A stretch of 33,994 bases of DNA from a virus (Duplodnaviria > Heunggongvirae > Uroviricota > Caudoviricetes): the IMG/VR virus record IMGVR_UViG_2778261668_000001; one strand, written 5' to 3'. How positions within the stretch are numbered: the stretch's first letter is position 1; every line of letters begins with the position of its first letter. This document shows positions 1 through 33,994 of this stretch, one piece after another. A program made the translations under genes and the position numbers. The notes below the pieces were generated by a model. The model had not been told where the DNA came from, did not search any database, and saw only the letters and a program-made list of their open reading frames with translations.

Positions 1-234
1 ATGAAATCAAAAGACACCCTAAAGTGGTTCCCTGCGCAGCTTCCTGAAGTCAGAATTATCCTGGGAGATGCTGTCGTGGAAGTAGCAAAACAGGGAAGAC
101 CTATCAATACCAGAACATTGCTTGATTACATTGAAGGAAACATAAAGAAAAAGTCATGGCTGGATAACAAAGAATTATTACAAACAGCGATATCAGTTCT
201 TAAAGACAACCAAAATTTAAATGGTAAAGTGTAA
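1..234 (+). CDS. Small prophage protein, YdfK/YnaE-like (77 aa); window begins exactly at its ATG
   Basis: ORF MKSKDTLKWFPAQLPEV...; the position next to the pin invertase matches ydfK/pinQ and ynaE/pinR adjacency in K-12 prophages. Family assignment is from memory. Confidence 0.5.
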   Translation: MKSKDTLKWFPAQLPEVRIILGDAVVEVAKQGRPINTRTLLDYIEGNIKKKSWLDNKELLQTAISVLKDNQNLNGKV

Positions 235-613
235 TACCTCCCCTGAAAAATAATTTTTCAATGCATTAAAAAAATATCAACAACTACGTTATTCCGCAAC
301 AACCTACTTTTTTTACCATTTTTCCACTTTAACAACATTTTGCTCCACTTTTCCACGACCAAACAACTTAAAATCTGGTTAAAATAACATACAACACTAT
401 TATTCGTCTTCCTCGAGTCCGCCCGGAGTTCGAAAAACAAACCGAGTTAAAGCCATTTTTCAAAAAATCGATTTTTGGTTACACCAAAATTACGGGACTG
501 CATCCGAATTCGTTTATTTTCGAACGTATACATACAAATATGTACAATAATAAGCGAAATAATTTTTGGATATGCATTATGATATGTACACCAATTTCGT
601 ATAGAGTCTCACT

Positions 614-1204
614 ATGTCTCGAATTTTTGCTTACTGTCGGATATCAACGCTGGATCAGCCCCCCGAAAATCAACGCCGGGAAATCGAAAGTGCAGGTTTT
701 AAAATCAAACCTCAGCAAATAATCGAAGAACACATTAGCGGCTCAGCAGCAACCAGTGAGCGTCCTGGTTTTAACCGGTTGCTTGCTCGCCTGAAATGTG
801 GTGATCAATTGATTGTGACAAAACTGGATCGCCTTGGTTGTAATGCAATGGATATCAGGAAAACAGTGGAACAACTGACCGAAACAGGTATCAGAGTGCA
901 TTGCTTAGCATTGGGGGGCATTGACCTGACCAGTCCAACAGGAAAAATGATGATGCAAGTAATTTCAGCAGTCGCTGAATTTGAACGAGACCTTTTACTT
1001 GAACGCACTCATTCCGGGATAGTAAGAGCCCGGGGCGCAGGGAAACGTTTTGGTCGACCACCTGTGTTAAATGAAGAACAGAAACAGGTGGTATTCGAAC
1101 GAATTAAGTCAGGTGTAAGTATAAGTGCCATTGCCCGGGAATTCAAAACCTCGCGGCAAACCATTTTAAGAGCCAAAGCAAAACTTCAGACACCTGACAT
1201 ATAA
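614..1204 (+). CDS. pin: Serine recombinase / DNA invertase (Pin/Gin/Hin family), 196 aa
   Basis: N-terminal catalytic motif [15 protein letters not shown] with nucleophilic Ser, resolvase core, C-terminal HTH; sits opposite tfa as in e14/Rac/Qin. Confidence 0.85.
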
Positions 1205-1301
1205 AAAATAATCTCGGTGTGAGATGCTTTACGTCTTCCAAGCCCCCTTCCTTGCCGTAAATGGAAAGATACATCTAATTATAGAATTTATATGTTTTAC
1301 C

Positions 1302-1877
1302 CTACGGCAGTGCTGGCCATTCAATATCCTGTGCAGTTGACGTATCAACACGGTTCAGCAATACCCGATACTTTTTCCATGCTTCCAGCAACGAGATTTC
1401 TTCCTCCGTTGCAATTTCCAGATCTGCAGCATCCTGAAGTGGCGCAATATGCTCACTGGCTACCCGCATGAGGCTATTTTTTGTTTCTTCCGCTTCCCGT
1501 ATCCGAAACAGTTTTTCTGCTTCCGCATCCTTCACCCAGGTTGTGCCGTTCCACTTCTGATATTCCCCATCCGGCGACAACCAGGTGACATTTTCTGGTA
1601 ACGGGCCGAGTTCAGAAATAAATAACGCGTCCCCTGATGCCACGTCATAGACCGTTTTTCCCCTGTGGTCTTCAACGAGATGCCATGATGTATCCTCATT
1701 GTTAAAAACAGCCACGAAGCCAGCCGGAATATCTGGCGGTGCAATATCGGTACTGTTTGCAGGCAGACCTGTATGGGGTGGAATATATGCATCACCTTCA
1801 CCAATAAATTCGCCGGTTCCGGCCAGCAGATTATAAATTTTTATGGTCTGTGGATGTTCACTCATTATGAATGCCAT
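1302..1877 (-). CDS. tfa: Tail fiber assembly protein (Tfa)
   Basis: Conserved Tfa N-terminus ([44 protein letters not shown]); start overlaps the stf stop (TAATG). Confidence 0.85.
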
Positions 1878-4800
1878 TATGCAAGCCTCACAATATAGTT
1901 AAATGCGATGTTTTTGACGGTGTTTTCCGCGTTACCAACAGCGTTAACGGTGATGGTGTGTCCATGTGCACCCAGCGCCACAGTGTGTGCATGGGCACCA
2001 ATACCGACAGTATGTGCGTGTGCCCCTGCAGATGCGGCAGTACCAGACAATGAGTGGGTATGTGCTCCATCTGATGATGTCTTCCCTGATATACGGCTCG
2101 TACCTGAGCCAGATTCCTGTGGTACAACTGGTACGTTTGTGACTGAAACCTGGGTATAACCGTTAGGAAAGAGTGCAGTTCTATTAGAATTCGCATATGG
2201 TCCAGAACTCTGGTGTTGGTGCCCACCTGCACTATTTGCTGTCCCGCTAATACTATGTGTATGCGCCCCGGTGTTATTCGTGGACTTAGTACCATAATCA
2301 AACGAACTGGTTGTTTTCGTCCCCAAATCCGTACTGGATGCACTGGCACTGTGGGTATGCGATTTAATACCATCCTGTTCCTGAGACAATACAGCGCGAC
2401 CACTGGCGGGTTTGCCCTTAATTGTCCATCCACGCAGATCAGGGATCACACCAGATGGGTAAGCGGTTGCAAGTTTCGGATATGCTGATTTATCAAAAGT
2501 CTGCCCCTGCATCAGAGCATAACCAGATGGAATTGTGTCTGATGGCCACGGTATCGGTGCCCCTGCAGGATAAAGCTCTGAAGGAGGATAAGCCGTTGTG
2601 TAAAGCTGATCCCATAGCGACCAGTTTGCGTCGGTAGCATCCCGTCGTGAACGAATAAATGCCGGAGCATGGGCACCGCTTGTACCACTCCAGCCGATAA
2701 GCAATTCACCCTCTCCTGCAGCATTCGCACCTTTCATATGAAGCACATTGCCGTAAGTCGTGGGGTAGCCATTTTTATACGCTTCATACATCTGAACGCC
2801 TGGGGTGCCTTGTGTATTGCCACTTAATGCGGCCACCATACCTCTGGACACTAAGGTATTAATGTTGATGTCACCTGAGCCATCAAACTTAACACCATTA
2901 ATATTTACTGGCGTTTGAAGCTTCGTAGCCGTTGAAGCATTACCCTTAATGCCGCCATTAACGGTAAGCGACCCGGTTATTGTGCCTCCTGTTAATTTCA
3001 AAAAGAGTGCATCAATCCATCCAGCGAAACCCGGTTTATTGATATACAAGTTGCCATCATTGGCAAATATGCCACCACCTGGAGTTCTTAATGGTTGCGC
3101 CATATTTGCTAAAGTCAATGCACCGGACATTTGCCCCCCAGACAGAGGCAAGGCACCAATAAACTGATGCGAGCAGTAATAACCACGCCCCTGGTTAAAA
3201 TCAATTACAGTACGGGCATTTATACATTCAGTAGCAGGTTCTGTTACACCCCACTTATATGTAGTTTGACCTGCTGTATAATCAGTTGTCGGTACAATGA
3301 CACTTAACCCTTCCTCAGCAAATACTTTAATCGGAAAAGCTCTGGCCTCAACATAAAATACACTGCAAACATCATCATCTTTAGTGCTTGCGATAATTGA
3401 GTGAATAGACCGTTCCTCAGACTGATATGCCCAGAAATAACCCGCAGCATATGATCCTCTGTCCGACCAACCACCACTTGTAACGATGCCATTAAATTCG
3501 CAGTTATTCATGGGATCATTACCAGCATTCTGTCTTGTTGATATGACCACCCGGCTGGCAAGTTCATCGTTATATCCGGCTGAACGGCGCAATACAATCG
3601 GATACCATTTCCCGTCAACAACATTCGCTGGCGCAGAAAAGGAATACTTACGCATCCCCCTTTTTTGATCAACTTCACCTTTGCTGTAGACGTTAATGTT
3701 GCTCAGGAACCTATCTTTATCAGGTATATCTGCGCCGTTCTGGTCTTTCCGAAGGCGTGTTTCAGCGTTGTCGTATGCAGACTTGACCGCTTTCGGTGTT
3801 GCTGCAAGCGTCTCAGATTCGCTGCTGGTCTCACTGCTGAGCTGTACTATCCCCTTTTTCGTCGTGCTCGCATCCTCAAGCGCCACGGCAGATGCAACAT
3901 CCTCTGCCCGTTTTGCAGCTGTCTCGGCGCGCGTTGCCGCGGATTCTGCCGCATTTTTGCTCTGAGCTGCCTCCGTCGCACTTCCTGCCGCCTCTGTCGC
4001 CTTCGTGGATGCCGTTGACGCACTCTCTCCCGCCGCTGACGCCTGTCTGGTCGCCTCATCTTTTGAAGCAGACGCAGATGATGCCGATGACGCCGCCGAA
4101 CTGGCTGACGATGCGGCTGCCGTTTTTGAGGATTCTGCACTGGTTTCCGACGCTTTCGCGTTCGTCTCGGATGTCTTCGCTGCGGAAGCAGACCTCGCTG
4201 CTGCGCTGGCCTGTTCAGTGGCTTCAGTAACCTTCGTTGTAGCTGTTGAAGCGGACGATGCGGCGCTTTCTGCCGATTTCCCGGCGGCGGTGGCACTGGC
4301 GGCTGCCTCCTCTGCCTTAATGGATGCTTCACGGGCCGATGATGCAGCTACTGTCTCAGAGCCTGCCGCAGCTGAGGCGCTCTGTTCCGCTGCCGTTTCA
4401 GAAGACTTAGCATTCGTCTCTGACGTTTTTGCCGCCTTCGCGGAATTTCCTGCCGCCGTTGCCGAGGAGGCTGCACTGCTGGCGCTTGTGGAGGCGTTCG
4501 TTTCTGATGATTTTGCCGCCTCTTTGGAGGCAGCCGCATCTCTGGCTGAAGTGGCGGCTTCTGACGCTTTCGTCGTCGCAGTGGATGCAGAAGTGGCTGC
4601 TGATTGTTGTGACGCTGCCGCATTCGTTTCTGACGTTTTCGCGGCACCGGCACTGGTGGCCGCCGCGCTTTTTGAGGACTCTGCAGCGGCAGCACTTTTT
4701 GACGCTTCCGTGGCCTTTGTTGATGCCGTTCCTGCGCTGGAAGATGCTGACTGAGCAGACGATGCGGCCTGTTCGGCGGACGTGCTGGCTGCGCGTGCTG

Positions 4801-5251
4801 AGCCTGCGGCATCAGTCGCATGGGTTGCCGCCTCACTGGCAGATGTGCTGGCATCGCTGGCTGACTTCTTCGCGGCTGCCGTGTTCTGTGCCACTACGGA
4901 CGCGTTACGCGCCACCTCTTCCACCATCAGTTCAAAACGGCGCAGTGCCTCCGGACGGGCATCATCCTCCGTCATGGCACCGAGAAAATCATTCAGCGTC
5001 CCCGGCTTTGAATCCTCATACACGGTGATGGTCCCGGCATGTGACGGCGGGAATCCTTCCACCATCAGAATAACGCTGTACTGACCGTACTCAACGTCCA
5101 TGCTGTAACGCCCGGCTTCATCCGGATTTTCTGAGGCCAGCGTGTTCACCACGACCGTGGTACTGTTACGTTTTGCCTTCAGCTGAATGGTGCAGTTCTG
5201 TACCGGTTTCCCTGTTCCGTCTTTCAGTACACCTGAAATCTTTACTGCCAT
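1877..5251 (-). CDS. stf: Side tail fiber protein (Stf; StfR-like), about 1124 aa
   Basis: N-terminus [26 protein letters not shown] and C-terminus [18 protein letters not shown] match the Rac StfR type; long Ala/Ser/Thr-rich repeat block; His-rich HxH tip motifs ([22 protein letters not shown]). Likely ATG at 5249-5251; the ORF-track start at 5257 is GTG. Confidence 0.9.
3850..4880 (-). repeat. In-frame low-complexity Ala/Ser/Thr-rich repeat region of stf (SETNA/KTSET-type units)
   Basis: Reiterated nucleotide and peptide motifs; the long spurious ORFs on other frames and the opposite strand here are artefacts of this GC-rich repeat. Confidence 0.6.
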
Positions 5252-5261
5252 ATTCACCCCA

Positions 5262-5290
5262 CAAAAAAGCCCGCCTGAACCGGCGGGCTG
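5262..5290 (-). terminator. Rho-independent terminator between lom and stf
   Basis: Minus-strand hairpin GCCCGCC-ggttcag-GCGGGC followed by TTTTTTGT. Confidence 0.6.
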
Positions 5291-5315
5291 TCATAACACT
5301 GTGTTACCTGGCTAA

Positions 5316-5915
5316 TCAGAATTTATAACCGACACCCACGATGAAACCGTCAGTGCGCCAGTCACCACTGCCGGAGCCTTCATAAGCAATATCAATGGCC
5401 ACGGATTCGGTCGGGTTAAACTGCACGCCAGCCCCCCACGTCAGAGACGTGTTACTGTGGCGACCATCATCACTTCCGGTCAGCACATCGTGCGTTTTCC
5501 CCTTGTTGTCAGTTACGCGGAGATAATCCCCGGAGAAAGTCGAAACACGGCTGTAAGCCACACCCGCCATCGCATATGCGCTGAACCATTCATTCACGCG
5601 TACAGACGGCCCCGCCATCACGCTGAACCAGCGGTTACGAACGGAATCTTCATGCCAGCGGGTATCGCTGTAATGCGTTTTTTGCTCATCTTCGGCGTTG
5701 GCATAACTGAATGACGTCACCATCCCAAGCGTGTCCGTAAATTCATAACGGTATTTCACGTTAATACCATTCAGATCATCACCGCCTGGCATTTTCGTAT
5801 GAGCATGAATATATCCTGCGCTTAATGTGCTATGGTGTTCTGCTGCACTCACTGTCGTACCCGATACGGTCAGGAATACTGCTGCGGACAAAAGAATTGC
5901 ACATACTTTACGCAT
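5316..5915 (-). CDS. lom: Outer-membrane beta-barrel protein Lom (Ail/Lom/PagC family)
   Basis: Signal peptide MRKVCAILLSAAVFLTVSGTTVSA, alternating beta-strand pattern, C-terminal GYKF; RBS GAGAGG; position between J and stf as in lambda. Confidence 0.9.
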   Translation of the reverse strand: MRKVCAILLSAAVFLTVSGTTVSAAEHHSTLSAGYIHAHTKMPGGDDLNGINVKYRYEFTDTLGMVTSFSYANAEDEQKTHYSDTRWHEDSVRNRWFSVMAGPSVRVNEWFSAYAMAGVAYSRVSTFSGDYLRVTDNKGKTHDVLTGSDDGRHSNTSLTWGAGVQFNPTESVAIDIAYEGSGSGDWRTDGFIVGVGYKF

Positions 5916-5937
5916 AATTACCTCTCACTTTTCTGCA

Positions 5938-5964
5938 ATAAAAAAGGCGCCATTTCTGGCGCCC
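5938..5964 (-). terminator. Rho-independent terminator downstream of the J fragment
   Basis: Minus-strand hairpin GGCGCC-agaaat-GGCGCC followed by a T6 run. Confidence 0.55.
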
Positions 5965-5982
5965 GGTTTGGGTTTTAAACAT

Positions 5983-7224
5983 TCAGCTGATACTGATACC
6001 AGCTGTGGATTTTTTCATAATGACCACAAGCAAATCGCTGATAGTCGCTGAAGGATAATAATTCCCGTTTGACGCAGAAACTGAAAACTCAAGAGTTATT
6101 CCTCCAGAACCGGCTGGCATATCCATGATGCCTGTGTAAATGGCTGTAACATCGTTGGTCGATTTGTCATAAATTACAGAACCATTCTTTTTTACAACAA
6201 GACGACAGGATGAATAATATTCACTGTTTGTGGATGCCTGCCGGTGCTTCGCCCCACGAAACGCAACAGCAGGAATGACAATTTGTCTGTCATATTTTTG
6301 ATCATCATCTATCCTCACAGTAATCGTACCTGACGGCCACGGTTTAAATTCTGATTCGCGCGGATCATGTGGAAAAGCCTTTCCCACCGCTTTGACAATA
6401 TCGCCCTCAATCTGACTGGCAGACAGTTTTCCTTTTATCAGACAGTTCTCATTAATCGTGACATTGTTGAGCGTCCCGGCGTTCGCATTCACACTGCCAC
6501 TGATATCCGCATTTTTAGCAGTCAGCTTTCCGTCAGGTGTCAGGGAGAATGCCGGAGGATTACCACCACTGGTAATCGTGGGAGCAATAAGGAACTTGAT
6601 CAGCGCCTCATTAATAAACGTCTGTCCGCCCTGTGTGACCAGTGCAGGAGTGGTGTTACCATTCGCCGGGTTAATAAATGCCACCCGGTCTGCAGCCAGA
6701 AGCACCTGACTCTGCATGCCGTCCGGGGTATTCTCAATACCGGCACCGATACCCGCAATATAAAGGCGTCCATCCTTCATCTGTTGCAGCTTCACAGCCC
6801 ACATACTGTTCAGGTTATTACTGGTGTCAACCTGAACCTTCTGTATCTGCTGGATTGCTGCGCTCTGGTCTTTCAGTGTCTTGTTAACGGTCTCGGTGAT
6901 TTCATTGCTGACATTCGTAATGGATGTCCTGATTTCAGCCAGATCCGGGGCAAGCTGACCGTTATCAATTTGTGTCCACAGCTCCTGGGCCAGATGTGTT
7001 TTCCCTATCTCTCCTTTGAAAAAATCCAGATAGCCGGACGCATCATTACTCGGCTGGCCAACAGCTTCCACAAATACCGATTTGCCGACGGTGTTCACAC
7101 TGCGAACATAAAAATAATAATCATGGCCCGGCCTGATATTGATACTGGCAGCTATCCAGCACTGCGCCGTACCAAGATAACGCGCGCTGGTTTCAACCTG
7201 CCTGATATCGGTAAACCGGGGCAA
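5983..7224 (-). pseudogene. J: C-terminal fragment (about 410 aa) of host-specificity/central tail fiber protein J; N-terminal two-thirds deleted
   Basis: Sequence [20 protein letters not shown]...[13 protein letters not shown]...[10 protein letters not shown] resembles the lambda J C-terminal region as recalled; no ATG (ORF-track start is TTG); lies one stop codon after V in the same frame. Confidence 0.75.
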
Positions 7225-7242
7225 ATGATGAGTATCGTCCTG

Positions 7243-7986
7243 TTAACCTGCGGCGCTGACAGCCACCGCAGCCACTGCCACAAAATCGCCGTCAGAAGTC
7301 ATGCCCACAATGCTGACACTGCCCTGCTTCACGCCTTTCACCGTGGCCACAAGCCCGTTCAGGGTCACCGTGGCAGTCTGTGGATCTGTCGAATGCACAC
7401 TGATCGCTTTGTCACTGGCTCCGTCAGGTTTTACTGTAAAGGTCAGCGTGGTGGTTGCTCCCACTTTTACACTGGCAGATGCCGGTGCCACCGTCAGCCC
7501 GGTAACGCTCACTGTTTCAGTGCCTTCCTCTGCCAGATACGGACGCCCCACACCGCTGATTTTCACTGTGCGGGTCATCACGTCTTTTGAGGCAATGGTT
7601 TTACCCAGTGAGCTCAGCCAGCCACGGAAAACATCAACAGTGCCGTTGGGATATTTGATACGAAACGCGCAGACTTCACCGGAGTCGAACAACTGAACCA
7701 GTTTTTTCTGCCCGCTGTCACCCGGACGCCAGGCCAGCGTCGCCGAAGTATCACCGACGGATTTCTGCCCCTGGGTTGTCGTTTTCCAGTCTGCATCTTC
7801 ATCATCGAGATAAGTGTCATCTTCTGCATCAGCGGTCATTTCGCCAGGTTGCAGATCCTTCACCATCGCAAGACGCAGCCAGTCAGTGTCCGATAAAGGG
7901 TTCGCAAACGCATCGCCCTTGCCGGTGTACATCCAGAACGTCGTTCCCGCACCTTTCGTTTTTGCCAGTGGATTTGGTGTGGTCAT
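7243..7986 (-). CDS. V: Major tail protein V
   Basis: Resembles lambda gpV (GAGTT.W.Y.G.GD..ANPLSD.DW, YLDDEDADW, NGTVDVFRGW) with C-terminal Ig-like domain; strong RBS AGGAGGTG before ATG at 7986. Confidence 0.9.
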   Translation of the reverse strand: MTTPNPLAKTKGAGTTFWMYTGKGDAFANPLSDTDWLRLAMVKDLQPGEMTADAEDDTYLDDEDADWKTTTQGQKSVGDTSATLAWRPGDSGQKKLVQLFDSGEVCAFRIKYPNGTVDVFRGWLSSLGKTIASKDVMTRTVKISGVGRPYLAEEGTETVSVTGLTVAPASASVKVGATTTLTFTVKPDGASDKAISVHSTDPQTATVTLNGLVATVKGVKQGSVSIVGMTSDGDFVAVAAVAVSAAG

Positions 7987-7997
7987 TGCCACCTCCT

Positions 7998-8399
7998 TTA
8001 ATTCGTGTACGTGATCTGGTACGTGATTTCCGCCATCGCCCAGGTGGCCATCTCATTATCACGTTGATAGTTAAAACCGAGAGGGATCAGGGTGTCGATG
8101 AGTCCGGAAAGTGCCGGTATATCATTCAGGGCCGGGAAAATGGTGCTCTCCATCCACATATCCAGCTCTGAATCCGGTGCCTGTGCCCGGATGAAGACAG
8201 CAATATGCAGAACAGCCTGCCAGTCATCTTCATCCGTCATTTTTCCGGTGTACTGAGCATCACTCAGCCACACCGCCACGGCAGGCAGTTCCTGCGCATC
8301 AATAAATGCCGGAAGCCCGTCAAAAAACGTGGCGCTGTCTCCACACTGTTCCCGAAGGCGTGCCAGTACGGCCTGGCGGATTTGTGTATGTCGGTTCAT
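7998..8399 (-). CDS. U: Tail terminator protein U
   Basis: Resembles lambda gpU (ATFFDG.PA, ELPAVAVWL, AQYTG, PDSELD.WMES, DIPALS); ATGA overlap with the Z stop. Confidence 0.85.
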   Translation of the reverse strand: MNRHTQIRQAVLARLREQCGDSATFFDGLPAFIDAQELPAVAVWLSDAQYTGKMTDEDDWQAVLHIAVFIRAQAPDSELDMWMESTIFPALNDIPALSGLIDTLIPLGFNYQRDNEMATWAMAEITYQITYTN

Positions 8400-8974
8400 C
8401 GGGTCAGCCATAACCTCAGTTGTTGTTTCAGTGCATACCCCAGCTGTTTCGGCATTTCCGCAGCAATGATGCGGTCGCGGGCATCTTCAAATGCCTGTGT
8501 CAGCGGTCCGGAAAGCGGGATTTTCACCACATCAATGGGGTAACGATTTTTGCCATCAATACGCCGCATCACATGCCAGCGACCATTCGCCAGTTGCTGA
8601 ATAAACGCATCCCGGAAAAGATATTTACCCACCTTCAGCACACTGCCACGGTACTGCAGTTTTCCACCACGCCGGGCCAGTCTGACCCGGGCTGTCCCCA
8701 GCTTAATGGCGGGCAGATTGCCCCGGTTAACGCGGATCCTGGCCGTCATTTTTCCTGACGGACTGGCTTTAAACACCCGGACACGCTGACGTACCAGTTT
8801 CAGGGGGATCCCTTTCACCTGGTTATCTCCCGCAACGGTATTCCCGGCAACCTGCCGGGTGGCAACCGAGACCGCTTTCTGTGCCACACGGTTTATCGCC
8901 CATGCGCTGGCCTGTGGCACCATACGGGTATCAAGGCTGTTCAGATTACGGATGGCATTCTCAAGCCCCTTCAT
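8396..8974 (-). CDS. Z: Tail completion protein Z
   Basis: 192 aa, same length and position as lambda gpZ, between the FII-like gene and U. Confidence 0.75.
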   Translation of the reverse strand: MKGLENAIRNLNSLDTRMVPQASAWAINRVAQKAVSVATRQVAGNTVAGDNQVKGIPLKLVRQRVRVFKASPSGKMTARIRVNRGNLPAIKLGTARVRLARRGGKLQYRGSVLKVGKYLFRDAFIQQLANGRWHVMRRIDGKNRYPIDVVKIPLSGPLTQAFEDARDRIIAAEMPKQLGYALKQQLRLWLTR

Positions 8975-8985
8975 CCCACACCTCT

Positions 8986-9261
8986 TTACTCAATAAAGAT
9001 CATTGGCTTACCGTTAAAGCGTTCATGCCGTGTGACCGTCCATTGTTGTCCGTCATAAACAACGCGATCCCCGCGCCGTGGGCGGTATCCCGAAGAAAAC
9101 ACCACCAGAGAGACCGCAGGTCCGGACAGAGCATTCAGTTCTGCCAGTGTTTCTCCCGGGATCACAGTCATATCGACATCATTAATCGAGGCTGTCTTTC
9201 CCATCTTTCTGACCGTGATAGCATCCATACGCGCTGCCAGCCGGGAAAAGGGATCAGACAT
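8986..9261 (-). CDS. Head-tail connector protein (FII-position; Gifsy-2-type small head protein)
   Basis: 91-aa ORF between the head gene and Z; overlaps the upstream gene stop. Function inferred from position. Confidence 0.55.
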   Translation of the reverse strand: MSDPFSRLAARMDAITVRKMGKTASINDVDMTVIPGETLAELNALSGPAVSLVVFSSGYRPRRGDRVVYDGQQWTVTRHERFNGKPMIFIE

Positions 9262-9577
9262 TGAGTTTTACCGGCACTTCTTCTGCACTGGTTCCGGCAT
9301 CTGCCCAGACAACCCCGACCAGCGGATCAGAGCCGCTGTTAGTCAGCTGAACTTTTCCGGACTTCAGATAAACCTTCTTACCCGTTTTCATGTCATCCGT
9401 TTTCAGCTTAGGCAGCATAAACACACCTTCGGTCATGCCGTCGCCTGTTTCACCCTGTGGAATATCGGTCAGCGCCACCGCAAAAACATCGCCCACCTGC
9501 ACCAGATCTCCGCTGCTGATGGCTGCACTGGCAACAATCGCCACCGTTTTTCCTTCTTCTACAAAATTCTTTGCCAT
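9254..9577 (-). CDS. Small head protein (decoration or FI-position), about 107 aa
   Basis: MAKNFVEEGKTVAIV...; SD GGAG 7 nt upstream; lies just after the capsid terminator. The ORF-track N-terminal extension overlaps terminator hairpins and is rejected. Confidence 0.45.
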   Translation of the reverse strand: MAKNFVEEGKTVAIVASAAISSGDLVQVGDVFAVALTDIPQGETGDGMTEGVFMLPKLKTDDMKTGKKVYLKSGKVQLTNSGSDPLVGVVWADAGTSAEEVPVKLNV

Positions 9578-9617
9578 AACTGTCTCCGCACAGCCCCGTT
9601 CAGGGGCTGATTTCAGG

Positions 9618-9641
9618 TACAAAAAAAGCCCTTACGGGCCA
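9618..9641 (-). terminator. Weak intrinsic terminator or attenuator just after the major capsid gene
   Basis: Minus-strand GGCCC-gtaa-GGGC hairpin (GNRA loop) followed by T7. Confidence 0.5.
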
Positions 9642-9663
9642 TCAGAGTTGTTGTCTGCGACGT

Positions 9664-11622
9664 TTACGCCGTACATTTCACCAGACCGCGGTGATCAACT
9701 GGCGCGACACCGGCGTCAATACGCACTTTCGTTGTCACGCCATCCACACTGAAGCCCTCCATCTGATCAATATATGGCGTATCCACACCGTTGAGATAAG
9801 CCACTTCAATCGTATCGGAGCCTTTGGACGCAGCCAGGTAGAAAGTGGTCTGGCTGTTATCATCAAGACGAGGCTCTGCAATAACGGTCGCAAAATCTTT
9901 CACCGGGTTAATAATACCGGCGTTAATGTCAGCCCCCTTGACACTTGAGGAGCGAATGACCTGGTTAGCAACAGACTCCATCGCCGTCGGTACCAGTACG
10001 AACGCAGGACGAATATTCAGATGACGCTCCCCCTCTTTCTGAACGCGCATCAACTGGCGGGCTTTATCCAGCGATGCCACGTCCATTGCAGCGCTCTCCA
10101 GTACGTTTGCATGTTTCGCTTTATCGAACAGACTTACATTATCTGTGGAGATTTTCGGGTTAGACGTCAGAATGGCATAAACCAGATCGGCAATAGTGGA
10201 TTTCGCCGCACGGCCCAGTTTCATCGGGACATCGGTCAGCATATTCAGATCATCATTGATAATGGCCTGACGGGTGATACTGAACAGCTCGCCATAGGTC
10301 GCCAGTGCAATAGTGGCCTGTTTATCTCCGGTGGTGACGTATTTATATTCCGCCCCTTCACGCACCTGACGCAGAGCACTGAAGCCCCCCATACCCACAC
10401 GATGGGCAATTTTAAAATCAGACAACTGACCTTTCCGCGTCCACTGTTCATAGGTTTCAGGGGCATCTTCCCAGCCCTGCAGAATGGCTTTGTTCGCAAC
10501 ATCCAGCAGAATATTACCGAAGTCAGACGTACTGTGTGTGAACGCCGCACCGACCATCTGCATCGGGTTATAACTGGAAACCCCAATACCCCGTTCAGTC
10601 AGTGACATACGGGCATATTCACGCAGGGTCATCCCGTTGTAGACATTATCACGTTCGGTTTTTTCAAATCCGGCACGCGCCATCAGCGCCTGGCGGATCC
10701 CGTCCCCCACAAAATTACCGTTACCGGCATAAATATGAGCCGGGGTATTTTTATTGGATGGCGTGGACTCGCGCCCCATCTCGTTCAACAGCTTTTCGCG
10801 GGCCTGCTCCAGCGAACATTCAGGATCGGCAAGACACTGAGCCTGCAGCGTCTGATAACGCCCGCCAAACATGGCAAACAGATCATTAATACCGTTTACA
10901 CGCGCTTTTTGCTCTGCCAGTACCTGCGCACGGATACTGTTTTCATCCACCACGGGTGCTGCTGCCTGCACTGGCGTCCGGGAGGCTGCAGGTTCATCAT
11001 CCTGTACGCGTGGAGCACTGTTGCGTGGCGGAGTAATCATGTTTCGAATGGATTCCGGCATCTTTTTAAATTCCTCTGTACGTTTTGACTGAATACATGC
11101 CATTGCCTTAACGGCTGGCGTTACCTGATCAGCAAATCCATGTGCCAGACATTCGGCACCGGACATCCAGGTCTCATCCGCCAGCATGGCAGCAATTTCA
11201 TCGGTGGTTTTCCCGGTTTTCTGTGCATAAGCGGGTAACAGAACCGCCTCAACCTTATCGAGCAGGTCGGCATAGGTGCGCATGTCCTCCGCATCACCGC
11301 CCGTAAAGCCAAATGGTTTATGAATCATCATGAAGGTGTTTTCCGGCATAATGACCGGGTTTCCCACCATCGCAATGACCGACGCCATTGACGCCGCCAC
11401 ACCGTCGACATAAACGGTAATGGACGCACCATGTGTTTTCAGCGCATTAAAAATGGCGATGCCTTCAAAGACATCGCCACCCGGTGAATTAATATGGAGA
11501 TTAATGTGGGTGATATCGCCCAGTGCATTCAGATCACTGATAAACTGCTTCGCTGTAACACCCCAGAAACCAATCTCGTCATAAATATAAATATCCGCGT
11601 CACTCTGGTGACCAGCCTGCAT
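9664..11622 (-). CDS. Prohead protease (ClpP/S14-like) fused to major capsid protein
   Basis: N-terminal ClpP-like domain (HINSPGGDVFEGIAIFNAL...MASVIAMVG) and C-terminal HK97-fold capsid-like region. ATG at 11620-11622 (MQAGHQSDADIYIYDEIGF) chosen because the longer ORF overlaps the portal gene. Confidence 0.8.
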   Translation of the reverse strand: MQAGHQSDADIYIYDEIGFWGVTAKQFISDLNALGDITHINLHINSPGGDVFEGIAIFNALKTHGASITVYVDGVAASMASVIAMVGNPVIMPENTFMMIHKPFGFTGGDAEDMRTYADLLDKVEAVLLPAYAQKTGKTTDEIAAMLADETWMSGAECLAHGFADQVTPAVKAMACIQSKRTEEFKKMPESIRNMITPPRNSAPRVQDDEPAASRTPVQAAAPVVDENSIRAQVLAEQKARVNGINDLFAMFGGRYQTLQAQCLADPECSLEQAREKLLNEMGRESTPSNKNTPAHIYAGNGNFVGDGIRQALMARAGFEKTERDNVYNGMTLREYARMSLTERGIGVSSYNPMQMVGAAFTHSTSDFGNILLDVANKAILQGWEDAPETYEQWTRKGQLSDFKIAHRVGMGGFSALRQVREGAEYKYVTTGDKQATIALATYGELFSITRQAIINDDLNMLTDVPMKLGRAAKSTIADLVYAILTSNPKISTDNVSLFDKAKHANVLESAAMDVASLDKARQLMRVQKEGERHLNIRPAFVLVPTAMESVANQVIRSSSVKGADINAGIINPVKDFATVIAEPRLDDNSQTTFYLAASKGSDTIEVAYLNGVDTPYIDQMEGFSVDGVTTKVRIDAGVAPVDHRGLVKCTA

Positions 11623-11635
11623 CCTGAACCAGGAA

Positions 11636-13144
11636 TTATTCTTCGGACTGGTCGTCGGTGTGCTGCGGCTCCTGTCGTTTCGTTGCGGCACTGCTGCCTC
11701 CTTTATCACTGGCCGGATCGGTATCAAATACCAGATCCAGCTTGCGGTTTTCATCAATTTCGGCCTTGCGCCGACGTTTGACATCATCCGGATTACGACC
11801 ACCAGCACGTACCCAGTCTGATTCTGTCGCCGCTCCACCACGAATCTGGATTTTCCAGGCCTCAGCCTCCTTAACAGGGTCAATCCACGGCATCACTGGT
11901 CCGGAATACACCGCGGTATACAGTGAAGAACGGTCAAGATCGCGGGGTAACCTGATAACACCGGATGCCACAGCCTGTTTCAGCCAGGCACGATACATCG
12001 GGCGGGTGACGGCACCAATAAACCAGTCCTGCAGGATCAGGTAGCCATCAGTAGACTCAACCAGTTCCTGACGCTGGGCGCTGTAAGTGCCGTTATAGTT
12101 GCGTGCCGTACTGGAAAAACTCAGACGACTGCCCGCCGCCACGGCACGCAACTGACCATTACGAAAAGTTTCAAGGTTAGGATTGGGACGATCCGACTTC
12201 ACCATTCCGATTTCTTCGCCGGGTTTCAGATCGTCGTAAATAATGCCTGGCTGAATGGTAAGCTCGCGTTCATTCTCCTTGCTGCCATTACCATCCGGTT
12301 CATAGCTCTGCCCGTCGCCTTTCCGGATGTACATCCCCAGAGCAGCGGCGATCCTTGCTGCAGTCAGCTCAGAATCTTCATACTCTTTCAGGGCACTGAG
12401 GCGGATCAGCACACCGGACAACAAAGACGTCCCGCGCATCTGGTGCAGACGGCGAACAAATTTAAGATGCAGCATTCGCTCTGCATCCACTTCTTTGGTT
12501 TCCATCTGCCGCCCGGATACGGGACGGCTTTTATACACCAGATATTTTTCGGGACGCCCCCAGTCATCAACAAACACGCCCTGATTCAGCCTGTTGCTCT
12601 CATCACTGGTCATGGGAATAAAGTCCGGCTCGAGCGCCTCCAGCCAGAAATGAACACCGGCAGAAGGCGTCAGGCTGTTTATGCGCCCGGAAACCATCTG
12701 GGCAAACACCTCACCATCGCGCAGCCAGGTACGCAGCATCAGACGTTCCAGCATCGGACGGGTAAACTGCCCGGTGACTTCCGGACTGACAGACCATTCA
12801 CTCCATCGGGTGCGTATCTCCGCTGCCAGATCACGGGCAATGGCCCCATTGCGTAATACCGGATGTGGCTCGACAATAATCCCGTTTTTCCCCACCACCC
12901 GTTCTTCCAGCTTGTCAAATACACCAATAACCAGATCGTGGTTGTTATCAAGGTAACGGGCCTGCTCACGTAACGACACGGCCCCGTACTGGCTTAACTG
13001 GTCGGCAGTTCGGTTTTCCCGCCGGGCTTTGTGTGTCCGTGTCGTTTTTACGGCCTCATAAGCCTGGATCACCGCACGGGAACGCAGCCTTGCCGCTTTC
13101 CATCCTGGTGAAAAAACGCCAATCACATCATCAAGAATTGCCAT
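11636..13144 (-). CDS. Portal protein
   Basis: About 500 aa with acidic C-terminus, between W-like and protease-capsid genes; start ATG overlaps the W stop (TGATG). Confidence 0.85.
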   Translation of the reverse strand: MAILDDVIGVFSPGWKAARLRSRAVIQAYEAVKTTRTHKARRENRTADQLSQYGAVSLREQARYLDNNHDLVIGVFDKLEERVVGKNGIIVEPHPVLRNGAIARDLAAEIRTRWSEWSVSPEVTGQFTRPMLERLMLRTWLRDGEVFAQMVSGRINSLTPSAGVHFWLEALEPDFIPMTSDESNRLNQGVFVDDWGRPEKYLVYKSRPVSGRQMETKEVDAERMLHLKFVRRLHQMRGTSLLSGVLIRLSALKEYEDSELTAARIAAALGMYIRKGDGQSYEPDGNGSKENERELTIQPGIIYDDLKPGEEIGMVKSDRPNPNLETFRNGQLRAVAAGSRLSFSSTARNYNGTYSAQRQELVESTDGYLILQDWFIGAVTRPMYRAWLKQAVASGVIRLPRDLDRSSLYTAVYSGPVMPWIDPVKEAEAWKIQIRGGAATESDWVRAGGRNPDDVKRRRKAEIDENRKLDLVFDTDPASDKGGSSAATKRQEPQHTDDQSEE

Positions 13145-13362
13145 CAGAACCTCGCCAGCCGGTACCCAGGATGCCCCCGTCGTCGTGTAATCAGAGCCGC
13201 AAGGCGGCGCTCCCACTCCTGCCGTCCCTGCCGGATCTCAGATAAGTTTTCCATGGTCATCTGCTGACCATTAAAGGTGACGGATTTTCCGTCCAGCACC
13301 GCCATTTCAGCTTCCGTATAACGCTGAATCATGGCTTCGATATCATTCTGGTTCATAACCAT
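13144..13362 (-). CDS. Head-tail joining protein, gpW-like
   Basis: About 70 aa ending RRRGHPGY, like lambda gpW (...RRRGPAGF); lies between terminase large subunit and portal. Confidence 0.6.
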   Translation of the reverse strand: MVMNQNDIEAMIQRYTEAEMAVLDGKSVTFNGQQMTMENLSEIRQGRQEWERRLAALITRRRGHPGYRLARF

Positions 13363-15455
13363 CCTCCGGAAGTCAGCCAGGGGTTAACATCGTCAGTTAC
13401 TGTTTTCTTCCGTTTTTGTTTTTTAACAGGCGTGGATACCGGTTCCGGTGAGGGTGACGGTTCGGTACTGTCCGGGACACACTCCAGCCAGGTTTCCAGG
13501 CTCGCCCACTCCGGTGCATCCGGCCAGCGGATCTTTTCGTATCCATGCAGAATGACCAGAGCCTCGGCATACACCATCAGGTCAAAAGCTTCGTTGGCAC
13601 CGCGACCCGGCTTACTCCATTTCCCGTCACTACTCCGCTCTTCATACGTCAGTTCGTCGTAAAACCAGCTCCCCAGCCAGTCAGGGAAATGCACATAGCC
13701 GGGACCTGGAGAGTCACGCCATAACGCGTTATTCACCCGGTCTTTCAGGGCATCCGTCTGAAGAAGCCAGAGCGGCACATCACCTGCGGCCTGCGCCCGT
13801 CGGCCCGTTCGTCCGGTGTTATCAGGGAATGTACGGGTGATCAGTTTTGCGCGCCGGATGCTGTCGCCCTTAAACAGGTAAATACGTTTACCAAGGCCAT
13901 CACGACGGCAACGACGCCAGAATTTATAGGCATTATCAGTGACCCCGTCTTCACCGCCGGAGTCCACCGCCATTGCCATCAGTCGCATTTGTTGAGAAGG
14001 ATCGGAGGCCAGCGGCCAGCTTTTATGAAAAACATCCGTCAGCAGGACATCCCAGTCTTCCGGATAGCTGGCCGGATCAATTCGCTGGCTCTCCCCGTCG
14101 CTGTCACCGCGCAATGACTGCGTGATGTTGTAACGATCAATAATCCAGCGTTCGCCACGGCTGCCATAGCCCGTTACCTGAACCACAAAACGGCGATGAC
14201 GTCCCGCCTGCACATCCACTGTCGCCACCAGGAAATTAACGCCATCCGGCACACTGCGGGAAGGAACTGGCTCTGCCCGCTGCTCAAGCAGTTCACTTTT
14301 TCGTTGCTCCATGCTGGCACGGGGAAGATAAGGTAATCCCCAGTCGGTATTGATAACCGTCTTGAGTGTTTCTTCACTTCCGGTTGTCTCGTATTCCTGT
14401 TCTGCAGTAAGCAGTTTGTAAACGAGTTGCGAGAGTGTCTGGTAAGCAGCTGCCGGACCCTCCATCCAGAATGACGCAATACGTGAGCGTCGGGGATCAC
14501 CATAACGACTGCCATCCGCATTGATGGATTCACCATCCCGCAACCAGACCCCACGTCCGTTCAGCTCACGTTTTTGTTCAGGCATAATCCGTCCTGAACA
14601 GGAAGGACACTGAATATAAGCCGCCTCACTTGCCAGCACGGGATCGGCAATATCACGGAAACCAGCAACCACATCGCCGCAGGGCTGAAAATACTCACCA
14701 CAGTGTGGACAGGGCCAGTACCAGCGACGGCGATCGCCACGGTTATAGAGCGACAGTATCCCCGTGGTTGGTGGAGCCTCATGCGGTGAAGTCCGTCGCC
14801 ATTTCACATCCTTCACATCCCTGCCGGGGGAACTCTCCACCAGCGTCATACCACTGGACATAAATGTGGTGGTACGTTTTGAGGCAAGAGAGAAGGCATC
14901 CCCCTCGCCATCAATATCTTCCGGAAAACGGTCATAATCCGTCAGCGCCACGCATTTATAATCTGATGAGGACATGATATTGACTGACGGCCAGCCGATT
15001 TTCAGGTAGTTGCCAGCAAGGAATGTTCTGTCATAAACGTTGTTGTCATTTTTGTTCGGACTCAGGCGACTGACCACTTCCGGGCTGACGCGAAACGTTC
15101 TGGCAAGTCGTTTTTTGGAGTGTTCGCGGGCTTTTTCCTCCGTCATCTGAATGATCAGCATATCAGCAGGATCGCAAATCACATTGTAAATCACCCAGCC
15201 GTCAATCAGGCCGATAGTCTTGCCAGTTCGTGCCGGGCCAACAAATATCACTGCGTCGTATTCACGCGAGGCCAGGCAGTTCATCGGCTCAATAACATAC
15301 GGTGCCACCAGCGGATCCCACGGGACTGAATTCCCGGCCCCCATGGGCACCCGCATATACTGAGCAACGGCATCAGCAACCAGCATTCGTCTCGGTGCGC
15401 GAAGGATATAACCTGAATCGGTTCGTGCTGCCTTTGCGGTTTCCTGATTCAGCAT
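13353..15455 (-). CDS. Terminase large subunit (lambda gpA family)
   Basis: 700 aa, Walker A-like GPARTGKT, follows the small subunit with overlapping stop/start. Confidence 0.9.
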   Translation of the reverse strand: MLNQETAKAARTDSGYILRAPRRMLVADAVAQYMRVPMGAGNSVPWDPLVAPYVIEPMNCLASREYDAVIFVGPARTGKTIGLIDGWVIYNVICDPADMLIIQMTEEKAREHSKKRLARTFRVSPEVVSRLSPNKNDNNVYDRTFLAGNYLKIGWPSVNIMSSSDYKCVALTDYDRFPEDIDGEGDAFSLASKRTTTFMSSGMTLVESSPGRDVKDVKWRRTSPHEAPPTTGILSLYNRGDRRRWYWPCPHCGEYFQPCGDVVAGFRDIADPVLASEAAYIQCPSCSGRIMPEQKRELNGRGVWLRDGESINADGSRYGDPRRSRIASFWMEGPAAAYQTLSQLVYKLLTAEQEYETTGSEETLKTVINTDWGLPYLPRASMEQRKSELLEQRAEPVPSRSVPDGVNFLVATVDVQAGRHRRFVVQVTGYGSRGERWIIDRYNITQSLRGDSDGESQRIDPASYPEDWDVLLTDVFHKSWPLASDPSQQMRLMAMAVDSGGEDGVTDNAYKFWRRCRRDGLGKRIYLFKGDSIRRAKLITRTFPDNTGRTGRRAQAAGDVPLWLLQTDALKDRVNNALWRDSPGPGYVHFPDWLGSWFYDELTYEERSSDGKWSKPGRGANEAFDLMVYAEALVILHGYEKIRWPDAPEWASLETWLECVPDSTEPSPSPEPVSTPVKKQKRKKTVTDDVNPWLTSGGWL

Positions 15456-15946
15456 TACTCCTCCTGCTGTAATTCCTCCTCATCATCCGCACCTGCTTCG
15501 GTCACCCGCAGGGCTATCTGATCGCGCAGATCATCAATAATGGACTGAACACGGCTCACAGCGGCAGGCTGCAGGCCGCAGTCACGTTCCAGAATATCCG
15601 GTAATGTCTCCAGCACCTGCACGACCGCTTTTGCCCAGATGGCAAACTCCCGTCTGACATCACTGGCCGGAATGAGTTGTGCCGTTTCCTGTTCGAACTT
15701 AAGACGCTCACGTTCAGACTGATACCAGGCTTTGCGTTCATGTGGATCCATTTCGCCCTCAGCAACCGGCGGTGGTAACCCCATAAATTCAGTCAGAATA
15801 TCGGTCAACCGGTATAGCTTGAGTTTGTCATGTCCACCAGCGGGACGAATGTTTTTCAGTCTTGCCACGACAGTCTGGCGGTGCAGACCAGATAAAGCCG
15901 CCAGTTGATTAATATTCAGCACCAGGTTTTTCAACTCATGATCCAT
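15455..15946 (-). CDS. Terminase small subunit (Nu1-like, HTH)
   Basis: 163 aa with N-terminal HTH (LNINQLAALSGLHRQTV), acidic C-terminus, strong SD GGAGGA; immediately upstream of the large subunit. Confidence 0.75.
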   Translation of the reverse strand: MDHELKNLVLNINQLAALSGLHRQTVVARLKNIRPAGGHDKLKLYRLTDILTEFMGLPPPVAEGEMDPHERKAWYQSERERLKFEQETAQLIPASDVRREFAIWAKAVVQVLETLPDILERDCGLQPAAVSRVQSIIDDLRDQIALRVTEAGADDEEELQQEE

Positions 15947-15965
15947 ATTTCCTCCGGAGAGCTTT

Positions 15966-16470
15966 AAACATGCATCGTGCGAACAACTTTAAGAAAACGC
16001 GTTCGATGTCGAACAAAAAACACTCAATTCGACATACAAAAAACAAATAACCATTAATAATCAATAAGATGCAAAGATGATGGTGGCCGATAAAAATGCA
16101 AAAACTAGCCTTTTTCCGCGACGCTCCCGCCCCGTGGCAGGGGCCCCCACCGGGAGGACCCGACAGCCTGACAGCCGTGACGAGCATCTGATACAGCGCT
16201 TTACATAATGGCATAGGAATAATTCAGAAGGACATCACAGCATGCCCACACAAATTAGTGTGAGTGTCCTGTTTCTTCCTACGCACAGGACTGACGAGCA
16301 TGAGGGGAAAATACGCGAACCGAAATGCCTTATCTTTAGAAATGCAGCCGGCATCCGAACTGGACGATATTGTAAATTCACCTAAATACGAGGCATTGCT
16401 GTAGTTGAATTGCAGTACTGTATTAGCCTGACAGTGACAGAATACGATATTGACTCTGTCACTTGTGAAA
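15966..16470. other. Candidate cos / packaging-initiation region
   Basis: Non-coding region 5' of the terminase small subunit with inverted ATGTCGAA / TTCGACAT motifs (about 15990-16040), an A-rich tract, then a GC-rich segment (16110-16180). Confidence 0.3.
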
Positions 16471-16498
16471 TGGTCAGAATGGTTAGCAGTTATGGTGA

Positions 16499-16705
16499 TC
16501 AGTCAACCACCAGGGAATAATCCTTCGTATTCTTATCGTGCTTTACTAACGCGGCCTCAATTGCCCTGAATGCTTCCAGAGATACTTGATGTGCTATACA
16601 TGCAATTACAACATCCGGGTAACCCATCGAAATGGTGCTATTAAGCATAGTTTTTACACGAACCTGCTCCTGGGAGGGGGCATCAGTGTATTGATCTTTA
16701 TGCAT
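16499..16705 (-). CDS. Hypothetical small prophage protein (68 aa)
   Basis: ORF only; lies between the cos candidate and the GnsB-like gene, as do small unknown genes in Qin. Confidence 0.4.
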
Positions 16706-17000
16706 TTTGTCGCTCCATGCGTTTGCTCTTCACTTGCGGCTAAAAATATAACGTCAAATCACTCAGCATGAAAGTGTGAAAGTTTCAGCGCGTTTCCCTT
16801 ACATAATCTGTCGTTTGTATTCTCTCCAGGCATACCGGAAAGACTAGGTATTGTCACACAACCAATACCACCGACTATCGAGACTTATATCTATTCGGTA
16901 ATGTTTAAATATAACAAAACCCCGTAAAAACGAGGTTTATGGGTAAATTGTATTGTTGAATAGCATCTGATAAGAAATTGATGCTAATACTATAAACACA

Positions 17001-17177
17001 CTAGATTAAATCAATCTTGATATCATAGCTTTCAAGACCAGTCATTTTTTCCCGTGCAGTAAACTGGATACTGGTAACTTCTTTCCCGGTCTTTTTCTTA
17101 AGCTCAATAATTTTTTTTGTTATATATTCAGAAATATCTGCTTCTGTTTTTGTTTTTAACTCTTCAATGTTCATCAT
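17001..17177 (-). CDS. gnsB: GnsA/GnsB family protein
   Basis: MMNIEELKTKTEADISEYITKKIIELKKKTGKEVTSIQFTAREKMTGLESYDIKIDLI closely resembles GnsA/GnsB as recalled; SD AAGAGG. The ORF-track N-terminal extension is rejected. Confidence 0.75.
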   Translation of the reverse strand: MMNIEELKTKTEADISEYITKKIIELKKKTGKEVTSIQFTAREKMTGLESYDIKIDLI

Positions 17178-17346
17178 TTCCTCTTTTAGTCTGTTATGAC
17201 TTTCCTGGTACACAGTAGTGTCAATTATATGGAGCAAACGTATAAAAGATAAGATGAAACATCGCAATAATCAACATACGACAGTCTAAATTTCGCACAA
17301 ACAGATAAAGATGATTATCCTTTATTATCAAGGCATTAGAATGAAA

Positions 17347-17577
17347 TCAATTCAAGAGTCTCATTGCTGCTTCCAGAATTTCTTCTGAAGTTACATGTCG
17401 ATCCGCTGCTACATAAATGACTTTATGATCTCCGGTCAGAGATGGAAACCCTGCAGCCATTACAGTGAGATGTGTTGTTTCGCCATTTGGATATTCACGC
17501 ATGATGGTGTTAACTCCGGTCATCACTGGCACTACCATTGCTGGTTCAGAGTTAAAAAAAACTATTATTTTTTTCAT
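17347..17577 (-). CDS. Hypothetical small protein (76 aa)
   Basis: ORF starting MKKIIVFF; position equivalent to ynfN in Qin. Function unknown. Confidence 0.4.
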   Translation of the reverse strand: MKKIIVFFNSEPAMVVPVMTGVNTIMREYPNGETTHLTVMAAGFPSLTGDHKVIYVAADRHVTSEEILEAAMRLLN

Positions 17578-17848
17578 GATGTTACCGTAATATGTGAGTA
17601 TCCATCGACTAGACACTAAGCAAAAAAGCTCCCGAAGGAGCCTTCATTTTCACTTTCTTAAATCTAACGACAGACGGCTAACATTTAAGTATTGTGAAAT
17701 ATTATCAAATGTAATCATCATTGATTTACAAAAGATACATTTTGCCCCGAAAGGATTCCTGTCAGAAACATCAAAAGATGATGTTCTATACTGAGAACCA
17801 TGGCAACACGGGCATCTAAAGTGAATATGGTTTGTAATATTTTCTACC

Positions 17849-18061
17849 TCAAAGTGCCACTACATGAACAGCCGCGGGGCCTTTAGGTCCGTTCTCAATA
17901 CCAAATTCGACTTGCTGATTCTCAGTTAACGTTTTGAAATCGTTGCTCTGAATAGCTGAGAAATGGACAAACACATCTTTGCTACCATCTTTCGGCGTGA
18001 TGAAACCAAAACCTTTTTCAGGGTTAAACCATTTCACTAAACCAGTCATTTTGTTAGACAT
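17849..18061 (-). CDS. cspI: Cold-shock protein, CspA family (CspI-like)
   Basis: [38 protein letters not shown] with RNP1/RNP2 motifs; long AT-rich leader at 18062-18424, typical of csp genes. Confidence 0.9.
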
Positions 18062-18424
18062 TATTATTACCTTTTGAAGAAGTTAGCCCTTGGGCAGAAT
18101 GGTCCGAAAAAAAATATCAGAGAGAAAAACCAACAAGGAAATCTCAAGAGGTACAAATAATAAAATTATAACAATGACTGCTTCAGATAATTTTGTAACA
18201 AACCAGAACACCATTAACGCATGATTAACCAACCATAGCAAGGATTACTTTTGTAAAGAAAAACACACGAATGAAACAATAGCTTTATTTATTAATAAAA
18301 CGTGTCATTCTGTCTAATGACCTTTTATCTTACCCTTAAGATTTCAAGGATTTTGACTCATGGAAGAGTCCTTTTTATTTAAATTTCACATTCAGCGCTA
18401 AAAATAATCCGATTTAATATTAAT

Positions 18425-19452
<1,028 letters not shown>

Positions 19453-19565
19453 GGATATTTATCAGGATTTATCGGCTTCAAATCCCCGGATATGTTAAAT
19501 CTTACCTCACCAGTGATGGGCACTGGCGGGAGGAGGATGTCAATCTGATAAACACAGAGGTGACT

Positions 19566-19826
19566 ATGGATTACACAAATCTACCAAAACAAACTTTTGC
19601 TGATTTAATCGCACTCAGGCAAGCAGTCGTAGCTCTAATCAACTTGTTGCCGGAGAAGGAAAAGGAATTAGTTAAAGCGCTTCTTAACAGAACTGCCGCC
19701 GATTTTTCATCATATCCACTGACAGATGACCTTGCGGACCTTCCTGAATTAATTGCAGCGTCCGCCATTAAGCTTACTGAAGAGATTTACCCTCCTCAAA
19801 AATCTTCACAAAATTCCTGCGAGTAA
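19566..19826 (+). CDS. Hypothetical 86-aa protein antisense to the late operon
   Basis: SD AGAGG 5 nt before ATG at 19566 (ORF-track start at 19560 is GTG); helical-looking sequence; own terminator 20 nt downstream; 3' end overlaps the convergent 183-aa gene. Confidence 0.4.
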   Translation: MDYTNLPKQTFADLIALRQAVVALINLLPEKEKELVKALLNRTAADFSSYPLTDDLADLPELIAASAIKLTEEIYPPQKSSQNSCE

Positions 19827-20325
19827 CTTCAATGCAATAATCGTAAAACGCCGCAAACTGCTCATCGCGGCGTTTTTTTTCATCTTCAGAAGGGATCAGC
19901 ACCGACAATTTTTTATTCAGATCAGCGACGCTGCCCTCCAGTTTTTCAATGGGCGATTCAATATCATCTTTTTCTGACCGCAATGCCGTCGGTGGCGTCT
20001 TCAGAGAACCAGTAATTCTTCCCGGTAGCTTTCCTTTGTAGGTTATCCACACATTCTGCGCCTCTAAAATTATGGGGCGCTTTTCCGGCGACTGCTCATC
20101 CCCTACACATAACCCGGCAGCAACATCCAGGAATACCTGTCTGATTCTCATTCTGGCTGCTGCCTCATAAAACTCCAGCGCGGCACCTTCAACACGGTCC
20201 AGCGAGATGTCCAGGTCAAAAATTTCACCGTCAAAGCGTTTTTTGTCCCGTAAGGCTACAGTTACCGCCACTTTATTCTCAAAATTGCGGACTCCTTTCA
20301 CAACCAGTTCATAGTCTTGTGTCAT
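19774..20325 (-). CDS. Unknown 183-aa protein inside the lysis cassette, between holin and lysozyme
   Basis: Long ORF starting MTQDYELVVKG, ATG 4 nt after the holin stop; no recognisable catalytic or transmembrane motif; N-terminal part possibly YdfR-like (uncertain recall). Confidence 0.6.
   Translation of the reverse strand: MTQDYELVVKGVRNFENKVAVTVALRDKKRFDGEIFDLDISLDRVEGAALEFYEAAARMRIRQVFLDVAAGLCVGDEQSPEKRPIILEAQNVWITYKGKLPGRITGSLKTPPTALRSEKDDIESPIEKLEGSVADLNKKLSVLIPSEDEKKRRDEQFAAFYDYCIEVTRRNFVKIFEEGKSLQ
19846..19881 (+). terminator. Rho-independent terminator of the 86-aa gene, inside the 3' coding region of the convergent 183-aa gene
   Basis: ACGCCGC-(12 nt loop)-GCGGCGT followed by a T8 run. 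Confidence 0.65.
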
Positions 20326-20329
20326 TGGA

Positions 20330-20545
20330 TTACTCTCTTCTCGCAACCTTACGCCTGTCTTCTTTAATCTTGAAATAAAGGTTTGTCAGATACGTCAGCA
20401 GGCCAAAAACCAGACTACCCAGCACACCGATTGCAGCCCACTGTGACGGAGTTACTTTATCGAGTAACTGCAATGCCCAGAAACCAGCATTACCAGCCGA
20501 TGTGCCATAGGCGATACCTGTTGTTAACTTATCCATTGATTTCAT
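20330..20545 (-). CDS. Class II holin (phage 21 S-type pinholin) with dual-start motif
   Basis: [28 protein letters not shown]...[31 protein letters not shown] closely resembles S21 as recalled; two start Mets (M1, M4) typical of antiholin/holin pairs. Confidence 0.9.
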
Positions 20546-20763
20546 ATCCTCACCCCGATGTACACAGATGGTGCAATATGTTTGAAAAGATCGGAGTCTA
20601 TGGGTTAGTTTTTATAGCAAACGTTGTTCTCAACGGCGCTAAAAAACAGACACATTAAAAATGTGGGTAATTATTTTAAAAGAAAATCATATATTAAATA
20701 ATAATACGAGATATGTTTTCATATTTAGTGTACTGTATACGGCCATTTATACAGGAAAAGCCT

Positions 20764-20934
20764 ATGTCAGAACGTAAAGACTCAAAATCACGCCGTAATT
20801 ATCTCGTTAAATGTTCCTGCCCAAACTGCACCCAAGAGTCAGAACACAGTTTTTCAAGAGTACAAAAAGGTGCCCTTTTGATCTGCCCTCATTGCAACAA
20901 AGTATTCCAGACAAATCTTAAAGCTGTAGCTTGA
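20764..20934 (+). CDS. Small zinc-ribbon protein (56 aa; CxxC...CxxC), YnfU-like
   Basis: MSERKDSKSRRNYLVKCSCPNCTQESEHSFSRVQKGALLICPHCNKVF; SD AGGAAA. Name from recalled Qin annotation. Confidence 0.5.
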   Translation: MSERKDSKSRRNYLVKCSCPNCTQESEHSFSRVQKGALLICPHCNKVFQTNLKAVA

Positions 20935-20993
20935 TTGATTTTATTCGTAACAAGTATTTTTTATATTTTAATAACATATTTAAAGCAGATAAT

Positions 20994-21016
20994 AAAAAAC
21001 CCGCCTGAGCGGGTTT
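20994..21016 (-). terminator. Intrinsic terminator downstream of cspB (weaker in the plus direction)
   Basis: AAACCCGC-tcag-GCGGGTTT followed by TTTTTTA on the minus strand. Confidence 0.65.
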
Positions 21017-21297
21017 AATATTGTGGTACTTTTTGTGGGAGTCATCCACTTACGCACTTTGTTTTGCTATGCCAGCAGTTAGCTTCTGCTGTAAAACTAT
21101 TCATGCAGCAAACCTGCACTTCACCACAATGGTTAGCATACTTTTCCTGATTAAGTTATTGCCAAATATGCTGGCCATTGTTTCATGTATTGGACCTCCT
21201 TACTATTTATTAAAGAGATCCAATATTCACCACTCTGTCTGTATCTCCACTCAGGCATCAGCCTTCTTCGTTATCGTATACAGACAAACTATGAATT

Positions 21298-21513
21298 TTA
21301 ATCAGTAATTATGACATTTGCTGCTGCAGGACCTTTAGCACCACTCTCTACAGAGAAGGTAACCTTTTGACCTTCAAATAAGGTTCGAAAATTATCATTC
21401 TGAATCGCAGAAAAATGCACAAACACATCTTTACTACCATCAACAGGAGAAATAAAGCCGAAACCTTTATCAGCGTTAAACCATTTTACTAAACCAGTCA
21501 TTTTATTTGACAT
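21298..21513 (-). CDS. cspB: Cold-shock protein CspB-like
   Basis: [71 protein letters not shown]. Confidence 0.9.
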
Positions 21514-21813
21514 TCTACATTCCTTAACTTGAGCCTTTCGGCATAAATGGCTTGTATAACAGAAACGACTTCGTACTTAATTGGAGAGACTCAAAGAAGG
21601 AATAAGTGAATAACACCTGAAATGAGAACTGCTTTAGTAAACTACTTCGTATATCGTCTGTTCTTCAAACCGACGCAATCATTAACGCATAGTTGAACAT
21701 ATGAAGCAATGTTTATTTTAGACATCCAGCCATCTTCAACCCCATCAAAAAACTATAGCTTTCTTCAGGAACGTGTGTATAGTGCGCCCAGTTATCAGTA
21801 TTAAGGAATTTTT

Positions 21814-22026
21814 TTGTCCCGTAAAATGACAGGAATTGTCAAAACCTTTGACGGCAAAAGCGGCAAGGGTCTTATCACCCCATCCGATGGTCGTATCGAT
21901 GTCCAGCTTCATGTTTCAGCGCTCAATCTCCGCGATGCAGAAGAAATTACCACCGGATTACGCGTGGAATTTTGCCGGATAAATGGTCTGCGTGGCCCTT
22001 CAGCTGCCAATGTTTACCTTTCATGA
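21814..22026 (+). CDS. cspF: Cold-shock-like protein CspF/CspH-like
   Basis: [38 protein letters not shown]...[16 protein letters not shown]; divergent from cspB. Confidence 0.85.
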
Positions 22027-22311
22027 GCTATATTAAAGCTTTAATTTCAGGCCCCATCGAATCAAACATGGAGAGTTTTCATGAATAACCCCGTCTGTCT
22101 TGATGACTGGTTGATTGGCTTTAAAAGCTTATGCTGTACTTTGACCGTAATAGCTCTGCTAATAATGTAATATGCAGACTCATTGTATCTAGGGACATAG
22201 TACTGGAAGAAAACATTTTAAACATCAGGCAAAGTCACCCGATAAATAATAAGTAAACAAACATGAATCCCGGAATGAGATTCAACATCTCTATTACCCT
22301 ATTTAAAGCAC

Positions 22312-22336
22312 AAAAACCCGCTCATCAGCGGGTTTT
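22312..22336 (-). terminator. tR'-like intrinsic terminator downstream of the late promoter (bidirectional hairpin)
   Basis: AAAACCCGC-tgatga-GCGGGTTTT followed by TTTTGTGCTTT on the minus strand; T-rich on the plus side as well. Confidence 0.65.
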
Positions 22337-22381
22337 CTACTTTTTCTTAACGTCGGGTATATAAAGCCCATCTTTGAAAAA

Positions 22382-22410
22382 ATTTTATCCATATTTTTTG
22401 AAAAATGCAA
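22382..22410 (-). promoter_or_regulatory. Candidate late promoter pR' (Q-utilisation region)
   Basis: Minus strand: -35 TTGCAT, 17-nt spacer, -10 TAAAAT; about 32 nt downstream of the Q stop and 45-70 nt upstream of the terminator. Confidence 0.5.
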
Positions 22411-22441
22411 GCATTACGTCGCCATCTTCGGCGAAAATCAT

Positions 22442-23194
22442 TTATCTCGTCACTTTTCTTAATTGCACCTCAGCATATGCTTCTTCCTGCCAGCACTTTG
22501 TAACCAGTTTATCAATGACATCTGCATATCCTTTGTACCACTGATAATCAGTCAGGTCTGGTACCAGCTTCTGGACATGACACCGCGCCAGTGTCGTTGG
22601 TAAACGACTAAACCGGTTTCCATTGCAACGCCCACAAATCTTATAAACAGGTGTGCCATGAAGCCGGGTCCTTTTTTCATCCAAGACAATACCTTTACCC
22701 TTACACCCTCTGCACGCTGTGCTGACTTCTCCCTTACCATGGCAATGCTGACATAGTTCCTTCACCCACTCTTCTTTGATAACAGATTCCCCGCTTCTGG
22801 AGTGTTTCACCACTTCGCGCAATACATTATGAAATCCAGTACCAGCACAATGCTCACAACGAGCCTTACTTGCCGCAGACCTGGAATAATCAGCAAAGGC
22901 AAAATTCACAAGGTAAGGAATAATCTGTAGCCGGGTTTCTTCACTCAATTTATTCAATGTCGGGTTATCCAGTGCCATCGCGTAATTGAGCAGACCTTCA
23001 ATCGCAAACTGAGGATCCTGAACACCAACTTTTGCCAGGAATAAGGCAAACCCAAGCGGTGCTTTCGACTGCACCATCCCCTGCGCAGCCATCACATCCG
23101 TAATCGTTAAACCACCAGAGCCTGTCGCCGGTGCGTCATCACTCAATTTTGGAGATTTTGGGGAGTAATATTTTGGTAAGGCTTCAAGGTTCAT
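22442..23194 (-). CDS. Antitermination protein Q (Cys-rich zinc-binding type, QuuQ-like)
   Basis: 250 aa with several CxxC pairs (CEHCAGTG, CQHCHGKG, CRGCKGKG, CGRCNG); immediately upstream of the pR'/tR' unit and lysis genes. Confidence 0.85.
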   Translation of the reverse strand: MNLEALPKYYSPKSPKLSDDAPATGSGGLTITDVMAAQGMVQSKAPLGFALFLAKVGVQDPQFAIEGLLNYAMALDNPTLNKLSEETRLQIIPYLVNFAFADYSRSAASKARCEHCAGTGFHNVLREVVKHSRSGESVIKEEWVKELCQHCHGKGEVSTACRGCKGKGIVLDEKRTRLHGTPVYKICGRCNGNRFSRLPTTLARCHVQKLVPDLTDYQWYKGYADVIDKLVTKCWQEEAYAEVQLRKVTR

Positions 23195-23207
23195 GCTCGT
23201 TCTCCAC

Positions 23208-24203
23208 TTACGCCAGTACGCCTATTGCCAGCGCACGATCGATAAAACGAAATATCAGCTCCAGCTGGGAGCCATACTTCTCTTCAAATGCCACGGTATC
23301 CGCATGCAGCTCGTCGTGATGCTTTCTGCACAAAGGCAACACAAAAAGGTCATGCGCTTTTGTACCCATTCCCCCCTGACCGTGGCCTATCAGGTGGTGG
23401 GGATCATCAGCAGGTTTTCCACAACATGCGCACGGCTGCGTCTTAACCCAGCGCGTGTACTTTTCATTAACCCAGCGGTGACGTTTTGGGCGTAACATAA
23501 AAGACTCCGGCGACTCCGGATCCACTTTCAGCGCCAGCACCTTTTTCGCCTTATCCTGGATGATGCTGGTGGCAGGAACCGAAGGCACAAGGTCACTTTC
23601 CCGGGTAACAGACGGCACAACAGGCTTCGGTAATCTCAGTGCCTTACGGGCTGCACTTTCCGGTAAGGCATCCGCCAGATCATTACGAATCAGCCACCAG
23701 CACAGTTCCGGCATTGTCACAACATGACTGTCATCAAAACCGAGATCCCGACGCACAACAGACAACACCCAGCGGGCACAGTTATCCGTTGCCATTGATT
23801 CCAGCCGTTCCGTGAACTGATCGCGCAGCTGGTTATCGCAGTGCCAGCACAGACGGATTGCGCCCGGAGCGTGTCGCATTGCTGTCATGTTCTCGCTGTG
23901 CCAGTCGGAATGAGGCCACTGGCAGCCTTTTTCACGAAGTAACCAGCTTTCAAGACATTCCACGCCACCAGCACGACGGATCACTGCCTCATTGCGGAAC
24001 ACGGCCCGAACGGCAGGATCATCCGCCAGCGGTTGTGATGCCGCCGGAACGGCACCACTGGCGAAAGATGAATAACGTTCCGGCTCAGGCTCCAGCAGGA
24101 CACGCCCCTGCATAAACAAGGGCATCAGCTCTGAACCTGGTCTGAACAATACGATCCCCATACGCGGGGCAATTTCAGGGGTCAGTAGTGCTCTCACGGT
24201 CAC
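23208..24203 (-). CDS. DUF968 (YdfU-like) protein with HNH-like Cys/His cluster
   Basis: C-terminal CACCGKPADDPHHLIGHGQGGMGTKAHDLFVLPLCRKHHDELH; located just upstream of Q as ydfU is in Qin. Confidence 0.7.
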   Translation of the reverse strand: MTVRALLTPEIAPRMGIVLFRPGSELMPLFMQGRVLLEPEPERYSSFASGAVPAASQPLADDPAVRAVFRNEAVIRRAGGVECLESWLLREKGCQWPHSDWHSENMTAMRHAPGAIRLCWHCDNQLRDQFTERLESMATDNCARWVLSVVRRDLGFDDSHVVTMPELCWWLIRNDLADALPESAARKALRLPKPVVPSVTRESDLVPSVPATSIIQDKAKKVLALKVDPESPESFMLRPKRHRWVNEKYTRWVKTQPCACCGKPADDPHHLIGHGQGGMGTKAHDLFVLPLCRKHHDELHADTVAFEEKYGSQLELIFRFIDRALAIGVLA

Positions 24204-24204
24204 C

Positions 24205-25002
24205 TCAATGAACGGTATCGAGCAGCTTTAACAGCTCAGGGAATCGGGATTCGAAGAAATGCGGCTGCGTCTCGCGCGGATTTGCAGGACTGGTGATGTT
24301 CTTGCCGAACATGCAGCCTTTCGCGGTCAGCGACCAGAATTTTTTGATGTTGTTAATCGCGGTACGACTGTATCGTTCGCGTTGTTCAACGATCCCCAGC
24401 TTCGCCATCTGGTGATATGCCTGATTAGCCGTCAGGCGGATACCATACTGCTTCAGCAGTGCACTCAGCGACAGCGTGGGGCGACTTGAGCCATCGTGTG
24501 CATCAGCAGGAGCATCAATGGCATAGCGCGGTGCCAGATTCGGTAAGCCAACAGCCTCCTGGAGTTTCTGGCAGGCACCAAGCACTGAAGAGTTAGACAG
24601 GTTTAATTCCCGGCGCATAAAGTCCAGCAGAATCACACCAGCCTGCATCTTGTCAGCAGCCTGTCCGGATAATTTTTCCGGTGCGCTGGTTACCATGTCG
24701 AAAGTACGGATCACCTTCAGATGGAATGACGGGCTGATCCACATTGCATAGGCATACACCAGTTCTTTGCAGACATACGTCCCCTGGTTATTTCCGCCAC
24801 GAATAACGTTAACTGGCTCTATATTGACCGAGTTGCAAATCTGCAACTCGCTTATTAAACGCTCAGTTTGCTCATTGCGGAGCCAGAATGCAGGCTTATG
24901 CTTATCCAGAGAACCAGCAGCCCTGTGCAGATCGTTCAGGCTGTAACGCCCATAAGCATCACGACGAACTTCAATACCATCAATAACCATCAGATTATTC
25001 AT
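24205..25002 (-). CDS. KilA-N domain protein
   Basis: N-terminal KilA-N-like segment (MNNLMVIDGIEVRRDAYGRYSLNDLHRAAG...KPAFWLRNEQT). Confidence 0.7.
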   Translation of the reverse strand: MNNLMVIDGIEVRRDAYGRYSLNDLHRAAGSLDKHKPAFWLRNEQTERLISELQICNSVNIEPVNVIRGGNNQGTYVCKELVYAYAMWISPSFHLKVIRTFDMVTSAPEKLSGQAADKMQAGVILLDFMRRELNLSNSSVLGACQKLQEAVGLPNLAPRYAIDAPADAHDGSSRPTLSLSALLKQYGIRLTANQAYHQMAKLGIVEQRERYSRTAINNIKKFWSLTAKGCMFGKNITSPANPRETQPHFFESRFPELLKLLDTVH

Positions 25003-25021
25003 ACTTCGTTTCTCCTCTTAA

Positions 25022-25411
25022 TCAGGCGGCTGCACCCGCCGTTTTCTCGTACTTACTGATAGTGATCTCGACCTTCCCTTCCGGGATAACCGGTCCCCAC
25101 TCCACCAGCATTCTTTTCACCTGACTGTCGTCTTCCCACACACCCGCGTGGGTCAGGGCGTCAAACAGCGCCTTGTTATAGTTGTCCAGATCGCGGATCC
25201 GGTTATCCGGAGGAAACAACACGATCTCCACTGAAGCAGGTGCCGACGTTGGTTTTGGCAAACGACGTAACTGCTCAACTATTGCTGCACACGCCGCGCT
25301 CTGGAATTTGCGCCCCGCCGCGCTTATCAGGCTCTTACCAGCAAACGCCCCTTTGTTGGGGTGTCGCCAGTACGTGTTCACGCTGGGCGGAAAAGGCAGG
25401 ATCAGCTTCAT
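25022..25411 (-). CDS. rusA: Holliday junction resolvase RusA
   Basis: PPSVNTYWRH...DLDNYNKALFDALTHAGVWEDDSQV resembles RusA; nin-region position. Confidence 0.8.
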   Translation of the reverse strand: MKLILPFPPSVNTYWRHPNKGAFAGKSLISAAGRKFQSAACAAIVEQLRRLPKPTSAPASVEIVLFPPDNRIRDLDNYNKALFDALTHAGVWEDDSQVKRMLVEWGPVIPEGKVEITISKYEKTAGAAA

Positions 25412-26061
25412 GCCACCATCTCCCTGACCAGTTTTTCTGCCTGCTGGCGAACCTGCGCCAGAAAGGCCTCACCACATGCCTCAAGTTCATCGCGCCCGAT
25501 GTAGCTGATTGCCGGTCCCTTCCAGGTCTTGTCAAAAACAGCAATAGCACCAGCGAAGAAAGCGCCTGTCGGCACCTGCTTCTCATCTTTCGGGATAAAC
25601 CAGGCAGGCAGTTCAAAACCAATACGCCCGCGAATAAAAGCAATATGGTCCGCATCTTCCGGCCACCACACTTCGCTGGTGGCAGCTTTGATCAGGAAAA
25701 CATAGCGCCCGCCCTTATCACGCATGGCACTGGCATGTTTCATGATGTAACGCATGCCGGTGATGTATTGCCCCTCATGCTGACTGGCGCGGCTGTATGG
25801 GGGATTACCAAAGGCAGCACCTTTAAGCTCCGCAAGACGTTCTGACCAGTCATGCGCCAGCGCGTTGTCTTCCGCAGTGTAATAAGCGGCACATTTGGCG
25901 TTATCACCATCAGTGAACAGATCCAGAACAAACGGGCCAAACAGGGTGTTAATTCCCCAGAAAATGTTGTCCGGCGTGCGCCACTGATCGCCCACTTCCT
26001 TCAGTTCATGGCCTGGTTTGTTCCGCAGCTCCACCAGCGCCTGGCAATATTTATTACTCAT
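25408..26061 (-). CDS. Phage orphan DNA N6-adenine methyltransferase
   Basis: FGNPPYS catalytic motif; start ATG at 26059-26061 overlaps the upstream gene stop (TAATG). Confidence 0.8.
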   Translation of the reverse strand: MSNKYCQALVELRNKPGHELKEVGDQWRTPDNIFWGINTLFGPFVLDLFTDGDNAKCAAYYTAEDNALAHDWSERLAELKGAAFGNPPYSRASQHEGQYITGMRYIMKHASAMRDKGGRYVFLIKAATSEVWWPEDADHIAFIRGRIGFELPAWFIPKDEKQVPTGAFFAGAIAVFDKTWKGPAISYIGRDELEACGEAFLAQVRQQAEKLVREMVA

Positions 26062-26555
26062 TAAGCCCCCACGTAATTCCCTGACAGATACCACTCTTCA
26101 CCCGATGCAGAGCGCTTGCTGCTTTGCCGTAAGCACCGCTCACGATGCGCCAGAAAATTGTTTCGTTCTGGCTGGGAGTGGCTTTCACGGAATGCCTCCA
26201 TCCACACCGTTGCGGCTCGACGGAATAAGCCCCTGGACTCCAGTTCTTCAGCCTGGCGGGTCAGGCACAAAATCACCCGGGGGTCGTTAGTGCCGACATA
26301 GAAATTACGCACAGGTCTGGTTTCACGAACTGGTTGTGGTTTCGGCTCCTGCGCTCTCTCAGTCAGGCGCGGGAAATGTCTGCGTGTATCTCCTTCACAA
26401 CGGTGAGCCACACGCCCACTCTGACGTAACTTGCTTGCTGACTGCAGAACGCGCTGCCGTGAGTAACCAGCAAAAGCATCCGCAATGTCTCCGGAAGTAC
26501 ACCCCGGATGGGCTTCAATGAATTTCTGAACGTCATTTAACAGACTCATGATCAC
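26061..26555 (-). CDS. Hypothetical 164-aa protein in the replication-module P position; no helicase-loader motifs
   Basis: ORF coupled to the O-like gene (overlapping stop/start); basic, no Walker motifs seen. Confidence 0.4.
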   Translation of the reverse strand: MIMSLLNDVQKFIEAHPGCTSGDIADAFAGYSRQRVLQSASKLRQSGRVAHRCEGDTRRHFPRLTERAQEPKPQPVRETRPVRNFYVGTNDPRVILCLTRQAEELESRGLFRRAATVWMEAFRESHSQPERNNFLAHRERCLRQSSKRSASGEEWYLSGNYVGA

Positions 26556-27493
26556 CCCCTGAATCCTGCCGGGATCTGGCTGTAGTCCACGTTGTCGTAA
26601 CTGGATTTGAAGTACGGGTCTTCGCGTTTTTCGGTGTACGTGCTTACGGACGGCGATAAGCGCAGGGAAAGCTCATCCCATTTTTCCCGCAGCTTCGACG
26701 GGCTGAGCACGTTACGGCACCAGAACGGATCGCGGCTGACGCGGCTGTACATCTCGCAGATTTGTTTGTGAGTACGACCATCCTGCACACACATCAGGCG
26801 AATTTCGTTTGCCCAGGCTGTCCAGTTCGGTTCTTTGGGACGAACCACCTCGCCGTCACATTCGGCAGCCTGCTCGTACAGGGCAATGATTTTTTTCCAG
26901 AGCCACTGTGCACAGGTCAAATCATCCTGCGTTCCCCACTGGCGCTTTTTAGGGCTGAATACAACCGCATCAGGATGGCGAGTTAAAAAATCCTGTTCAG
27001 CCGTCTGCGTGTCCGGTTGCGAAGCGTCCGGACGAGAAGGTTTTTTATCTGACGGATCATGTTTTGATTTTACTGACGGATCCCCGCCAGATTCTGACGG
27101 GTGAAAACCCGCTTTTTTGCCAGATTTCGACGCATCAAATTTTGACGGGTCAGATTTTGATGCGTCAGATTTTGACGGGTCAGAATCTGACAGTTGAGAA
27201 AATGCCGCTGCCTGAAGCTTCGCAACGTTAAGCTGATAAACATTCGACGCATTGCGGTTACCCTGGCGACGCGCCTTACGCGTTAACCAGCCTTCTGCTT
27301 CCAGCCGTGCGATAGCCGTTCTGACGGTACTCATCCCCGCGCCAATCTGACGGGCAATGGTTTCAATTGATGGCCAGCACACACCTTCGTCATTACTGAA
27401 ATCAGCCAGGCGGGCCATAATTGCCACGCTGGATAACTTCATGCCTGATGCAGCGCAACCATCCCATACATAGCCGGTTAATTTAGTGCTCAT
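26552..27493 (-). CDS. Replication initiator (lambda O-like) with internal origin iterons
   Basis: N-terminal winged-HTH-like domain, central repeat linker (DPSKSDASKSDPSKFDASKS) encoded by iteron DNA, C-terminal domain; SD GAGG upstream. Confidence 0.75.
   Translation of the reverse strand: MSTKLTGYVWDGCAASGMKLSSVAIMARLADFSNDEGVCWPSIETIARQIGAGMSTVRTAIARLEAEGWLTRKARRQGNRNASNVYQLNVAKLQAAAFSQLSDSDPSKSDASKSDPSKFDASKSGKKAGFHPSESGGDPSVKSKHDPSDKKPSRPDASQPDTQTAEQDFLTRHPDAVVFSPKKRQWGTQDDLTCAQWLWKKIIALYEQAAECDGEVVRPKEPNWTAWANEIRLMCVQDGRTHKQICEMYSRVSRDPFWCRNVLSPSKLREKWDELSLRLSPSVSTYTEKREDPYFKSSYDNVDYSQIPAGFRG
27066..27195. repeat. Iteron array (candidate ori) inside the initiator gene
   Basis: About 7 direct repeats, core (A)TTTTGAC(G)GGTCAG; three consecutive exact 15-bp-period copies at 27139, 27154, 27169; weakly AT-rich flank. 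Confidence 0.6.
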
Positions 27494-27502
27494 GACCGAC
27501 CT

Positions 27503-27841
27503 CTATTTCCCTGAATTTACGACGAAACTGTTCGAGCGGGCTGAAGCACTCATGCTCATAGCCTTCACGGAGGTAGATAACCCGTTGTGTTTCCGGCTCC
27601 CAACGAATGACTCTGACGGGTACTCCGTAGTGATCTTTGAACCAGCGGTTAACTTGTCGCAAAGGACTGTCTCCTTCTGCCGGTTGAAATCACCCACAGC
27701 CCACTCAGCAAAGCTGTGGGTTACAATTTCCCTGTCACCTGGTACATTTACTGCATAGCAATACTCCACCTTCGCTTTTCCACCCGGTACAGGAAGCGCA
27801 ATCAGTTGCGAGCGACGGTAGTGTGTTGTTAAACTGTTCAT
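27503..27841 (-). CDS. Hypothetical gene in the cII position with a frame conflict (possible frameshift, or two overlapping small genes)
   Basis: Frame A from ATG 27841 has a protein-like N-terminus and a low-complexity tail; an overlapping frame (27483-27662, TTG start after SD AAGGAG) encodes a protein-like 59-aa sequence ending inside the initiator start. Confidence 0.35.
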
Positions 27842-28389
27842 GCGTTAGTTTCTCCACAGTCACGACACGCCACGGCGCCCGGAGCTGCACACTCGCGGGC
27901 GTCACTACTTTCTGAAACGCAAAAGATTTTGTAGACCAGTGCTGCATGCTCCTGCAGCTTCGAAATTGAGAGGTACAGCTCATCGTTAATTGCTGTCTTC
28001 TCATGCGGTTCCACTACACCATCTTCAATTGCTGAACGAATCTGTTTTGAATAACTGCCGATCTGTTCAATGACCTCCAGCAGGCGTTGGTTGATATCGG
28101 CGTTGTCCACATCCTCGATGTCAGGAAGAGACACAAAGACGCCATTTGCAGACTGCGCCACAGCGTCAGCAATGAAGTGAGTTCCACCAGCACGTTGCAA
28201 AATCATTGCCCATCCCAGCGGGAAAATCTGATCGCCATCGGCACGAAGGCGGTTAAATAATGCGTTCTCTGTTACATCCAGCCAGTCAGCAGCTTCAGCG
28301 TACCCCCCCGGCAACGCTGCGATAGTTTTTCTGACAGCTTTCACGTACCACTCAGGCTGTTTTTCTACTTTCCAGTGATGCTTACCCAC
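27838..28389 (-). CDS. Early regulatory protein in the cII/YdaT position (183 aa)
   Basis: Directly downstream of cro with overlapping stop/start; C-terminal Cys cluster ([17 protein letters not shown]). Family guess only. Confidence 0.45.
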
Positions 28390-28642
28390 GGTTCACCTCC
28401 TGTTCCTGTGGTTTAAACCCATTCTGGTTTTGGCTAGATTGAAAACGTGCCGGATAAAGAATCTGCATTTCGCTGACTTCACCCTTAAAAAAATTGGCTA
28501 AACGTTCTGCAAGCTCGATAGATGGAATCTGCTCCAGCCTCTCAATACGACTCAACGTCGCTGGATTGACTTGAACACCCGCAGCAACATGCTGCAAAGT
28601 GAAACCATGCGCCTTACGCACATTTCGTAATGGTGATTGCAT
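28382..28642 (-). CDS. cro: Cro-like HTH repressor (XRE family)
   Basis: 86 aa with HTH (FTLQHVAAGVQVNPATLSRIERLEQIPSIELAERLANFF); divergent from cI across the operator region. Confidence 0.75.
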   Translation of the reverse strand: MQSPLRNVRKAHGFTLQHVAAGVQVNPATLSRIERLEQIPSIELAERLANFFKGEVSEMQILYPARFQSSQNQNGFKPQEQEVNRG

Positions 28643-28739
28643 ACGCCCTCCAAATATTGCGCGTTATGCATGTTATTTCACGCAATTATTTTGCGCAAGT
28701 TGATTTGCTTATCACGCAATAAAGAAATGTAATAAACGC
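28643..28739. promoter_or_regulatory. OR-like operator/promoter region between cro and cI
   Basis: Repeated half-sites TTGCG / CGCAA (e.g. TTGCTTATCACGCAA at 28705-28719), consistent with TTGC-N7-GCAA operators. Confidence 0.6.
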
Positions 28740-29432
28740 ATGAACATAGGAAACCGAGTCAGACAACTTCGCCAAGCGAAGAACATGAAAATCGCCGATC
28801 TCGCTGAAGCGATAGGAGTAGATGCGGCGAACATCTCGCGCTTAGAAACGGGTAAGCAAAAACAATTTACCGAACAAACACTGAGTAATATTGCCAAGAG
28901 CTTAGGTGTTGATATTGCTGATCTCTTTACCTCTGCCCACAAAAGTAATACTGTATATAAAAACAGTAATAATGAGGATGTTGCGCAGGTGAAGGATGTG
29001 TTCCGTATTGAAATGCTGGATATCAGTGCCAGTGCGGGAAATGGCCTTATCCAGGGCGGTGATGTCATTGATGTGATTCATGCCATCGAATACAGAACTG
29101 ATAATGCTGTATCAATGTTCGGCGGACGACCAGCCAATCACATCAAAGTTATCAACGTTCGTGGGGACAGTATGTGTCCAACCATTGAGCCAGGAGATCT
29201 CATCTTCGTTGATGTCAGCATCAATCAGTTTGATGGTGATGGTATATATGTCTTTGGTTTTGATGACAAAATATACGTTAAAAGACTTCAAATGATTCCT
29301 GACAAACTGCTGGTGATTTCTGATAACCAGATTTACCGTGAATGGGGAATTACTAGCGAAAACGAACACCGATTCATGGTCTTTGGAAAGGTCTTAATCA
29401 GTCAGTCGCAAACCCTTAAGAGACATAATTAA
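28740..29432 (+). CDS. cI: CI-type prophage repressor (HTH plus LexA-like S24 peptidase domain)
   Basis: N-terminal HTH (VRQLRQAKNMKIADLAEAIGVDAANISRLETGK); C-terminal Ser-Lys dyad context (VRGDSMCPTIEPGDLIFVD ... IYVKRL). Confidence 0.9.
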   Translation: MNIGNRVRQLRQAKNMKIADLAEAIGVDAANISRLETGKQKQFTEQTLSNIAKSLGVDIADLFTSAHKSNTVYKNSNNEDVAQVKDVFRIEMLDISASAGNGLIQGGDVIDVIHAIEYRTDNAVSMFGGRPANHIKVINVRGDSMCPTIEPGDLIFVDVSINQFDGDGIYVFGFDDKIYVKRLQMIPDKLLVISDNQIYREWGITSENEHRFMVFGKVLISQSQTLKRHN

Positions 29433-29450
29433 CCTCAATATCCCATCCAT

Positions 29451-29476
29451 CGGCCACCGAAAGGTGGCTTTTTATT
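29451..29476 (+). terminator. Intrinsic terminator after cI
   Basis: GCCACC-gaaa-GGTGGC (GNRA loop) followed by TTTTTATT. Confidence 0.7.
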
Positions 29477-29486
29477 ACCTATAAAT

Positions 29487-29537
29487 TTGCATATCTCGCA
29501 AATATCACTTGCATATCTCGCAATTTAATTTTATCTT
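29487..29537 (+). promoter_or_regulatory. OL-like tandem operators overlapping a candidate pL promoter
   Basis: Two copies of TTGCATATCTCGCAA (29487-29501, 29509-29523), 22 bp apart; -35 TTGCAT (29509-29514) and -10 TATCTT (29532-29537) with 17-nt spacer. Confidence 0.55.
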
Positions 29538-29771
29538 TTGTTCCAGACCAACTACAGGATTACAACAAAATCTAGTTGCAACACGGTGCATGTGTCGTAA
29601 GCAGTCAGTAAATGTCAAAAACGAACAGGCAGGACGCCCACGAAGTAGCCGCCTGGGGCATATGAAGTCCAGGATGATTCGTTAGCAACAAAAAAGCGCC
29701 CTACAGGACGCTTAGCTCTTTAACAATCTGGTCCCCATCAACAAGTAACTGATAACTTGAGGAGGTGTGAA

Positions 29772-29978
29772 ATGCACAAAACAGAACCAAAAATCGTCGC
29801 GCCCGGATACACAAATGAGGAAATTTACGAGTGGATGGCAAAGAAGCTGGCAGCTATAAACCAGCTTCGTGAAGTGCTGTCTTATCGACAGGAAACAATA
29901 GACTCCTTAAAAAAACTGGATCAGGAAATCACGGTTTTATCACAGGATGCTACTTTAGATATTGTGCAGACAAATTAG
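29772..29978 (+). CDS. Hypothetical 68-aa protein, first gene of the putative pL transcript
   Basis: Strong SD GAGGAGGT 4 nt before ATG at 29772; 3' end overlaps the convergent 144-aa gene. Not Arg-rich, so not N-like. Confidence 0.5.
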   Translation: MHKTEPKIVAPGYTNEEIYEWMAKKLAAINQLREVLSYRQETIDSLKKLDQEITVLSQDATLDIVQTN

Positions 29979-30384
29979 GATCCCATTCATTTTCGTCAAA
30001 ATCATCAAAGTGATGAATTTGTGATCTCCAGTCACGATAATCTAAAAATTTCTGGGCGGTTACGCTTATTTTATCAAGTGTGAGTTCATCCTGAATTGAA
30101 AGAAGAAGTTCATCAAATTTCATCTCATTAATCTGTTTTGGCATCCAGTGATGCTTCATCAGAATAAGGTGAACCAGAGCCTTTTTCCCATTCAACTGAT
30201 TATAGGGAGTGCCGAATTTCTTCCGGTGCTCATGTAAGACAAGGTCCAGAAGAGTAAGTAATGTTGCTCTTGATTCAACTTTGCTTATTTCGACTGATGA
30301 CACTACCCCACTGATTTCAATGCCCCGATACTTTCCAACATTTTCACAGTGGGATTTGTACAGCGTATAGATATTACCGGACAT
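29950..30384 (-). CDS. Hypothetical 144-aa protein, convergent to the pL gene
   Basis: ORF starting MSGNIYTLYKSH with SD AAGGA; no recognised motif; occupies the cI-adjacent position where exclusion genes are often found. Confidence 0.55.
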   Translation of the reverse strand: MSGNIYTLYKSHCENVGKYRGIEISGVVSSVEISKVESRATLLTLLDLVLHEHRKKFGTPYNQLNGKKALVHLILMKHHWMPKQINEMKFDELLLSIQDELTLDKISVTAQKFLDYRDWRSQIHHFDDFDENEWDPNLSAQYLK

Positions 30385-30479
30385 TTCTTTTCCTTTTGCG
30401 TTGTTGGGGATAACCAGATTAACCGAATCCTTGTTGTTGGGGAATAACCAGGTCCACCTCGCCTGATGTGGCTAAAAGC

Positions 30480-30900
30480 AGGCACATAACAGCTAAGTAT
30501 TTTTAACCAGAGAGAATCCTTAGCGTTGTGGTGAATGCGGCTCAGCGCACGCGGGTTAAGGTTGAGGCTGACAGTCGACCTTCTGTGGATACCCACCCGT
30601 CTGGTGTGCAACCTTCGCCAGGCACCGGGAGGCACCCGGCACCACAACTTTATGCTGTGTGTAGTCCTGGAGGTACCAGTTTGTACCCTTGCTTCCGGCT
30701 GGTACCGTCCTTTTTACAAAACAGAGAAGAGCATCACCGGACGACGGGCTCATAACCCAATCCATCCGGGCGGCTGCCACCGCAGGTGTTCTTCTCTGTT
30801 TTGTGGAGAAACTAACCGCCCCTACGGGGGCATTTATGGAAATGTAATTAACTCAATAATCGCCGGACGGTGAGGGCTTCCTTTTACCCGAATTCAGCGC
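30480..30900 (+). ncRNA. Candidate structured RNA or leader (uncharacterised), GC-rich and non-coding
   Basis: No protein-like frame. Nested helices: 9-bp long-range pairing 30525-30533/30640-30648; 8-bp stems at 30558-30565/30575-30582 and 30672-30679/30699-30706; about 25-bp helix 30711-30735/30785-30809 with G.U pairs valid only on the plus strand. Confidence 0.3.
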
Positions 30901-30928
30901 GGTGCAGCGCATATACGTGGAGAACAAA

Positions 30929-31465
30929 ATGTCATTTATTAAAACTTTTTCCGGGAAGCATTTTTATTATGACAGGATAAATAAAGACGACATCGTTATT
31001 AACGATATCGCGGTTTCCCTTTCAAATATCTGTCGCTTTGCAGGACATCTTTCACACTTCTACAGTGTCGCCCAACATGCGGTGCTTTGCAGCCAGCTGG
31101 TGCCGCAGGAATTTGCTTTTGAAGCTTTAATGCATGATGCAACAGAAGCATATTGCCAGGACATCCCCGCACCACTGAAACAACTTCTTCCTGACTATAA
31201 ACGGATGGAAGAAAAAATAGACGCCGTAATCCGTGAGAAATACGGGTTACCTCCTGTTATGAGCACGCCAGTGAAATATGCCGATCTCATTATGCTGGCA
31301 ACCGAACGCCGCGATCTCGGGCTTGATGATGGCTCTTTCTGGCCTGTACTGGAAGGTATCCCGGCAACAGAGATGTTCAAAGTTATTCCACTGGCTCCGA
31401 GCCATGCCTACGGGATGTTTATGGAGCGCTTTAACGAGTTATCGGAGTTACGCACATGTGCATGA
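30929..31465 (+). CDS. HD-domain phosphohydrolase (YfdR-like)
   Basis: HD motifs (H..H ... HD ... D: HFYSVAQHAVL, MHDATEAY, D); SD GGAGAA before ATG at 30929 (ORF-track start at 30902 is GTG). Confidence 0.8.
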   Translation: MSFIKTFSGKHFYYDRINKDDIVINDIAVSLSNICRFAGHLSHFYSVAQHAVLCSQLVPQEFAFEALMHDATEAYCQDIPAPLKQLLPDYKRMEEKIDAVIREKYGLPPVMSTPVKYADLIMLATERRDLGLDDGSFWPVLEGIPATEMFKVIPLAPSHAYGMFMERFNELSELRTCA

Positions 31466-31499
31466 GTCTTTCAACCGAACAATCACTGGAGGGGCAGCA

Positions 31500-31694
31500 A
31501 TGAACAACTTAATGACAACAAAACAAGTCGCCGAATTCTGTGGCGTTTCAATATCGACGGTGCTTCGCTGGAACAGCGTAAACAGGAGGACTGGCCAGAA
31601 ATACAGACCAGATTTTCCAGATCCTGATATTAAATCCTGCCCAAATAAATGGGCATCACGCAAGATATATAGGTTTGCTGGAGTAATAGAGTAA
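31500..31694 (+). CDS. Small HTH DNA-binding protein, AlpA/Xis-like (candidate excisionase)
   Basis: MNNLMTTKQVAEFCGVSISTVLRWN... HTH typical of AlpA/excisionase; SD GGAGG; about 1 kb from the integrase. Confidence 0.6.
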   Translation: MNNLMTTKQVAEFCGVSISTVLRWNSVNRRTGQKYRPDFPDPDIKSCPNKWASRKIYRFAGVIE

Positions 31695-32127
31695 CAAACA
31701 TTAGCTCAAATGAGAGCTGGCACAGATATGGCACAGACCAAACAAATCTGACTGTCTGCTCTGTGCCAGGAGCAGCCATTGCTAAGTCCATCCTGTATTG
31801 TGCAGGTCAGCTCGTTTTTAAAGAGTCCGGCCATCATCTTACTGGTACAGACACCATATACTTTGTGACGGTCAGGCTACATATGCACAACTCAACTTAT
31901 TCATCTATTTTTTGCTTTAGCATGTCAGTGTTGCTTTCTCGTCGGCGGGTGAGCGGTGACCTGACCTGTCGATAAAGGAACGTAGCACGTTTTATGCAAC
32001 ACCCGCATGCGGCAGAAAATTATTGCCGAACGTTTACCCCTGTCAACAAGCTTTACTTTTTGAGGCGCGCCAGCCCGCGAGGAAAACAATCTGAACATCA
32101 AATAATTAATGACACAAGAAATACGAT

Positions 32128-32154
32128 TAAAGATTTTTTTGTGCATGCCGATAG
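32128..32154 (+). promoter_or_regulatory. sigma28 (FliA)-type promoter upstream of flxA
   Basis: TAAAG-N15-GCCGATAG matches the class 3 flagellar consensus TAAA-N15-GCCGATAA; about 25 nt upstream of the flxA start. Confidence 0.6.
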
Positions 32155-32177
32155 TGCTTTTTTAAAAGGAGAAATCT

Positions 32178-32510
32178 ATGTCTGTCACAATTCAGGGGAA
32201 TACCTCAACCGTTATTTCAAACAACTCCGCCCCGGAAGGAACATCAGAAATAGCCAAAATCACAAGACAAATTCAGGTGCTGACTGAAAAGCTTGGGAAA
32301 ATCTCATCGGAAGAGGGGATGACGACACAGCAGAAAAAAGAAATGGCTGCATTGGTACAGAAGCAAATTGAAAGCCTCAGGGCTCAACTGGAGCAGTTGT
32401 TAAGGCAGCAGGCAGAGAAAAAGAATAAAGACGCGACAGTTCAGCCTGATAAAAAAGAAGAGAAAAAAGACGATACAAATACCGCTGGCACCATTGATAT
32501 TTACGTCTAA
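32178..32510 (+). CDS. flxA: FlxA-like protein (FliA-regulated, 110 aa)
   Basis: MSVTIQGNTSTVISNNSAPEGTSEIAKITRQIQVLTEKLGK... recalled as Qin FlxA; supported by the upstream sigma28 promoter. Confidence 0.65.
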   Translation: MSVTIQGNTSTVISNNSAPEGTSEIAKITRQIQVLTEKLGKISSEEGMTTQQKKEMAALVQKQIESLRAQLEQLLRQQAEKKNKDATVQPDKKEEKKDDTNTAGTIDIYV

Positions 32511-32524
32511 GTGACAGCCGTATT

Positions 32525-32548
32525 GTGGCCCTCATCGGGCCACTTTTC
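32525..32548 (+). terminator. Intrinsic terminator after flxA
   Basis: GTGGCCC-tcatc-GGGCCAC followed by TTTT. Confidence 0.6.
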
Positions 32549-32770
32549 GCCATCAGCCTTTTCTTTAAAGACATATTATCTTTGTATCATTTCTGATAGT
32601 TAACATTACAAGATATAAGTAATGGACGCACTCCCAATTAGTCTATTTAAATCGCCACGAGTTTAACTGACAACCCATGATCAATTATGAATTGCAACTA
32701 TTTCTGTAGTCACTTTTGTGGGGACAGTCCACAAAACTGCCAACTTCCGCTTCTTGCTCAAAGCGGACTG

Positions 32771-33994
32771 TCAGTTGCTGTCTGAACCAGTACAAGTAAC
32801 GATCGATTCAACTCTCTCCCACCATGCCTGGTAAGCTTTACGCTGTTCTTCTAAATAATCGCTCTTGTCATAAACCTGCCATACCCCTGGCAGTTTATGA
32901 CCGAGCATTATTTCTGCAATATGAGGCGCAGTAAGATCAGAAAAGTTTGTTCGTGCTGTTCGTCTCAAATCATGAAGAGACCAATGGGGGAATTGATACC
33001 CTAAACGCCGCCATGCGTACTGCATTAAATTGTAAGGCAGCGACTGCAATGATGTCCGACCAACGGGTTCCCTACATCCTTCCTTAGTAAAAAGCATATC
33101 GGAACCATTGTTCATAGAGATAACGTACTTTATAAGCTCTTCAACCGGTTCAATAATGGGACGCTTTAGCGGTTCACCTGTTATATCCCCTGTCTTATGT
33201 CGTTCTGGCGGTACAGTCCATACCTTATTAATGAAATCAAAATCATCCACCCTAGCGGTAATTAGCTCTGAACTACGGCAGCCAAAATGCAGCAATAGTT
33301 TAATGAAGGCCCGGTATTTAGGAACCATTCGAGAACCATCGATCGCAGCATAAAGGATTTTAATTTCATCATGTGTCAGAAACCGTTTCTTCTGACCTTT
33401 ACGGATATCCATATCTTTACCCGTGATATCCGACAGCGGGCGAGTTTCAATAAGCTTTCTCTTATACGCCCAGACGTGGGCCTGCTTTGCGTTAATTAGC
33501 AATCGGTCTGCTATTGCAGGAGTCTTAGTGCTAAGAGGCTCCAGGACTTCTAACCAATCATGCAATGTAGCTGCATCGTGAGGGATATTCCCGATTTTAG
33601 AGAACAGGTGCAGCTCAAACGAGCGGAGTATCTGTTCAGAACCTTTTTTATTTTTTACACAATATGCTTCATACCAAGCACGGATCACAGACTCTACCGT
33701 CATGGCTTCAGTAGCTTTTCGTTTTTCAGCCTGCTTGACCAATCGTGGATTGCGGTTTGACTCGAGTTCACCACGAAGACGGATAACTTCTTCTCTGGCC
33801 TCTTTTAGTCCAGTTGCCGGGTAAGTTCCGATATCAAGACGCTCACCTTTCCCCGCCCACTGATAACGATATTGGAACACTACGCGACCTTTCGGTGATA
33901 CTCTAACAGACAGACCATCACGATCGGATTTAACCAAAACCTTATCACGTTCCTTTCCAACGACTGAACGCAACCACGCATCAGACAGCGCCAT
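32771..33994 (-). CDS. int: Tyrosine integrase (P4-like, N-terminal arm-binding domain); start codon is the last base of the window
   Basis: 407 aa; N-terminal DUF4102-like domain (MALSDAWLRSV...GLSVRVSPKGRVVFQYRYQWAGKGERLDIGTYP); C-terminal catalytic residues (R...HDLRRT...Y). Confidence 0.9.
   Translation of the reverse strand: MALSDAWLRSVVGKERDKVLVKSDRDGLSVRVSPKGRVVFQYRYQWAGKGERLDIGTYPATGLKEAREEVIRLRGELESNRNPRLVKQAEKRKATEAMTVESVIRAWYEAYCVKNKKGSEQILRSFELHLFSKIGNIPHDAATLHDWLEVLEPLSTKTPAIADRLLINAKQAHVWAYKRKLIETRPLSDITGKDMDIRKGQKKRFLTHDEIKILYAAIDGSRMVPKYRAFIKLLLHFGCRSSELITARVDDFDFINKVWTVPPERHKTGDITGEPLKRPIIEPVEELIKYVISMNNGSDMLFTKEGCREPVGRTSLQSLPYNLMQYAWRRLGYQFPHWSLHDLRRTARTNFSDLTAPHIAEIMLGHKLPGVWQVYDKSDYLEEQRKAYQAWWERVESIVTCTGSDSN

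Follow-up and report, generated by a model that had tools for sequence, protein, structure and literature searches.

What does it mean that a lambdoid prophage carries a complete tail tube gene followed directly by only the far end of gene J? To answer this, we analyzed the window, a 33,994-nucleotide stretch from a tailed phage (IMG/VR record IMGVR_UViG_2778261668_000001), in which the prophage gene V and a remnant of J (J′) lie next to each other on the minus strand. The reading that we favor, with a probability of roughly 0.93, is a single recent deletion of 8,442 bp in the late operon of an mEp460/Qin-type lambdoid prophage inserted beside prfC, i.e., an ordinary defective prophage.

Translation of the minus strand from 7995 down to 5983 gave the end of V (...AVAVSAAG) followed by a TAA stop at 7245-7243. 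V, the major tail tube gene (7243..7986, minus strand, 247 aa), is full length, and its start is not the GTG at 7992 assumed in the original prediction. Both the annotation and a strong Shine-Dalgarno sequence (AAGGAGG, -12.9 kcal/mol) place it at the ATG at 7986. The ORF matched the Pfam family Phage_TTP_12 over the entire model (positions 1-135 of 135, E = 6e-67) and carries a C-terminal Big_2 domain. Thus, it has what is expected of lambda gpV: a full tube domain, a C-terminal Ig-like domain, and its own start with a Shine-Dalgarno sequence. It is also 100% identical to the 744-nt annotated CDS WP_000211109.1 of Escherichia coli CH4799.

The late genes upstream of V (7998..15946, minus strand) are intact according to Pfam, the gene calls of the source contig, and 100% identity to CH4799. 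U (7998-8411, Pfam Phage_tail_U) and Z (8396-8974, Minor_tail_Z) come first. On the basis of the source-contig gene calls and Pfam, they are followed by an FII-like gene, a decoration gene, a fusion of a ClpP-type protease with the major capsid protein, the portal, W, the large terminase (13353-15455), and the small terminase (15455-15946), all of them on the minus strand. The operon therefore runs in lambda order, from small and large terminase through W, portal, protease/capsid, decoration, FII, Z, and U to V. The lambda-like gene order up to V that had been noted initially was thus confirmed, although the head genes are not strictly those of lambda, protease and capsid being a single ClpP-MCP fusion.

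Beyond the V stop, the same frame continues with QDDTHH and LPRFTDIRQ and stays open until ...STAGISIS and a stop codon at 5983, in agreement with the arrangement originally described. The resulting ORF, which begins 18 nt past the V stop and has 413 aa, has no ATG at its beginning, the first in-frame ATG being 147 codons past the V stop. The F of LPRF is encoded by a hybrid codon created at the junction described below. The J-derived part (5983..7212, minus strand) corresponds to J residues 754-1162 (409 aa) plus the stop codon, as established by Pfam and by 100% identity to the 3′ end of CH4799 gpJ, close to the ca. 410 residues of an ATG-less C-terminal J fragment that had been claimed. Pfam domains appear in the order Ig_J_second, Phage_Tail_Tip (E = 1e-30), and Ig_GpJ_C (E = 3e-39, full model), but the first of them is entered at model position 39 of 105. 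Entry in the middle of a domain indicates a truncation and not a short natural protein. J′ aligned with residues 755-1131 of lambda gpJ at 54% identity. Following the domain layout of J (PMC11101478), the remnant contains part of the second Ig/FNIII domain, the helical shaft, the fiber prism, and the C-terminal receptor-binding domain. The fiber and receptor-binding portion of gpJ is therefore represented (Phage_Tail_Tip and Ig_GpJ_C), while the N-terminal hub domains responsible for tube closure and nucleation of the tip complex (residues 1-753) are absent. As for the alternative that the 413-aa ORF might be a complete protein with its own start in homologues, the sequence was found there as the tail end of a 1,162-aa J. 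The shared frame of V and J′ is a coincidence with a prior chance of one in three. In annotations, the 413-aa ORF should be labeled a J pseudogene remnant and the prophage defective (tail-less).

The source of the window is a 410-kb contig (PTRZ01000002.1) of the E. coli draft assembly GCA_002965025.1, which is 100% identical to positions 1-17224. In this contig, as in E. coli CH4799 (NZ_CM166346.1), the ydfK end of the prophage adjoins prfC. At this same chromosomal site, CH4799 carries the intact series V-G-T-H (tape measure)-M-L-K-I-J (1,162 aa)-lom-stf-tfa-pin-ydfK, so that the endpoints of the missing segment could be mapped to the base by alignment to this intact relative, as had been suggested. 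On the V side, all 7,563 nt before the junction agreed with CH4799, and on the J side the 7,213 nt from the junction onward showed no true mismatch either; the single one reported by BLAST falls within the imperfect overlap at the junction itself. Together, the flanks are 100% identical to the intact prophage over 14.8 kb. The early region, in turn, is a mosaic with respect to CH4799 (97 to 99.5% identity, with some segments replaced). Hence, the two prophages are relatives with a very recently common late region, and not parent and offspring overall.

What the window has lost is L001 7564-16005 of CH4799, that is, 8,442 bp comprising G, T, H, M, L, K, I, and codons 1-753 of J, about two thirds of that gene. 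A tblastn search with CH4799 G, T, H, M, L, K, I, and J against the whole 34-kb window retrieved nothing beyond J 752-1162, while V was recovered at 100% in the same search. Both this search and the alignment bear out the proposal that these seven genes and most of J are missing. Without G/GT, H, M, L, K, I, and a full-length J, the tail module is incomplete, which makes the element a defective member of the lambdoid group. Moreover, in comparison with the intact prophage that a close relative has at this locus, essential morphogenesis genes were lost and the scar can be mapped, so that the element is a cryptic prophage derived by deletion. The same genes are present elsewhere in the family. 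Along with CH4799, the mEp460/Ayreon/cdtI group shares with the window V (98 to 100% DNA identity), the late gene order, and the terminator hairpin after V; however, all of them carry G, T, H, M, L, K, I, and the full 1,162-aa J between V and lom, whereas the window is without those 8,442 bp.

The junction could be read base by base (7213..7215, minus strand) by alignment to both parental sequences. A hybrid codon, TTT, stands there in place of J codon 753 (ATT). Agreement with the left parent extends through 7214, and from 7214 downward the sequence agrees perfectly with the right parent, so that the T at 7214, inside an imperfect CGG(T/A)T, is the sole base common to both. On the left, the break lies 29 nt past the V stop, in the 4-base loop of a stem-loop (GCCCCGG-UUAU-CCGGGGC-U6). 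This structure forms in the intact relative but no longer in the window, and the annotations of phages Ayreon and mEp460 list it as a terminator. On the right, the break falls in J codon 753 and cuts Ig_J_second at model position 39 of 105. Between V and J′ there remains a piece of the former V-G intergenic spacer (7215..7242, minus strand), aligned base by base to CH4799 L001 7535-7563, which encodes the QDDTHH codons and a fortuitous TTG (7224-7222) and keeps only the 5′ arm of the hairpin (GCCCCGG, 7222-7216).

No shared k-mer of ≥8 nt was found within ±100 nt of either breakpoint, and we discarded homologous recombination for this reason. A homology of 1 nt together with a left end inside a hairpin loop points to one event of illegitimate recombination. 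In such an event, the loop of the terminator downstream of V would have been joined to J codon 753 by a recombination independent of homology. Replication may have slipped at the hairpin loop, or a break may have formed there and been followed by end-joining; these are the most plausible routes. The product would be what we see here, an intact V, a spacer of 28 nt, and a J′ pseudogene with neither promoter nor ATG.

A different explanation is that the junction is a false join in a short-read draft and that the real prophage is intact. The source is indeed a draft assembly, no complete genome contains the junction, and lambdoid prophages are rich in repeats and often misassembled. Nevertheless, assemblers collapse at repeats longer than the k-mer, and here a single nucleotide is common to both sides, with no k-mer of ≥8 nt shared within ±100 nt, so that repeat collapse was rejected. 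The join is also far from the ends of a long contig, and the sequence to either side of it is normal. In addition, the 413-aa ORF that spans the junction is on record in one NCBI contig and one Logan assembly, although both possibly come from one read set. We therefore consider an assembly artifact very improbable and retain the deletion as a real event.

We then looked at the distribution of the junction. A megablast search with the junction region did not find it in any of 5,426 complete E. coli genomes, and exact scans with a 45-nt junction sequence gave zero matches among GTDB species representatives and zero among JGI metagenome contigs. Among 50,697 phage records compared by megablast, none covered both sides together, V and J matching as separate places. 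A functional phage with the V-J′ layout, which the original prediction had considered as an alternative, was therefore dismissed, since none of these records shows such an arrangement. The junction is private to one strain or clone.

Only two records, FDAARGOS_433 and IH5, covered at least 80% of the junction-spanning query, with 88% identity, and they carry a different deletion, an H′::J′ fusion (in IH5 judged by its matching hit pattern). Two more independent deletions were found, one in UMNF18, where a truncated V directly abuts an N-terminally truncated J, and another in strain 410, where a truncated tape measure adjoins lom. These sister prophages resemble the window in family, operon, and outcome (loss of tail tip and tape measure) but differ from it in the endpoints, which makes them separate events. 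The closest in layout is UMNF18, with V abutting J as in the window, but there V itself is cut short and J is almost complete. In FDAARGOS_433, unlike in the window, the H-J fusion is annotated as one protein-coding gene, an example of how gene callers and RefSeq may present deletion scars as normal proteins.

The position of J′ in frame with V raises the question of whether it could be expressed. The original prediction had suggested stop-codon readthrough or initiation at TTG, and the data did not favor either. TAA is read by both release factors, and readthrough at such a stop is expected to be very rare. The V stop has the context TAA-C, and the six codons downstream are former intergenic spacer. 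With the junction in one strain only, there is neither a conserved leaky context nor a conserved downstream frame, as would be expected for programmed readthrough. A Shine-Dalgarno scan including every in-frame ATG, GTG, and TTG of J′ gave for the TTG an AGGA located 13 nt upstream, with -4.0 kcal/mol, while the values of real starts in the window range from -5.6 to -12.9. Of the sites inside J′, the two best (-5.1 kcal/mol at 6717 and -5.7 kcal/mol at 6705) were not convincing and would yield only a fragment lacking the helical shaft. A promoter scan of the minus strand found no promoter-like site. These features suggest that J′ is probably silent.

The contrary reading is that J′ works as a separate protein, translated after reinitiation at TTG 7224 or joined to V through readthrough of its stop, which might act as a soluble receptor-binding trimer blocking the surface receptor at lysis. 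Below the truncated FNIII/Ig domain, no module of the central fiber is missing from J′. The 413-aa ORF was predicted by a gene caller, and reinitiation is conceivable at a TTG located 18 nt past the stop of the highly translated V and in its frame. The main reason for not dropping this idea is the part of J that is left. J′ starts ca. 41 residues after the start of the recombinant lambda fragment gpJ713, a folded trimer with nanomolar affinity for LamB (PMC11101478), and an MBP-gpJ fusion blocks maltoporin channels (PMC555588). Both constructs contain nearly the same part of J (helical shaft, fiber prism, and receptor-binding domain) (PMC11101478, PMC555588). However, they were engineered, tagged, and overexpressed, whereas J′ lacks a proper start, opens within the FNIII-2/Ig domain, and shares only 54% identity with lambda gpJ.

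Against a functional J′ also stand the TTG start with its weak and too distant Shine-Dalgarno (-4.0 kcal/mol at 13 nt), the failure to find a promoter-like site on the minus strand, a junction that cuts a domain midway, and the lack of a signal peptide route to the cell surface. Furthermore, an arrangement private to one strain and without divergence from the intact parent gives no sign of selection. We regard a functional J′ protein as highly unlikely. The same slim chance applies to the scenario in which ribosomes on the V message would reinitiate at the TTG and an induced cell would release a free trimeric J′ fiber, comparable to recombinant gpJ713, that would coat the receptor of its neighbors and protect kin from related phages; if it were true, the deletion scar would have created a new "decoy" protein.

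With J′ taken as a probably silent remnant of the deletion, the consequences for the phage can be judged from the lambda tail assembly pathway. In lambda, J initiates the tail and is joined by I, L, and K. H then enters with G/GT, and M follows; V polymerizes only once these are in place, and U and Z finish the tail. Without an initiator complex of J, I, L, K, H, M, and G/GT, V would not polymerize into tails. Since these components are gone, the prophage on its own would be unable to build tails, and a tailless phenotype is to be expected by analogy with lambda. The analysis covered the 34-kb window and 21 kb of the source contig, and other prophages of the same genome may carry tail genes.

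The rest of the phage program appears intact, including the genes for the repressor, Cro/CII-like regulators, replication, Q, lysis, terminase, portal, capsid, and integrase. Pfam detected Peptidase_S24 with HTH, HTH_3, and Phage_CP76 in the window, and the annotation of the near-identical CH4799 region includes Q, essQ, rrrQ, rzpQ, and a tyrosine recombinase. Thus, the regulatory and lysis set of a lambdoid phage is represented by an integrase, a CI-type S24 repressor, Cro- and CII-like regulators, Q, and holin/lysozyme/Rz. Induction would lead at best to DNA-filled tailless heads and cell lysis, and any spread of the element would depend on a second lambdoid phage, as a donor of tails or as a partner for repair by recombination.

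Lambdoid prophages made defective by deletions are frequent and remain capable of induction and packaging (PMC2669165). In O157, co-resident prophages can help such elements to be released and transferred (PMC2669165). This kind of help, together with head, packaging, regulatory, and lysis modules that look intact, could be taken to mean that the tailless state is an evolved strategy, a satellite-like parasite that forms its own capsids and borrows the tails of a helper, as capsid-forming PICIs do. Nonetheless, V, U, Z, stf, and tfa are still present, although they serve no purpose in the absence of a tail tip, and the window alone has 34 kb with a full lambdoid layout and not that of a PICI. 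A small element with satellite-type regulation and capsid and packaging genes without tail genes is not what we found. Besides, both flanks of the scar are identical to the sequence of an intact phage and the arrangement occurs in one strain only, which puts the element one mutational step away from that phage. We give the satellite strategy almost no credence, and the simple loss of the tail genes by deletion remains the preferred reading.

This kind of element is already known, a freshly defective lambdoid prophage in the course of ordinary prophage decay, and its importance beyond annotation is small. Among its closest counterparts are the Rac and Qin prophages of E. coli K-12, which share with the window the right-end array (lom)-stf-tfa-pin-ydfK/ynaE-ynaM/ynfT, with a deletion scar abutting it. 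In Rac, the series is ynaA (H′, a tape-measure fragment)-lomR-stfR-tfaR-pinR-ynaE, and in Qin, nohA (a terminase fragment)-stfQ′ (truncated)-tfaQ-pinQ-ydfK. Several internal genes of Qin (cspI, cspB, cspF, gnsB, ynfN, essQ, rrrQ, rzpQ, and ydfT) are also shared by the window through the near-identical CH4799. However, decay in Rac and Qin is old and far advanced, with heads lost, IS insertions, and pseudogenes, whereas the window shows one clean deletion with undiverged flanks and apparently intact head, packaging, lysis, immunity, and integrase genes. It provides a clean first step of prophage decay, resolved to the base, toward remnants like those of K-12. The Sp prophages of O157 Sakai are similar: lambdoid as well, they have morphogenesis genes inactivated by deletions, frameshifts, or IS elements and are nevertheless often inducible and packaged (PMC2669165). 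That work was experimental and covered many prophages (PMC2669165), while the prophage described here was read from its sequence alone.

Downstream of J′, four genes are intact, as had been stated. Three of them, whose Pfam families were taken from the gene calls of the source contig, are stf, for the side tail fiber (1877-5251, minus strand), tfa, for tail fiber assembly (1302-1877, minus strand), and the pin recombinase (614-1204, plus strand). Each is 100% identical to the full-length annotated CDS of CH4799. A search for inverted repeats of a Pin-invertible segment around stf and tfa gave only weak pairs at the level of chance. The fourth gene, lom, encoding an Ail/Lom outer membrane protein (5316..5915, minus strand), matched Ail_Lom over the full model (E = 6e-123) and is likewise identical to the CDS of CH4799. 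Their persistence had been interpreted as a retention of conversion genes, which we did not find justified. The four genes simply lie outside the deleted interval, and the flanks have no substitutions with respect to CH4799. With flanks showing no divergence, the deletion is too recent to read selection from what remains. Besides, stf, tfa, and pin are not conversion genes, and lom is the only candidate for lysogenic conversion. This gene is bordered on either side by terminator-like hairpins, at 5964-5945 and 5289-5268.

Two sister prophages of E. coli also carry deletions in the tail module. In the FDAARGOS_433 sister prophage, the 5' portion of the tape measure gene is fused to the end of the tail-tip gene J, and this H'::J' scar lies at positions 5014-6540 of the corresponding locus L005 (NZ_CP023899.1, 373746-375272). 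The deletion is independent of the one that produced the V-J' arrangement in the window. The fusion product, of 508 aa, is carried in RefSeq as an ordinary gene, not a pseudogene, under the label "phage tail tip domain-containing protein," and strain IH5 gave the same two-piece match pattern. In UMNF18, the major tail tube gene V is cut at its C terminus and directly adjoins a J cut at its N terminus (V'::'J scar, positions 3015-6757 of locus L006). This is another independent deletion, in a prophage that also lacks most of the head genes.

The allele at window positions 5200-7218, covering the J C terminus, lom, and the start of stf, is rare in E. coli. Among 5,426 complete E. coli genomes, only CH4799, which carries an intact relative of the prophage, matched the full stretch at >85% identity, and E. 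fergusonii accounted for most of the 14 other members listed for its 90% protein cluster, the remainder belonging to E. coli and Salmonella. The rarity of the allele in E. coli, together with the predominance of E. fergusonii among these listed members, suggests that this host-range end was recently exchanged between species.

Within 614-5257, the side tail fiber and assembly genes (stf and tfa) are adjoined by a pin recombinase gene. No alternative fiber segment is present in this interval, and an inverted-repeat search around stf/tfa found no convincing inverted crossover sites flanking the fiber end. The pin invertase appears to have nothing to invert, as also seems to be the case in the cryptic K-12 prophages Rac and Qin. 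The many long ORFs in the other five frames at 3600-5100 were discarded as composition artifacts, since stf is Ala/Ser rich and of low complexity there.

The early region (24804-29617) is a mosaic compared with that of CH4799. A Dam-type adenine methyltransferase (25408-26094) takes the place of the CH4799 LexA-family gene, and the repressor/Cro region (28382-29432) had no BLAST match in CH4799 at an E value of ≤1e-20. This prophage and the one in CH4799 are likely to be heteroimmune, although their late genes are identical.

Scattered among the lysis genes, at 16300-22100 and 1-234, is the Qin-type set of small genes for cold shock and stress (cspI, cspB, cspF, ymcF, ynfN, gnsB, and ydfK), as deduced from the annotation of the CH4799 region, which the window matches at 99.5%. 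The holin and lysozyme genes flank an ORF of 190 aa with a TTG start and a DUF1327 (YdfR-like) domain (19774-20346, minus strand); the CH4799 annotation treats its counterpart as an incomplete pseudogene of the YdfR family. Finally, the ClpP-like protease and the major capsid protein are encoded by a single fused gene (9664-11883, minus strand; annotated as 675 aa), whereas lambda has separate C, Nu3, and E genes; the gene order is nevertheless lambda-like.

Follow-up and report, generated by a model that had tools for sequence, protein, structure and literature searches.

A convergent gene pair with an embedded terminator hairpin in the lysis cassette of a Qin-type Escherichia coli prophage

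In the lysis cassette of a Qin-type E. coli prophage, an 86-aa gene on the plus strand and the tail of a YdfR-family gene on the minus strand form one convergent module, newly described here, in which the terminator of the small gene lies within the coding sequence of the late gene. The locus is a conserved mobile gene pair and no new kind of lysis system. It is best explained, with moderate confidence for the explanation as a whole, as a mosaic of a YdfR-family late accessory gene on the minus strand and a bor-like antisense moron on the plus strand. The window, that is the whole stretch of 33,994 nucleotides that was analysed, is identical at this locus to CFT073, S88 and APEC O1.

The lysis cassette and its YdfR-family gene

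The features of the locus, in window coordinates, are the following:

18425-18922, RzpQ, with an embedded lipoprotein-like ORF at 18475-18771
18919-19452, minus strand, rrrQ lysozyme, 177 aa (Pfam PF00959)
19453-19483, no strand assigned, conserved 30-nt block GGATATTTATCAGGATTTATCGG.., left edge of the module and lysozyme leader
19468-19496, plus strand, weak sigma-70-like promoter candidate TTTATC-17 nt-TATGTT, of putative function
19566-19826, plus strand, 86-aa ORF, with GAGG at 19556-19559, 6 nt before the ATG
19774-20325, minus strand, 183-aa ORF of the YdfR family, its ATG following the holin TAA and the 4-nt spacer TCCA
19774-19887, minus strand, conserved module tail, last ~36 aa of the 183-aa protein, homologous to the C-terminal half of a free 73-aa Salmonella phage gene
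19774-19989, minus strand, 71-aa C-terminal extension (aa 113-183 and stop), with two helices predicted by AF2 at 123-142 and 147-181
19845-19880, plus strand, stem-loop and T8, the 86-aa gene's intrinsic terminator, within codons 149-160 of the late-strand 183-aa gene
19990-20106, minus strand, conserved YdfR core segment, aa 74-112, GLC.GDEQSPEKRPIILEAQNVWITYKGKLPGRITGSLKTPP, nearly invariant across the family (pLDDT < 50)
20107-20325, minus strand, YdfR N-terminal domain, aa 1-73, three strands and a helix, 82% identical to K-12 YdfR
20330-20545, minus strand, essQ (RefSeq name), P21-type class II holin, 71 aa (Pfam PF04971, E 7.3e-34)

Judged by its protein families, the cassette is of the phage-21 type with a predicted pinholin and SAR endolysin, since it holds a PF04971 holin, a PF00959 lysozyme and an Rz gene with an embedded Rz1. 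The 183-aa ORF begins 4 nt after the holin stop and precedes the lysozyme, exactly as the preliminary description of this DNA had it. The view taken there, that a gene in this slot departs from the canonical cassette, was not borne out: K-12 Qin also has a YdfR-family gene between holin and lysozyme, and the arrangement is not unusual in E. coli. Genes of this family reside in lambdoid prophage lysis cassettes of most E. coli genomes, including relatives of Stx phages, and cassette-related sequences were found in 5141 of the 5426 complete genomes. What is special to this locus is the 71-aa C-terminal extension together with the antisense gene. While the stop of ydfR overlaps the start of rrrQ in K-12, here a spacer of 321 nt, lying antisense to the 86-aa gene, separates them.

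The 183-aa protein belongs to PF07041 (DUF1327), with a Pfam E-value of 1.6e-41 and 140.8 bits against a cut-off of 25, and its aa 1-112 correspond to profile positions 1-92 of 93. It also matches PHROG 2091, annotated as 'unknown function', over positions 1-183 of 183 (E 4.7e-112), and its gene occupies the place expected of a DUF1327 member, flanked by holin and endolysin in a lambdoid lysis cassette. A likeness of the N-terminus to YdfR of Qin, previously offered with reserve, is now firm, with 82% identity between aa 1-73 and the same residues of K-12 YdfR. AF2 places three strands in this domain (5-14, 18-27, 34-43), followed by a helix (50-73), at pLDDT 60-83. The following segment, aa 74-112, is missing from K-12 YdfR, and the short family members of 114-116 aa stop at its end. 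Likewise in agreement with the first reading, the 183-aa protein has no transmembrane segment and no match to a catalytic family. The C-termini differ across the family, with members ending at aa 114-116 or taking alternative forms of 103, 169-183, 211, 243, 268 and 296 aa, which shows the family to consist of an N-terminal docking domain with interchangeable C-terminal modules. In the window, the YdfR core (aa 1-112) is fused in frame to the 71-aa helical extension.

The first lead on the function of the family is RNase E binding, reported in a 2026 study (PMC13232886), besides which no literature on DUF1327 function was found. K-12 YdfR binds RNase E's catalytic domain (RNase E 1-597), for which its aa 1-72 suffice, and co-purifies with Rne 1-598 and with RNA, while its overproduction barely altered the transcriptome (PMC13232886). 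K-12 YdfR proved non-toxic on overproduction, with no growth defect. Carried over from K-12 YdfR on the 82% identity across the binding region, the same docking on RNase E may be proposed for the 183-aa protein.

In the PGAP annotation, the 183-aa gene is labelled a pseudogene, 'incomplete, missing C-terminus', and its C-terminal part is omitted. This call is wrong, and the annotation is hereby corrected: the gene is intact and conserved. The intact 183-aa form was found in most sampled IMG/VR loci and in isolated phages, and a 93% identical relative (P0002) stands for a cluster of 681 member sequences.

The antisense small gene, the tail and the hairpin

The opposite-strand 86-aa ORF with an SD motif, its overlap with the 183-aa gene and a terminator inside the coding sequence of the latter were all found as first described; the two ORFs are convergent and share exactly 53 nt (19774-19826). 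Comparative and modelling evidence argues that the 86-aa ORF is a real gene, because diverged homologues keep the SD and the start, indels are in frame, dN/dS is about 0.5 and a three-helix structure is predicted. The protein (WP_001306174.1) matches PHROG 2572, annotated as 'unknown function', over positions 1-86 of 86 (E 1.2e-53), and an exhaustive HMMER search returned the homologues P0140 (57% identity) and P0141 (41%). Two further candidates, P0139 and P0142, were set aside on account of repeat-protein resemblance and aberrant sequence. All three clusters, which share 41-57% identity, preserve the ORF with its SD and start, with an AAGGA motif in classes B and C where the window has GAGG. 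The indels seen are all in frame, dN/dS is below 1 in just two frames, the annotated one and an antisense frame with which it has the third codon positions in common, and variable sites number 7/2/10 at the three codon positions. The AF2 model is that of an acidic three-helix bundle (pLDDT 74.9).

The ORF is intact in 68 of the 69 IMG/VR loci with the start motif, and is also present in isolated phages, e.g., 2H10 and PhiR63_1. On the other hand, the start codon is changed from ATG to ACG in 7 of 80 IMG/VR loci, and in Salmonella one lineage deleted most of the small gene and another its 5′ end. Such losses indicate that the small gene is dispensable for prophage maintenance.

The late-strand tail occurs in two ways, fused to YdfR as in the window, or as the free 73-aa gene coupled to Rz. 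Tail and free-standing 73-aa protein are related at an hhalign E-value of 3.9e-5; homology over the whole 71-aa extension was rejected, the support being limited to the C-terminal ~28-36 aa. Extension and antisense gene occur together in the sampled variants. Substitutions within the overlap are synonymous in the late frame (3 synonymous, 0 nonsynonymous), and the same changes are nonsynonymous in the frame of the small gene. The N-terminal half of the 73-aa gene shows pN/pS of 0.14/0.44. Purifying selection acts on the tail, which moreover exists as a separate gene.

Searches of Pfam, NCBIfam, PADLOC and PDB sequences gave no match for the 86-aa protein and its homologues, nor for the 73-aa protein or the tail; one weak hit among these searches, to PARP1-BRCT (E 0.013), was taken as chance. 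The label 'DUF1823' on PhiR12 phage records was not reproduced by Pfam at E <= 0.1. Scanning the region against Rfam gave nothing near threshold, and an 18-bit match to GcvB was dismissed.

The hairpin begins 18 nt after the stop codon of the 86-aa gene, which thus has its own intrinsic terminator directly after it, as morons do. It is composed of AAAACGCCGC (19845-19854), a 12-nt loop and GCGGCGTTTT (19867-19876), forming a 10-bp stem followed by a T run up to 19880. The terminator had earlier been placed at 19846-19881; the hairpin itself stands, and its position shifts by 1 nt. The consensus scan did not list it solely due to its loop limit of 8 nt. A segment of 75 nt folds at -17 kcal/mol (z = -2.2 against shuffles). 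An 8-bp core is paired in all classes, with one compensatory change from G-C to A-U, while covariation statistics over the 6 distinct sequences were not significant. Only when read in the plus sense is the hairpin strong. One variant with a G.U wobble can pair in plus-sense RNA alone, and in the minus-sense fold the T run pairs with an A run, leaving no U tail. A bidirectional terminator was thus rejected for the window, where the tail remaining in the minus sense is ACGAUUAUU. In classes B and C, termination is uncertain because the U tract after the hairpin is poor there.

Upstream of the small gene, no promoter passed the threshold of the consensus scan, and the candidate TTTATC-N17-TATGTT matches 7 of 12 consensus positions. 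Its hexamers (TATGTT or TATTGT at the -10 side) and the 17 nt between them persist in all three classes, with variable sequence in between, and the element, a putative promoter, is present in 68 of 69 IMG/VR loci. The 30-nt block at the left edge of the module is also present upstream of the lysozyme in phages that lack the module (L007), and upstream of a Salmonella 93-aa gene, with no lysozyme following there.

Classes and variants of the module

The components of the module are a promoter-like block, the small gene, the stem-loop and, from the late-strand gene, its last ~36 codons. Three diverged classes of it are found in E. coli and Salmonella phages, all with a common layout of convergent ORFs, an overlap of 53 or 59 nt and a hairpin 18-30 nt after the plus-strand stop. 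Since the same layout recurs in three sequence classes whose small proteins are 41-57% identical, the arrangement is, on this comparison, more than chance. The module is present in 314 of the 5426 genomes. It is absent from K-12 Qin and from the 116-aa and 296-aa variants, with the same flanks, which is the presence/absence polymorphism of a moron. The family is narrow, as a species-level genome scan returned one locus.

In class C (Salmonella), the pair is placed after Rz, and the late partner is the free 73-aa gene, adjoining or overlapping the Rz stop. The class C cassettes have unrelated holins and endolysins of their own (PF16931/PF05449, GH19-like enzyme). Both placements of the late partner, within the lysis cassette or at its end, fit a lysis-related role as well. 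Two class C loci, L024 and L108, differ by one change in 222 nt of the ORF body and by 13-20% in the flanks. In L120-122, deletion has removed the candidate promoter and the 5′ end of the antisense gene but left the 73-aa gene intact. The preliminary description had reasoned that relatives with the ORF lost and the terminator conserved would speak for a pure RNA element. No such case was found: ORF and hairpin were lost jointly in one locus (L013), and in another (L014) the ORF was kept and the hairpin lost.

Proposed expression, alternatives and known systems

In regard to the mechanism, we propose an antisense moron of the bor-like kind that has its terminator within a late accessory gene, with the two strands expressed in mutually exclusive phases, a proposal for which the chances seem to us evenly balanced. 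The minus strand carries the YdfR-family accessory gene, translationally close-coupled to the pinholin, and the plus strand would carry an independently expressed moron with its own SD, a weak conserved promoter-like element and the stem-loop/T8 terminator. Because the 3′ end of the moron and its terminator share DNA with the last ~36 late codons, moron and late-gene tail travel and evolve together, as a single convergent module. In the lysogen and in early infection, with the late operon silent, the small gene would be transcribed and transcription would stop at the hairpin. After Q antitermination, late RNA polymerase would read through the hairpin in the opposite direction, giving YdfR-tail and lysozyme, and late transcription could silence the small gene by transcriptional interference and by RNA pairing across ~380 nt. 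From the hairpin stop on the one side and late read-through on the other, we infer that the 86-aa protein and the tail-bearing late protein would be made in opposite phases. The two are probably functional antagonists or partners in an accessory function related to host RNA (RNase E), outside the lysis machinery. An earlier suggestion of a late-expressed moron thus holds in part: it fits the 86-aa gene, although as an antisense and probably non-late moron, and does not fit the 183-aa gene.

Alternatively, the pair could be a cytoplasmic lysis-timing module, in which the YdfR-tail protein, or the free 73-aa protein, modulates holin or spanin, and in which its level, or the ratio of holin to endolysin, depends on the antisense gene or transcript. 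T4 RIII acts on the T holin from the cytoplasm, and the 73-aa protein, small and helical, is likewise predicted to be cytoplasmic. In every class, translational coupling ties the late partner to a lysis gene, 4 nt after the holin stop or at the Rz stop in Salmonella, and the module puts 321 nt between ydfR and lysozyme genes that overlap in K-12. However, the unrelated holins and endolysins of class C make a specific holin partner unlikely, the tail is missing from most related cassettes, searches gave no similarity to RIII or any antiholin, and the family's sole biochemical results concern RNase E and RNA. We regard a role in lysis timing, which the preliminary description had listed for the 183-aa gene, as possible but rather unlikely.

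A more specific and speculative possibility, for which we would give a small chance, is a hitherto unrecognised regulatory cassette. In it, the small acidic protein would be produced solely during silence of the late operon and would antagonise a tail of ~36 aa, for which different late proteins may serve as carriers, namely the RNase E-docking core of YdfR in E. coli and the free 73-aa protein in Salmonella; the shared hairpin and the antisense overlap would enforce the switch. If true, the phage would have here a means of gating, by infection phase, an activity directed at RNase E or at lysis.

An antisense-controlled toxin had also been considered, i.e., a toxin-antitoxin or abortive-infection pair in which the late-strand tail is toxic and the convergent gene neutralises it as protein or antisense RNA. 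Conservation, tight linkage, the 53-59-nt 3′ overlap and the shared hairpin suit such a pair, whose geometry resembles par/Fst and TxpA/RatA. Nevertheless, PADLOC gave no match, neither product is a hydrophobic or membrane peptide, the antisense partner is protein-coding, K-12 YdfR can be overproduced without growth defect, and the Salmonella loci L120-122 keep the 73-aa gene intact after deletion of the candidate antisense promoter and 5′ end, which renders the toxin reading improbable.

It is no less improbable, and if anything more so, that the 86-aa ORF is untranslated and the element acts as RNA only, as an antisense or 3′-derived small RNA ending at T8 or as a structured spacer of the late mRNA. 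T8 terminators are of the type that binds Hfq. The single change between the ORF bodies of L024 and L108, set against their diverged flanks, suits constraint at the nucleotide level, no promoter passes the scan and the ATG is lost in some loci. Against this stand the survival of ORF, SD and start at amino-acid identities of 41-57%, the in-frame indels, the frame-specific dN/dS, the confidently predicted helical bundle and the lack of an Rfam match. Finally, decay, with the 183-aa ORF as a truncated pseudogene of the 296-aa form and the antisense ORF as chance in debris, would agree with the PGAP label and with the sequence shared with the 296-aa form to ~aa 178, yet it is hardly credible given the many intact copies, the P0002 cluster, a tail under purifying selection that exists as a separate gene, and a sequence past the breakpoint unrelated to the 296-aa C-terminus.

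The proposed antisense moron can be compared with several known systems. par/Fst of pAD1, TxpA/RatA and BsrG/SR4 are type I toxin-antitoxin systems with convergent, 3′-overlapping transcripts and a shared terminator. The module resembles them in being prophage-resident and in having convergent units that overlap 3′ around one hairpin, but both partners are predicted to be soluble helical proteins with no small hydrophobic toxin among them, and the antisense partner codes for protein and is lost in natural variants with the late gene intact. Phage proteins acting on RNase E include T7 gp0.7, T4 Srd and phiKZ Dip. If the K-12 result transfers, the 183-aa protein would, by analogy, be another phage-encoded protein docking on RNase E, although no sequence or fold similarity to these three was found.

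K-12 Qin YdfR occupies the same slot between essQ and rrrQ, in the same type of prophage and with the same flanking genes. It differs in being 103 aa long, in diverging completely after aa 73 and in having no antisense gene, whereas the window protein adds aa 74-112 and the 71-aa extension. That one YdfR C-terminal module is inseparable from a real antisense gene defines the constructs for studying both the role of YdfR and the effect of antisense morons on late and lysis expression.

Morons are promoter-gene-terminator units in lambdoid late regions (the Hendrix/Juhala concept). As with lambda bor, which is found on the opposite strand after Rz in L007-L009, the 86-aa gene is a small accessory gene, opposed in strand to the late operon and located in or beside a lysis cassette, with its own terminator and with presence/absence polymorphism. 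Unlike bor, its product is predicted to be a cytoplasmic acidic helical protein and not a lipoprotein, and its promoter is only a weak candidate. Furthermore, its 3′ end and terminator fall within late-gene coding sequence, and moron and tail are inseparable.

The lysis cassette and its antisense gene

The window carries a Qin-type lambdoid prophage of E. coli whose flanks match K-12 Qin (cspI, rzpQ, rrrQ, essQ, ynfU, cspB, cspF, ydfT), and the 1.2 kb surrounding the gene pair are 100% identical in CFT073, S88, APEC O1 and many further strains. The preliminary description had placed a 183-aa gene 4 nt past the holin, opposed by an antisense 86-aa ORF with a terminator inside the gene. This layout is borne out by the coordinates, by the 53-nt overlap of the 86-aa ORF with the 3' end of the 183-aa ORF, and by a hairpin (19845-19880; 10-bp stem, 12-nt loop and T8 run) situated 18 nt beyond the 86-aa ORF and wholly inside the 183-aa coding sequence.

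Features of the lysis cassette in the window
20330-20545, minus strand: essQ holin (PF04971)
19774-20325, minus strand: 183-aa ORF, starting 4 nt past the holin stop
19566-19826, plus strand: 86-aa ORF, with GAGG 6 nt ahead of its ATG
Gap of 321 nt in the minus-strand cassette, between the 183-aa ORF and rrrQ
18919-19452, minus strand: rrrQ lysozyme (PF00959)
After rrrQ in cassette order, minus strand: rzpQ

Several further elements were observed in the surroundings. Cold-shock paralogues cspI, cspB and cspF lie on either side of the cassette (17849-18061, minus; 21298-21513, minus; 21814-22026, plus), and the cspB leader (21231-21400, minus) gives a below-threshold match to the Rfam cspA thermoregulator (34 bits vs a gathering score of 78); the K-12 ydfR cluster is cold-induced (PMC13232886). 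Between cspB and essQ, a strong terminator-like hairpin with 8 pairs and a T-rich tail (20997-21016, minus) follows cspB on the cassette strand, and ynfU, encoding a 56-aa zinc-ribbon protein (PF23499, E 5.5e-28), occupies the opposite strand (20764-20934, plus) with AT-rich promoter-like sites upstream at 20675-20705. Phages with a 296-aa YdfR form offer a further case of an antisense accessory gene bordering a lysis cassette, a DUF6650 gene located between Q and the holin on the opposite strand (L004 1297-2043).

The two proteins

The 183-aa protein belongs to the YdfR family (Pfam DUF1327, E 1.6e-41, aa 1-112), and a PHROG 2091 match spans its full length. The family combines a conserved core with interchangeable C-termini: the K-12 form has 103 aa, being 82% identical to the 183-aa protein over aa 1-73 and unrelated beyond, the commonest form has 114-116 aa and ends directly past ...SLKTPP, the extension seen in the window is present in forms of 169-183 and 211 aa, and forms of 243, 268 and 296 aa bear other C-terminal additions. 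Residues 74-112 (window 19990-20106), with the segment GLC.GDEQSPEKRPIILEAQNVWITYKGKLPGRITGSLKTPP, are almost invariant family-wide and lack a counterpart in K-12 YdfR; AlphaFold2 gives this segment a pLDDT < 50, and it may be a region that folds upon binding. The linker of the extension accepts large insertions: a class B 243-aa form (L115 4224-4955) has an in-frame 69-aa insert within the extension and a 211-aa form (L010 2501-3136) an in-frame 28-aa insert adjoining the hairpin. In one large E. coli genome, CP031353 (L019 2959-4172), an IS element encoding a 404-aa transposase (HTH_Tnp_1/rve) interrupts the YdfR-family gene, of which ORFs of 131 aa and 94 aa remain, and leaves the 86-aa gene intact.

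In the CFT073 copy (C_RS30310, window 19990-20325), PGAP annotates a pseudogene 'missing C-terminus', keeping aa 1-112 and leaving out aa 113-183. The isolated phages 2H10 (99.8% identity) and PhiR63_1 and the majority of sampled IMG/VR loci have the entire 183-aa form intact, and it is conserved across many genomes. The call is therefore very likely an annotation artefact, and a decayed 183-aa ORF an unlikely reading.

The sole functional study of YdfR that we found (Goepel et al., RNA Biol 2026; PMC13232886) reports two-hybrid interaction of the K-12 protein with RNase E 1-597 and RNase G, co-purification of Rne 1-598, sufficiency of residues 1-72 for the RNase E interaction, and pull-down of RNA; overproduction was without toxicity and altered few transcripts.

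The 86-aa ORF is a real gene. Its product (PHROG 2572; WP_001306174.1) had no match in Pfam, NCBIfam or PADLOC, and an exhaustive HMMER search, run against 1.84 billion cluster representatives, returned only three meaningful clusters: the window type (86 aa), P0140 (93 aa, 57% identity, E 3.9e-10) and P0141 (89 aa, 41% identity, E 1.9e-8). All three keep the open frame, Shine-Dalgarno site and start codon at the same place, and the length differences among variants amount to just 6 or 12 nt. Codon positions 1/2/3 hold 7/2/10 of the variable sites, pN/pS between two Salmonella variants is 0.128/0.258, and the ratio is below 1 only in the annotated frame and in one antisense frame sharing its third codon positions; that the ORF acts solely as RNA is unlikely. 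The protein is acidic (net charge about -5) and is modelled by AlphaFold2 as a three-helix bundle (pLDDT 75), with no match in fold searches. Of 5426 complete E. coli genomes, 314 carry the gene, as does one genome of a species-level collection. Eight stretches of a large repeat protein, P0139 (975 aa), match the small protein (E 1.6e-10) by way of a recurring motif, DL.DLAEAISAQQKAVNLTPEGH, so that helices 1-2 may resemble a TPR-like helical hairpin.

A mobile convergent module

The pair is coupled as a mobile convergent module, comprising a promoter-like block, the small gene, the stem-loop and the end of the late-strand gene, and falls into three classes.

Classes of the gene pair
Class A (window, E. 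coli): holin, YdfR core with 71-aa extension, convergent with the 86-aa gene, then lysozyme
Class B (L027, L113-119): same position; K-12-like YdfR with variable linker and related tail, convergent with an 89/93-aa gene
Class C (Salmonella prophages L024, L108-112, L123-124): free-standing 73-aa gene coupled to the Rz end, convergent with a 93-aa gene

In class C the holin and endolysin genes are unrelated and the pair sits directly ahead of the small terminase gene. The overlap is 53 or 59 nt in all classes, and the hairpin lies 18-30 nt beyond the small-gene stop. Profile comparison of the late-strand proteins backs homology of the last ~28-36 residues only (hhalign E 3.9e-5; EKKRRDEQFAAFY...RNFVK vs EQKRRDENEAALY...RNFQK), exactly the stretch whose DNA doubles as the 3' end and terminator of the small gene. 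Selection acts on this tail as protein, and it is no by-product: when two Salmonella loci (L024 vs L108) are compared across the overlap, the late frame has 3 synonymous changes and no nonsynonymous ones, and the small-gene frame no synonymous and 4 nonsynonymous ones. In the non-overlapping half of the 73-aa gene, pN/pS is 0.136/0.435.

The 8-bp core of the hairpin is paired in every class. In class B a G-C to A-U double change alters the encoded residues from RR..AA to RHH..GVA, without statistical significance given six distinct sequences, and in five IMG/VR loci a C-to-T change gives a G.U wobble in plus-sense RNA versus a C.A mismatch in minus sense. With its T8 tail, the window hairpin is a good terminator in the plus direction only; in the minus direction the A run pairs with the U run and uses it up. 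Classes B and C have a weaker U tract.

A consensus promoter scan upstream of the small gene found none. A TTTATC-N17-TATGTT element (19468-19496; TATTGT in class C), its position kept in all classes and its spacer variable, is present in 68 of 69 IMG/VR loci and is a candidate promoter and nothing more. The small-gene leader in the window (19503-19565) folds better than shuffled sequences (z = -2.2), and the leader of the Salmonella 93-aa gene (L024 1253-1300) can form two mutually exclusive 8-bp hairpins, CCGAACCA..TGGTTCGG and ATATGGTT..AACCATAT. The module edge away from the tail is marked by a 30-nt block (window 19453-19483) containing a direct repeat, ATTTATCAGG ATTTATCGG. It lies directly upstream of the lysozyme start in many phages, including some without the module, and in Salmonella upstream of the 93-aa gene with no lysozyme behind (L024 1212-1241); it could be a recombination boundary or a common regulatory site.

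Possible roles and comparison with known systems

Taken as a whole, the picture of an antisense moron paired with a tail-bearing late gene of RNase E/RNA-related accessory role seems to us evenly poised between right and wrong; its architectural part is well supported, its mechanistic part tentative, with the balance leaning against it. The small gene would behave like a bor-type antisense moron, transcribed while the late operon is off, its transcript ending at the hairpin. Read-through of terminators is established behaviour of lambdoid Q antitermination, and, if this applies here, Q-modified late transcription would cross the hairpin region in the opposite direction, silencing the small gene by interference and by pairing over ~380 nt, with the tail-bearing late protein made meanwhile. 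That one tail has been grafted repeatedly onto different carriers points to the tail, rather than YdfR as such, as the functional counterpart of the small protein. For the YdfR part, an accessory role related to RNase E or RNA is our best current guess, based on the K-12 data.

The main alternative, a cytoplasmic role in lysis timing, draws on the constant coupling to lysis genes, and we regard it as rather improbable. A toxin-antitoxin pair is unlikely, as the small gene has been lost naturally where the late gene persists. In L120-122 the 73-aa gene is intact and the 93-aa gene has lost its 5' end along with the promoter block; L120 at least has the appearance of a degraded prophage remnant. 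The small-gene start reads ACG for ATG in 7 of 80 IMG/VR loci (L066, L067, L077, L079, L086, L088, L091; position 3001 in those with the complete 3000-nt flank); otherwise the frame is undisturbed, and a GTG lying two codons upstream could act as start. The late gene is thus tolerated without the small gene, which argues against such a pair. Elsewhere, in a Salmonella locus (L013), a single deletion corresponding to window 19643-19875 took out the hairpin, the tail and the greater part of the small gene, and a metagenomic contig (L014) has the small gene (82 aa) and no hairpin.

Literature searches returned no account of a conserved convergent module, of its fused and free forms, or of a terminator embedded in a selected coding tail. 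This is no new kind of system, since both proteins fall into families already catalogued and sequenced strains commonly have the arrangement. The kind is known, a moron in a lysis cassette; what is new is the recognition of the convergent module, in fused and free forms, with its terminator inside a selected coding tail.

Follow-up and report, generated by a model that had tools for sequence, protein, structure and literature searches.

The 15-bp repeats in the middle of the replication initiator gene of the viral DNA analysed here (33,994 nt, referred to as the window) are very probably the iterons of a prophage replication origin built on the ori-lambda plan and sited inside the gene for its own initiator, a reading that is drawn from sequence comparison. 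An intragenic origin of this kind is an ordinary arrangement, textbook biology applied to the very common and widespread SfII/SfIV/CPS-53 (yfdO) module; the missing loader gene and the DnaT-like end of the initiator are less ordinary. In the literature searched we found no published description of an origin in the SfV/SfII/yfdO family or of DnaT-like motifs in phage initiators, and the SfII record holds no origin annotation for the module. 'Initiator-solo' modules may reportedly have been mentioned earlier, in the review of phage replication modules by Weigel and Seitz.

The module is common in E. coli genomes, is carried by the sequenced serotype-converting Shigella phages SfII and SfIV and is represented in K-12 by CPS-53. 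Of 5426 complete E. coli genomes, 3356 contain matches to the initiator gene and 1576 contain near-full-length copies. A defined origin would be useful for prophage-induction and marker-frequency studies, for the construction of ori plasmids and for predicting the replication specificity of mosaic lambdoid phages. Of greater consequence as a lead is the combination of a module that lacks a helicase loader with an initiator that ends in a DnaT-like peptide.

Repeats, initiator and flanking elements

The initiator gene (26552-27493, minus strand) is an open reading frame for a 313-aa protein of the O family, yfdO/SfII_41 type. Among PHROGs it matches phrog_391 best ('replication initiation O-like', E=8e-136). 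The 'DNA replication protein O' of phage vB_EcoM-720R4 has the same sequence (100% identity), and the SfIV counterpart is 99% identical; some relatives are named 'Replication protein 15'. The N-terminal winged-helix DNA-binding domain (residues 1-98; 27200-27493, minus strand) is supported by AlphaFold2, Foldseek and Pfam. Residues 3-98 are modelled as helices plus a beta-wing, the Foldseek matches are MarR/ArsR-type winged helices, and the N-terminus matches Pfam HTH_36 (E=4e-11). At E<=0.01 the Pfam scan of the initiator returned HTH_36, GntR, HTH_29, PaaX, DnaD_N, RP-C and MarR, of which the HTH_36, GntR and MarR matches span residues 23-82, and it returned no match to Phage_rep_O, the lambda O N-terminal domain. 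It is this winged-helix domain that presumably reads the iterons. The C-terminal domain (residues 166-281; 26651-26998, minus strand) is confidently modelled (pLDDT 82-94) and is homologous to that of lambda O, which is the P-interacting domain of that protein. Residues 70-277 share 31% identity with lambda O over 216 aa (E=7e-26, BLASTP), residues 166-277 share 39% (E=9e-18, tblastn) and residues 169-278 share 36% with phi80 gp15 (E=4e-25, BLASTP). Searches of the PDB with the protein and the family profile, and Foldseek against the PDB, found no solved relative of the C-terminal domain and gave generic winged-helix matches only, and in the NCBIfam scan neither the initiator nor ORF112 nor the P-like protein fell into a named family, the initiator giving only a weak PaaX match. 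Between the two folded domains, residues 102-164 have a pLDDT of <50 and are predicted to form a disordered linker, and it is this linker that the repeat array encodes.

Tandem Repeats Finder reports a period of 15 at 27121-27184, with 4.3 copies, 81% matches and the consensus CAGATTTTGACGGGT; read with a period of 30 the same array gives 88% matches. The four tandem candidate iterons U1-U4 occupy 27121-27180, namely U1 (CAGATTTCGACGCAT, 27121-27135), U2 (CAAATTTTGACGGGT, 27136-27150), U3 (CAGATTTTGATGCGT, 27151-27165) and U4 (27166-27180), which has the consensus sequence; they are also picked out by repeat families D1 and D2, by inverted repeats I3, I5 and I9 and by frozen synonymous sites. 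A degenerate fifth tandem unit, U5 (CAGAATCTGACAGTT), follows at 27181-27195 and corresponds to a 74% copy of family D1 at 27178-27200. A further candidate iteron, U0 (CAGATTCTGACGGGT, 27088-27102), the reference copy of family D1, stands detached, 33 bp from U1, matches the consensus at 13 of 15 positions and is the unit nearest to the A-rich block described below. Two half-copies, CTGACGGATC, lie at 27049-27058 and 27073-27082. The initial annotation had reported seven or so repeats at 27066-27195, three of them at exact 15-bp spacing. The repeats are indeed there, but a generous count gives about eight, the first half-copy falls just outside that range, and four to five units, not three, stand in exact tandem at 27121-27195.

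Within each unit there is an imperfect palindrome, TGAY-NN-RTCA, together with an A-rich spacer. This internal dyad symmetry is reflected in inverted repeats I3, I5 and I9 (84-92% complementary), and the centres of U1 and U3 are reverse-complementary. The 15-bp period does not correspond to the helical repeat. All four exact occurrences of TGACGGRTC in the 34-kb window fall within 27050-27181; with one mismatch or fewer there are 25 in the window against 11.1 +/- 3.4 in shuffled sequences, none of 100 shuffles reaching 25. As candidates for a single exact recognition unit, a 10-bp TGAC-NN-GTCA, a 13-bp GTCA-N5-TGAC and a 9-bp CAGAWTCTG were considered and dropped, because the Providencia and E. 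coli versions keep different parts of the 15-mer. A small palindrome between U0 and U1 (CGGGTGAAAACCCG, 27098-27111), terminator-like on the plus strand, may act as a hairpin or as a variant binding site. It is kept in relatives, one of which (L086) has its arms altered on both sides (GAGGGT...ACCCTC).

Adjoining the repeats is an A-rich block (27041-27082), a candidate DNA-unwinding element on the grounds of its AT content, position and conservation. It is the most AT-rich 30-nt stretch of the initiator gene (73%) and starts at about nt 424 of the gene; in lambda the counterpart (about nt 447) reaches 83%, and in phi80 (about nt 449) 77%. The block is shorter and weaker than the lambda tract, the lowest GC content in 60-nt windows being 0.43. 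Two GATC (Dam) sites (27055-27058 and 27079-27082) lie within it, inside the two half-repeats. A phage Dam (N6-adenine) methyltransferase, encoded at 25408-26094 on the minus strand (Pfam Dam, E=1.4e-45), could act on both, and in two relatives (L091 and L098) methyltransferase genes come directly after the initiator. To the right of the block, gene sequences set side by side and the relatives reveal a conserved segment (27011-27040; coding strand CCTTCTCGTCCGGACGCTTCGCAACCGGAC) that runs colinear with the TCGTCMGAGAATTCTGRCGAATCC segment found in ori-lambda and ori-phi80.

No other origin-like feature was seen in the window, where the only comparable tandem array is that at 27121-27195, and a search of Rfam returned nothing that explains the array. 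There is no DnaA box (TTWTNCACA), even with one mismatch, between 26902 and 27775, and such boxes are not enriched across the window (82 against 72 +/- 8). The gene belongs to an early-right operon headed by a cro-like gene (28382-28642, minus strand; Pfam HTH_3), the order annotated in SfII being cI, cro, cII, an ORF and the initiator, and transcription from the pR equivalent passes through the origin.

We propose that derepression would lead to transcription of this operon (cro, the cII-like gene, ORF112 and the initiator), whereupon the 313-aa protein would bind the 15-bp units, four or five in tandem and one detached, through its winged-helix domain. The resulting nucleoprotein complex would destabilise the adjoining A-rich block, and the C-terminal domain together with the disordered tail would bring in the host DnaB helicase. 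Of this mechanism, initiator binding, unwinding at the A-rich block and the role of the tail are inferred.

DNA-level constraint and alternative readings

As the initial annotation had stated, the repeats lie inside the initiator gene and are translated as an SDPSK/SDASK linker: U1-U4 are in frame in the 313-aa reading frame and encode SDPSK, SDASK, SDPSK and FDASK. With the origin placed in the DNA for the flexible interdomain linker, its repeats would also be translated as SDPSK-type pentapeptides. All units of the window share one frame, with spacings that are multiples of 3, so repeats of DNA and repeats of peptide are inseparable from the window locus alone and relatives are needed. A family of 75 genome loci was compared, in which DNA-binding domains clustered at at least 50% identity form 12 clusters across 77 genes. 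Eighty near-identical viral loci (99-100% identical protein, 313 aa) were uninformative for covariation and biased against length variants.

Nearly every initiator with the same C-terminal domain among the 75 loci has 3-9 direct repeats at about residues 100-175, and each of the six large DNA-binding-domain clusters has its own repeat core and period. The period is 15 bp in the cluster of the window, and others have 23 bp (GGTCAAAATGA), 12 bp (CGCACATAA), 22 bp (CGCGGAACC) or, in the phi80 cluster, 21 bp (CCGAAAACGG). The same repeat procedure recovered the annotated lambda and phi80 sites. Because tail classes are mixed within DNA-binding-domain clusters, it is the DNA-binding domain that the repeats track, and an array with a period of 22 or 23 bp cannot be the repeat of a peptide. 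An element homologous to U0, CAGAATCTGG, was found in all subgroup-A relatives, and the A-rich block is kept across DNA-binding-domain subgroups. A sister subgroup has units facing either way, TTGACCCCTCAA and TTGAGGGGTCAA, which are translated as DPS and EGS.

Shigella, Pantoea, Citrobacter, Providencia and one metagenome-assembled genome supplied the nine loci in which codon usage was counted. Of 113 Ser codons in the linker, 94 are TCA or TCT, compared with 64 of 186 elsewhere in the gene (P=8e-17); all 42 linker Lys codons are AAA, compared with 99 of 158 elsewhere in the gene (P=6e-8). These counts are not independent observations, since tandem units evolve in concert. At the A-rich block all 19 Asp codons are GAT, a codon used for 116 of the 229 Asp residues elsewhere. 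The linker peptide itself varies among the same nine loci, SDPSK becoming for example SVPSK or PDVSE. Synonymous sites that are frozen across genera indicate a constraint on the DNA and not only on the peptide and, on this comparative evidence, selection on the repeats is at the DNA level.

The number of tandem units among relatives ranges from 0 to about 9, and short forms exist, such as P0018 (282 aa), P0034 (288 aa, 128 contigs) and P0069 (286 aa). The 313-aa form is dominant, with one cluster of 5414 members against 1 to 87 for the shortened forms. Variability in repeat number had been named in the initial annotation as something that would speak against an origin. It is seen, yet it does not refute one, because iteron numbers also differ between lambda (4) and Stx phages (6), and two iterons plus the AT tract are enough for unwinding (PMC7466680).

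These data bear on three other readings of the array. It could be no more than coding sequence, a slippage-prone low-complexity Ser/Asp/Pro/Lys linker with no role as DNA, replication starting elsewhere. In-frame units spaced in multiples of 3, a segment predicted to be disordered and a unit number that varies widely, to almost none in some forms, are what such a linker would look like. Set against this are synonymous positions that stay fixed across genera while the amino acids change, palindromic units that appear in both orientations in the sister subgroup and there give different peptides, and the 22- and 23-bp periods found at the same place in homologous initiators with other DNA-binding domains. 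The position is moreover homologous to the characterised lambda and phi80 origins, and the window offers neither an alternative origin-like feature nor a cluster of DnaA boxes. We regard a purely coding role as distinctly unlikely. That the units are initiator sites used mainly for control and not as a start site, through autoregulation, a roadblock to transcription or translation, or titration and handcuffing as with plasmid iterons, is also distinctly unlikely. By lying within the gene for the initiator, such sites could in principle exert feedback on its expression, the palindrome at 27098-27111 forms a weak antisense-strand hairpin followed by a T-run inside the array (the sole feature to emerge from a promoter and terminator scan), and Stx phages are known to have additional iterons that are weakly bound (PMC7466680). 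However, the homologous sites in lambda and phi80 are the origin itself (PMC7466680), a candidate unwinding block adjoins the sites as it does in both of those origins, and the module has no other candidate origin; control and origin roles are in any case compatible.

It is highly improbable that the array is the relic of a former origin in a defective prophage. Many E. coli copies of the module are decayed, and in the K-12 CPS-53 copy (yfdO) the repeats remain although the N-terminal DNA-binding domain is gone, but the window gene is intact, its protein is the one found whole in vB_EcoM-720R4 and almost unchanged in SfIV, and it sits in a complete cI/cro/cII/initiator/Dam/RusA module with 97.6% DNA identity to SfII.

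Helicase recruitment and the DnaT-like tail

The gene that follows the initiator (26061-26555, minus strand) encodes a PerC-like protein of 164 aa, yfdN, and its start overlaps or abuts the initiator stop (GTGATCATGA). The initial annotation had noted that this gene carries no helicase-loader signature, leaving the means of helicase recruitment unclear, and both points are borne out. Residues 100-151 match Pfam PerC with 34.1 bits against a cutoff of 22.6, phrog_1324 is a 'transcriptional activator' and RefSeq names the homologue yfdN, a PerC family regulator. The protein shows no ATPase similarity and no NCBIfam loader match, and from these matches we conclude that it is not a helicase loader. 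A tblastn search of the initiator locus found no similarity to lambda P, phi80 gp14 or DnaC, and in the whole genome of SfII there is no helicase-loader gene and no replication gene other than the initiator of the module. The question of recruitment is thus a real one.

With no phage loader of the lambda-P type, recruitment would most likely go through the end of the initiator itself. Its terminal peptide, SQIPAGFRG (residues 305-313; 26555-26581, minus strand), matches the extreme C-terminus of host DnaT (...SQIPPGFRG) at 8 of 9 residues and is C-terminal in both proteins. The window protein's own match covers the last 9 residues only, with E=0.23 when taken alone, but the family tail profile matches DnaT residues 151-173 (E=3e-5 at Z=4300), and in relatives 17-32 tail residues align to DnaT with 50-76% identity (E 4e-7 to 7e-5). 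NCBIfam and PDB searches with the protein and the family profile gave no similarity to the N-terminal domain of DnaT or to its three-helix ssDNA-binding domain, and by these searches only the tail resembles DnaT. Across the family no initiator combines a DnaT-like tail with an adjacent lambda-P gene, the two being mutually exclusive (0/13 versus 43/64). In three relatives the initiator is followed by a DnaC paralogue across a 2-nt gene junction, as in the host dnaT-dnaC pair.

The exclusivity of tails and P genes points to a swappable adaptor peptide at the end of these proteins. It is possible, and we put it forward tentatively, that the C-terminus of O-family initiators is such an adaptor, a W-rich tail serving a phage P-type loader and a DnaT-like tail (...IPxGFRG) serving host DnaC-DnaB or PriA/PriB directly. 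In the window, the DnaT-like peptide would most likely engage host DnaC/DnaB or the restart primosome. Together with the pairing with DnaC paralogues, the exclusivity yields a concrete hypothesis at the level of a peptide. Recent structural papers state that the mechanism by which DnaT recruits DnaB/DnaC is unknown (PMC13377028, PMC4132743). If the adaptor proposal were true, the same peptide in DnaT would be the long-sought element for DnaB/DnaC recruitment by the restart primosome, and a phage initiator-DnaC module may be the ancestor of dnaT-dnaC.

Comparison with known origins

Plasmid iteron replicons such as pSC101, P1 and R6K also have direct initiator-binding repeats beside an AT-rich unwinding element, and P1 oriR has Dam sites as well. 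Their iterons lie outside the rep gene and act with DnaA boxes, whereas the window array is intragenic, has no DnaA box nearby and goes with an initiator of another fold and family. In phages P22 and L, repeats within the initiator gene, gene 18, were assigned by inspection as putative origins. That inference resembles ours, concerning distant O-like proteins that each have their own repeats in the coding region (PMC8022706). The initiator of P22 and L is paired with a phage helicase of the DnaB type (gene 12), whereas the window module encodes neither helicase nor loader. The Eru replication types of Stx phages were considered for comparison and set aside, as Eru1-3 contain helicase/primase or DnaB genes and are not initiator-only, and the paper that describes them offers nothing relevant to the repeats (PMC8044961).

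The nearest counterparts are lambda and phi80. Phi80 gene 15 has a homologous C-terminal domain and, within the gene, repeats, an AT block and a TCGTCCGAGAATTCTGACGAATCC-type segment. It differs from the window in having four annotated gp15 sites with the iteron GAAAACGGG at 21 bp, a different N-terminal domain, a P-type partner (gp14, similar to P) and a W-rich tail. Lambda O likewise has another N-terminal domain, that of the window protein being of the HTH_36 winged-helix family. The window units are 15 bp long, in exact tandem and in frame, whereas lambda has iterons of about 19 bp at a spacing of 20-24 bp; the A-rich tract of the window is the weaker and has two conserved GATC sites; and there is no P gene, the W-rich tail of O (...NTDWIYGVDL) being replaced by the DnaT-like one. 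The layout is nevertheless that of ori-lambda, in that the initiator gene follows cro and cII in the pR operon and has the origin in its linker-coding middle, where direct repeats with dyad symmetry are followed by an A-rich tract and a conserved segment. When the comparison was run, the suggestion in the initial annotation that the window copies the ori-lambda arrangement held up, on the homology to lambda O, on the covariation of repeats with DNA-binding domain and on position, the repeats lying at nt 299-406 of the gene in the window, nt 349-433 (iterons) in lambda and nt 365-441 (gp15 sites) in phi80, in all three with an AT block and then a related TCGTCCG... segment.

The repeat array within an O-like initiator gene

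As a lambdoid prophage, the window belongs to the E. coli/Shigella SfII/SfIV/CPS-53 type, and the 2.7 kb surrounding the array are 97.6% identical, over their full length, to Shigella phage SfII, in whose record the candidate origin carries no annotation. The early-right operon runs on the - strand from cro (28382-28642) through a cII-like gene (27838-28389; Pfam Phage_CP76, YmfL), a conserved 112-amino-acid DUF4222 ORF (27503-27841; phrog_1170) at a position where lambda has no gene, the 313-amino-acid initiator (26552-27493; Pfam HTH_36 at the N-terminus), a 164-amino-acid PerC-like protein (yfdN, 26061-26555), a Dam methylase (25408-26094), RusA (25022-25411), a KilA-N protein (24205-25002) and a DUF968/HNH protein (23208-24203); the cI repressor gene (28740-29432) is divergent from it. 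Gathering-level Rfam matches elsewhere in the prophage (17803-18208, 21235-21674 and 1336-1534, all - strand) comprise two cspA thermoregulator leaders (112.7 and 158.3 bits) and an IS009 RNA (205 bits).

The initial annotation had described seven or so direct repeats inside the initiator gene, translated as a pentapeptide linker. The repeats and their translation were confirmed; their count, spacing and extent needed small corrections. Tandem Repeats Finder reports a period of 15 with 4.3 copies at 27121-27184 (consensus CAGATTTTGACGGGT), which in register gives four good tandem units (27121-27180, encoding in frame SDPSK, SDASK, SDPSK and FDASK), a degenerate fifth (27181-27195) and a detached copy (27088-27102), and there are two half-copies, CTGACGGATC, at 27049-27058 and 27073-27082. 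Exact TGACGGRTC occurs four times in 34 kb, every time inside 27050-27181; allowing up to one mismatch, the window holds 25 matches, where shuffles give 11.1 +/- 3.4. Within each unit lies an imperfect palindrome, TGAY-NN-RTCA, and the centre of the first unit is the reverse complement of that of the third. We note a further small palindrome, CGGGTGAAAACCCG (27098-27111), between the detached and tandem iterons and followed on the + strand, antisense to the initiator gene, by a T-run; it is conserved in relatives, with both arms changed in a Citrobacter locus, L086 (GAGGGT...ACCCTC).

The best PHROG match of the initiator is phrog_391, 'replication initiation O-like' (E=8e-136). In tblastn of the protein against phage genomes its C-terminal domain was 39% identical to that of lambda O over residues 166-277 (E=9e-18) and 35% identical to that of phi80 gp15, and by BLASTP residues 70-277 aligned with lambda O residues 78-270 (E=7e-26) and residues 169-278 with phi80 gp15 (E=4e-25). 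By these alignments the initiator gene and lambda O are truly related; a Pfam scan of the protein gave no Phage_rep_O match. An AlphaFold2 model built from 23 relatives has a winged helix (residues 1-98), for which Foldseek returned MarR/ArsR-type winged helices only, a disordered linker (102-164, pLDDT <50) and a confident helical domain (167-280) followed by a disordered tail. This places the repeats precisely in the stretch of the gene that codes for the linker, where those of lambda also lie. Among 5426 complete E. coli genomes, 3356 have a match to the gene and 1576 a near-full-length copy. In K-12 yfdO (locus L166, CPS-53 of E. coli BW25113, 2501-3208) the N-terminal DNA-binding domain is missing, and the repeat region, C-terminal domain and yfdN are kept; this copy fits an origin without its reader, consistent with a defective prophage.

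DNA elements or peptide repeats

As every spacing is a multiple of three, the window locus alone cannot separate DNA elements from repeats of the peptide. The sequences of relatives decide in favour of DNA elements and not just peptide repeats. Nearly every initiator with a lambda-O-type C-terminal domain, in a survey of 75 loci with one genome per species, has 3-9 direct repeats at about residues 100-175. When the N-terminal domains were clustered at >=50% identity, a procedure that recovered the annotated lambda and phi80 sites as a positive control, repeat core and period were specific to each cluster: 15 bp with the CAGATTTTGACGGGT core in that of the window, 23 bp and GGTCAAAATGA in cluster 1, 12 bp and CGCACATAA in cluster 2, 21 bp and CCGAAAACGG in that of phi80, and 22 bp and CGCGGAACC in cluster 4. 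The three classes of C-terminal tail are mixed inside these clusters. Across the surveyed family, then, the repeats follow the DNA-binding domain, and periods of 22 and 23 bp cannot represent peptide repeats.

Synonymous sites were compared in nine loci with the window's DNA-binding domain (Shigella, two Pantoea, Citrobacter, four Providencia and one metagenome-assembled genome), whose proteins, Shigella excepted, are just 52-68% identical to that of the window. The linker peptide drifts (SDPSK, SVPSK, PDVSE, SEPSK) and the codons do not: of 113 serine codons in the linker 94 are TCA or TCT, compared with 64 of 186 in the rest of these genes (P=8e-17), and lysine is AAA in 42/42 against 99/158 (P=6e-8), counts that are inflated by concerted evolution of the units, although the bias is present in each locus. 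In a sister subgroup with a different recognition helix (for example L087-L092, L102 and the E. coli FORC_029 locus L165), the 15-bp units, TTGACCCSTCAA, are present in both orientations (TTGAGGGGTCAA), one encoding DPS and the other EGS. Abundance points the same way: the full-length form of 313 amino acids fills clusters of 5414 and 117 members, and shortened forms of 303, 287, 282 and 274 amino acids have 87, 6, 1 and 3 members respectively.

The counter-evidence is copy number, as the initial annotation had proposed that repeats variable in number without loss of function would speak for a purely coding role, and variation in number is seen. Initiators with just 0-2 tandem units exist, and in Salmonella and Klebsiella they are not rare (P0034, on 128 contigs, and P0069). 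These retain the detached unit and both CTGACGGATC half-copies. In lambda, unwinding and replication in vitro succeed with just two iterons and the AT tract, and naturally occurring origins carry 4 or 6 of them (PMC7466680); variation in copy number is thus no refutation of an origin. We consider it probable, from the comparisons of sequence, that the array is the initiator-binding region of the origin.

The A-rich block beside it (27041-27082; coding strand GATCCGTCAGTAAAATCAAAACATGATCCGTCAGATAAAAAAC) is conserved across subgroups that differ in DNA-binding domain and iterons, and so is not the specific binding site; the subgroups share it, and it sits where lambda has its unwinding tract. 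The block holds two GATC sites 24 bp apart (27055-27058 and 27079-27082), and its aspartate codon is GAT, creating GATC, in 19/19 cases against 116/229 elsewhere in the same genes (P=9e-6). The phage Dam methylase gene lies two genes downstream of the initiator, and in two relatives (L091 and L098) a methyltransferase gene follows it directly. It is a reasonable guess that methylation controls the candidate origin.

The initiator tail and helicase recruitment

The absence of a helicase-loader signature from the next gene, remarked on in the initial annotation, was borne out: the protein is PerC-like (Pfam 34.1 bits, cutoff 22.6), lacks an ATPase motif and is not similar to lambda P, phi80 gp14 or DnaC. 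The complete SfII genome encodes no helicase, loader or primase, leaving the initiator as its sole replication gene. The initiator ends ...VDYSQIPAGFRG and E. coli DnaT ...SEPDSQIPPGFRG, with eight of nine residues identical (SQIPAGFRG, 26555-26581, - strand) at the exact C-terminus of both, which probably explains 'primosomal protein I' annotations. The window's match spans these nine residues only; in relatives (L100, L101, L110, L115, L116 and L165 among them) it covers 17-32 residues at 50-76% identity (pairwise E 4e-7 to 7e-5), and a profile of ten tails matches DnaT residues 151-173 with E=3e-5 at proteome scale.

Across 77 loci, tail class predicts the adjacent partner gene. W-rich tails, the kind that lambda O and phi80 gp15 carry, go with a lambda-P homologue, which is adjacent in 43 loci; the 13 loci with a DnaT-like tail never have one (0/13 against 43/64, P=5e-6). 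In three of these 13 a DnaC paralogue, with 48-51% identity to the E. coli protein, starts 2 nt past the initiator stop codon, a distance equal to that separating host dnaT from dnaC. A third class, 'AWxxIW' (...AWxxIWxxAxEQ...; about 15 loci: L091, L093, L096, L097, L117-L119, L122, L123, L133, L134, L139, L145, L149 and L150), mostly from Providencia, Proteus, Morganella and Edwardsiella, occurs without a P-like or DnaC-like gene next to it.

In L115 a 53-amino-acid remnant (4711-4869), 83% identical to the P-like phi80 gp14, lies some 1 kb downstream of the DnaT-tailed initiator and could be a trace of module exchange. P-less initiators usually precede a small protein whose N-terminus resembles a winged helix (yfdN, DUF977 and others; window, L095, L096, L100, L118, L165), often translationally coupled (window junction GTGATCATGA), and a 477-amino-acid initiator-PerC fusion is in the protein database (P0001). 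A part in replication is conceivable for the small protein.

Our reading is that the initiator tail would act as an adaptor peptide to the host loading machinery. In its specific form, an exchangeable C-terminal adaptor with mimicry of DnaT, the proposal is tentative and somewhat less likely to be right than wrong. A 2017 paper noted, in another setting, an HTH_36 protein with the C-terminal domain of DnaT (PMC5509034), and no description of tail mimicry of DnaT was found in the literature searched. How DnaT recruits DnaB/DnaC is named as an open question in recent structural work (PMC13377028; PMC4132743). The lead is more novel than the array, and would be of real interest because this replication-restart question becomes directly testable.

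Comparison with the lambda and phi80 origins

The ori-lambda-like arrangement proposed initially holds on comparison with the iterons and gp15 sites annotated in the lambda and phi80 records. The repeats occupy gene nucleotides 349-433 in lambda, 365-441 in phi80 and 299-406 in the window, and the most AT-rich 30-mer of the gene starts at 447, 449 and 424 (83%, 77% and 73% AT). No DnaA boxes were found at the array and no Rfam families at the locus. The window element agrees with the ori-lambda kind in every feature that sequence can address but two: a P-type partner is missing from its module, and the N-terminal domains of its initiator and of lambda O come from different winged-helix families. 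In all three phages a related TCGTCCG... segment comes after the AT-rich 30-mer, ahead of the shared C-terminal domain. It is well supported and not surprising that the array is a further case of the ori-lambda kind, as calling repeats inside an O-like gene the likely origin is already established practice (PMC8022706).

Follow-up and report, generated by a model that had tools for sequence, protein, structure and literature searches.

The stretch of DNA analyzed here (IMG/VR record IMGVR_UViG_2778261668_000001, 33,994 nucleotides; hereafter the window) is an SfV/SfII/e14-type lambdoid prophage of E. coli. Its repressor gene is of the cI type (28740-29432, plus strand; Pfam Peptidase_S24, 6e-19, and HTH_3) and is annotated as cI in SfII, which is 99.5% identical to the window over 28700-29683. 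The cro gene (28382-28642, minus strand) diverges from cI across the operator region, and a cII/YmfL-like gene and an O-like replication gene come after it. On the other side, cI is followed by a strong intrinsic terminator found by terminator scan (29452-29469, plus strand; -13.2 kcal/mol, z = -3.6) and then by two OL operators of the form TTGC-N7-GCAA (29487-29501 and 29509-29523, plus strand). The same pattern occurs at OR, and the sites at 28705, 29487, and 29509 are three of the four exact copies in the window.

A putative PL promoter, placed by eye, overlaps the OL operators (TTGCAT-17-TATCTT; 29509-29537, plus strand); a consensus promoter scan of the window stayed below threshold at this site. 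SfV, PhiR29_1, and e14 have a clear TTGACA-17-ATAATG promoter just past the cI terminator, where the window has operators. The transcribed leader of that promoter is a conserved 67-nt block, located at 29617-29683 (plus strand) in the window by blastn. It is 97-98% identical in SfV, SfIV, and PhiR29_1, and 87-88% identical in mEp460 and ST64B. It forms the left border of a cargo hotspot that is described below.

The hotspot of the window is occupied by two convergent genes. The first encodes 68 amino acids (29772-29978, plus strand) and matches phrog_1744 over its full length (residues 1-68 of 68; 3.7e-34). The second is a 144-aa gene of the ECs1072 family on the minus strand (29950-30384; NF033230, 157.8 bits, and phrog_5286). 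According to the ORF coordinates, their coding sequences overlap by 29 nt at the 3' ends (29950-29978), and the 68-aa gene has a Shine-Dalgarno sequence, AGGAGGT (29760-29766), 5 nt ahead of its ATG. An earlier note on this DNA had reported such a pair, with a 29-nt 3' overlap and a near-perfect Shine-Dalgarno sequence; we confirm the observation in all of these points. Both ORFs are real rather than chance, as shown by the NF033230 and phrog matches, by the 68-aa ORF being intact in 78 of 80 IMG/VR loci, and by distant convergent homologues of the small ORF. A programmed frameshift at an A7 run within the small gene (29909-29915) was considered and rejected: the run leaves all 78 IMG/VR copies in frame, and a more distant homologous locus (L010) keeps the zero-frame C-terminus. 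Variants with A6 and A8 exist in databases; given the in-frame copies and the conserved C-terminus, these are mutations or sequencing errors.

The same note had placed the pair in a position equivalent to that of rexAB. This does not hold, since the cI terminator and the OL operators come before the pair. Because cI terminator, OL, and PL all precede it, the 68-aa gene heads the PL transcript as its first ORF, in an N-like position. The 144-aa gene lies in antisense orientation to this early-left transcript.

The terminator of the 144-aa gene lies beyond the 68-aa gene, upstream of its start. A terminator scan places this intrinsic terminator on the minus strand, with its stem at 29694-29713 and its U-run at 29688-29693. 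It consists of AAGCGTCC-TGTA-GGGCGCTT, forming eight pairs including one G.U, and then TTTTGTTGCT. Its folding energy is -14.1 kcal/mol on the minus strand versus a weak -8.0 on the plus strand, with a modest z-score of -1.78. A minus-strand terminator had been proposed at about 29690-29712, with the locus as a whole beginning at 29690; the terminator is present, but its stem needs the coordinates given here, and the small gene starts at 29772. In E. albertii (L009), the stem is retained by G.U wobbles that can pair in the minus-strand RNA only, and in L010 the stem is the same and the loop is different. Because this terminator is upstream of the 68-aa gene, the transcripts of the two genes must overlap. 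This is the layout of an excludon, in which the terminator of one gene lies beyond an oppositely oriented neighbor. Neither terminator scan nor folding gave a convincing plus-strand terminator after the stop codon of the 68-aa gene.

The leader of the small gene also carries an exact rrn-type boxA (GCTCTTTAACAA; 29715-29726, plus strand), the sole exact copy in the window. It accompanies the cassette in PhiR29_1, E. albertii, and L010. The boxA may keep PL transcription going over the long untranslated antisense stretch.

Antisense cargo genes are preceded by a conserved promoter-like element. The consensus promoter scan yielded a promoter for neither the 68-aa nor the 144-aa gene, and no sigma-70 consensus for the latter. 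A cross-genus alignment, in contrast, identifies an element on the minus strand at 30454-30485 (GTGCCTG-N8-CCAC.TCAGGC..GGTGG), which takes the form GTGCCTG-N8-CCACCTCAGGCGG-GGTGGTATCTT. It is aligned in E. coli, SfV, Serratia, Yersinia, Pectobacterium, and Proteus, and is also found upstream of ymfI in e14. The Proteus version reads TTGCCA-16-TGgTATTCT, an extended -10 promoter. In the lineage of the window, the -10 part has been displaced by a 7-nt insertion and a 33-nt duplication. With this part displaced and no match in the consensus scan, the promoter of the 144-aa gene is a putative one.

The element stands at the edge of a 376-nt non-coding block (30454-30829). This block marks where the hotspot is bordered on the right, and is conserved in SfV, SfII, mEp460, and ST64B (blastn). 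Within this block is an STnc100-like segment (30495-30717, plus strand) that covers the full length of the Rfam model RF02076, at 38.4 bits (gathering score 47) and E = 2e-6. At gathering thresholds, Rfam returned no match in the locus.

The 144-aa protein belongs to a named family. It matches NF033230, “ECs1072 family phage-associated protein” (a hypothetical equivalog with a curated cut-off of 70 bits), at E = 1.7e-46, with residues 4-144 aligned to positions 2-142 of the 142-position profile. An identical protein is annotated in RefSeq as ECs1072 family, and the match to phrog_5286 (1.5e-90) spans residues 1-144 of 144. Both phrog_5286 and phrog_1744 are PHROGs without an assigned function. 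A profile search yielded 76 representatives at 50% clustering, nearly all of them stand-alone proteins of ~145-155 aa; named members come from Yersinia, Pectobacterium, Proteus, Morganella, and Pantoea. Positions L50, R54, L64, G66, A69, and H72 are near-invariant in the family, and W134 is invariant.

The AF2 model of the 144-aa protein is all-helical (pLDDT 78, pTM 0.77), consistent with a soluble protein of orphan fold. That of the 68-aa protein has an extended stretch of 14 N-terminal residues and then a single helix from residue 15 to 67 (pLDDT 86). The N-terminal motif of the small protein is EPxIxxPGYTxEEIxEW, followed by M or L in homologues; P6 and W21 are conserved. Both proteins are hydrophilic and mildly acidic (GRAVY -0.47 and -0.50). 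No relative of the 144-aa protein was found in PDB, BFVD, Pfam, or PADLOC, and none of the 68-aa protein in Pfam or PDB; in PADLOC-DB v2, neither protein has a match at E <= 1. The pair also matched no toxin or antitoxin superfamily or fold. The earlier note had recognized no motif in either protein. A HEPN nuclease was rejected for the large protein, which has no Rx4-6H motif and Foldseek matches at noise level only. Likewise rejected was a relationship to DnaA domain IV, which reached 1% probability; no DNA-binding domain was detected.

A literature search by accession and family name retrieved no functional account of the pair, only a microarray table. There, ECs1072 is on a list of growth-transition genes of strain Sakai, with a value of -2.13 (PMC2241611). 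Its presence on this list indicates that ECs1072 gave a signal in uninduced cultures.

The pairing of a large gene of the ECs1072 family with a small gene is conserved over a range of large-protein identities between 100% and ~22%. We report this pairing here as new. It is found in Escherichia, Serratia, Yersinia, Pectobacterium, Proteus, and Pantoea. The two genes occur together in complete E. coli genomes, where they number 416 and 421 among 5426. A locus search based on an alignment recovered near-identical loci only. The small-gene HMM was built from three clear members and searched against 2213 ORFs, with noise beginning at 0.29. Its first iteration recovered the Pantoea and Serratia partners (4.5e-5 to 1e-3), and its second the partners from Yersinia and Pectobacterium (4e-5 to 1.5e-4). 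The namesake locus of the family, ECs1072 (now ECs_5703) in prophage Sp4 of O157 Sakai, likewise has an unannotated small partner (HMM E = 6e-6).

The convergent overlap recurs in these lineages, at lengths of 29 to ~317 nt. In E. albertii, the large homologue has a convergent, 3'-overlapping small partner. L010 (large homologue 52% identical) has such a partner with a 44-nt overlap, and Serratia (35% identical) one with a 74-nt overlap. The Yersinia and Pectobacterium pairs overlap by 194 nt and the Pantoea pair by 62 nt, while a divergent homologous pair in IMG/VR (L194) overlaps by 29 nt, as in the window. In Proteus, two small paralogues stand beside one large gene. The 67-nt leader block is present upstream of the small gene in Yersinia and Pectobacterium, as it is upstream of ymfJ in e14.

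The orientation of the pair follows a single rule, which holds for all the paired lineages that we found: the small gene points in the direction of the surrounding lytic operon, the large gene is antisense to it, and their 3' ends overlap. The operon itself differs. It is the PL (left) operon in the window, E. albertii, Yersinia, Pectobacterium, and Proteus; the PR operon, between cII and O, in Sakai Sp4; a P2-type early operon, between cox and gpA, in Pantoea; and the late/lysis operon, just upstream of holin and endolysin, in Serratia. That one rule holds over four operon contexts argues for functional coupling of the genes and for expression that is tied to the lysogenic or lytic state. Conversely, the two could be functionally unrelated neighbors, an ordinary lysogenic-conversion moron and an unrelated early gene that happen to be tightly packed. 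The wide range of overlap lengths would suit such packing, as would the very diverse cargo of the hotspot, which includes a BssS-like gene, and the existence of one solo large gene (below). However, pairing, orientation, and overlap survive to ~22% identity of the large protein, and the layout survives transfer across the four contexts, in lambdoid and P2-like phages alike. As this would otherwise be hard to explain, functional coupling is likely, and we regard chance packing as quite improbable. The pair is thus a real, conserved, and uncharacterized two-gene module, with an unusual and consistent architecture.

The large gene can occur without an intact partner. Locus L008, whose large gene is 56% identical, has no small partner, and frameshifted small genes occur in E. 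albertii and in some database entries. The frameshifted genes indicate that the large protein is tolerated without an intact partner; together with the solo gene, they argue against a classical addiction module with a constitutively toxic large protein. A solo small gene was not found among the E. coli genomes or the IMG/VR loci. In general, orphan immunity and antitoxin genes are common, and orphan toxins are rare. A polarity opposite to the one that we favor would fit this asymmetry: the small lytic protein would be the effector, perhaps toxic or host-directed, and the large protein the immunity factor of the lysogen. The two might then be a toxin/immunity pair or serve to exclude kin phages, with the large protein neutralizing leaky or incoming copies of the small one. 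The sole unpaired member of the module is a large gene, as expected of an immunity gene, and the two small paralogues per large gene in Proteus would fit as well. On the other hand, a single 53-residue helix with a short N-terminal motif resembles a binder or inhibitor more than an effector, and frameshifted small genes persist beside intact large genes. Moreover, most related phages have no small gene, so it is dispensable for lytic growth. We therefore consider the reversed polarity rather unlikely, and prefer the large protein as effector and the small one as its antagonist.

The pair occupies a slot that holds different cargo in different phages. Comparison with SfV, SfII, SfIV, PhiR29_1, mEp460, and ST64B by blastn shows conserved flanking blocks, and the cargo between them differs by phage. 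Clustering of the cargo downstream of the leader block in 104 usable IMG/VR loci gives 61 clusters. In PhiR29_1, the slot is filled by just one gene, a different one on the minus strand; this phage shares 29617-29731, including terminator and boxA, and 30400-30829 with the window. These shared flanks indicate that cargo is exchanged within a regulatory scaffolding that is used again.

Imperfect inverted repeats bound the cargo. A repeat search places the left arm at 29725-29745, at the swap border with PhiR29_1. The right arm, in the 5' region of the 144-aa gene, is present in two copies (30401-30420 and 30430-30443) that reflect the 33-nt duplication. These repeats lie exactly at the swap borders in the window and in PhiR29_1 (29731/30400), which has a different cargo, and around the solo gene in L008. 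Such an arrangement might suggest an invertible or transposable switch, of which the convergent layout would be a by-product. Nevertheless, the cassette has no recombinase, and in Serratia, Yersinia, and Pantoea the module comes without these repeats. A synthetic inverted junction had no full-length match in any of the 5426 complete E. coli genomes (0/5426). This explanation is largely refuted, and we hold it to be extremely improbable.

In many cargos of the slot, a larger gene on the minus strand faces a small convergent gene on the plus strand. In SfV, the slot holds orf33 and an 81-aa ORF that overlap by 83 nt, and in SfII a 68-aa ORF and SfII_36 that overlap by 39 nt. In e14 of E. coli K-12, ymfJ is in sense and ymfI in antisense orientation; they overlap by 63 nt and have the leader and the upstream element in common with the window. 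An all-against-all BLASTP search among the hotspot cargo pairs detected no homology. Among the antisense cargos are one protein of the SieB family (77.3 bits) and one of the BssS family (BssS-like); given the latter, the slot is not purely defensive.

The e14 pair, itself uncharacterized, is the closest counterpart in layout. Both loci have cI (ymfK in e14), PL, the leader block, a small sense gene with a convergent antisense gene, and the upstream element. In contrast, neither e14 protein is related to the 68-aa or the 144-aa protein (BLASTP E > 1). Published data on e14 document that its transcripts overlap and that the SOS response induces the sense gene. The ymfI-ymfJ pair is listed among the convergent excludons of MG1655 (PMC12288877). 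In the late SOS response, ymfJ is induced with log2 values of 4.05-4.83 and the YmfJ protein is also up, while ymfI rises less and later than ymfJ (<= 1.98); ymfJ is under CI-like control (PMC11002266). In ST64B, genes downstream of cI are co-induced with lytic genes, and accessory loci that are expressed in the lysogen typically lie antisense within lytic genes (PMC7067206).

The earlier note had read mutual antisense transcription as a sign of a switch. As the two genes form a unit whose convergent, 3'-overlapping layout is conserved, a switch by opposing transcription is indeed plausible, and e14 ymfI-ymfJ provides a listed excludon in the same slot. The pair is a conserved mobile unit, and our results suggest that it may be an accessory switch tied to the dormant or lytic state. 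Four observations underlie this reading: the anatomy of the locus, the conservation of the pairing, the rule of orientation, and the setting in a hotspot. From these we infer when the genes would be expressed, that their proteins would antagonize each other, and that the pair might act in defense. A two-gene accessory cassette, or moron, would have been inserted into the PL-operon leader of an SfV/e14-type prophage. The 144-aa gene, antisense and with its own upstream element, would be the product expressed in the lysogen. The 68-aa gene would be silent under bound cI, and made upon induction or infection by a related phage.

Strong PL transcription would then shut off the 144-aa gene through collision and antisense pairing. 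Any leaky 68-aa message in the lysogen would in turn have an antisense RNA in the long 3' tail of the 144-aa transcript. Since the two transcription units run through each other, expression would be mutually exclusive, as in an excludon. The small helical protein putatively binds and neutralizes the large one, which would leave the phage's own lytic growth unharmed. The most likely activity of the large protein would be exclusion or abortive infection of other phages.

We assign different weights to the parts of this model. We find it quite possible, if somewhat short of probable, that the pair combines an accessory gene, whose expression in the lysogen is presumed, with an antagonist encoded in the lytic operon, and that expression of the two is mutually exclusive. 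More tentatively, the pair may be an unrecognized prophage exclusion or abortive-infection system with self-immunity that exemplifies a general cassette design. That design would comprise an antisense effector of the lysogenic phase, a sense antagonist in the lytic operon, and shared promoter and terminator scaffolding. It might recur in orf33 and the 81-aa ORF of SfV, the SfII pair, and ymfJ/ymfI of e14, and could move between PL, PR, P2-early, and late operons. The known kinds of element involved are the prophage moron, the excludon, and self-immune exclusion.

Alternatively, the pair might regulate the lysis-lysogeny decision of its own phage, with no exclusion of others; for example, the large protein of the lysogen could damp its induction or its early-left expression, an effect that the small protein would relieve. 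Its location in immunity and early regions would agree with this, and the exact boxA in the leader points to control of transcription elongation. The upstream elements are conserved too, with a spacer, CCAC.TCAGGC..GGTGG, conserved beyond what a promoter needs, which could be an operator. However, the same pair resides in P2-type early operons and beside the lysis genes of Serratia, and most relatives of each phage are without it. From these varied contexts and absences, the pair behaves as optional cargo rather than core circuitry. The failure to detect a DNA-binding domain, with the DnaA domain IV idea at 1% probability, also speaks against a regulator. Own-phage regulation is thus unlikely in our judgment, and the effector-antagonist model remains our preferred reading.

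In function, the closest analogy to the pair may be sieB/esc/sas of P22, and more broadly the self-immune prophage defenses. According to Ranade and Poteete (1993), sieB of P22 is reportedly an early-left abortive-infection gene that is expressed in the lysogen, and its action on P22 itself is said to be cancelled by an antagonist and an antisense transcript. Esc is reported there as an in-frame internal product of sieB, and sas as a small RNA. A SieB-family gene is an alternative antisense cargo of the same slot, which lends circumstantial support to exclusion or abortive infection, and a SieB-family gene adjoins the module in Yersinia. The proposed antagonist differs, being a separate convergent protein-coding gene here. 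The 144-aa protein also differs from SieB itself (PF14163), with no Pfam match and a predicted soluble character, whereas SieB is a membrane protein. The sas/sieB switch of P22 is cited in PMC7067206.

BstA/aba, Tha, and HepS are similar in concept, each being described as a prophage abortive-infection factor that has to be kept off its own phage's lytic cycle. Their self-evasion is reported to rely on a DNA element, life-cycle timing, or a trigger variant, instead of a small convergent protein-coding gene as proposed for the pair, which furthermore has no homology to these systems, no PADLOC match, and no Rx4-6H motif.

Toxin-antitoxin systems are more distant. Type I loci such as bsrG/SR4 of SPbeta are convergent, 3'-overlapping prophage units in which antisense pairing controls the partner; their toxin is a small hydrophobic peptide and their antitoxin a non-coding RNA. 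The partners here are both conserved proteins of predicted soluble character, unlike in type I systems, so the convergent 3' overlap is the only common feature. Type II systems differ in being co-directional bicistronic operons; the pair is convergent in every lineage examined.

The rexAB genes of lambda lie between cI and OL, are co-directional, and share the PRM transcript of cI; RexB spans the membrane several times. The pair resembles rexAB as accessory cargo beside the repressor gene of a lambdoid prophage. It differs in lying beyond the cI terminator and OL/PL, in being convergent, in lacking Pfam and PADLOC matches, and in encoding two hydrophilic proteins.

If our model is true, it would provide a function for a family that is present in ~8% of complete E. 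coli genomes (421/5426) and across Enterobacterales. It would also explain how a prophage effector is switched off once its own phage turns lytic. Architecture alone would achieve this, through overlapping transcripts that set a sense antagonist against an antisense effector. Many unrelated cargos of one hotspot, ymfI/ymfJ of K-12 among them, seem to share this design, and the model may generalize to the whole hotspot. A small sense gene converging on an antisense gene within a lytic operon could thus serve as a rule for mining state-coupled accessory and defense modules. Several records, among them SfIV and the O157 Sakai namesake locus, carry no annotation for the small partner.

The slot that holds the cassette is a cargo hotspot, with contents that fall into 61 clusters among 104 IMG/VR loci. 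It extends from the PL leader block to the STnc100-like block (window 29617-30454) and lies at 5498-6085 in e14 (L102), 4095-4554 in SfV (L003) and 3350-3751 in SfII (L004). Many unrelated slot cargos share one layout, in which a small sense gene runs head-on into an antisense gene and overlaps it; ymfJ/ymfI of the E. coli K-12 prophage e14 are one example. Antisense cargos of the slot include SieB-family and BssS-family genes.

Imperfect inverted repeats (AATCTGG.TATCC.CA.CA) flank the cargo precisely at the cargo-swap borders in three different cassettes. In the window, the arms are at 29725-29745 and 30401-30443. The other two cases are comparison locus L005 (arms at 3110-3135 and 3664-3689) and L008, a homologue locus with the large gene and no small partner (4968-4986 and 5548-5566). 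An inverted form of the cargo was found in none of 5426 E. coli genomes.

The small-gene leader contains an exact rrn-type boxA (GCTCTTTAACAA; 29715-29726, plus strand), which directly follows the hairpin on its 3' side and precedes the 68-aa gene by ~45 nt. This boxA is the sole exact copy within the window, and we find that an exact boxA moves together with the cassette in PhiR29_1, in E. albertii and in the divergent paired homologue L010. These SfV-type phages lack an N gene at the boxA/leader position.

The 68-aa gene itself includes an A7 run that forms a canonical A_AAA_AAA heptamer (29909-29915). In database entries with A6 or A8 variants the reading frame shifts, giving proteins of 61 and 80 aa; the E. 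albertii small gene has the A8-type frame. All IMG/VR copies of the gene (78/78) are in frame.

Small partners are also missing from annotations. The namesake ECs1072 gene, ECs_5703 (19361-19816, minus strand, in O157 Sakai Sp4, L223), lies in antisense orientation within the PR operon, with cII on one side and O on the other. Its sense partner at 19168-19677 (plus strand) is unannotated and carries the small-protein motif (HMM match, E = 6e-6). The SfIV annotation likewise lacks the small gene.

Beyond the slot is a conserved non-coding block (30454-30829) common to SfV, SfII, mEp460 and ST64B. Within it, 30495-30717 (plus strand) gives a full-length match to the sRNA family STnc100 (RF02076) that is sub-threshold (38.4 bits, E = 2e-6; Rfam gathering score, 47). 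The minus strand also carries four DnaA boxes close to consensus that lie in or adjoin the block (30405, 30467, 30584 and 30802, within 30405-30810). In ST64B, the ncRNA STnc1310, near cI, is reported to be induced alongside lytic genes (PMC7067206). Elsewhere in the window, three minus-strand Rfam matches meet the gathering threshold: one to IS009 at 1336-1534 (205 bits), and one each at 17803-18208 (113 bits) and 21235-21674 (158 bits) to the cspA thermoregulator leader.

The genes yfdP and yfdQ, both present between the conserved block and yfdR in SfV, SfIV and PhiR29_1, are absent from the window (~30818-30829). In the region 30929-33994, the SfV-type xis/int that would follow yfdR gives way to an HTH ORF, a FlxA-like ORF (32178-32510) and, in the opposite orientation, an integrase (32771-33994, minus strand). 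Thus, the left arm of the prophage looks rearranged, or looks to adjoin another element.

Follow-up and report, generated by a model that had tools for sequence, protein, structure and literature searches.

What function can be assigned to a GC-rich, densely base-paired stretch that lies between cI and int of a lambdoid prophage, just upstream of a gene for an HD hydrolase? The question is raised by positions 30385-30900 of the Caudoviricetes record IMGVR_UViG_2778261668_000001, whose whole sequence of 33,994 nucleotides we call the window and to which all coordinates refer unless stated otherwise. The original prediction, made from the letters alone, described a plus-strand RNA structure in the early-left region, co-oriented with the HD gene and recognizable as no known RNA family. 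Its core is supported by position and covariation: over 0.45 kb the window contains a genuine RNA element that is specific to one strand. [quoted passage not shown] Its most likely function is that of a terminator that insulates the early-left genes while yielding processed, Hfq-type small RNAs (sRNAs) of ~190 and ~63 nt.

Folding of the window returned all four helices that had been proposed. In the fold of 30524-30717, GUUGUGGUG (30525-30533) and CACCACAAC (30640-30648) form a 9-bp helix, here called P1, that closes a five-hairpin domain, and the 8-bp stem 30558-30565/30575-30582 is recovered as well. The stem 30672-30679/30699-30706 forms the core of a longer, 13-bp hairpin (30669-30710) with UUUUU after it, and together with these flanking pairs and the U tract it is, by its modelled fold, an intrinsic terminator (T1). 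The long helix appears as an inverted repeat with 25-nt arms (30716-30740 and 30780-30804) that are 84% complementary, and in the fold as 25 nested pairs beginning at 30711. The region is not one nested structure, as had been assumed, but a series of separate modules with an intrinsic terminator in the middle. On the plus strand, 30385-30920 folds at z = -4.2, which none of 100 shuffles equalled, compared with z = -2.1 on the minus strand; the narrower stretch 30460-30830 reaches z = -4.9. The predicted processed form alone, in which P1 is closed and the seed is unpaired, folds modestly better than shuffles (z = -1.4), and in precursor folds the GUUGUGG of P1 is taken up by an upstream hairpin instead.

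Homologues carry the compensatory changes that the helices call for. Among 26 distinct homologues of the long hairpin (alignment A3), 94.4% of cells pair, compared with 38-54% in a control in which the 3' partners were slid, and 9 pairs and 36 cells are changed on both sides, a level reached by 0 of 500 shuffles; conserved internal mismatches are retained. The same alignment confirms the G.U pairs that form only if the plus strand is the RNA: pair 22-100 is U.G in 21 of the 26 sequences, and pair 19-103 is G.U in five, the window among them. Outside the long hairpin, P1 shows a compensatory G-C to A-U change in phiES15, and the last hairpin of the enclosed domain changes from CCGGG-AGGCA-CCCGG to GGUGG-AGGCA-CCACC in Klebsiella types, so that the stem covaries while the loop stays constant. 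RNAalifold across all domain types recovered only P1 and the near-end hairpins, the interior being unalignable between types.

The modules follow one another on the plus strand. The leader contains two direct copies, read from the sequence, of a hairpin motif GUUGUUGGGGA(A)UAACCAG (30400-30417 and 30433-30451), and hairpins with a similar G-rich loop (UGUGGGA, UGUAGGGG, UGUGAGA, CUGUUGGGGAAU) are present in phiES15, Kp4866-6, HK639 and one further relative (L074). A small hairpin CCAC...GUGG (30454-30471) followed by UAAAAGCAGGCAC forms a conserved lead-in (30454-30485), kept in phiES15, Kp4866-6 and K-12 e14, to the upstream hairpin (30483-30533) seen in precursor folds. This hairpin pairs CACAUAAC-AGCUAAG with CUUAGC-GUUGUGGUG, thereby employing the same GUUGUGG that may otherwise form P1, and by analogy with the hairpin that sets the 5' end of 190-nt DicF it is a putative RNase III site. 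The multi-hairpin domain closed by P1 (30525-30648) resembles STnc100 and tRNA in Rfam match and fold, and is the predicted 5' body of the long (~190 nt) RNA. A linker (30649-30668) that is single-stranded in the fold carries the seed UGCUGUGUGUAGUC (30653-30666), and an RNase E-type cut is predicted between A30652 and U30653. T1 (30669-30715) consists of a 13-bp stem, GGAGGUACCAGUU/GGCUGGUACC(G)UCC, and the UUUUU, with a fold energy of -17.3 kcal/mol; homologues have at least eight unrelated stem sequences at this place, each followed by U5-7, and T1 is the predicted 3' end of the sRNAs. It is followed by the long imperfect hairpin of 20-25 bp (inverted repeat I1, 30716-30804), which opens into a three-way junction made up of CCGG(A)/(U)CCGG, a sub-hairpin GGGCUCAUAACCC and a variable third arm, and which, separating the sRNA from the mRNA that follows, is a putative element for processing or stability. 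Leader homology stops at GGAGAAACUAAC (30805-30817), a recurrent boundary motif resembling a ribosome-binding site; an exact 15-mer lies at 27844-27858 on the minus strand, where the cII-like (ymfL-like) gene has its 3' end, and SfIV has the motif at three gene boundaries or immediately before them. What follows (30818-30928, including a small hairpin at 30817-30832) is a remnant of the yfdQ-yfdR intergenic region and lies outside the conserved element.

The element belongs to the early-left (pL) operon, 3' of cI and on the same strand, beyond the cI terminator (29453-29478) and the operator repeats at 29487 and 29509, and it occupies the equivalent position in ST64B, mEp460, phiES15, phiNP, sal3, SfIV and K-12 e14. 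This comparison did not support a leader or riboregulator dedicated to the HD gene, given that other first genes, such as sb37/yfdP or kil, follow the element in SfIV, ST64B, phiNP, mEp460 and phiES15. Alignment with SfIV indicates that the element abuts yfdR, the HD gene, here only through a yfdP-yfdQ deletion: window positions 30385-30821 match SfIV 27690-27254 at 99.3% identity, and 30818-30930 match SfIV 25953-25841 at 93.8% identity, which puts the deletion joint at ~30818-30821. The long hairpin is present in 2773 of 5426 complete E. coli genomes and the sRNA body in 2076 of 5426. About half of complete E. coli genomes therefore carry parts of an element that goes unannotated as RNA or is called a hypothetical protein (YmfH in K-12).

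Evidence for transcription comes from the K-12 e14 copy, not from the window itself. The ymfH region of the e14 prophage is the same element, with 85% identity over a 546-base region and near-identity through the sRNA modules, and the two loci share their neighbours (repressor, small ORF, opposite-strand gene, element, xis and int). In e14 the element is annotated as a protein gene, ymfH, instead of as RNA, and it departs from the window in the loop of the terminator and in the third arm of the long hairpin. Published Term-seq data (PMC7815308, supplementary files 1 and 3) place minus-strand 3' ends at e14 positions 1201195, 1201257 and 1201423. The first is the last U of the tract homologous to that of T1, the second is the base immediately before the seed, and the third corresponds to C30485, within the 5' arm of the upstream hairpin. 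The near-identical copy thus yields RNA 3' ends in vivo on the strand expected for a plus-strand transcript, and a dicF-type locus accounts for them.

The element could not be left outside all known RNA families, as the original prediction had it: it combines a sub-threshold STnc100 match, the architecture of the dicF locus and a seed identical to part of RprA. The link to dicF rests on position and flanks, the element having an early-left site, an upstream hairpin, a structured domain and a 3' end at an intrinsic terminator. For three relatives (L022, L035 and L078), the alignment with K-12 dicF spans the whole ~190-nt long-DicF region, with the same 5' domain and a different seed. The K-12 locus has an equivalent upstream helix of ~20 bp, with the 5' end of the 190-nt species at its 3' arm, and its dicF-dicB spacer contains the domain type of the window (STnc100, 34.4 bits). 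[quoted passage not shown] In the Rfam DicF model (RF00039), with a gathering score of 48 bits, K-12 DicF scores 76.7 bits, the seed and terminator of relative L060 reach a sub-threshold 29.1 bits (E 3.5e-4), and the window gives no match at E up to 10. Of the two DicF seed sequences, the xylR-pairing 5' end differs in the window, and for the ftsZ-pairing 3' part a duplex test of little power gave no signal.

A search of Rfam did find a match for the element, but one below the gathering score: 30495-30717 aligns over the full length of STnc100 (RF02076, model positions 1-206) at 38.4 bits and E 1.7e-6, compared with a gathering score of 47, and relatives score 35-41 bits. In both the Rfam alignment and the fold, the closing helix and the adjoining CCGGG-AGGCA-CCCGG hairpin are followed by a terminator, as in STnc100. 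A resemblance to tRNA is seen in relative L060, which matches the Rfam tRNA model at 40 bits (compared with 29) with a 68-nt insert and has the same acceptor, UGUGGUG/CACCACA, as P1. ARAGORN found no tRNA in the window or in seven loci, and tRNA identity was rejected. Two other identities were discarded as well: PasB sits in a structural-gene operon and is not this element, and a GcvB sponge of the AgvB kind, suggested by CACAAC motifs, is disfavoured by the pairing of these motifs in cis with GUUGUGG and by the lack of any AgvB match in the Rfam search.

The 14-nt seed of the window matches base for base the conserved 3' portion of RprA, a core sRNA, and, as in RprA, it lies upstream of the terminator. 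In three relatives (L019, L022 and L027), 94% of the aligned positions match RprA nt 51-105, and in L019 and L027 the match extends to the terminator stem GCCCAUC/GAUGGGC; L027 scores 47 bits with the Rfam RprA model, compared with a threshold of 70. The window itself gives no match to that model (RF00034) at E up to 10, thereby falling short of its gathering score of 70 bits and lacking its 5' stem-loops, and no similarity to the 5' half of RprA is found in the window. Duplex energies computed against ftsZ and rpoS did not discriminate targets. With the rpoS leader the RprA control reached z = -2.5 and the window z = -0.2, no better than shuffles; GCUGUGUGU can pair with ACACGC..GC of the leader, and the AACGAAUU and CCCCU segments that are part of the RprA pairing are missing in the window. 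With the ftsZ initiation region the window gave z = +0.5, again no better than shuffles, in a test of little power that left DicF itself unflagged (z = -0.5).

How the seed varies can be read in two ways. Loci of the first scan were chosen by seed pattern, which makes seed conservation in that set circular. Among 120 loci anchored on the long hairpin instead, ~48 have the RprA type of seed, ~43 have a AGCCACUGCU type and the remainder differ, and with such variability the segment could be a freely drifting lead-in to the terminator. However, an identical seed of 14-17 nt recurs with at least seven terminator stems and at least five unrelated upstream domains, an argument for retention of the seed in its own right.

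Taken together, these observations make it probable that the element is the pL-operon copy of a modular dicF-type prophage small-RNA locus. The structures, their covariation and strand, the homology to the dicF locus and the e14 copy, the RprA seed identity and the e14 3' ends support this reading; the nucleases, Hfq dependence, trans activity and targets are presumed. Transcription would enter from the left on the plus strand, from pL (repeats at 29487 and 29509) together with any read-through. The first hairpin to form would be 30483-30533, in which GUUGUGG pairs with the upstream CACAUAAC, followed by the tRNA-like, STnc100-like multi-hairpin domain, the single-stranded seed and T1. Most transcripts would halt at T1, which would in this way insulate or attenuate the downstream early-left genes and supply the 3' end of the sRNAs. 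As for DicF, RNase III would then cut the upstream hairpin to leave the ~190-nt form, freeing GUUGUGG to close P1, and an RNase E-type cut just 5' of UGCUGUGUG would leave the ~63-nt form (30653-30715). This form would comprise the seed, a U-rich stretch and a terminator hairpin with a U tail, which is the usual layout for Hfq binding. For the short RNA, base pairing in trans is the predicted mode of action, and an effect on part of the RprA regulon, or competition with RprA itself, may follow from the match of its seed to the conserved RprA seed region. Transcripts that read through T1 would continue into the long hairpin (30716-30804), a putative RNase III-type processing or stabilizing element with which the downstream mRNA would start; the conserved internal mismatches of this hairpin weigh against such cleavage.

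A broader reading is tentative, and we would not bet on it: lambdoid prophages may hold, at a fixed early-left site, a seed-swapping sRNA cassette with a constant scaffold (processing hairpin, tRNA-like body and UUUGGCGG terminator) and an exchangeable seed of 12-16 nt, in which DicF is one allele and the commonest allele, that of the window and e14 ymfH, mimics processed RprA. If so, the RNA would enter or compete within the RprA regulon (RpoS, csgD and biofilm, conjugation control), either on induction or at a low level in lysogens, and the RprA 3' half and the phage RNAs would share ancestry. An active RprA-type seed would mean that a widespread prophage RNA mimics a core regulator of stress and biofilm formation.

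The alternative that survives best is a purely cis-acting insulator or attenuator, in which T1 and the hairpins stop and process early-left transcription and the released fragments have no function in trans. We consider it unlikely, although several observations speak for it. T1 is the most strongly selected feature, with its many unrelated stems each followed by a U tract, the seed varies across the family, no significant target duplex emerged in the ftsZ and rpoS tests, and the DicF biogenesis study detected no longer species reading through the DicF terminator in K-12. Yet DicF, the homologous K-12 module, is a proven trans-acting, Hfq-dependent sRNA, and the recurrence of one 14-17 nt seed with at least seven terminator stems and five upstream domains, its equality with a functional region of RprA, and the discrete e14 3' end exactly at its 5' edge all single out the seed.

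A processive antiterminator RNA of the put or nut kind, which would modify RNA polymerase so that pL transcription passes T1 and later terminators in a phage lacking N, is much less probable still. The pL operon, ahead of a conserved terminator, is the right place for such an RNA, no N gene is annotated in SfIV, and an exact rrn-type boxA, GCUCUUUAACAA, is present further upstream, at 29715-29726. However, comparison with HK022 putL and putR and with the annotated HK639 putL-like RNA revealed no likeness in sequence or structure, including the two stems of put, and put-like identity was rejected. HK639 has its own putL-like RNA and yet carries related leader pieces further downstream, the P1-enclosed domain is replaced by 40-130 nt of unrelated sequence in different phages, and transcripts of homologous domains end at the DicF terminator in K-12 and at T1 in e14. 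A second, nutR- or putR-like copy in the pR operon was also looked for, and only a 15-nt match resembling a ribosome-binding site (E ~0.04) turned up there, with none in SfIV either. Candidate boxA sequences in the hairpin arms (GUGCUCUCUUCG) were set aside, since they lie in the long helix and are unlikely to be free; the true boxA is the one at 29715.

It is highly improbable that the stretch is instead a gene for a protein, decayed or short, like YmfH or YfdP or like the hypothetical protein that many records annotate across it. The statement that no protein-like frame exists was right in substance and too strong in the letter: ORFs of 52-114 aa do overlap the element, and these have no Pfam match and no frame conserved among homologues. 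RefSeq marks a frameshifted hypothetical protein there, K-12 annotates ymfH across the e14 copy, and one 52-aa ORF matches phrog_33599, a family of unknown function. Nevertheless, in the long hairpin the distance from the conserved 5' block to the conserved 3' block differs among members (0, 1 or 2 mod 3), several of which have stops in all three frames, substitutions compensate base pairing, and what P1 encloses is exchanged for unrelated sequence that differs in length. The K-12 copy is near-identical here in DNA, yet the 112-aa ORF of the window aligns with YmfH over only 34 aa, which speaks against a decayed YmfH-like gene. Recognition of a dicF-type locus removes a set of spurious ORFs. 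A DNA-level element (recombination joint, cruciform or protein-binding repeat) could be suspected from the shuffling of modules between phages, the recurrence of GGAGAAACUAAC at gene boundaries and the direct repeats at 30400 and 30433, but it has next to nothing to recommend it when the opposite strand would have C.A mismatches in place of the conserved G.U pairs, the hairpin with its U tract is a terminator on one strand only, and K-12 has RNA 3' ends on that same strand.

Compared with known systems, the put RNAs of HK022 and HK639 are likewise structured, precede terminators and belong to the pL leader of lambdoid phages without N, but they differ from the element in sequence, in structure and in that transcripts of the element end at T1 instead of being carried through. 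The anti-sRNAs AgvB and AsxR of EHEC prophages likewise have a conserved 3' scaffold, a variable 5' seed of 14-18 nt and a fixed lambdoid position, but they lie downstream of pR', use another scaffold and show no sequence similarity to the element. RprA, which RNase E cleaves to a shorter 3' form as is predicted for the RNA of the window, is encoded at the chromosomal rprA locus, whereas the window locus is a prophage and has a terminator of the DicF type. With STnc100 (PasD, EcOnc27), which is carried by prophages and binds Hfq in EHEC, the element shares a closing helix GGUG...CACC, the invariant hairpin CCGGG-AGGCA-CCCGG beside the 3' strand of that helix, and a terminator at the end. Canonical STnc100 is located in the late region, downstream of Q or stx2B, whereas the copy in the window is early-left and 3' of cI, and the canonical linker and terminator sequences are unlike those of the window. 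The architectural counterpart is the dicF locus. The two differ in the seed at the equivalent 5' position (UGCUGUGUGUAGUC in the window and UUUCUGGUGACGUU in DicF), in the enclosed domain, which in the window is of the STnc100-like type and unlike the domain upstream of K-12 dicF, and in the long three-way-junction hairpin that follows the DicF-type terminator of the window. In K-12 the domain type of the window is also found, after dicF. Both loci lie in the early-left lambdoid operon downstream of the repressor gene, and both have the same order of an RNase III-type hairpin, a P1-closed domain, a single-stranded seed, a UUUGGCGG terminator hairpin and a U tract. The element thereby links three separately curated families, STnc100, DicF and RprA, in one modular system.

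The element, a plus-strand RNA region at about 30385-30821, lies between an ECs1072-family gene on its left (29950-30384, minus strand) and a yfdR-type HD 5'-deoxynucleotidase gene on its right (30929-31465, plus strand). Operator-like repeats TTGCATATCTCGCAA of the TTGC(A/T)TATC(T/A)CGCAA type occur once between cro and cI (OR, 28705-28719) and twice just past cI (OL, 29487-29501 and 29509-29523), and an intrinsic terminator follows cI immediately (29453-29478). From these positions pL fires rightward, on the plus strand; the element lies around 900 nt into this early-left operon, past a small insertion. It is found at the equivalent site in ST64B, mEp460, phiNP, sal3, phiES15, Kp4866-6, SfIV and K-12 e14, in the order repressor gene, element, first early-left gene, the last varying by phage (sb37/yfdP, kil or a gene with an RdgC-like start). 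The window matches SfIV 27690-27254 at 99.3%, after which the match resumes at SfIV 25953-25841, with the joint at about 30818-30821; hence a deletion has removed yfdP and yfdQ and brought the HD gene next to the element by accident. Together with the differing first genes, this removes the role of leader or riboregulator of the HD gene, which the original prediction had offered beside that of an independent ncRNA. An exact rrn-type boxA GCTCTTTAACAA (29715-29726, plus strand), the sole exact match within the window, lies some 170 nt past the putative pL and is preceded by a hairpin AGCGCCCUACAGGACGCU; it points to modification of pL transcription through Nus factors.

All four helices proposed for the region were recovered by folding and inverted-repeat analysis on the plus strand: the 9-bp closing helix P1 (30525-30533, GUUGUGGUG, with 30640-30648, CACCACAAC), a stem at 30558-30565 with 30575-30582, a 13-bp hairpin at 30669-30710 that includes the 8-bp stem first described, and a long hairpin with arms of 25 nt each (30716-30740 and 30780-30804). 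Over 30385-30920 the fold z was -4.2 for the plus strand versus -2.1 for the minus strand. The processed form folds with P1 closed and the seed unpaired, and in the precursor fold GUUGUGG is occupied by the upstream hairpin. The claim of plus-strand RNA structure with strand-specific G.U pairs stands: a U.G pair is retained in 21 of 26 long-hairpin sequences, as expected of RNA from the plus strand only.

A first scan of viral contigs with the pattern CACAAC..TGCTGTGTGNAG gave at least 120 loci, with around 33 distinct true variants; loci were picked by the seed pattern, so seed conservation within that set is circular. From 5' to 3', the homologues share an upstream long hairpin with a 3' arm ending in GUUGUGG; P1, pairing GUUGUGG(UG) with (CA)CCACAAC around a 40-130-nt domain of several unrelated types; an unpaired AUUGCUGUGUGUAGUCUU; a hairpin with a U5-7 tail; a long hairpin ACACAACAG...CUGUUGUGU opening into a three-way junction; and GGAGAAAC plus a small hairpin before the first gene. 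The terminator stem has at least eight unrelated sequences, each followed by a U tract. Across the 26 distinct long-hairpin sequences, 94.4% of cells are paired, and both sides have changed in 9 pairs (36 cells), a level reached by none of 500 shuffles; slid controls pair at just 38-54%. phiES15 carries a compensatory change in P1, and in the domain's final hairpin the stem goes from CCGGG/CCCGG to GGUGG/CCACC with the AGGCA loop unaltered.

The upstream long hairpin of some phages has T-loop hairpins or a tRNA-like structure within it. T-loop hairpins of the GGUUCGAUUCC type occur in the leaders of Kp4866-6, phiNP and the homologous locus L007. Shortly before the structured domain, the relative L060 has an Rfam tRNA match (1800-1925, plus strand; 40 bits, gathering score 29) that contains an insert of 68 nt and whose acceptor stem, UGUGGUG/CACCACA, is identical in sequence to P1; ARAGORN called no such elements in related loci. 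HK639 carries a tRNA-like 3' half ending in ACCA (33850-33700, minus strand) downstream of its annotated putL-like RNA. Terminator loops of ST64B, Kp4866-6, L074 and L078 hold an extra inner arm whose loop has AGGAGG then GAAGAUAAUGUUCU. Several gene boundaries, or positions shortly before them, carry TGTGGAGAAACTAAC or a near match to it (window 27844-27858, minus strand, and 30802-30816, plus strand; SfIV 30078, 32741 and 34565), which looks, by sequence, like a shared ribosome-binding-site or boundary motif at mosaic joints.

A second scan, anchored on the long hairpin, covered 120 loci, of which about 48 had an RprA-type seed and about 43 a AGCCACUGCU type, the remainder being others; the seed is thus exchangeable on a constant scaffold. 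Further alleles on the same terminator scaffold include AGCCACUGCUUUGGCGG, UUGCUGUCUUUGGCGG and AAAGCUGU(A/G)UGAAGUUUUGGCGG (for example L137, L138, L151 and L172). This variation is compatible with a small-RNA family of differing specificities or with a drifting terminator lead-in, but an identical seed is paired with many different terminators and upstream domains, which speaks against drift. Neither ftsZ nor the rpoS leader gave a discriminating signal in duplex tests. A put-like antiterminator RNA is unlikely: the element has no similarity to the HK022 or HK639 put RNAs, its enclosed domain is freely exchanged between phages, the pR operon is without a copy, and K-12 transcripts stop at the terminator. 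ORFs do overlap the element, with no Pfam match, yet frame analysis, G.U pairs and strand-specific 3' ends contradict protein-coding and DNA-level readings. In the long hairpin the spacing between conserved blocks is 0, 1 or 2 mod 3 depending on the member, and stops interrupt all frames in some of the members, which excludes a conserved ORF.

The K-12 e14 copy was found through a BLAST match annotated ymfH (b1142; 5070-5381, minus strand, of the e14 sequence). The ymfH frame differs from that of the window's 112-aa ORF, and their alignment spans only 34 aa despite near-identical DNA there; hence, on these alignments, YmfH most likely does not exist as a protein. The alignment of e14 with the window starts at the small hairpin of 30454 and runs to GGAGAAACUAAC; identity is 85% over the full 546-base region compared, and the small-RNA modules are near-identical. 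MG1655 Term-seq data (PMC7815308, supplementary files 1 and 3) place three minus-strand 3' ends in this copy. That at 1201195 falls on the final U of the homologous terminator T1 (window 30715) and matches termination there; that at 1201257, on the A immediately before UGCUGUGUG (window 30652), matches cleavage that would free an RNA of 62 nt; and that at 1201423, in the 5' arm of the upstream hairpin (window C30485), matches cleavage within this hairpin.

Elsewhere in the window, Rfam matches above gathering comprise IS009 (1336-1534, minus strand, 205 bits) and two cspA thermoregulator leaders (17803-18208 and 21235-21674, both minus strand), which imply two prophage-borne cold-shock-protein genes. 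Four direct repeats of the CAGATTTTGACGGGT type with 15-nt spacing (27121-27195), inside a 313-aa replication-protein-like ORF, look like origin iterons. An excisionase-like gene (31500-31691, plus strand) is followed on the opposite strand by a DUF4102/P4-type integrase gene (32771-33994, minus strand) reaching the window end, whereas int is co-oriented with the early-left operon in SfIV and in phage sequence L001. C4 antisense RNA and isrK matches above gathering adjoin the antirepressor genes of ST64B (409-597), mEp460 (323-511) and sal3 (48-124), all on the minus strand, and point to P1/P7-type RNA immunity modules.

Taken together, the element is probably a dicF-type prophage small-RNA locus whose body resembles STnc100 and whose seed is of the RprA type. 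Transcripts from pL would carry the upstream hairpin, domain, seed and T1, and most would end at T1. Processing by putative nucleases would yield forms of about 190 and 63 nt; the latter has the usual Hfq-binding layout, presumably binds Hfq and may act in trans on candidate targets. In read-through RNA, the long hairpin would precede the downstream message on its 5' side. Roughly half of the complete E. coli genomes contain the element, which is mis-annotated as protein.

No Rfam family reached its gathering threshold in the element itself. Even so, the original view that no known family is involved has to be abandoned, given a sub-threshold STnc100 match, the dicF-locus architecture and an RprA-identical seed. 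With permissive Rfam settings, STnc100 matches in full length at 30495-30717 (38.4 bits versus a gathering score of 47), and relatives score 35-41 bits. STnc100, EcOnc27 and PasD are Hfq-binding prophage small RNAs usually sited downstream of Q or stx2B, in contrast to the early-left position here. The seed and terminator of L060 are exactly what the DicF model covers (29.1 bits, E 3.5e-4), and the K-12 Qin dicF locus has the same architecture as the element: from GGUUGUGGC through DicF it aligns in full length with L022, L035 and L078, differing mainly in the seed (UUUCUGGUGACGUU versus UUGCUGUGUGUAGU), and the dicF-dicB spacer holds the window's own domain type (STnc100, 34.4 bits). According to published work, DicF occurs as two species, one of 190 nt whose 5' end is generated by RNase III and one of 53 nt whose 5' end is generated by RNase E; each finishes at the terminator, in agreement with a 1990 study cited there, and no species longer than the 190-nt form was detected. 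Measured back from the 3' end of DicF in K-12, a length of 190 nt reaches the junction of the upstream-hairpin 3' arm and GGUUGUGG. The seed string led, through a literature search, to RprA, with which the window's UGCUGUGUGUAGUC is identical. Across RprA nt 51-105, L019, L022 and L027 match RprA at 94% of aligned positions; in L019 and L027 the likeness extends through the terminator stem, and L027 has a sub-threshold Rfam RprA match. RprA is likewise cleaved by RNase E into a shorter 3' form.
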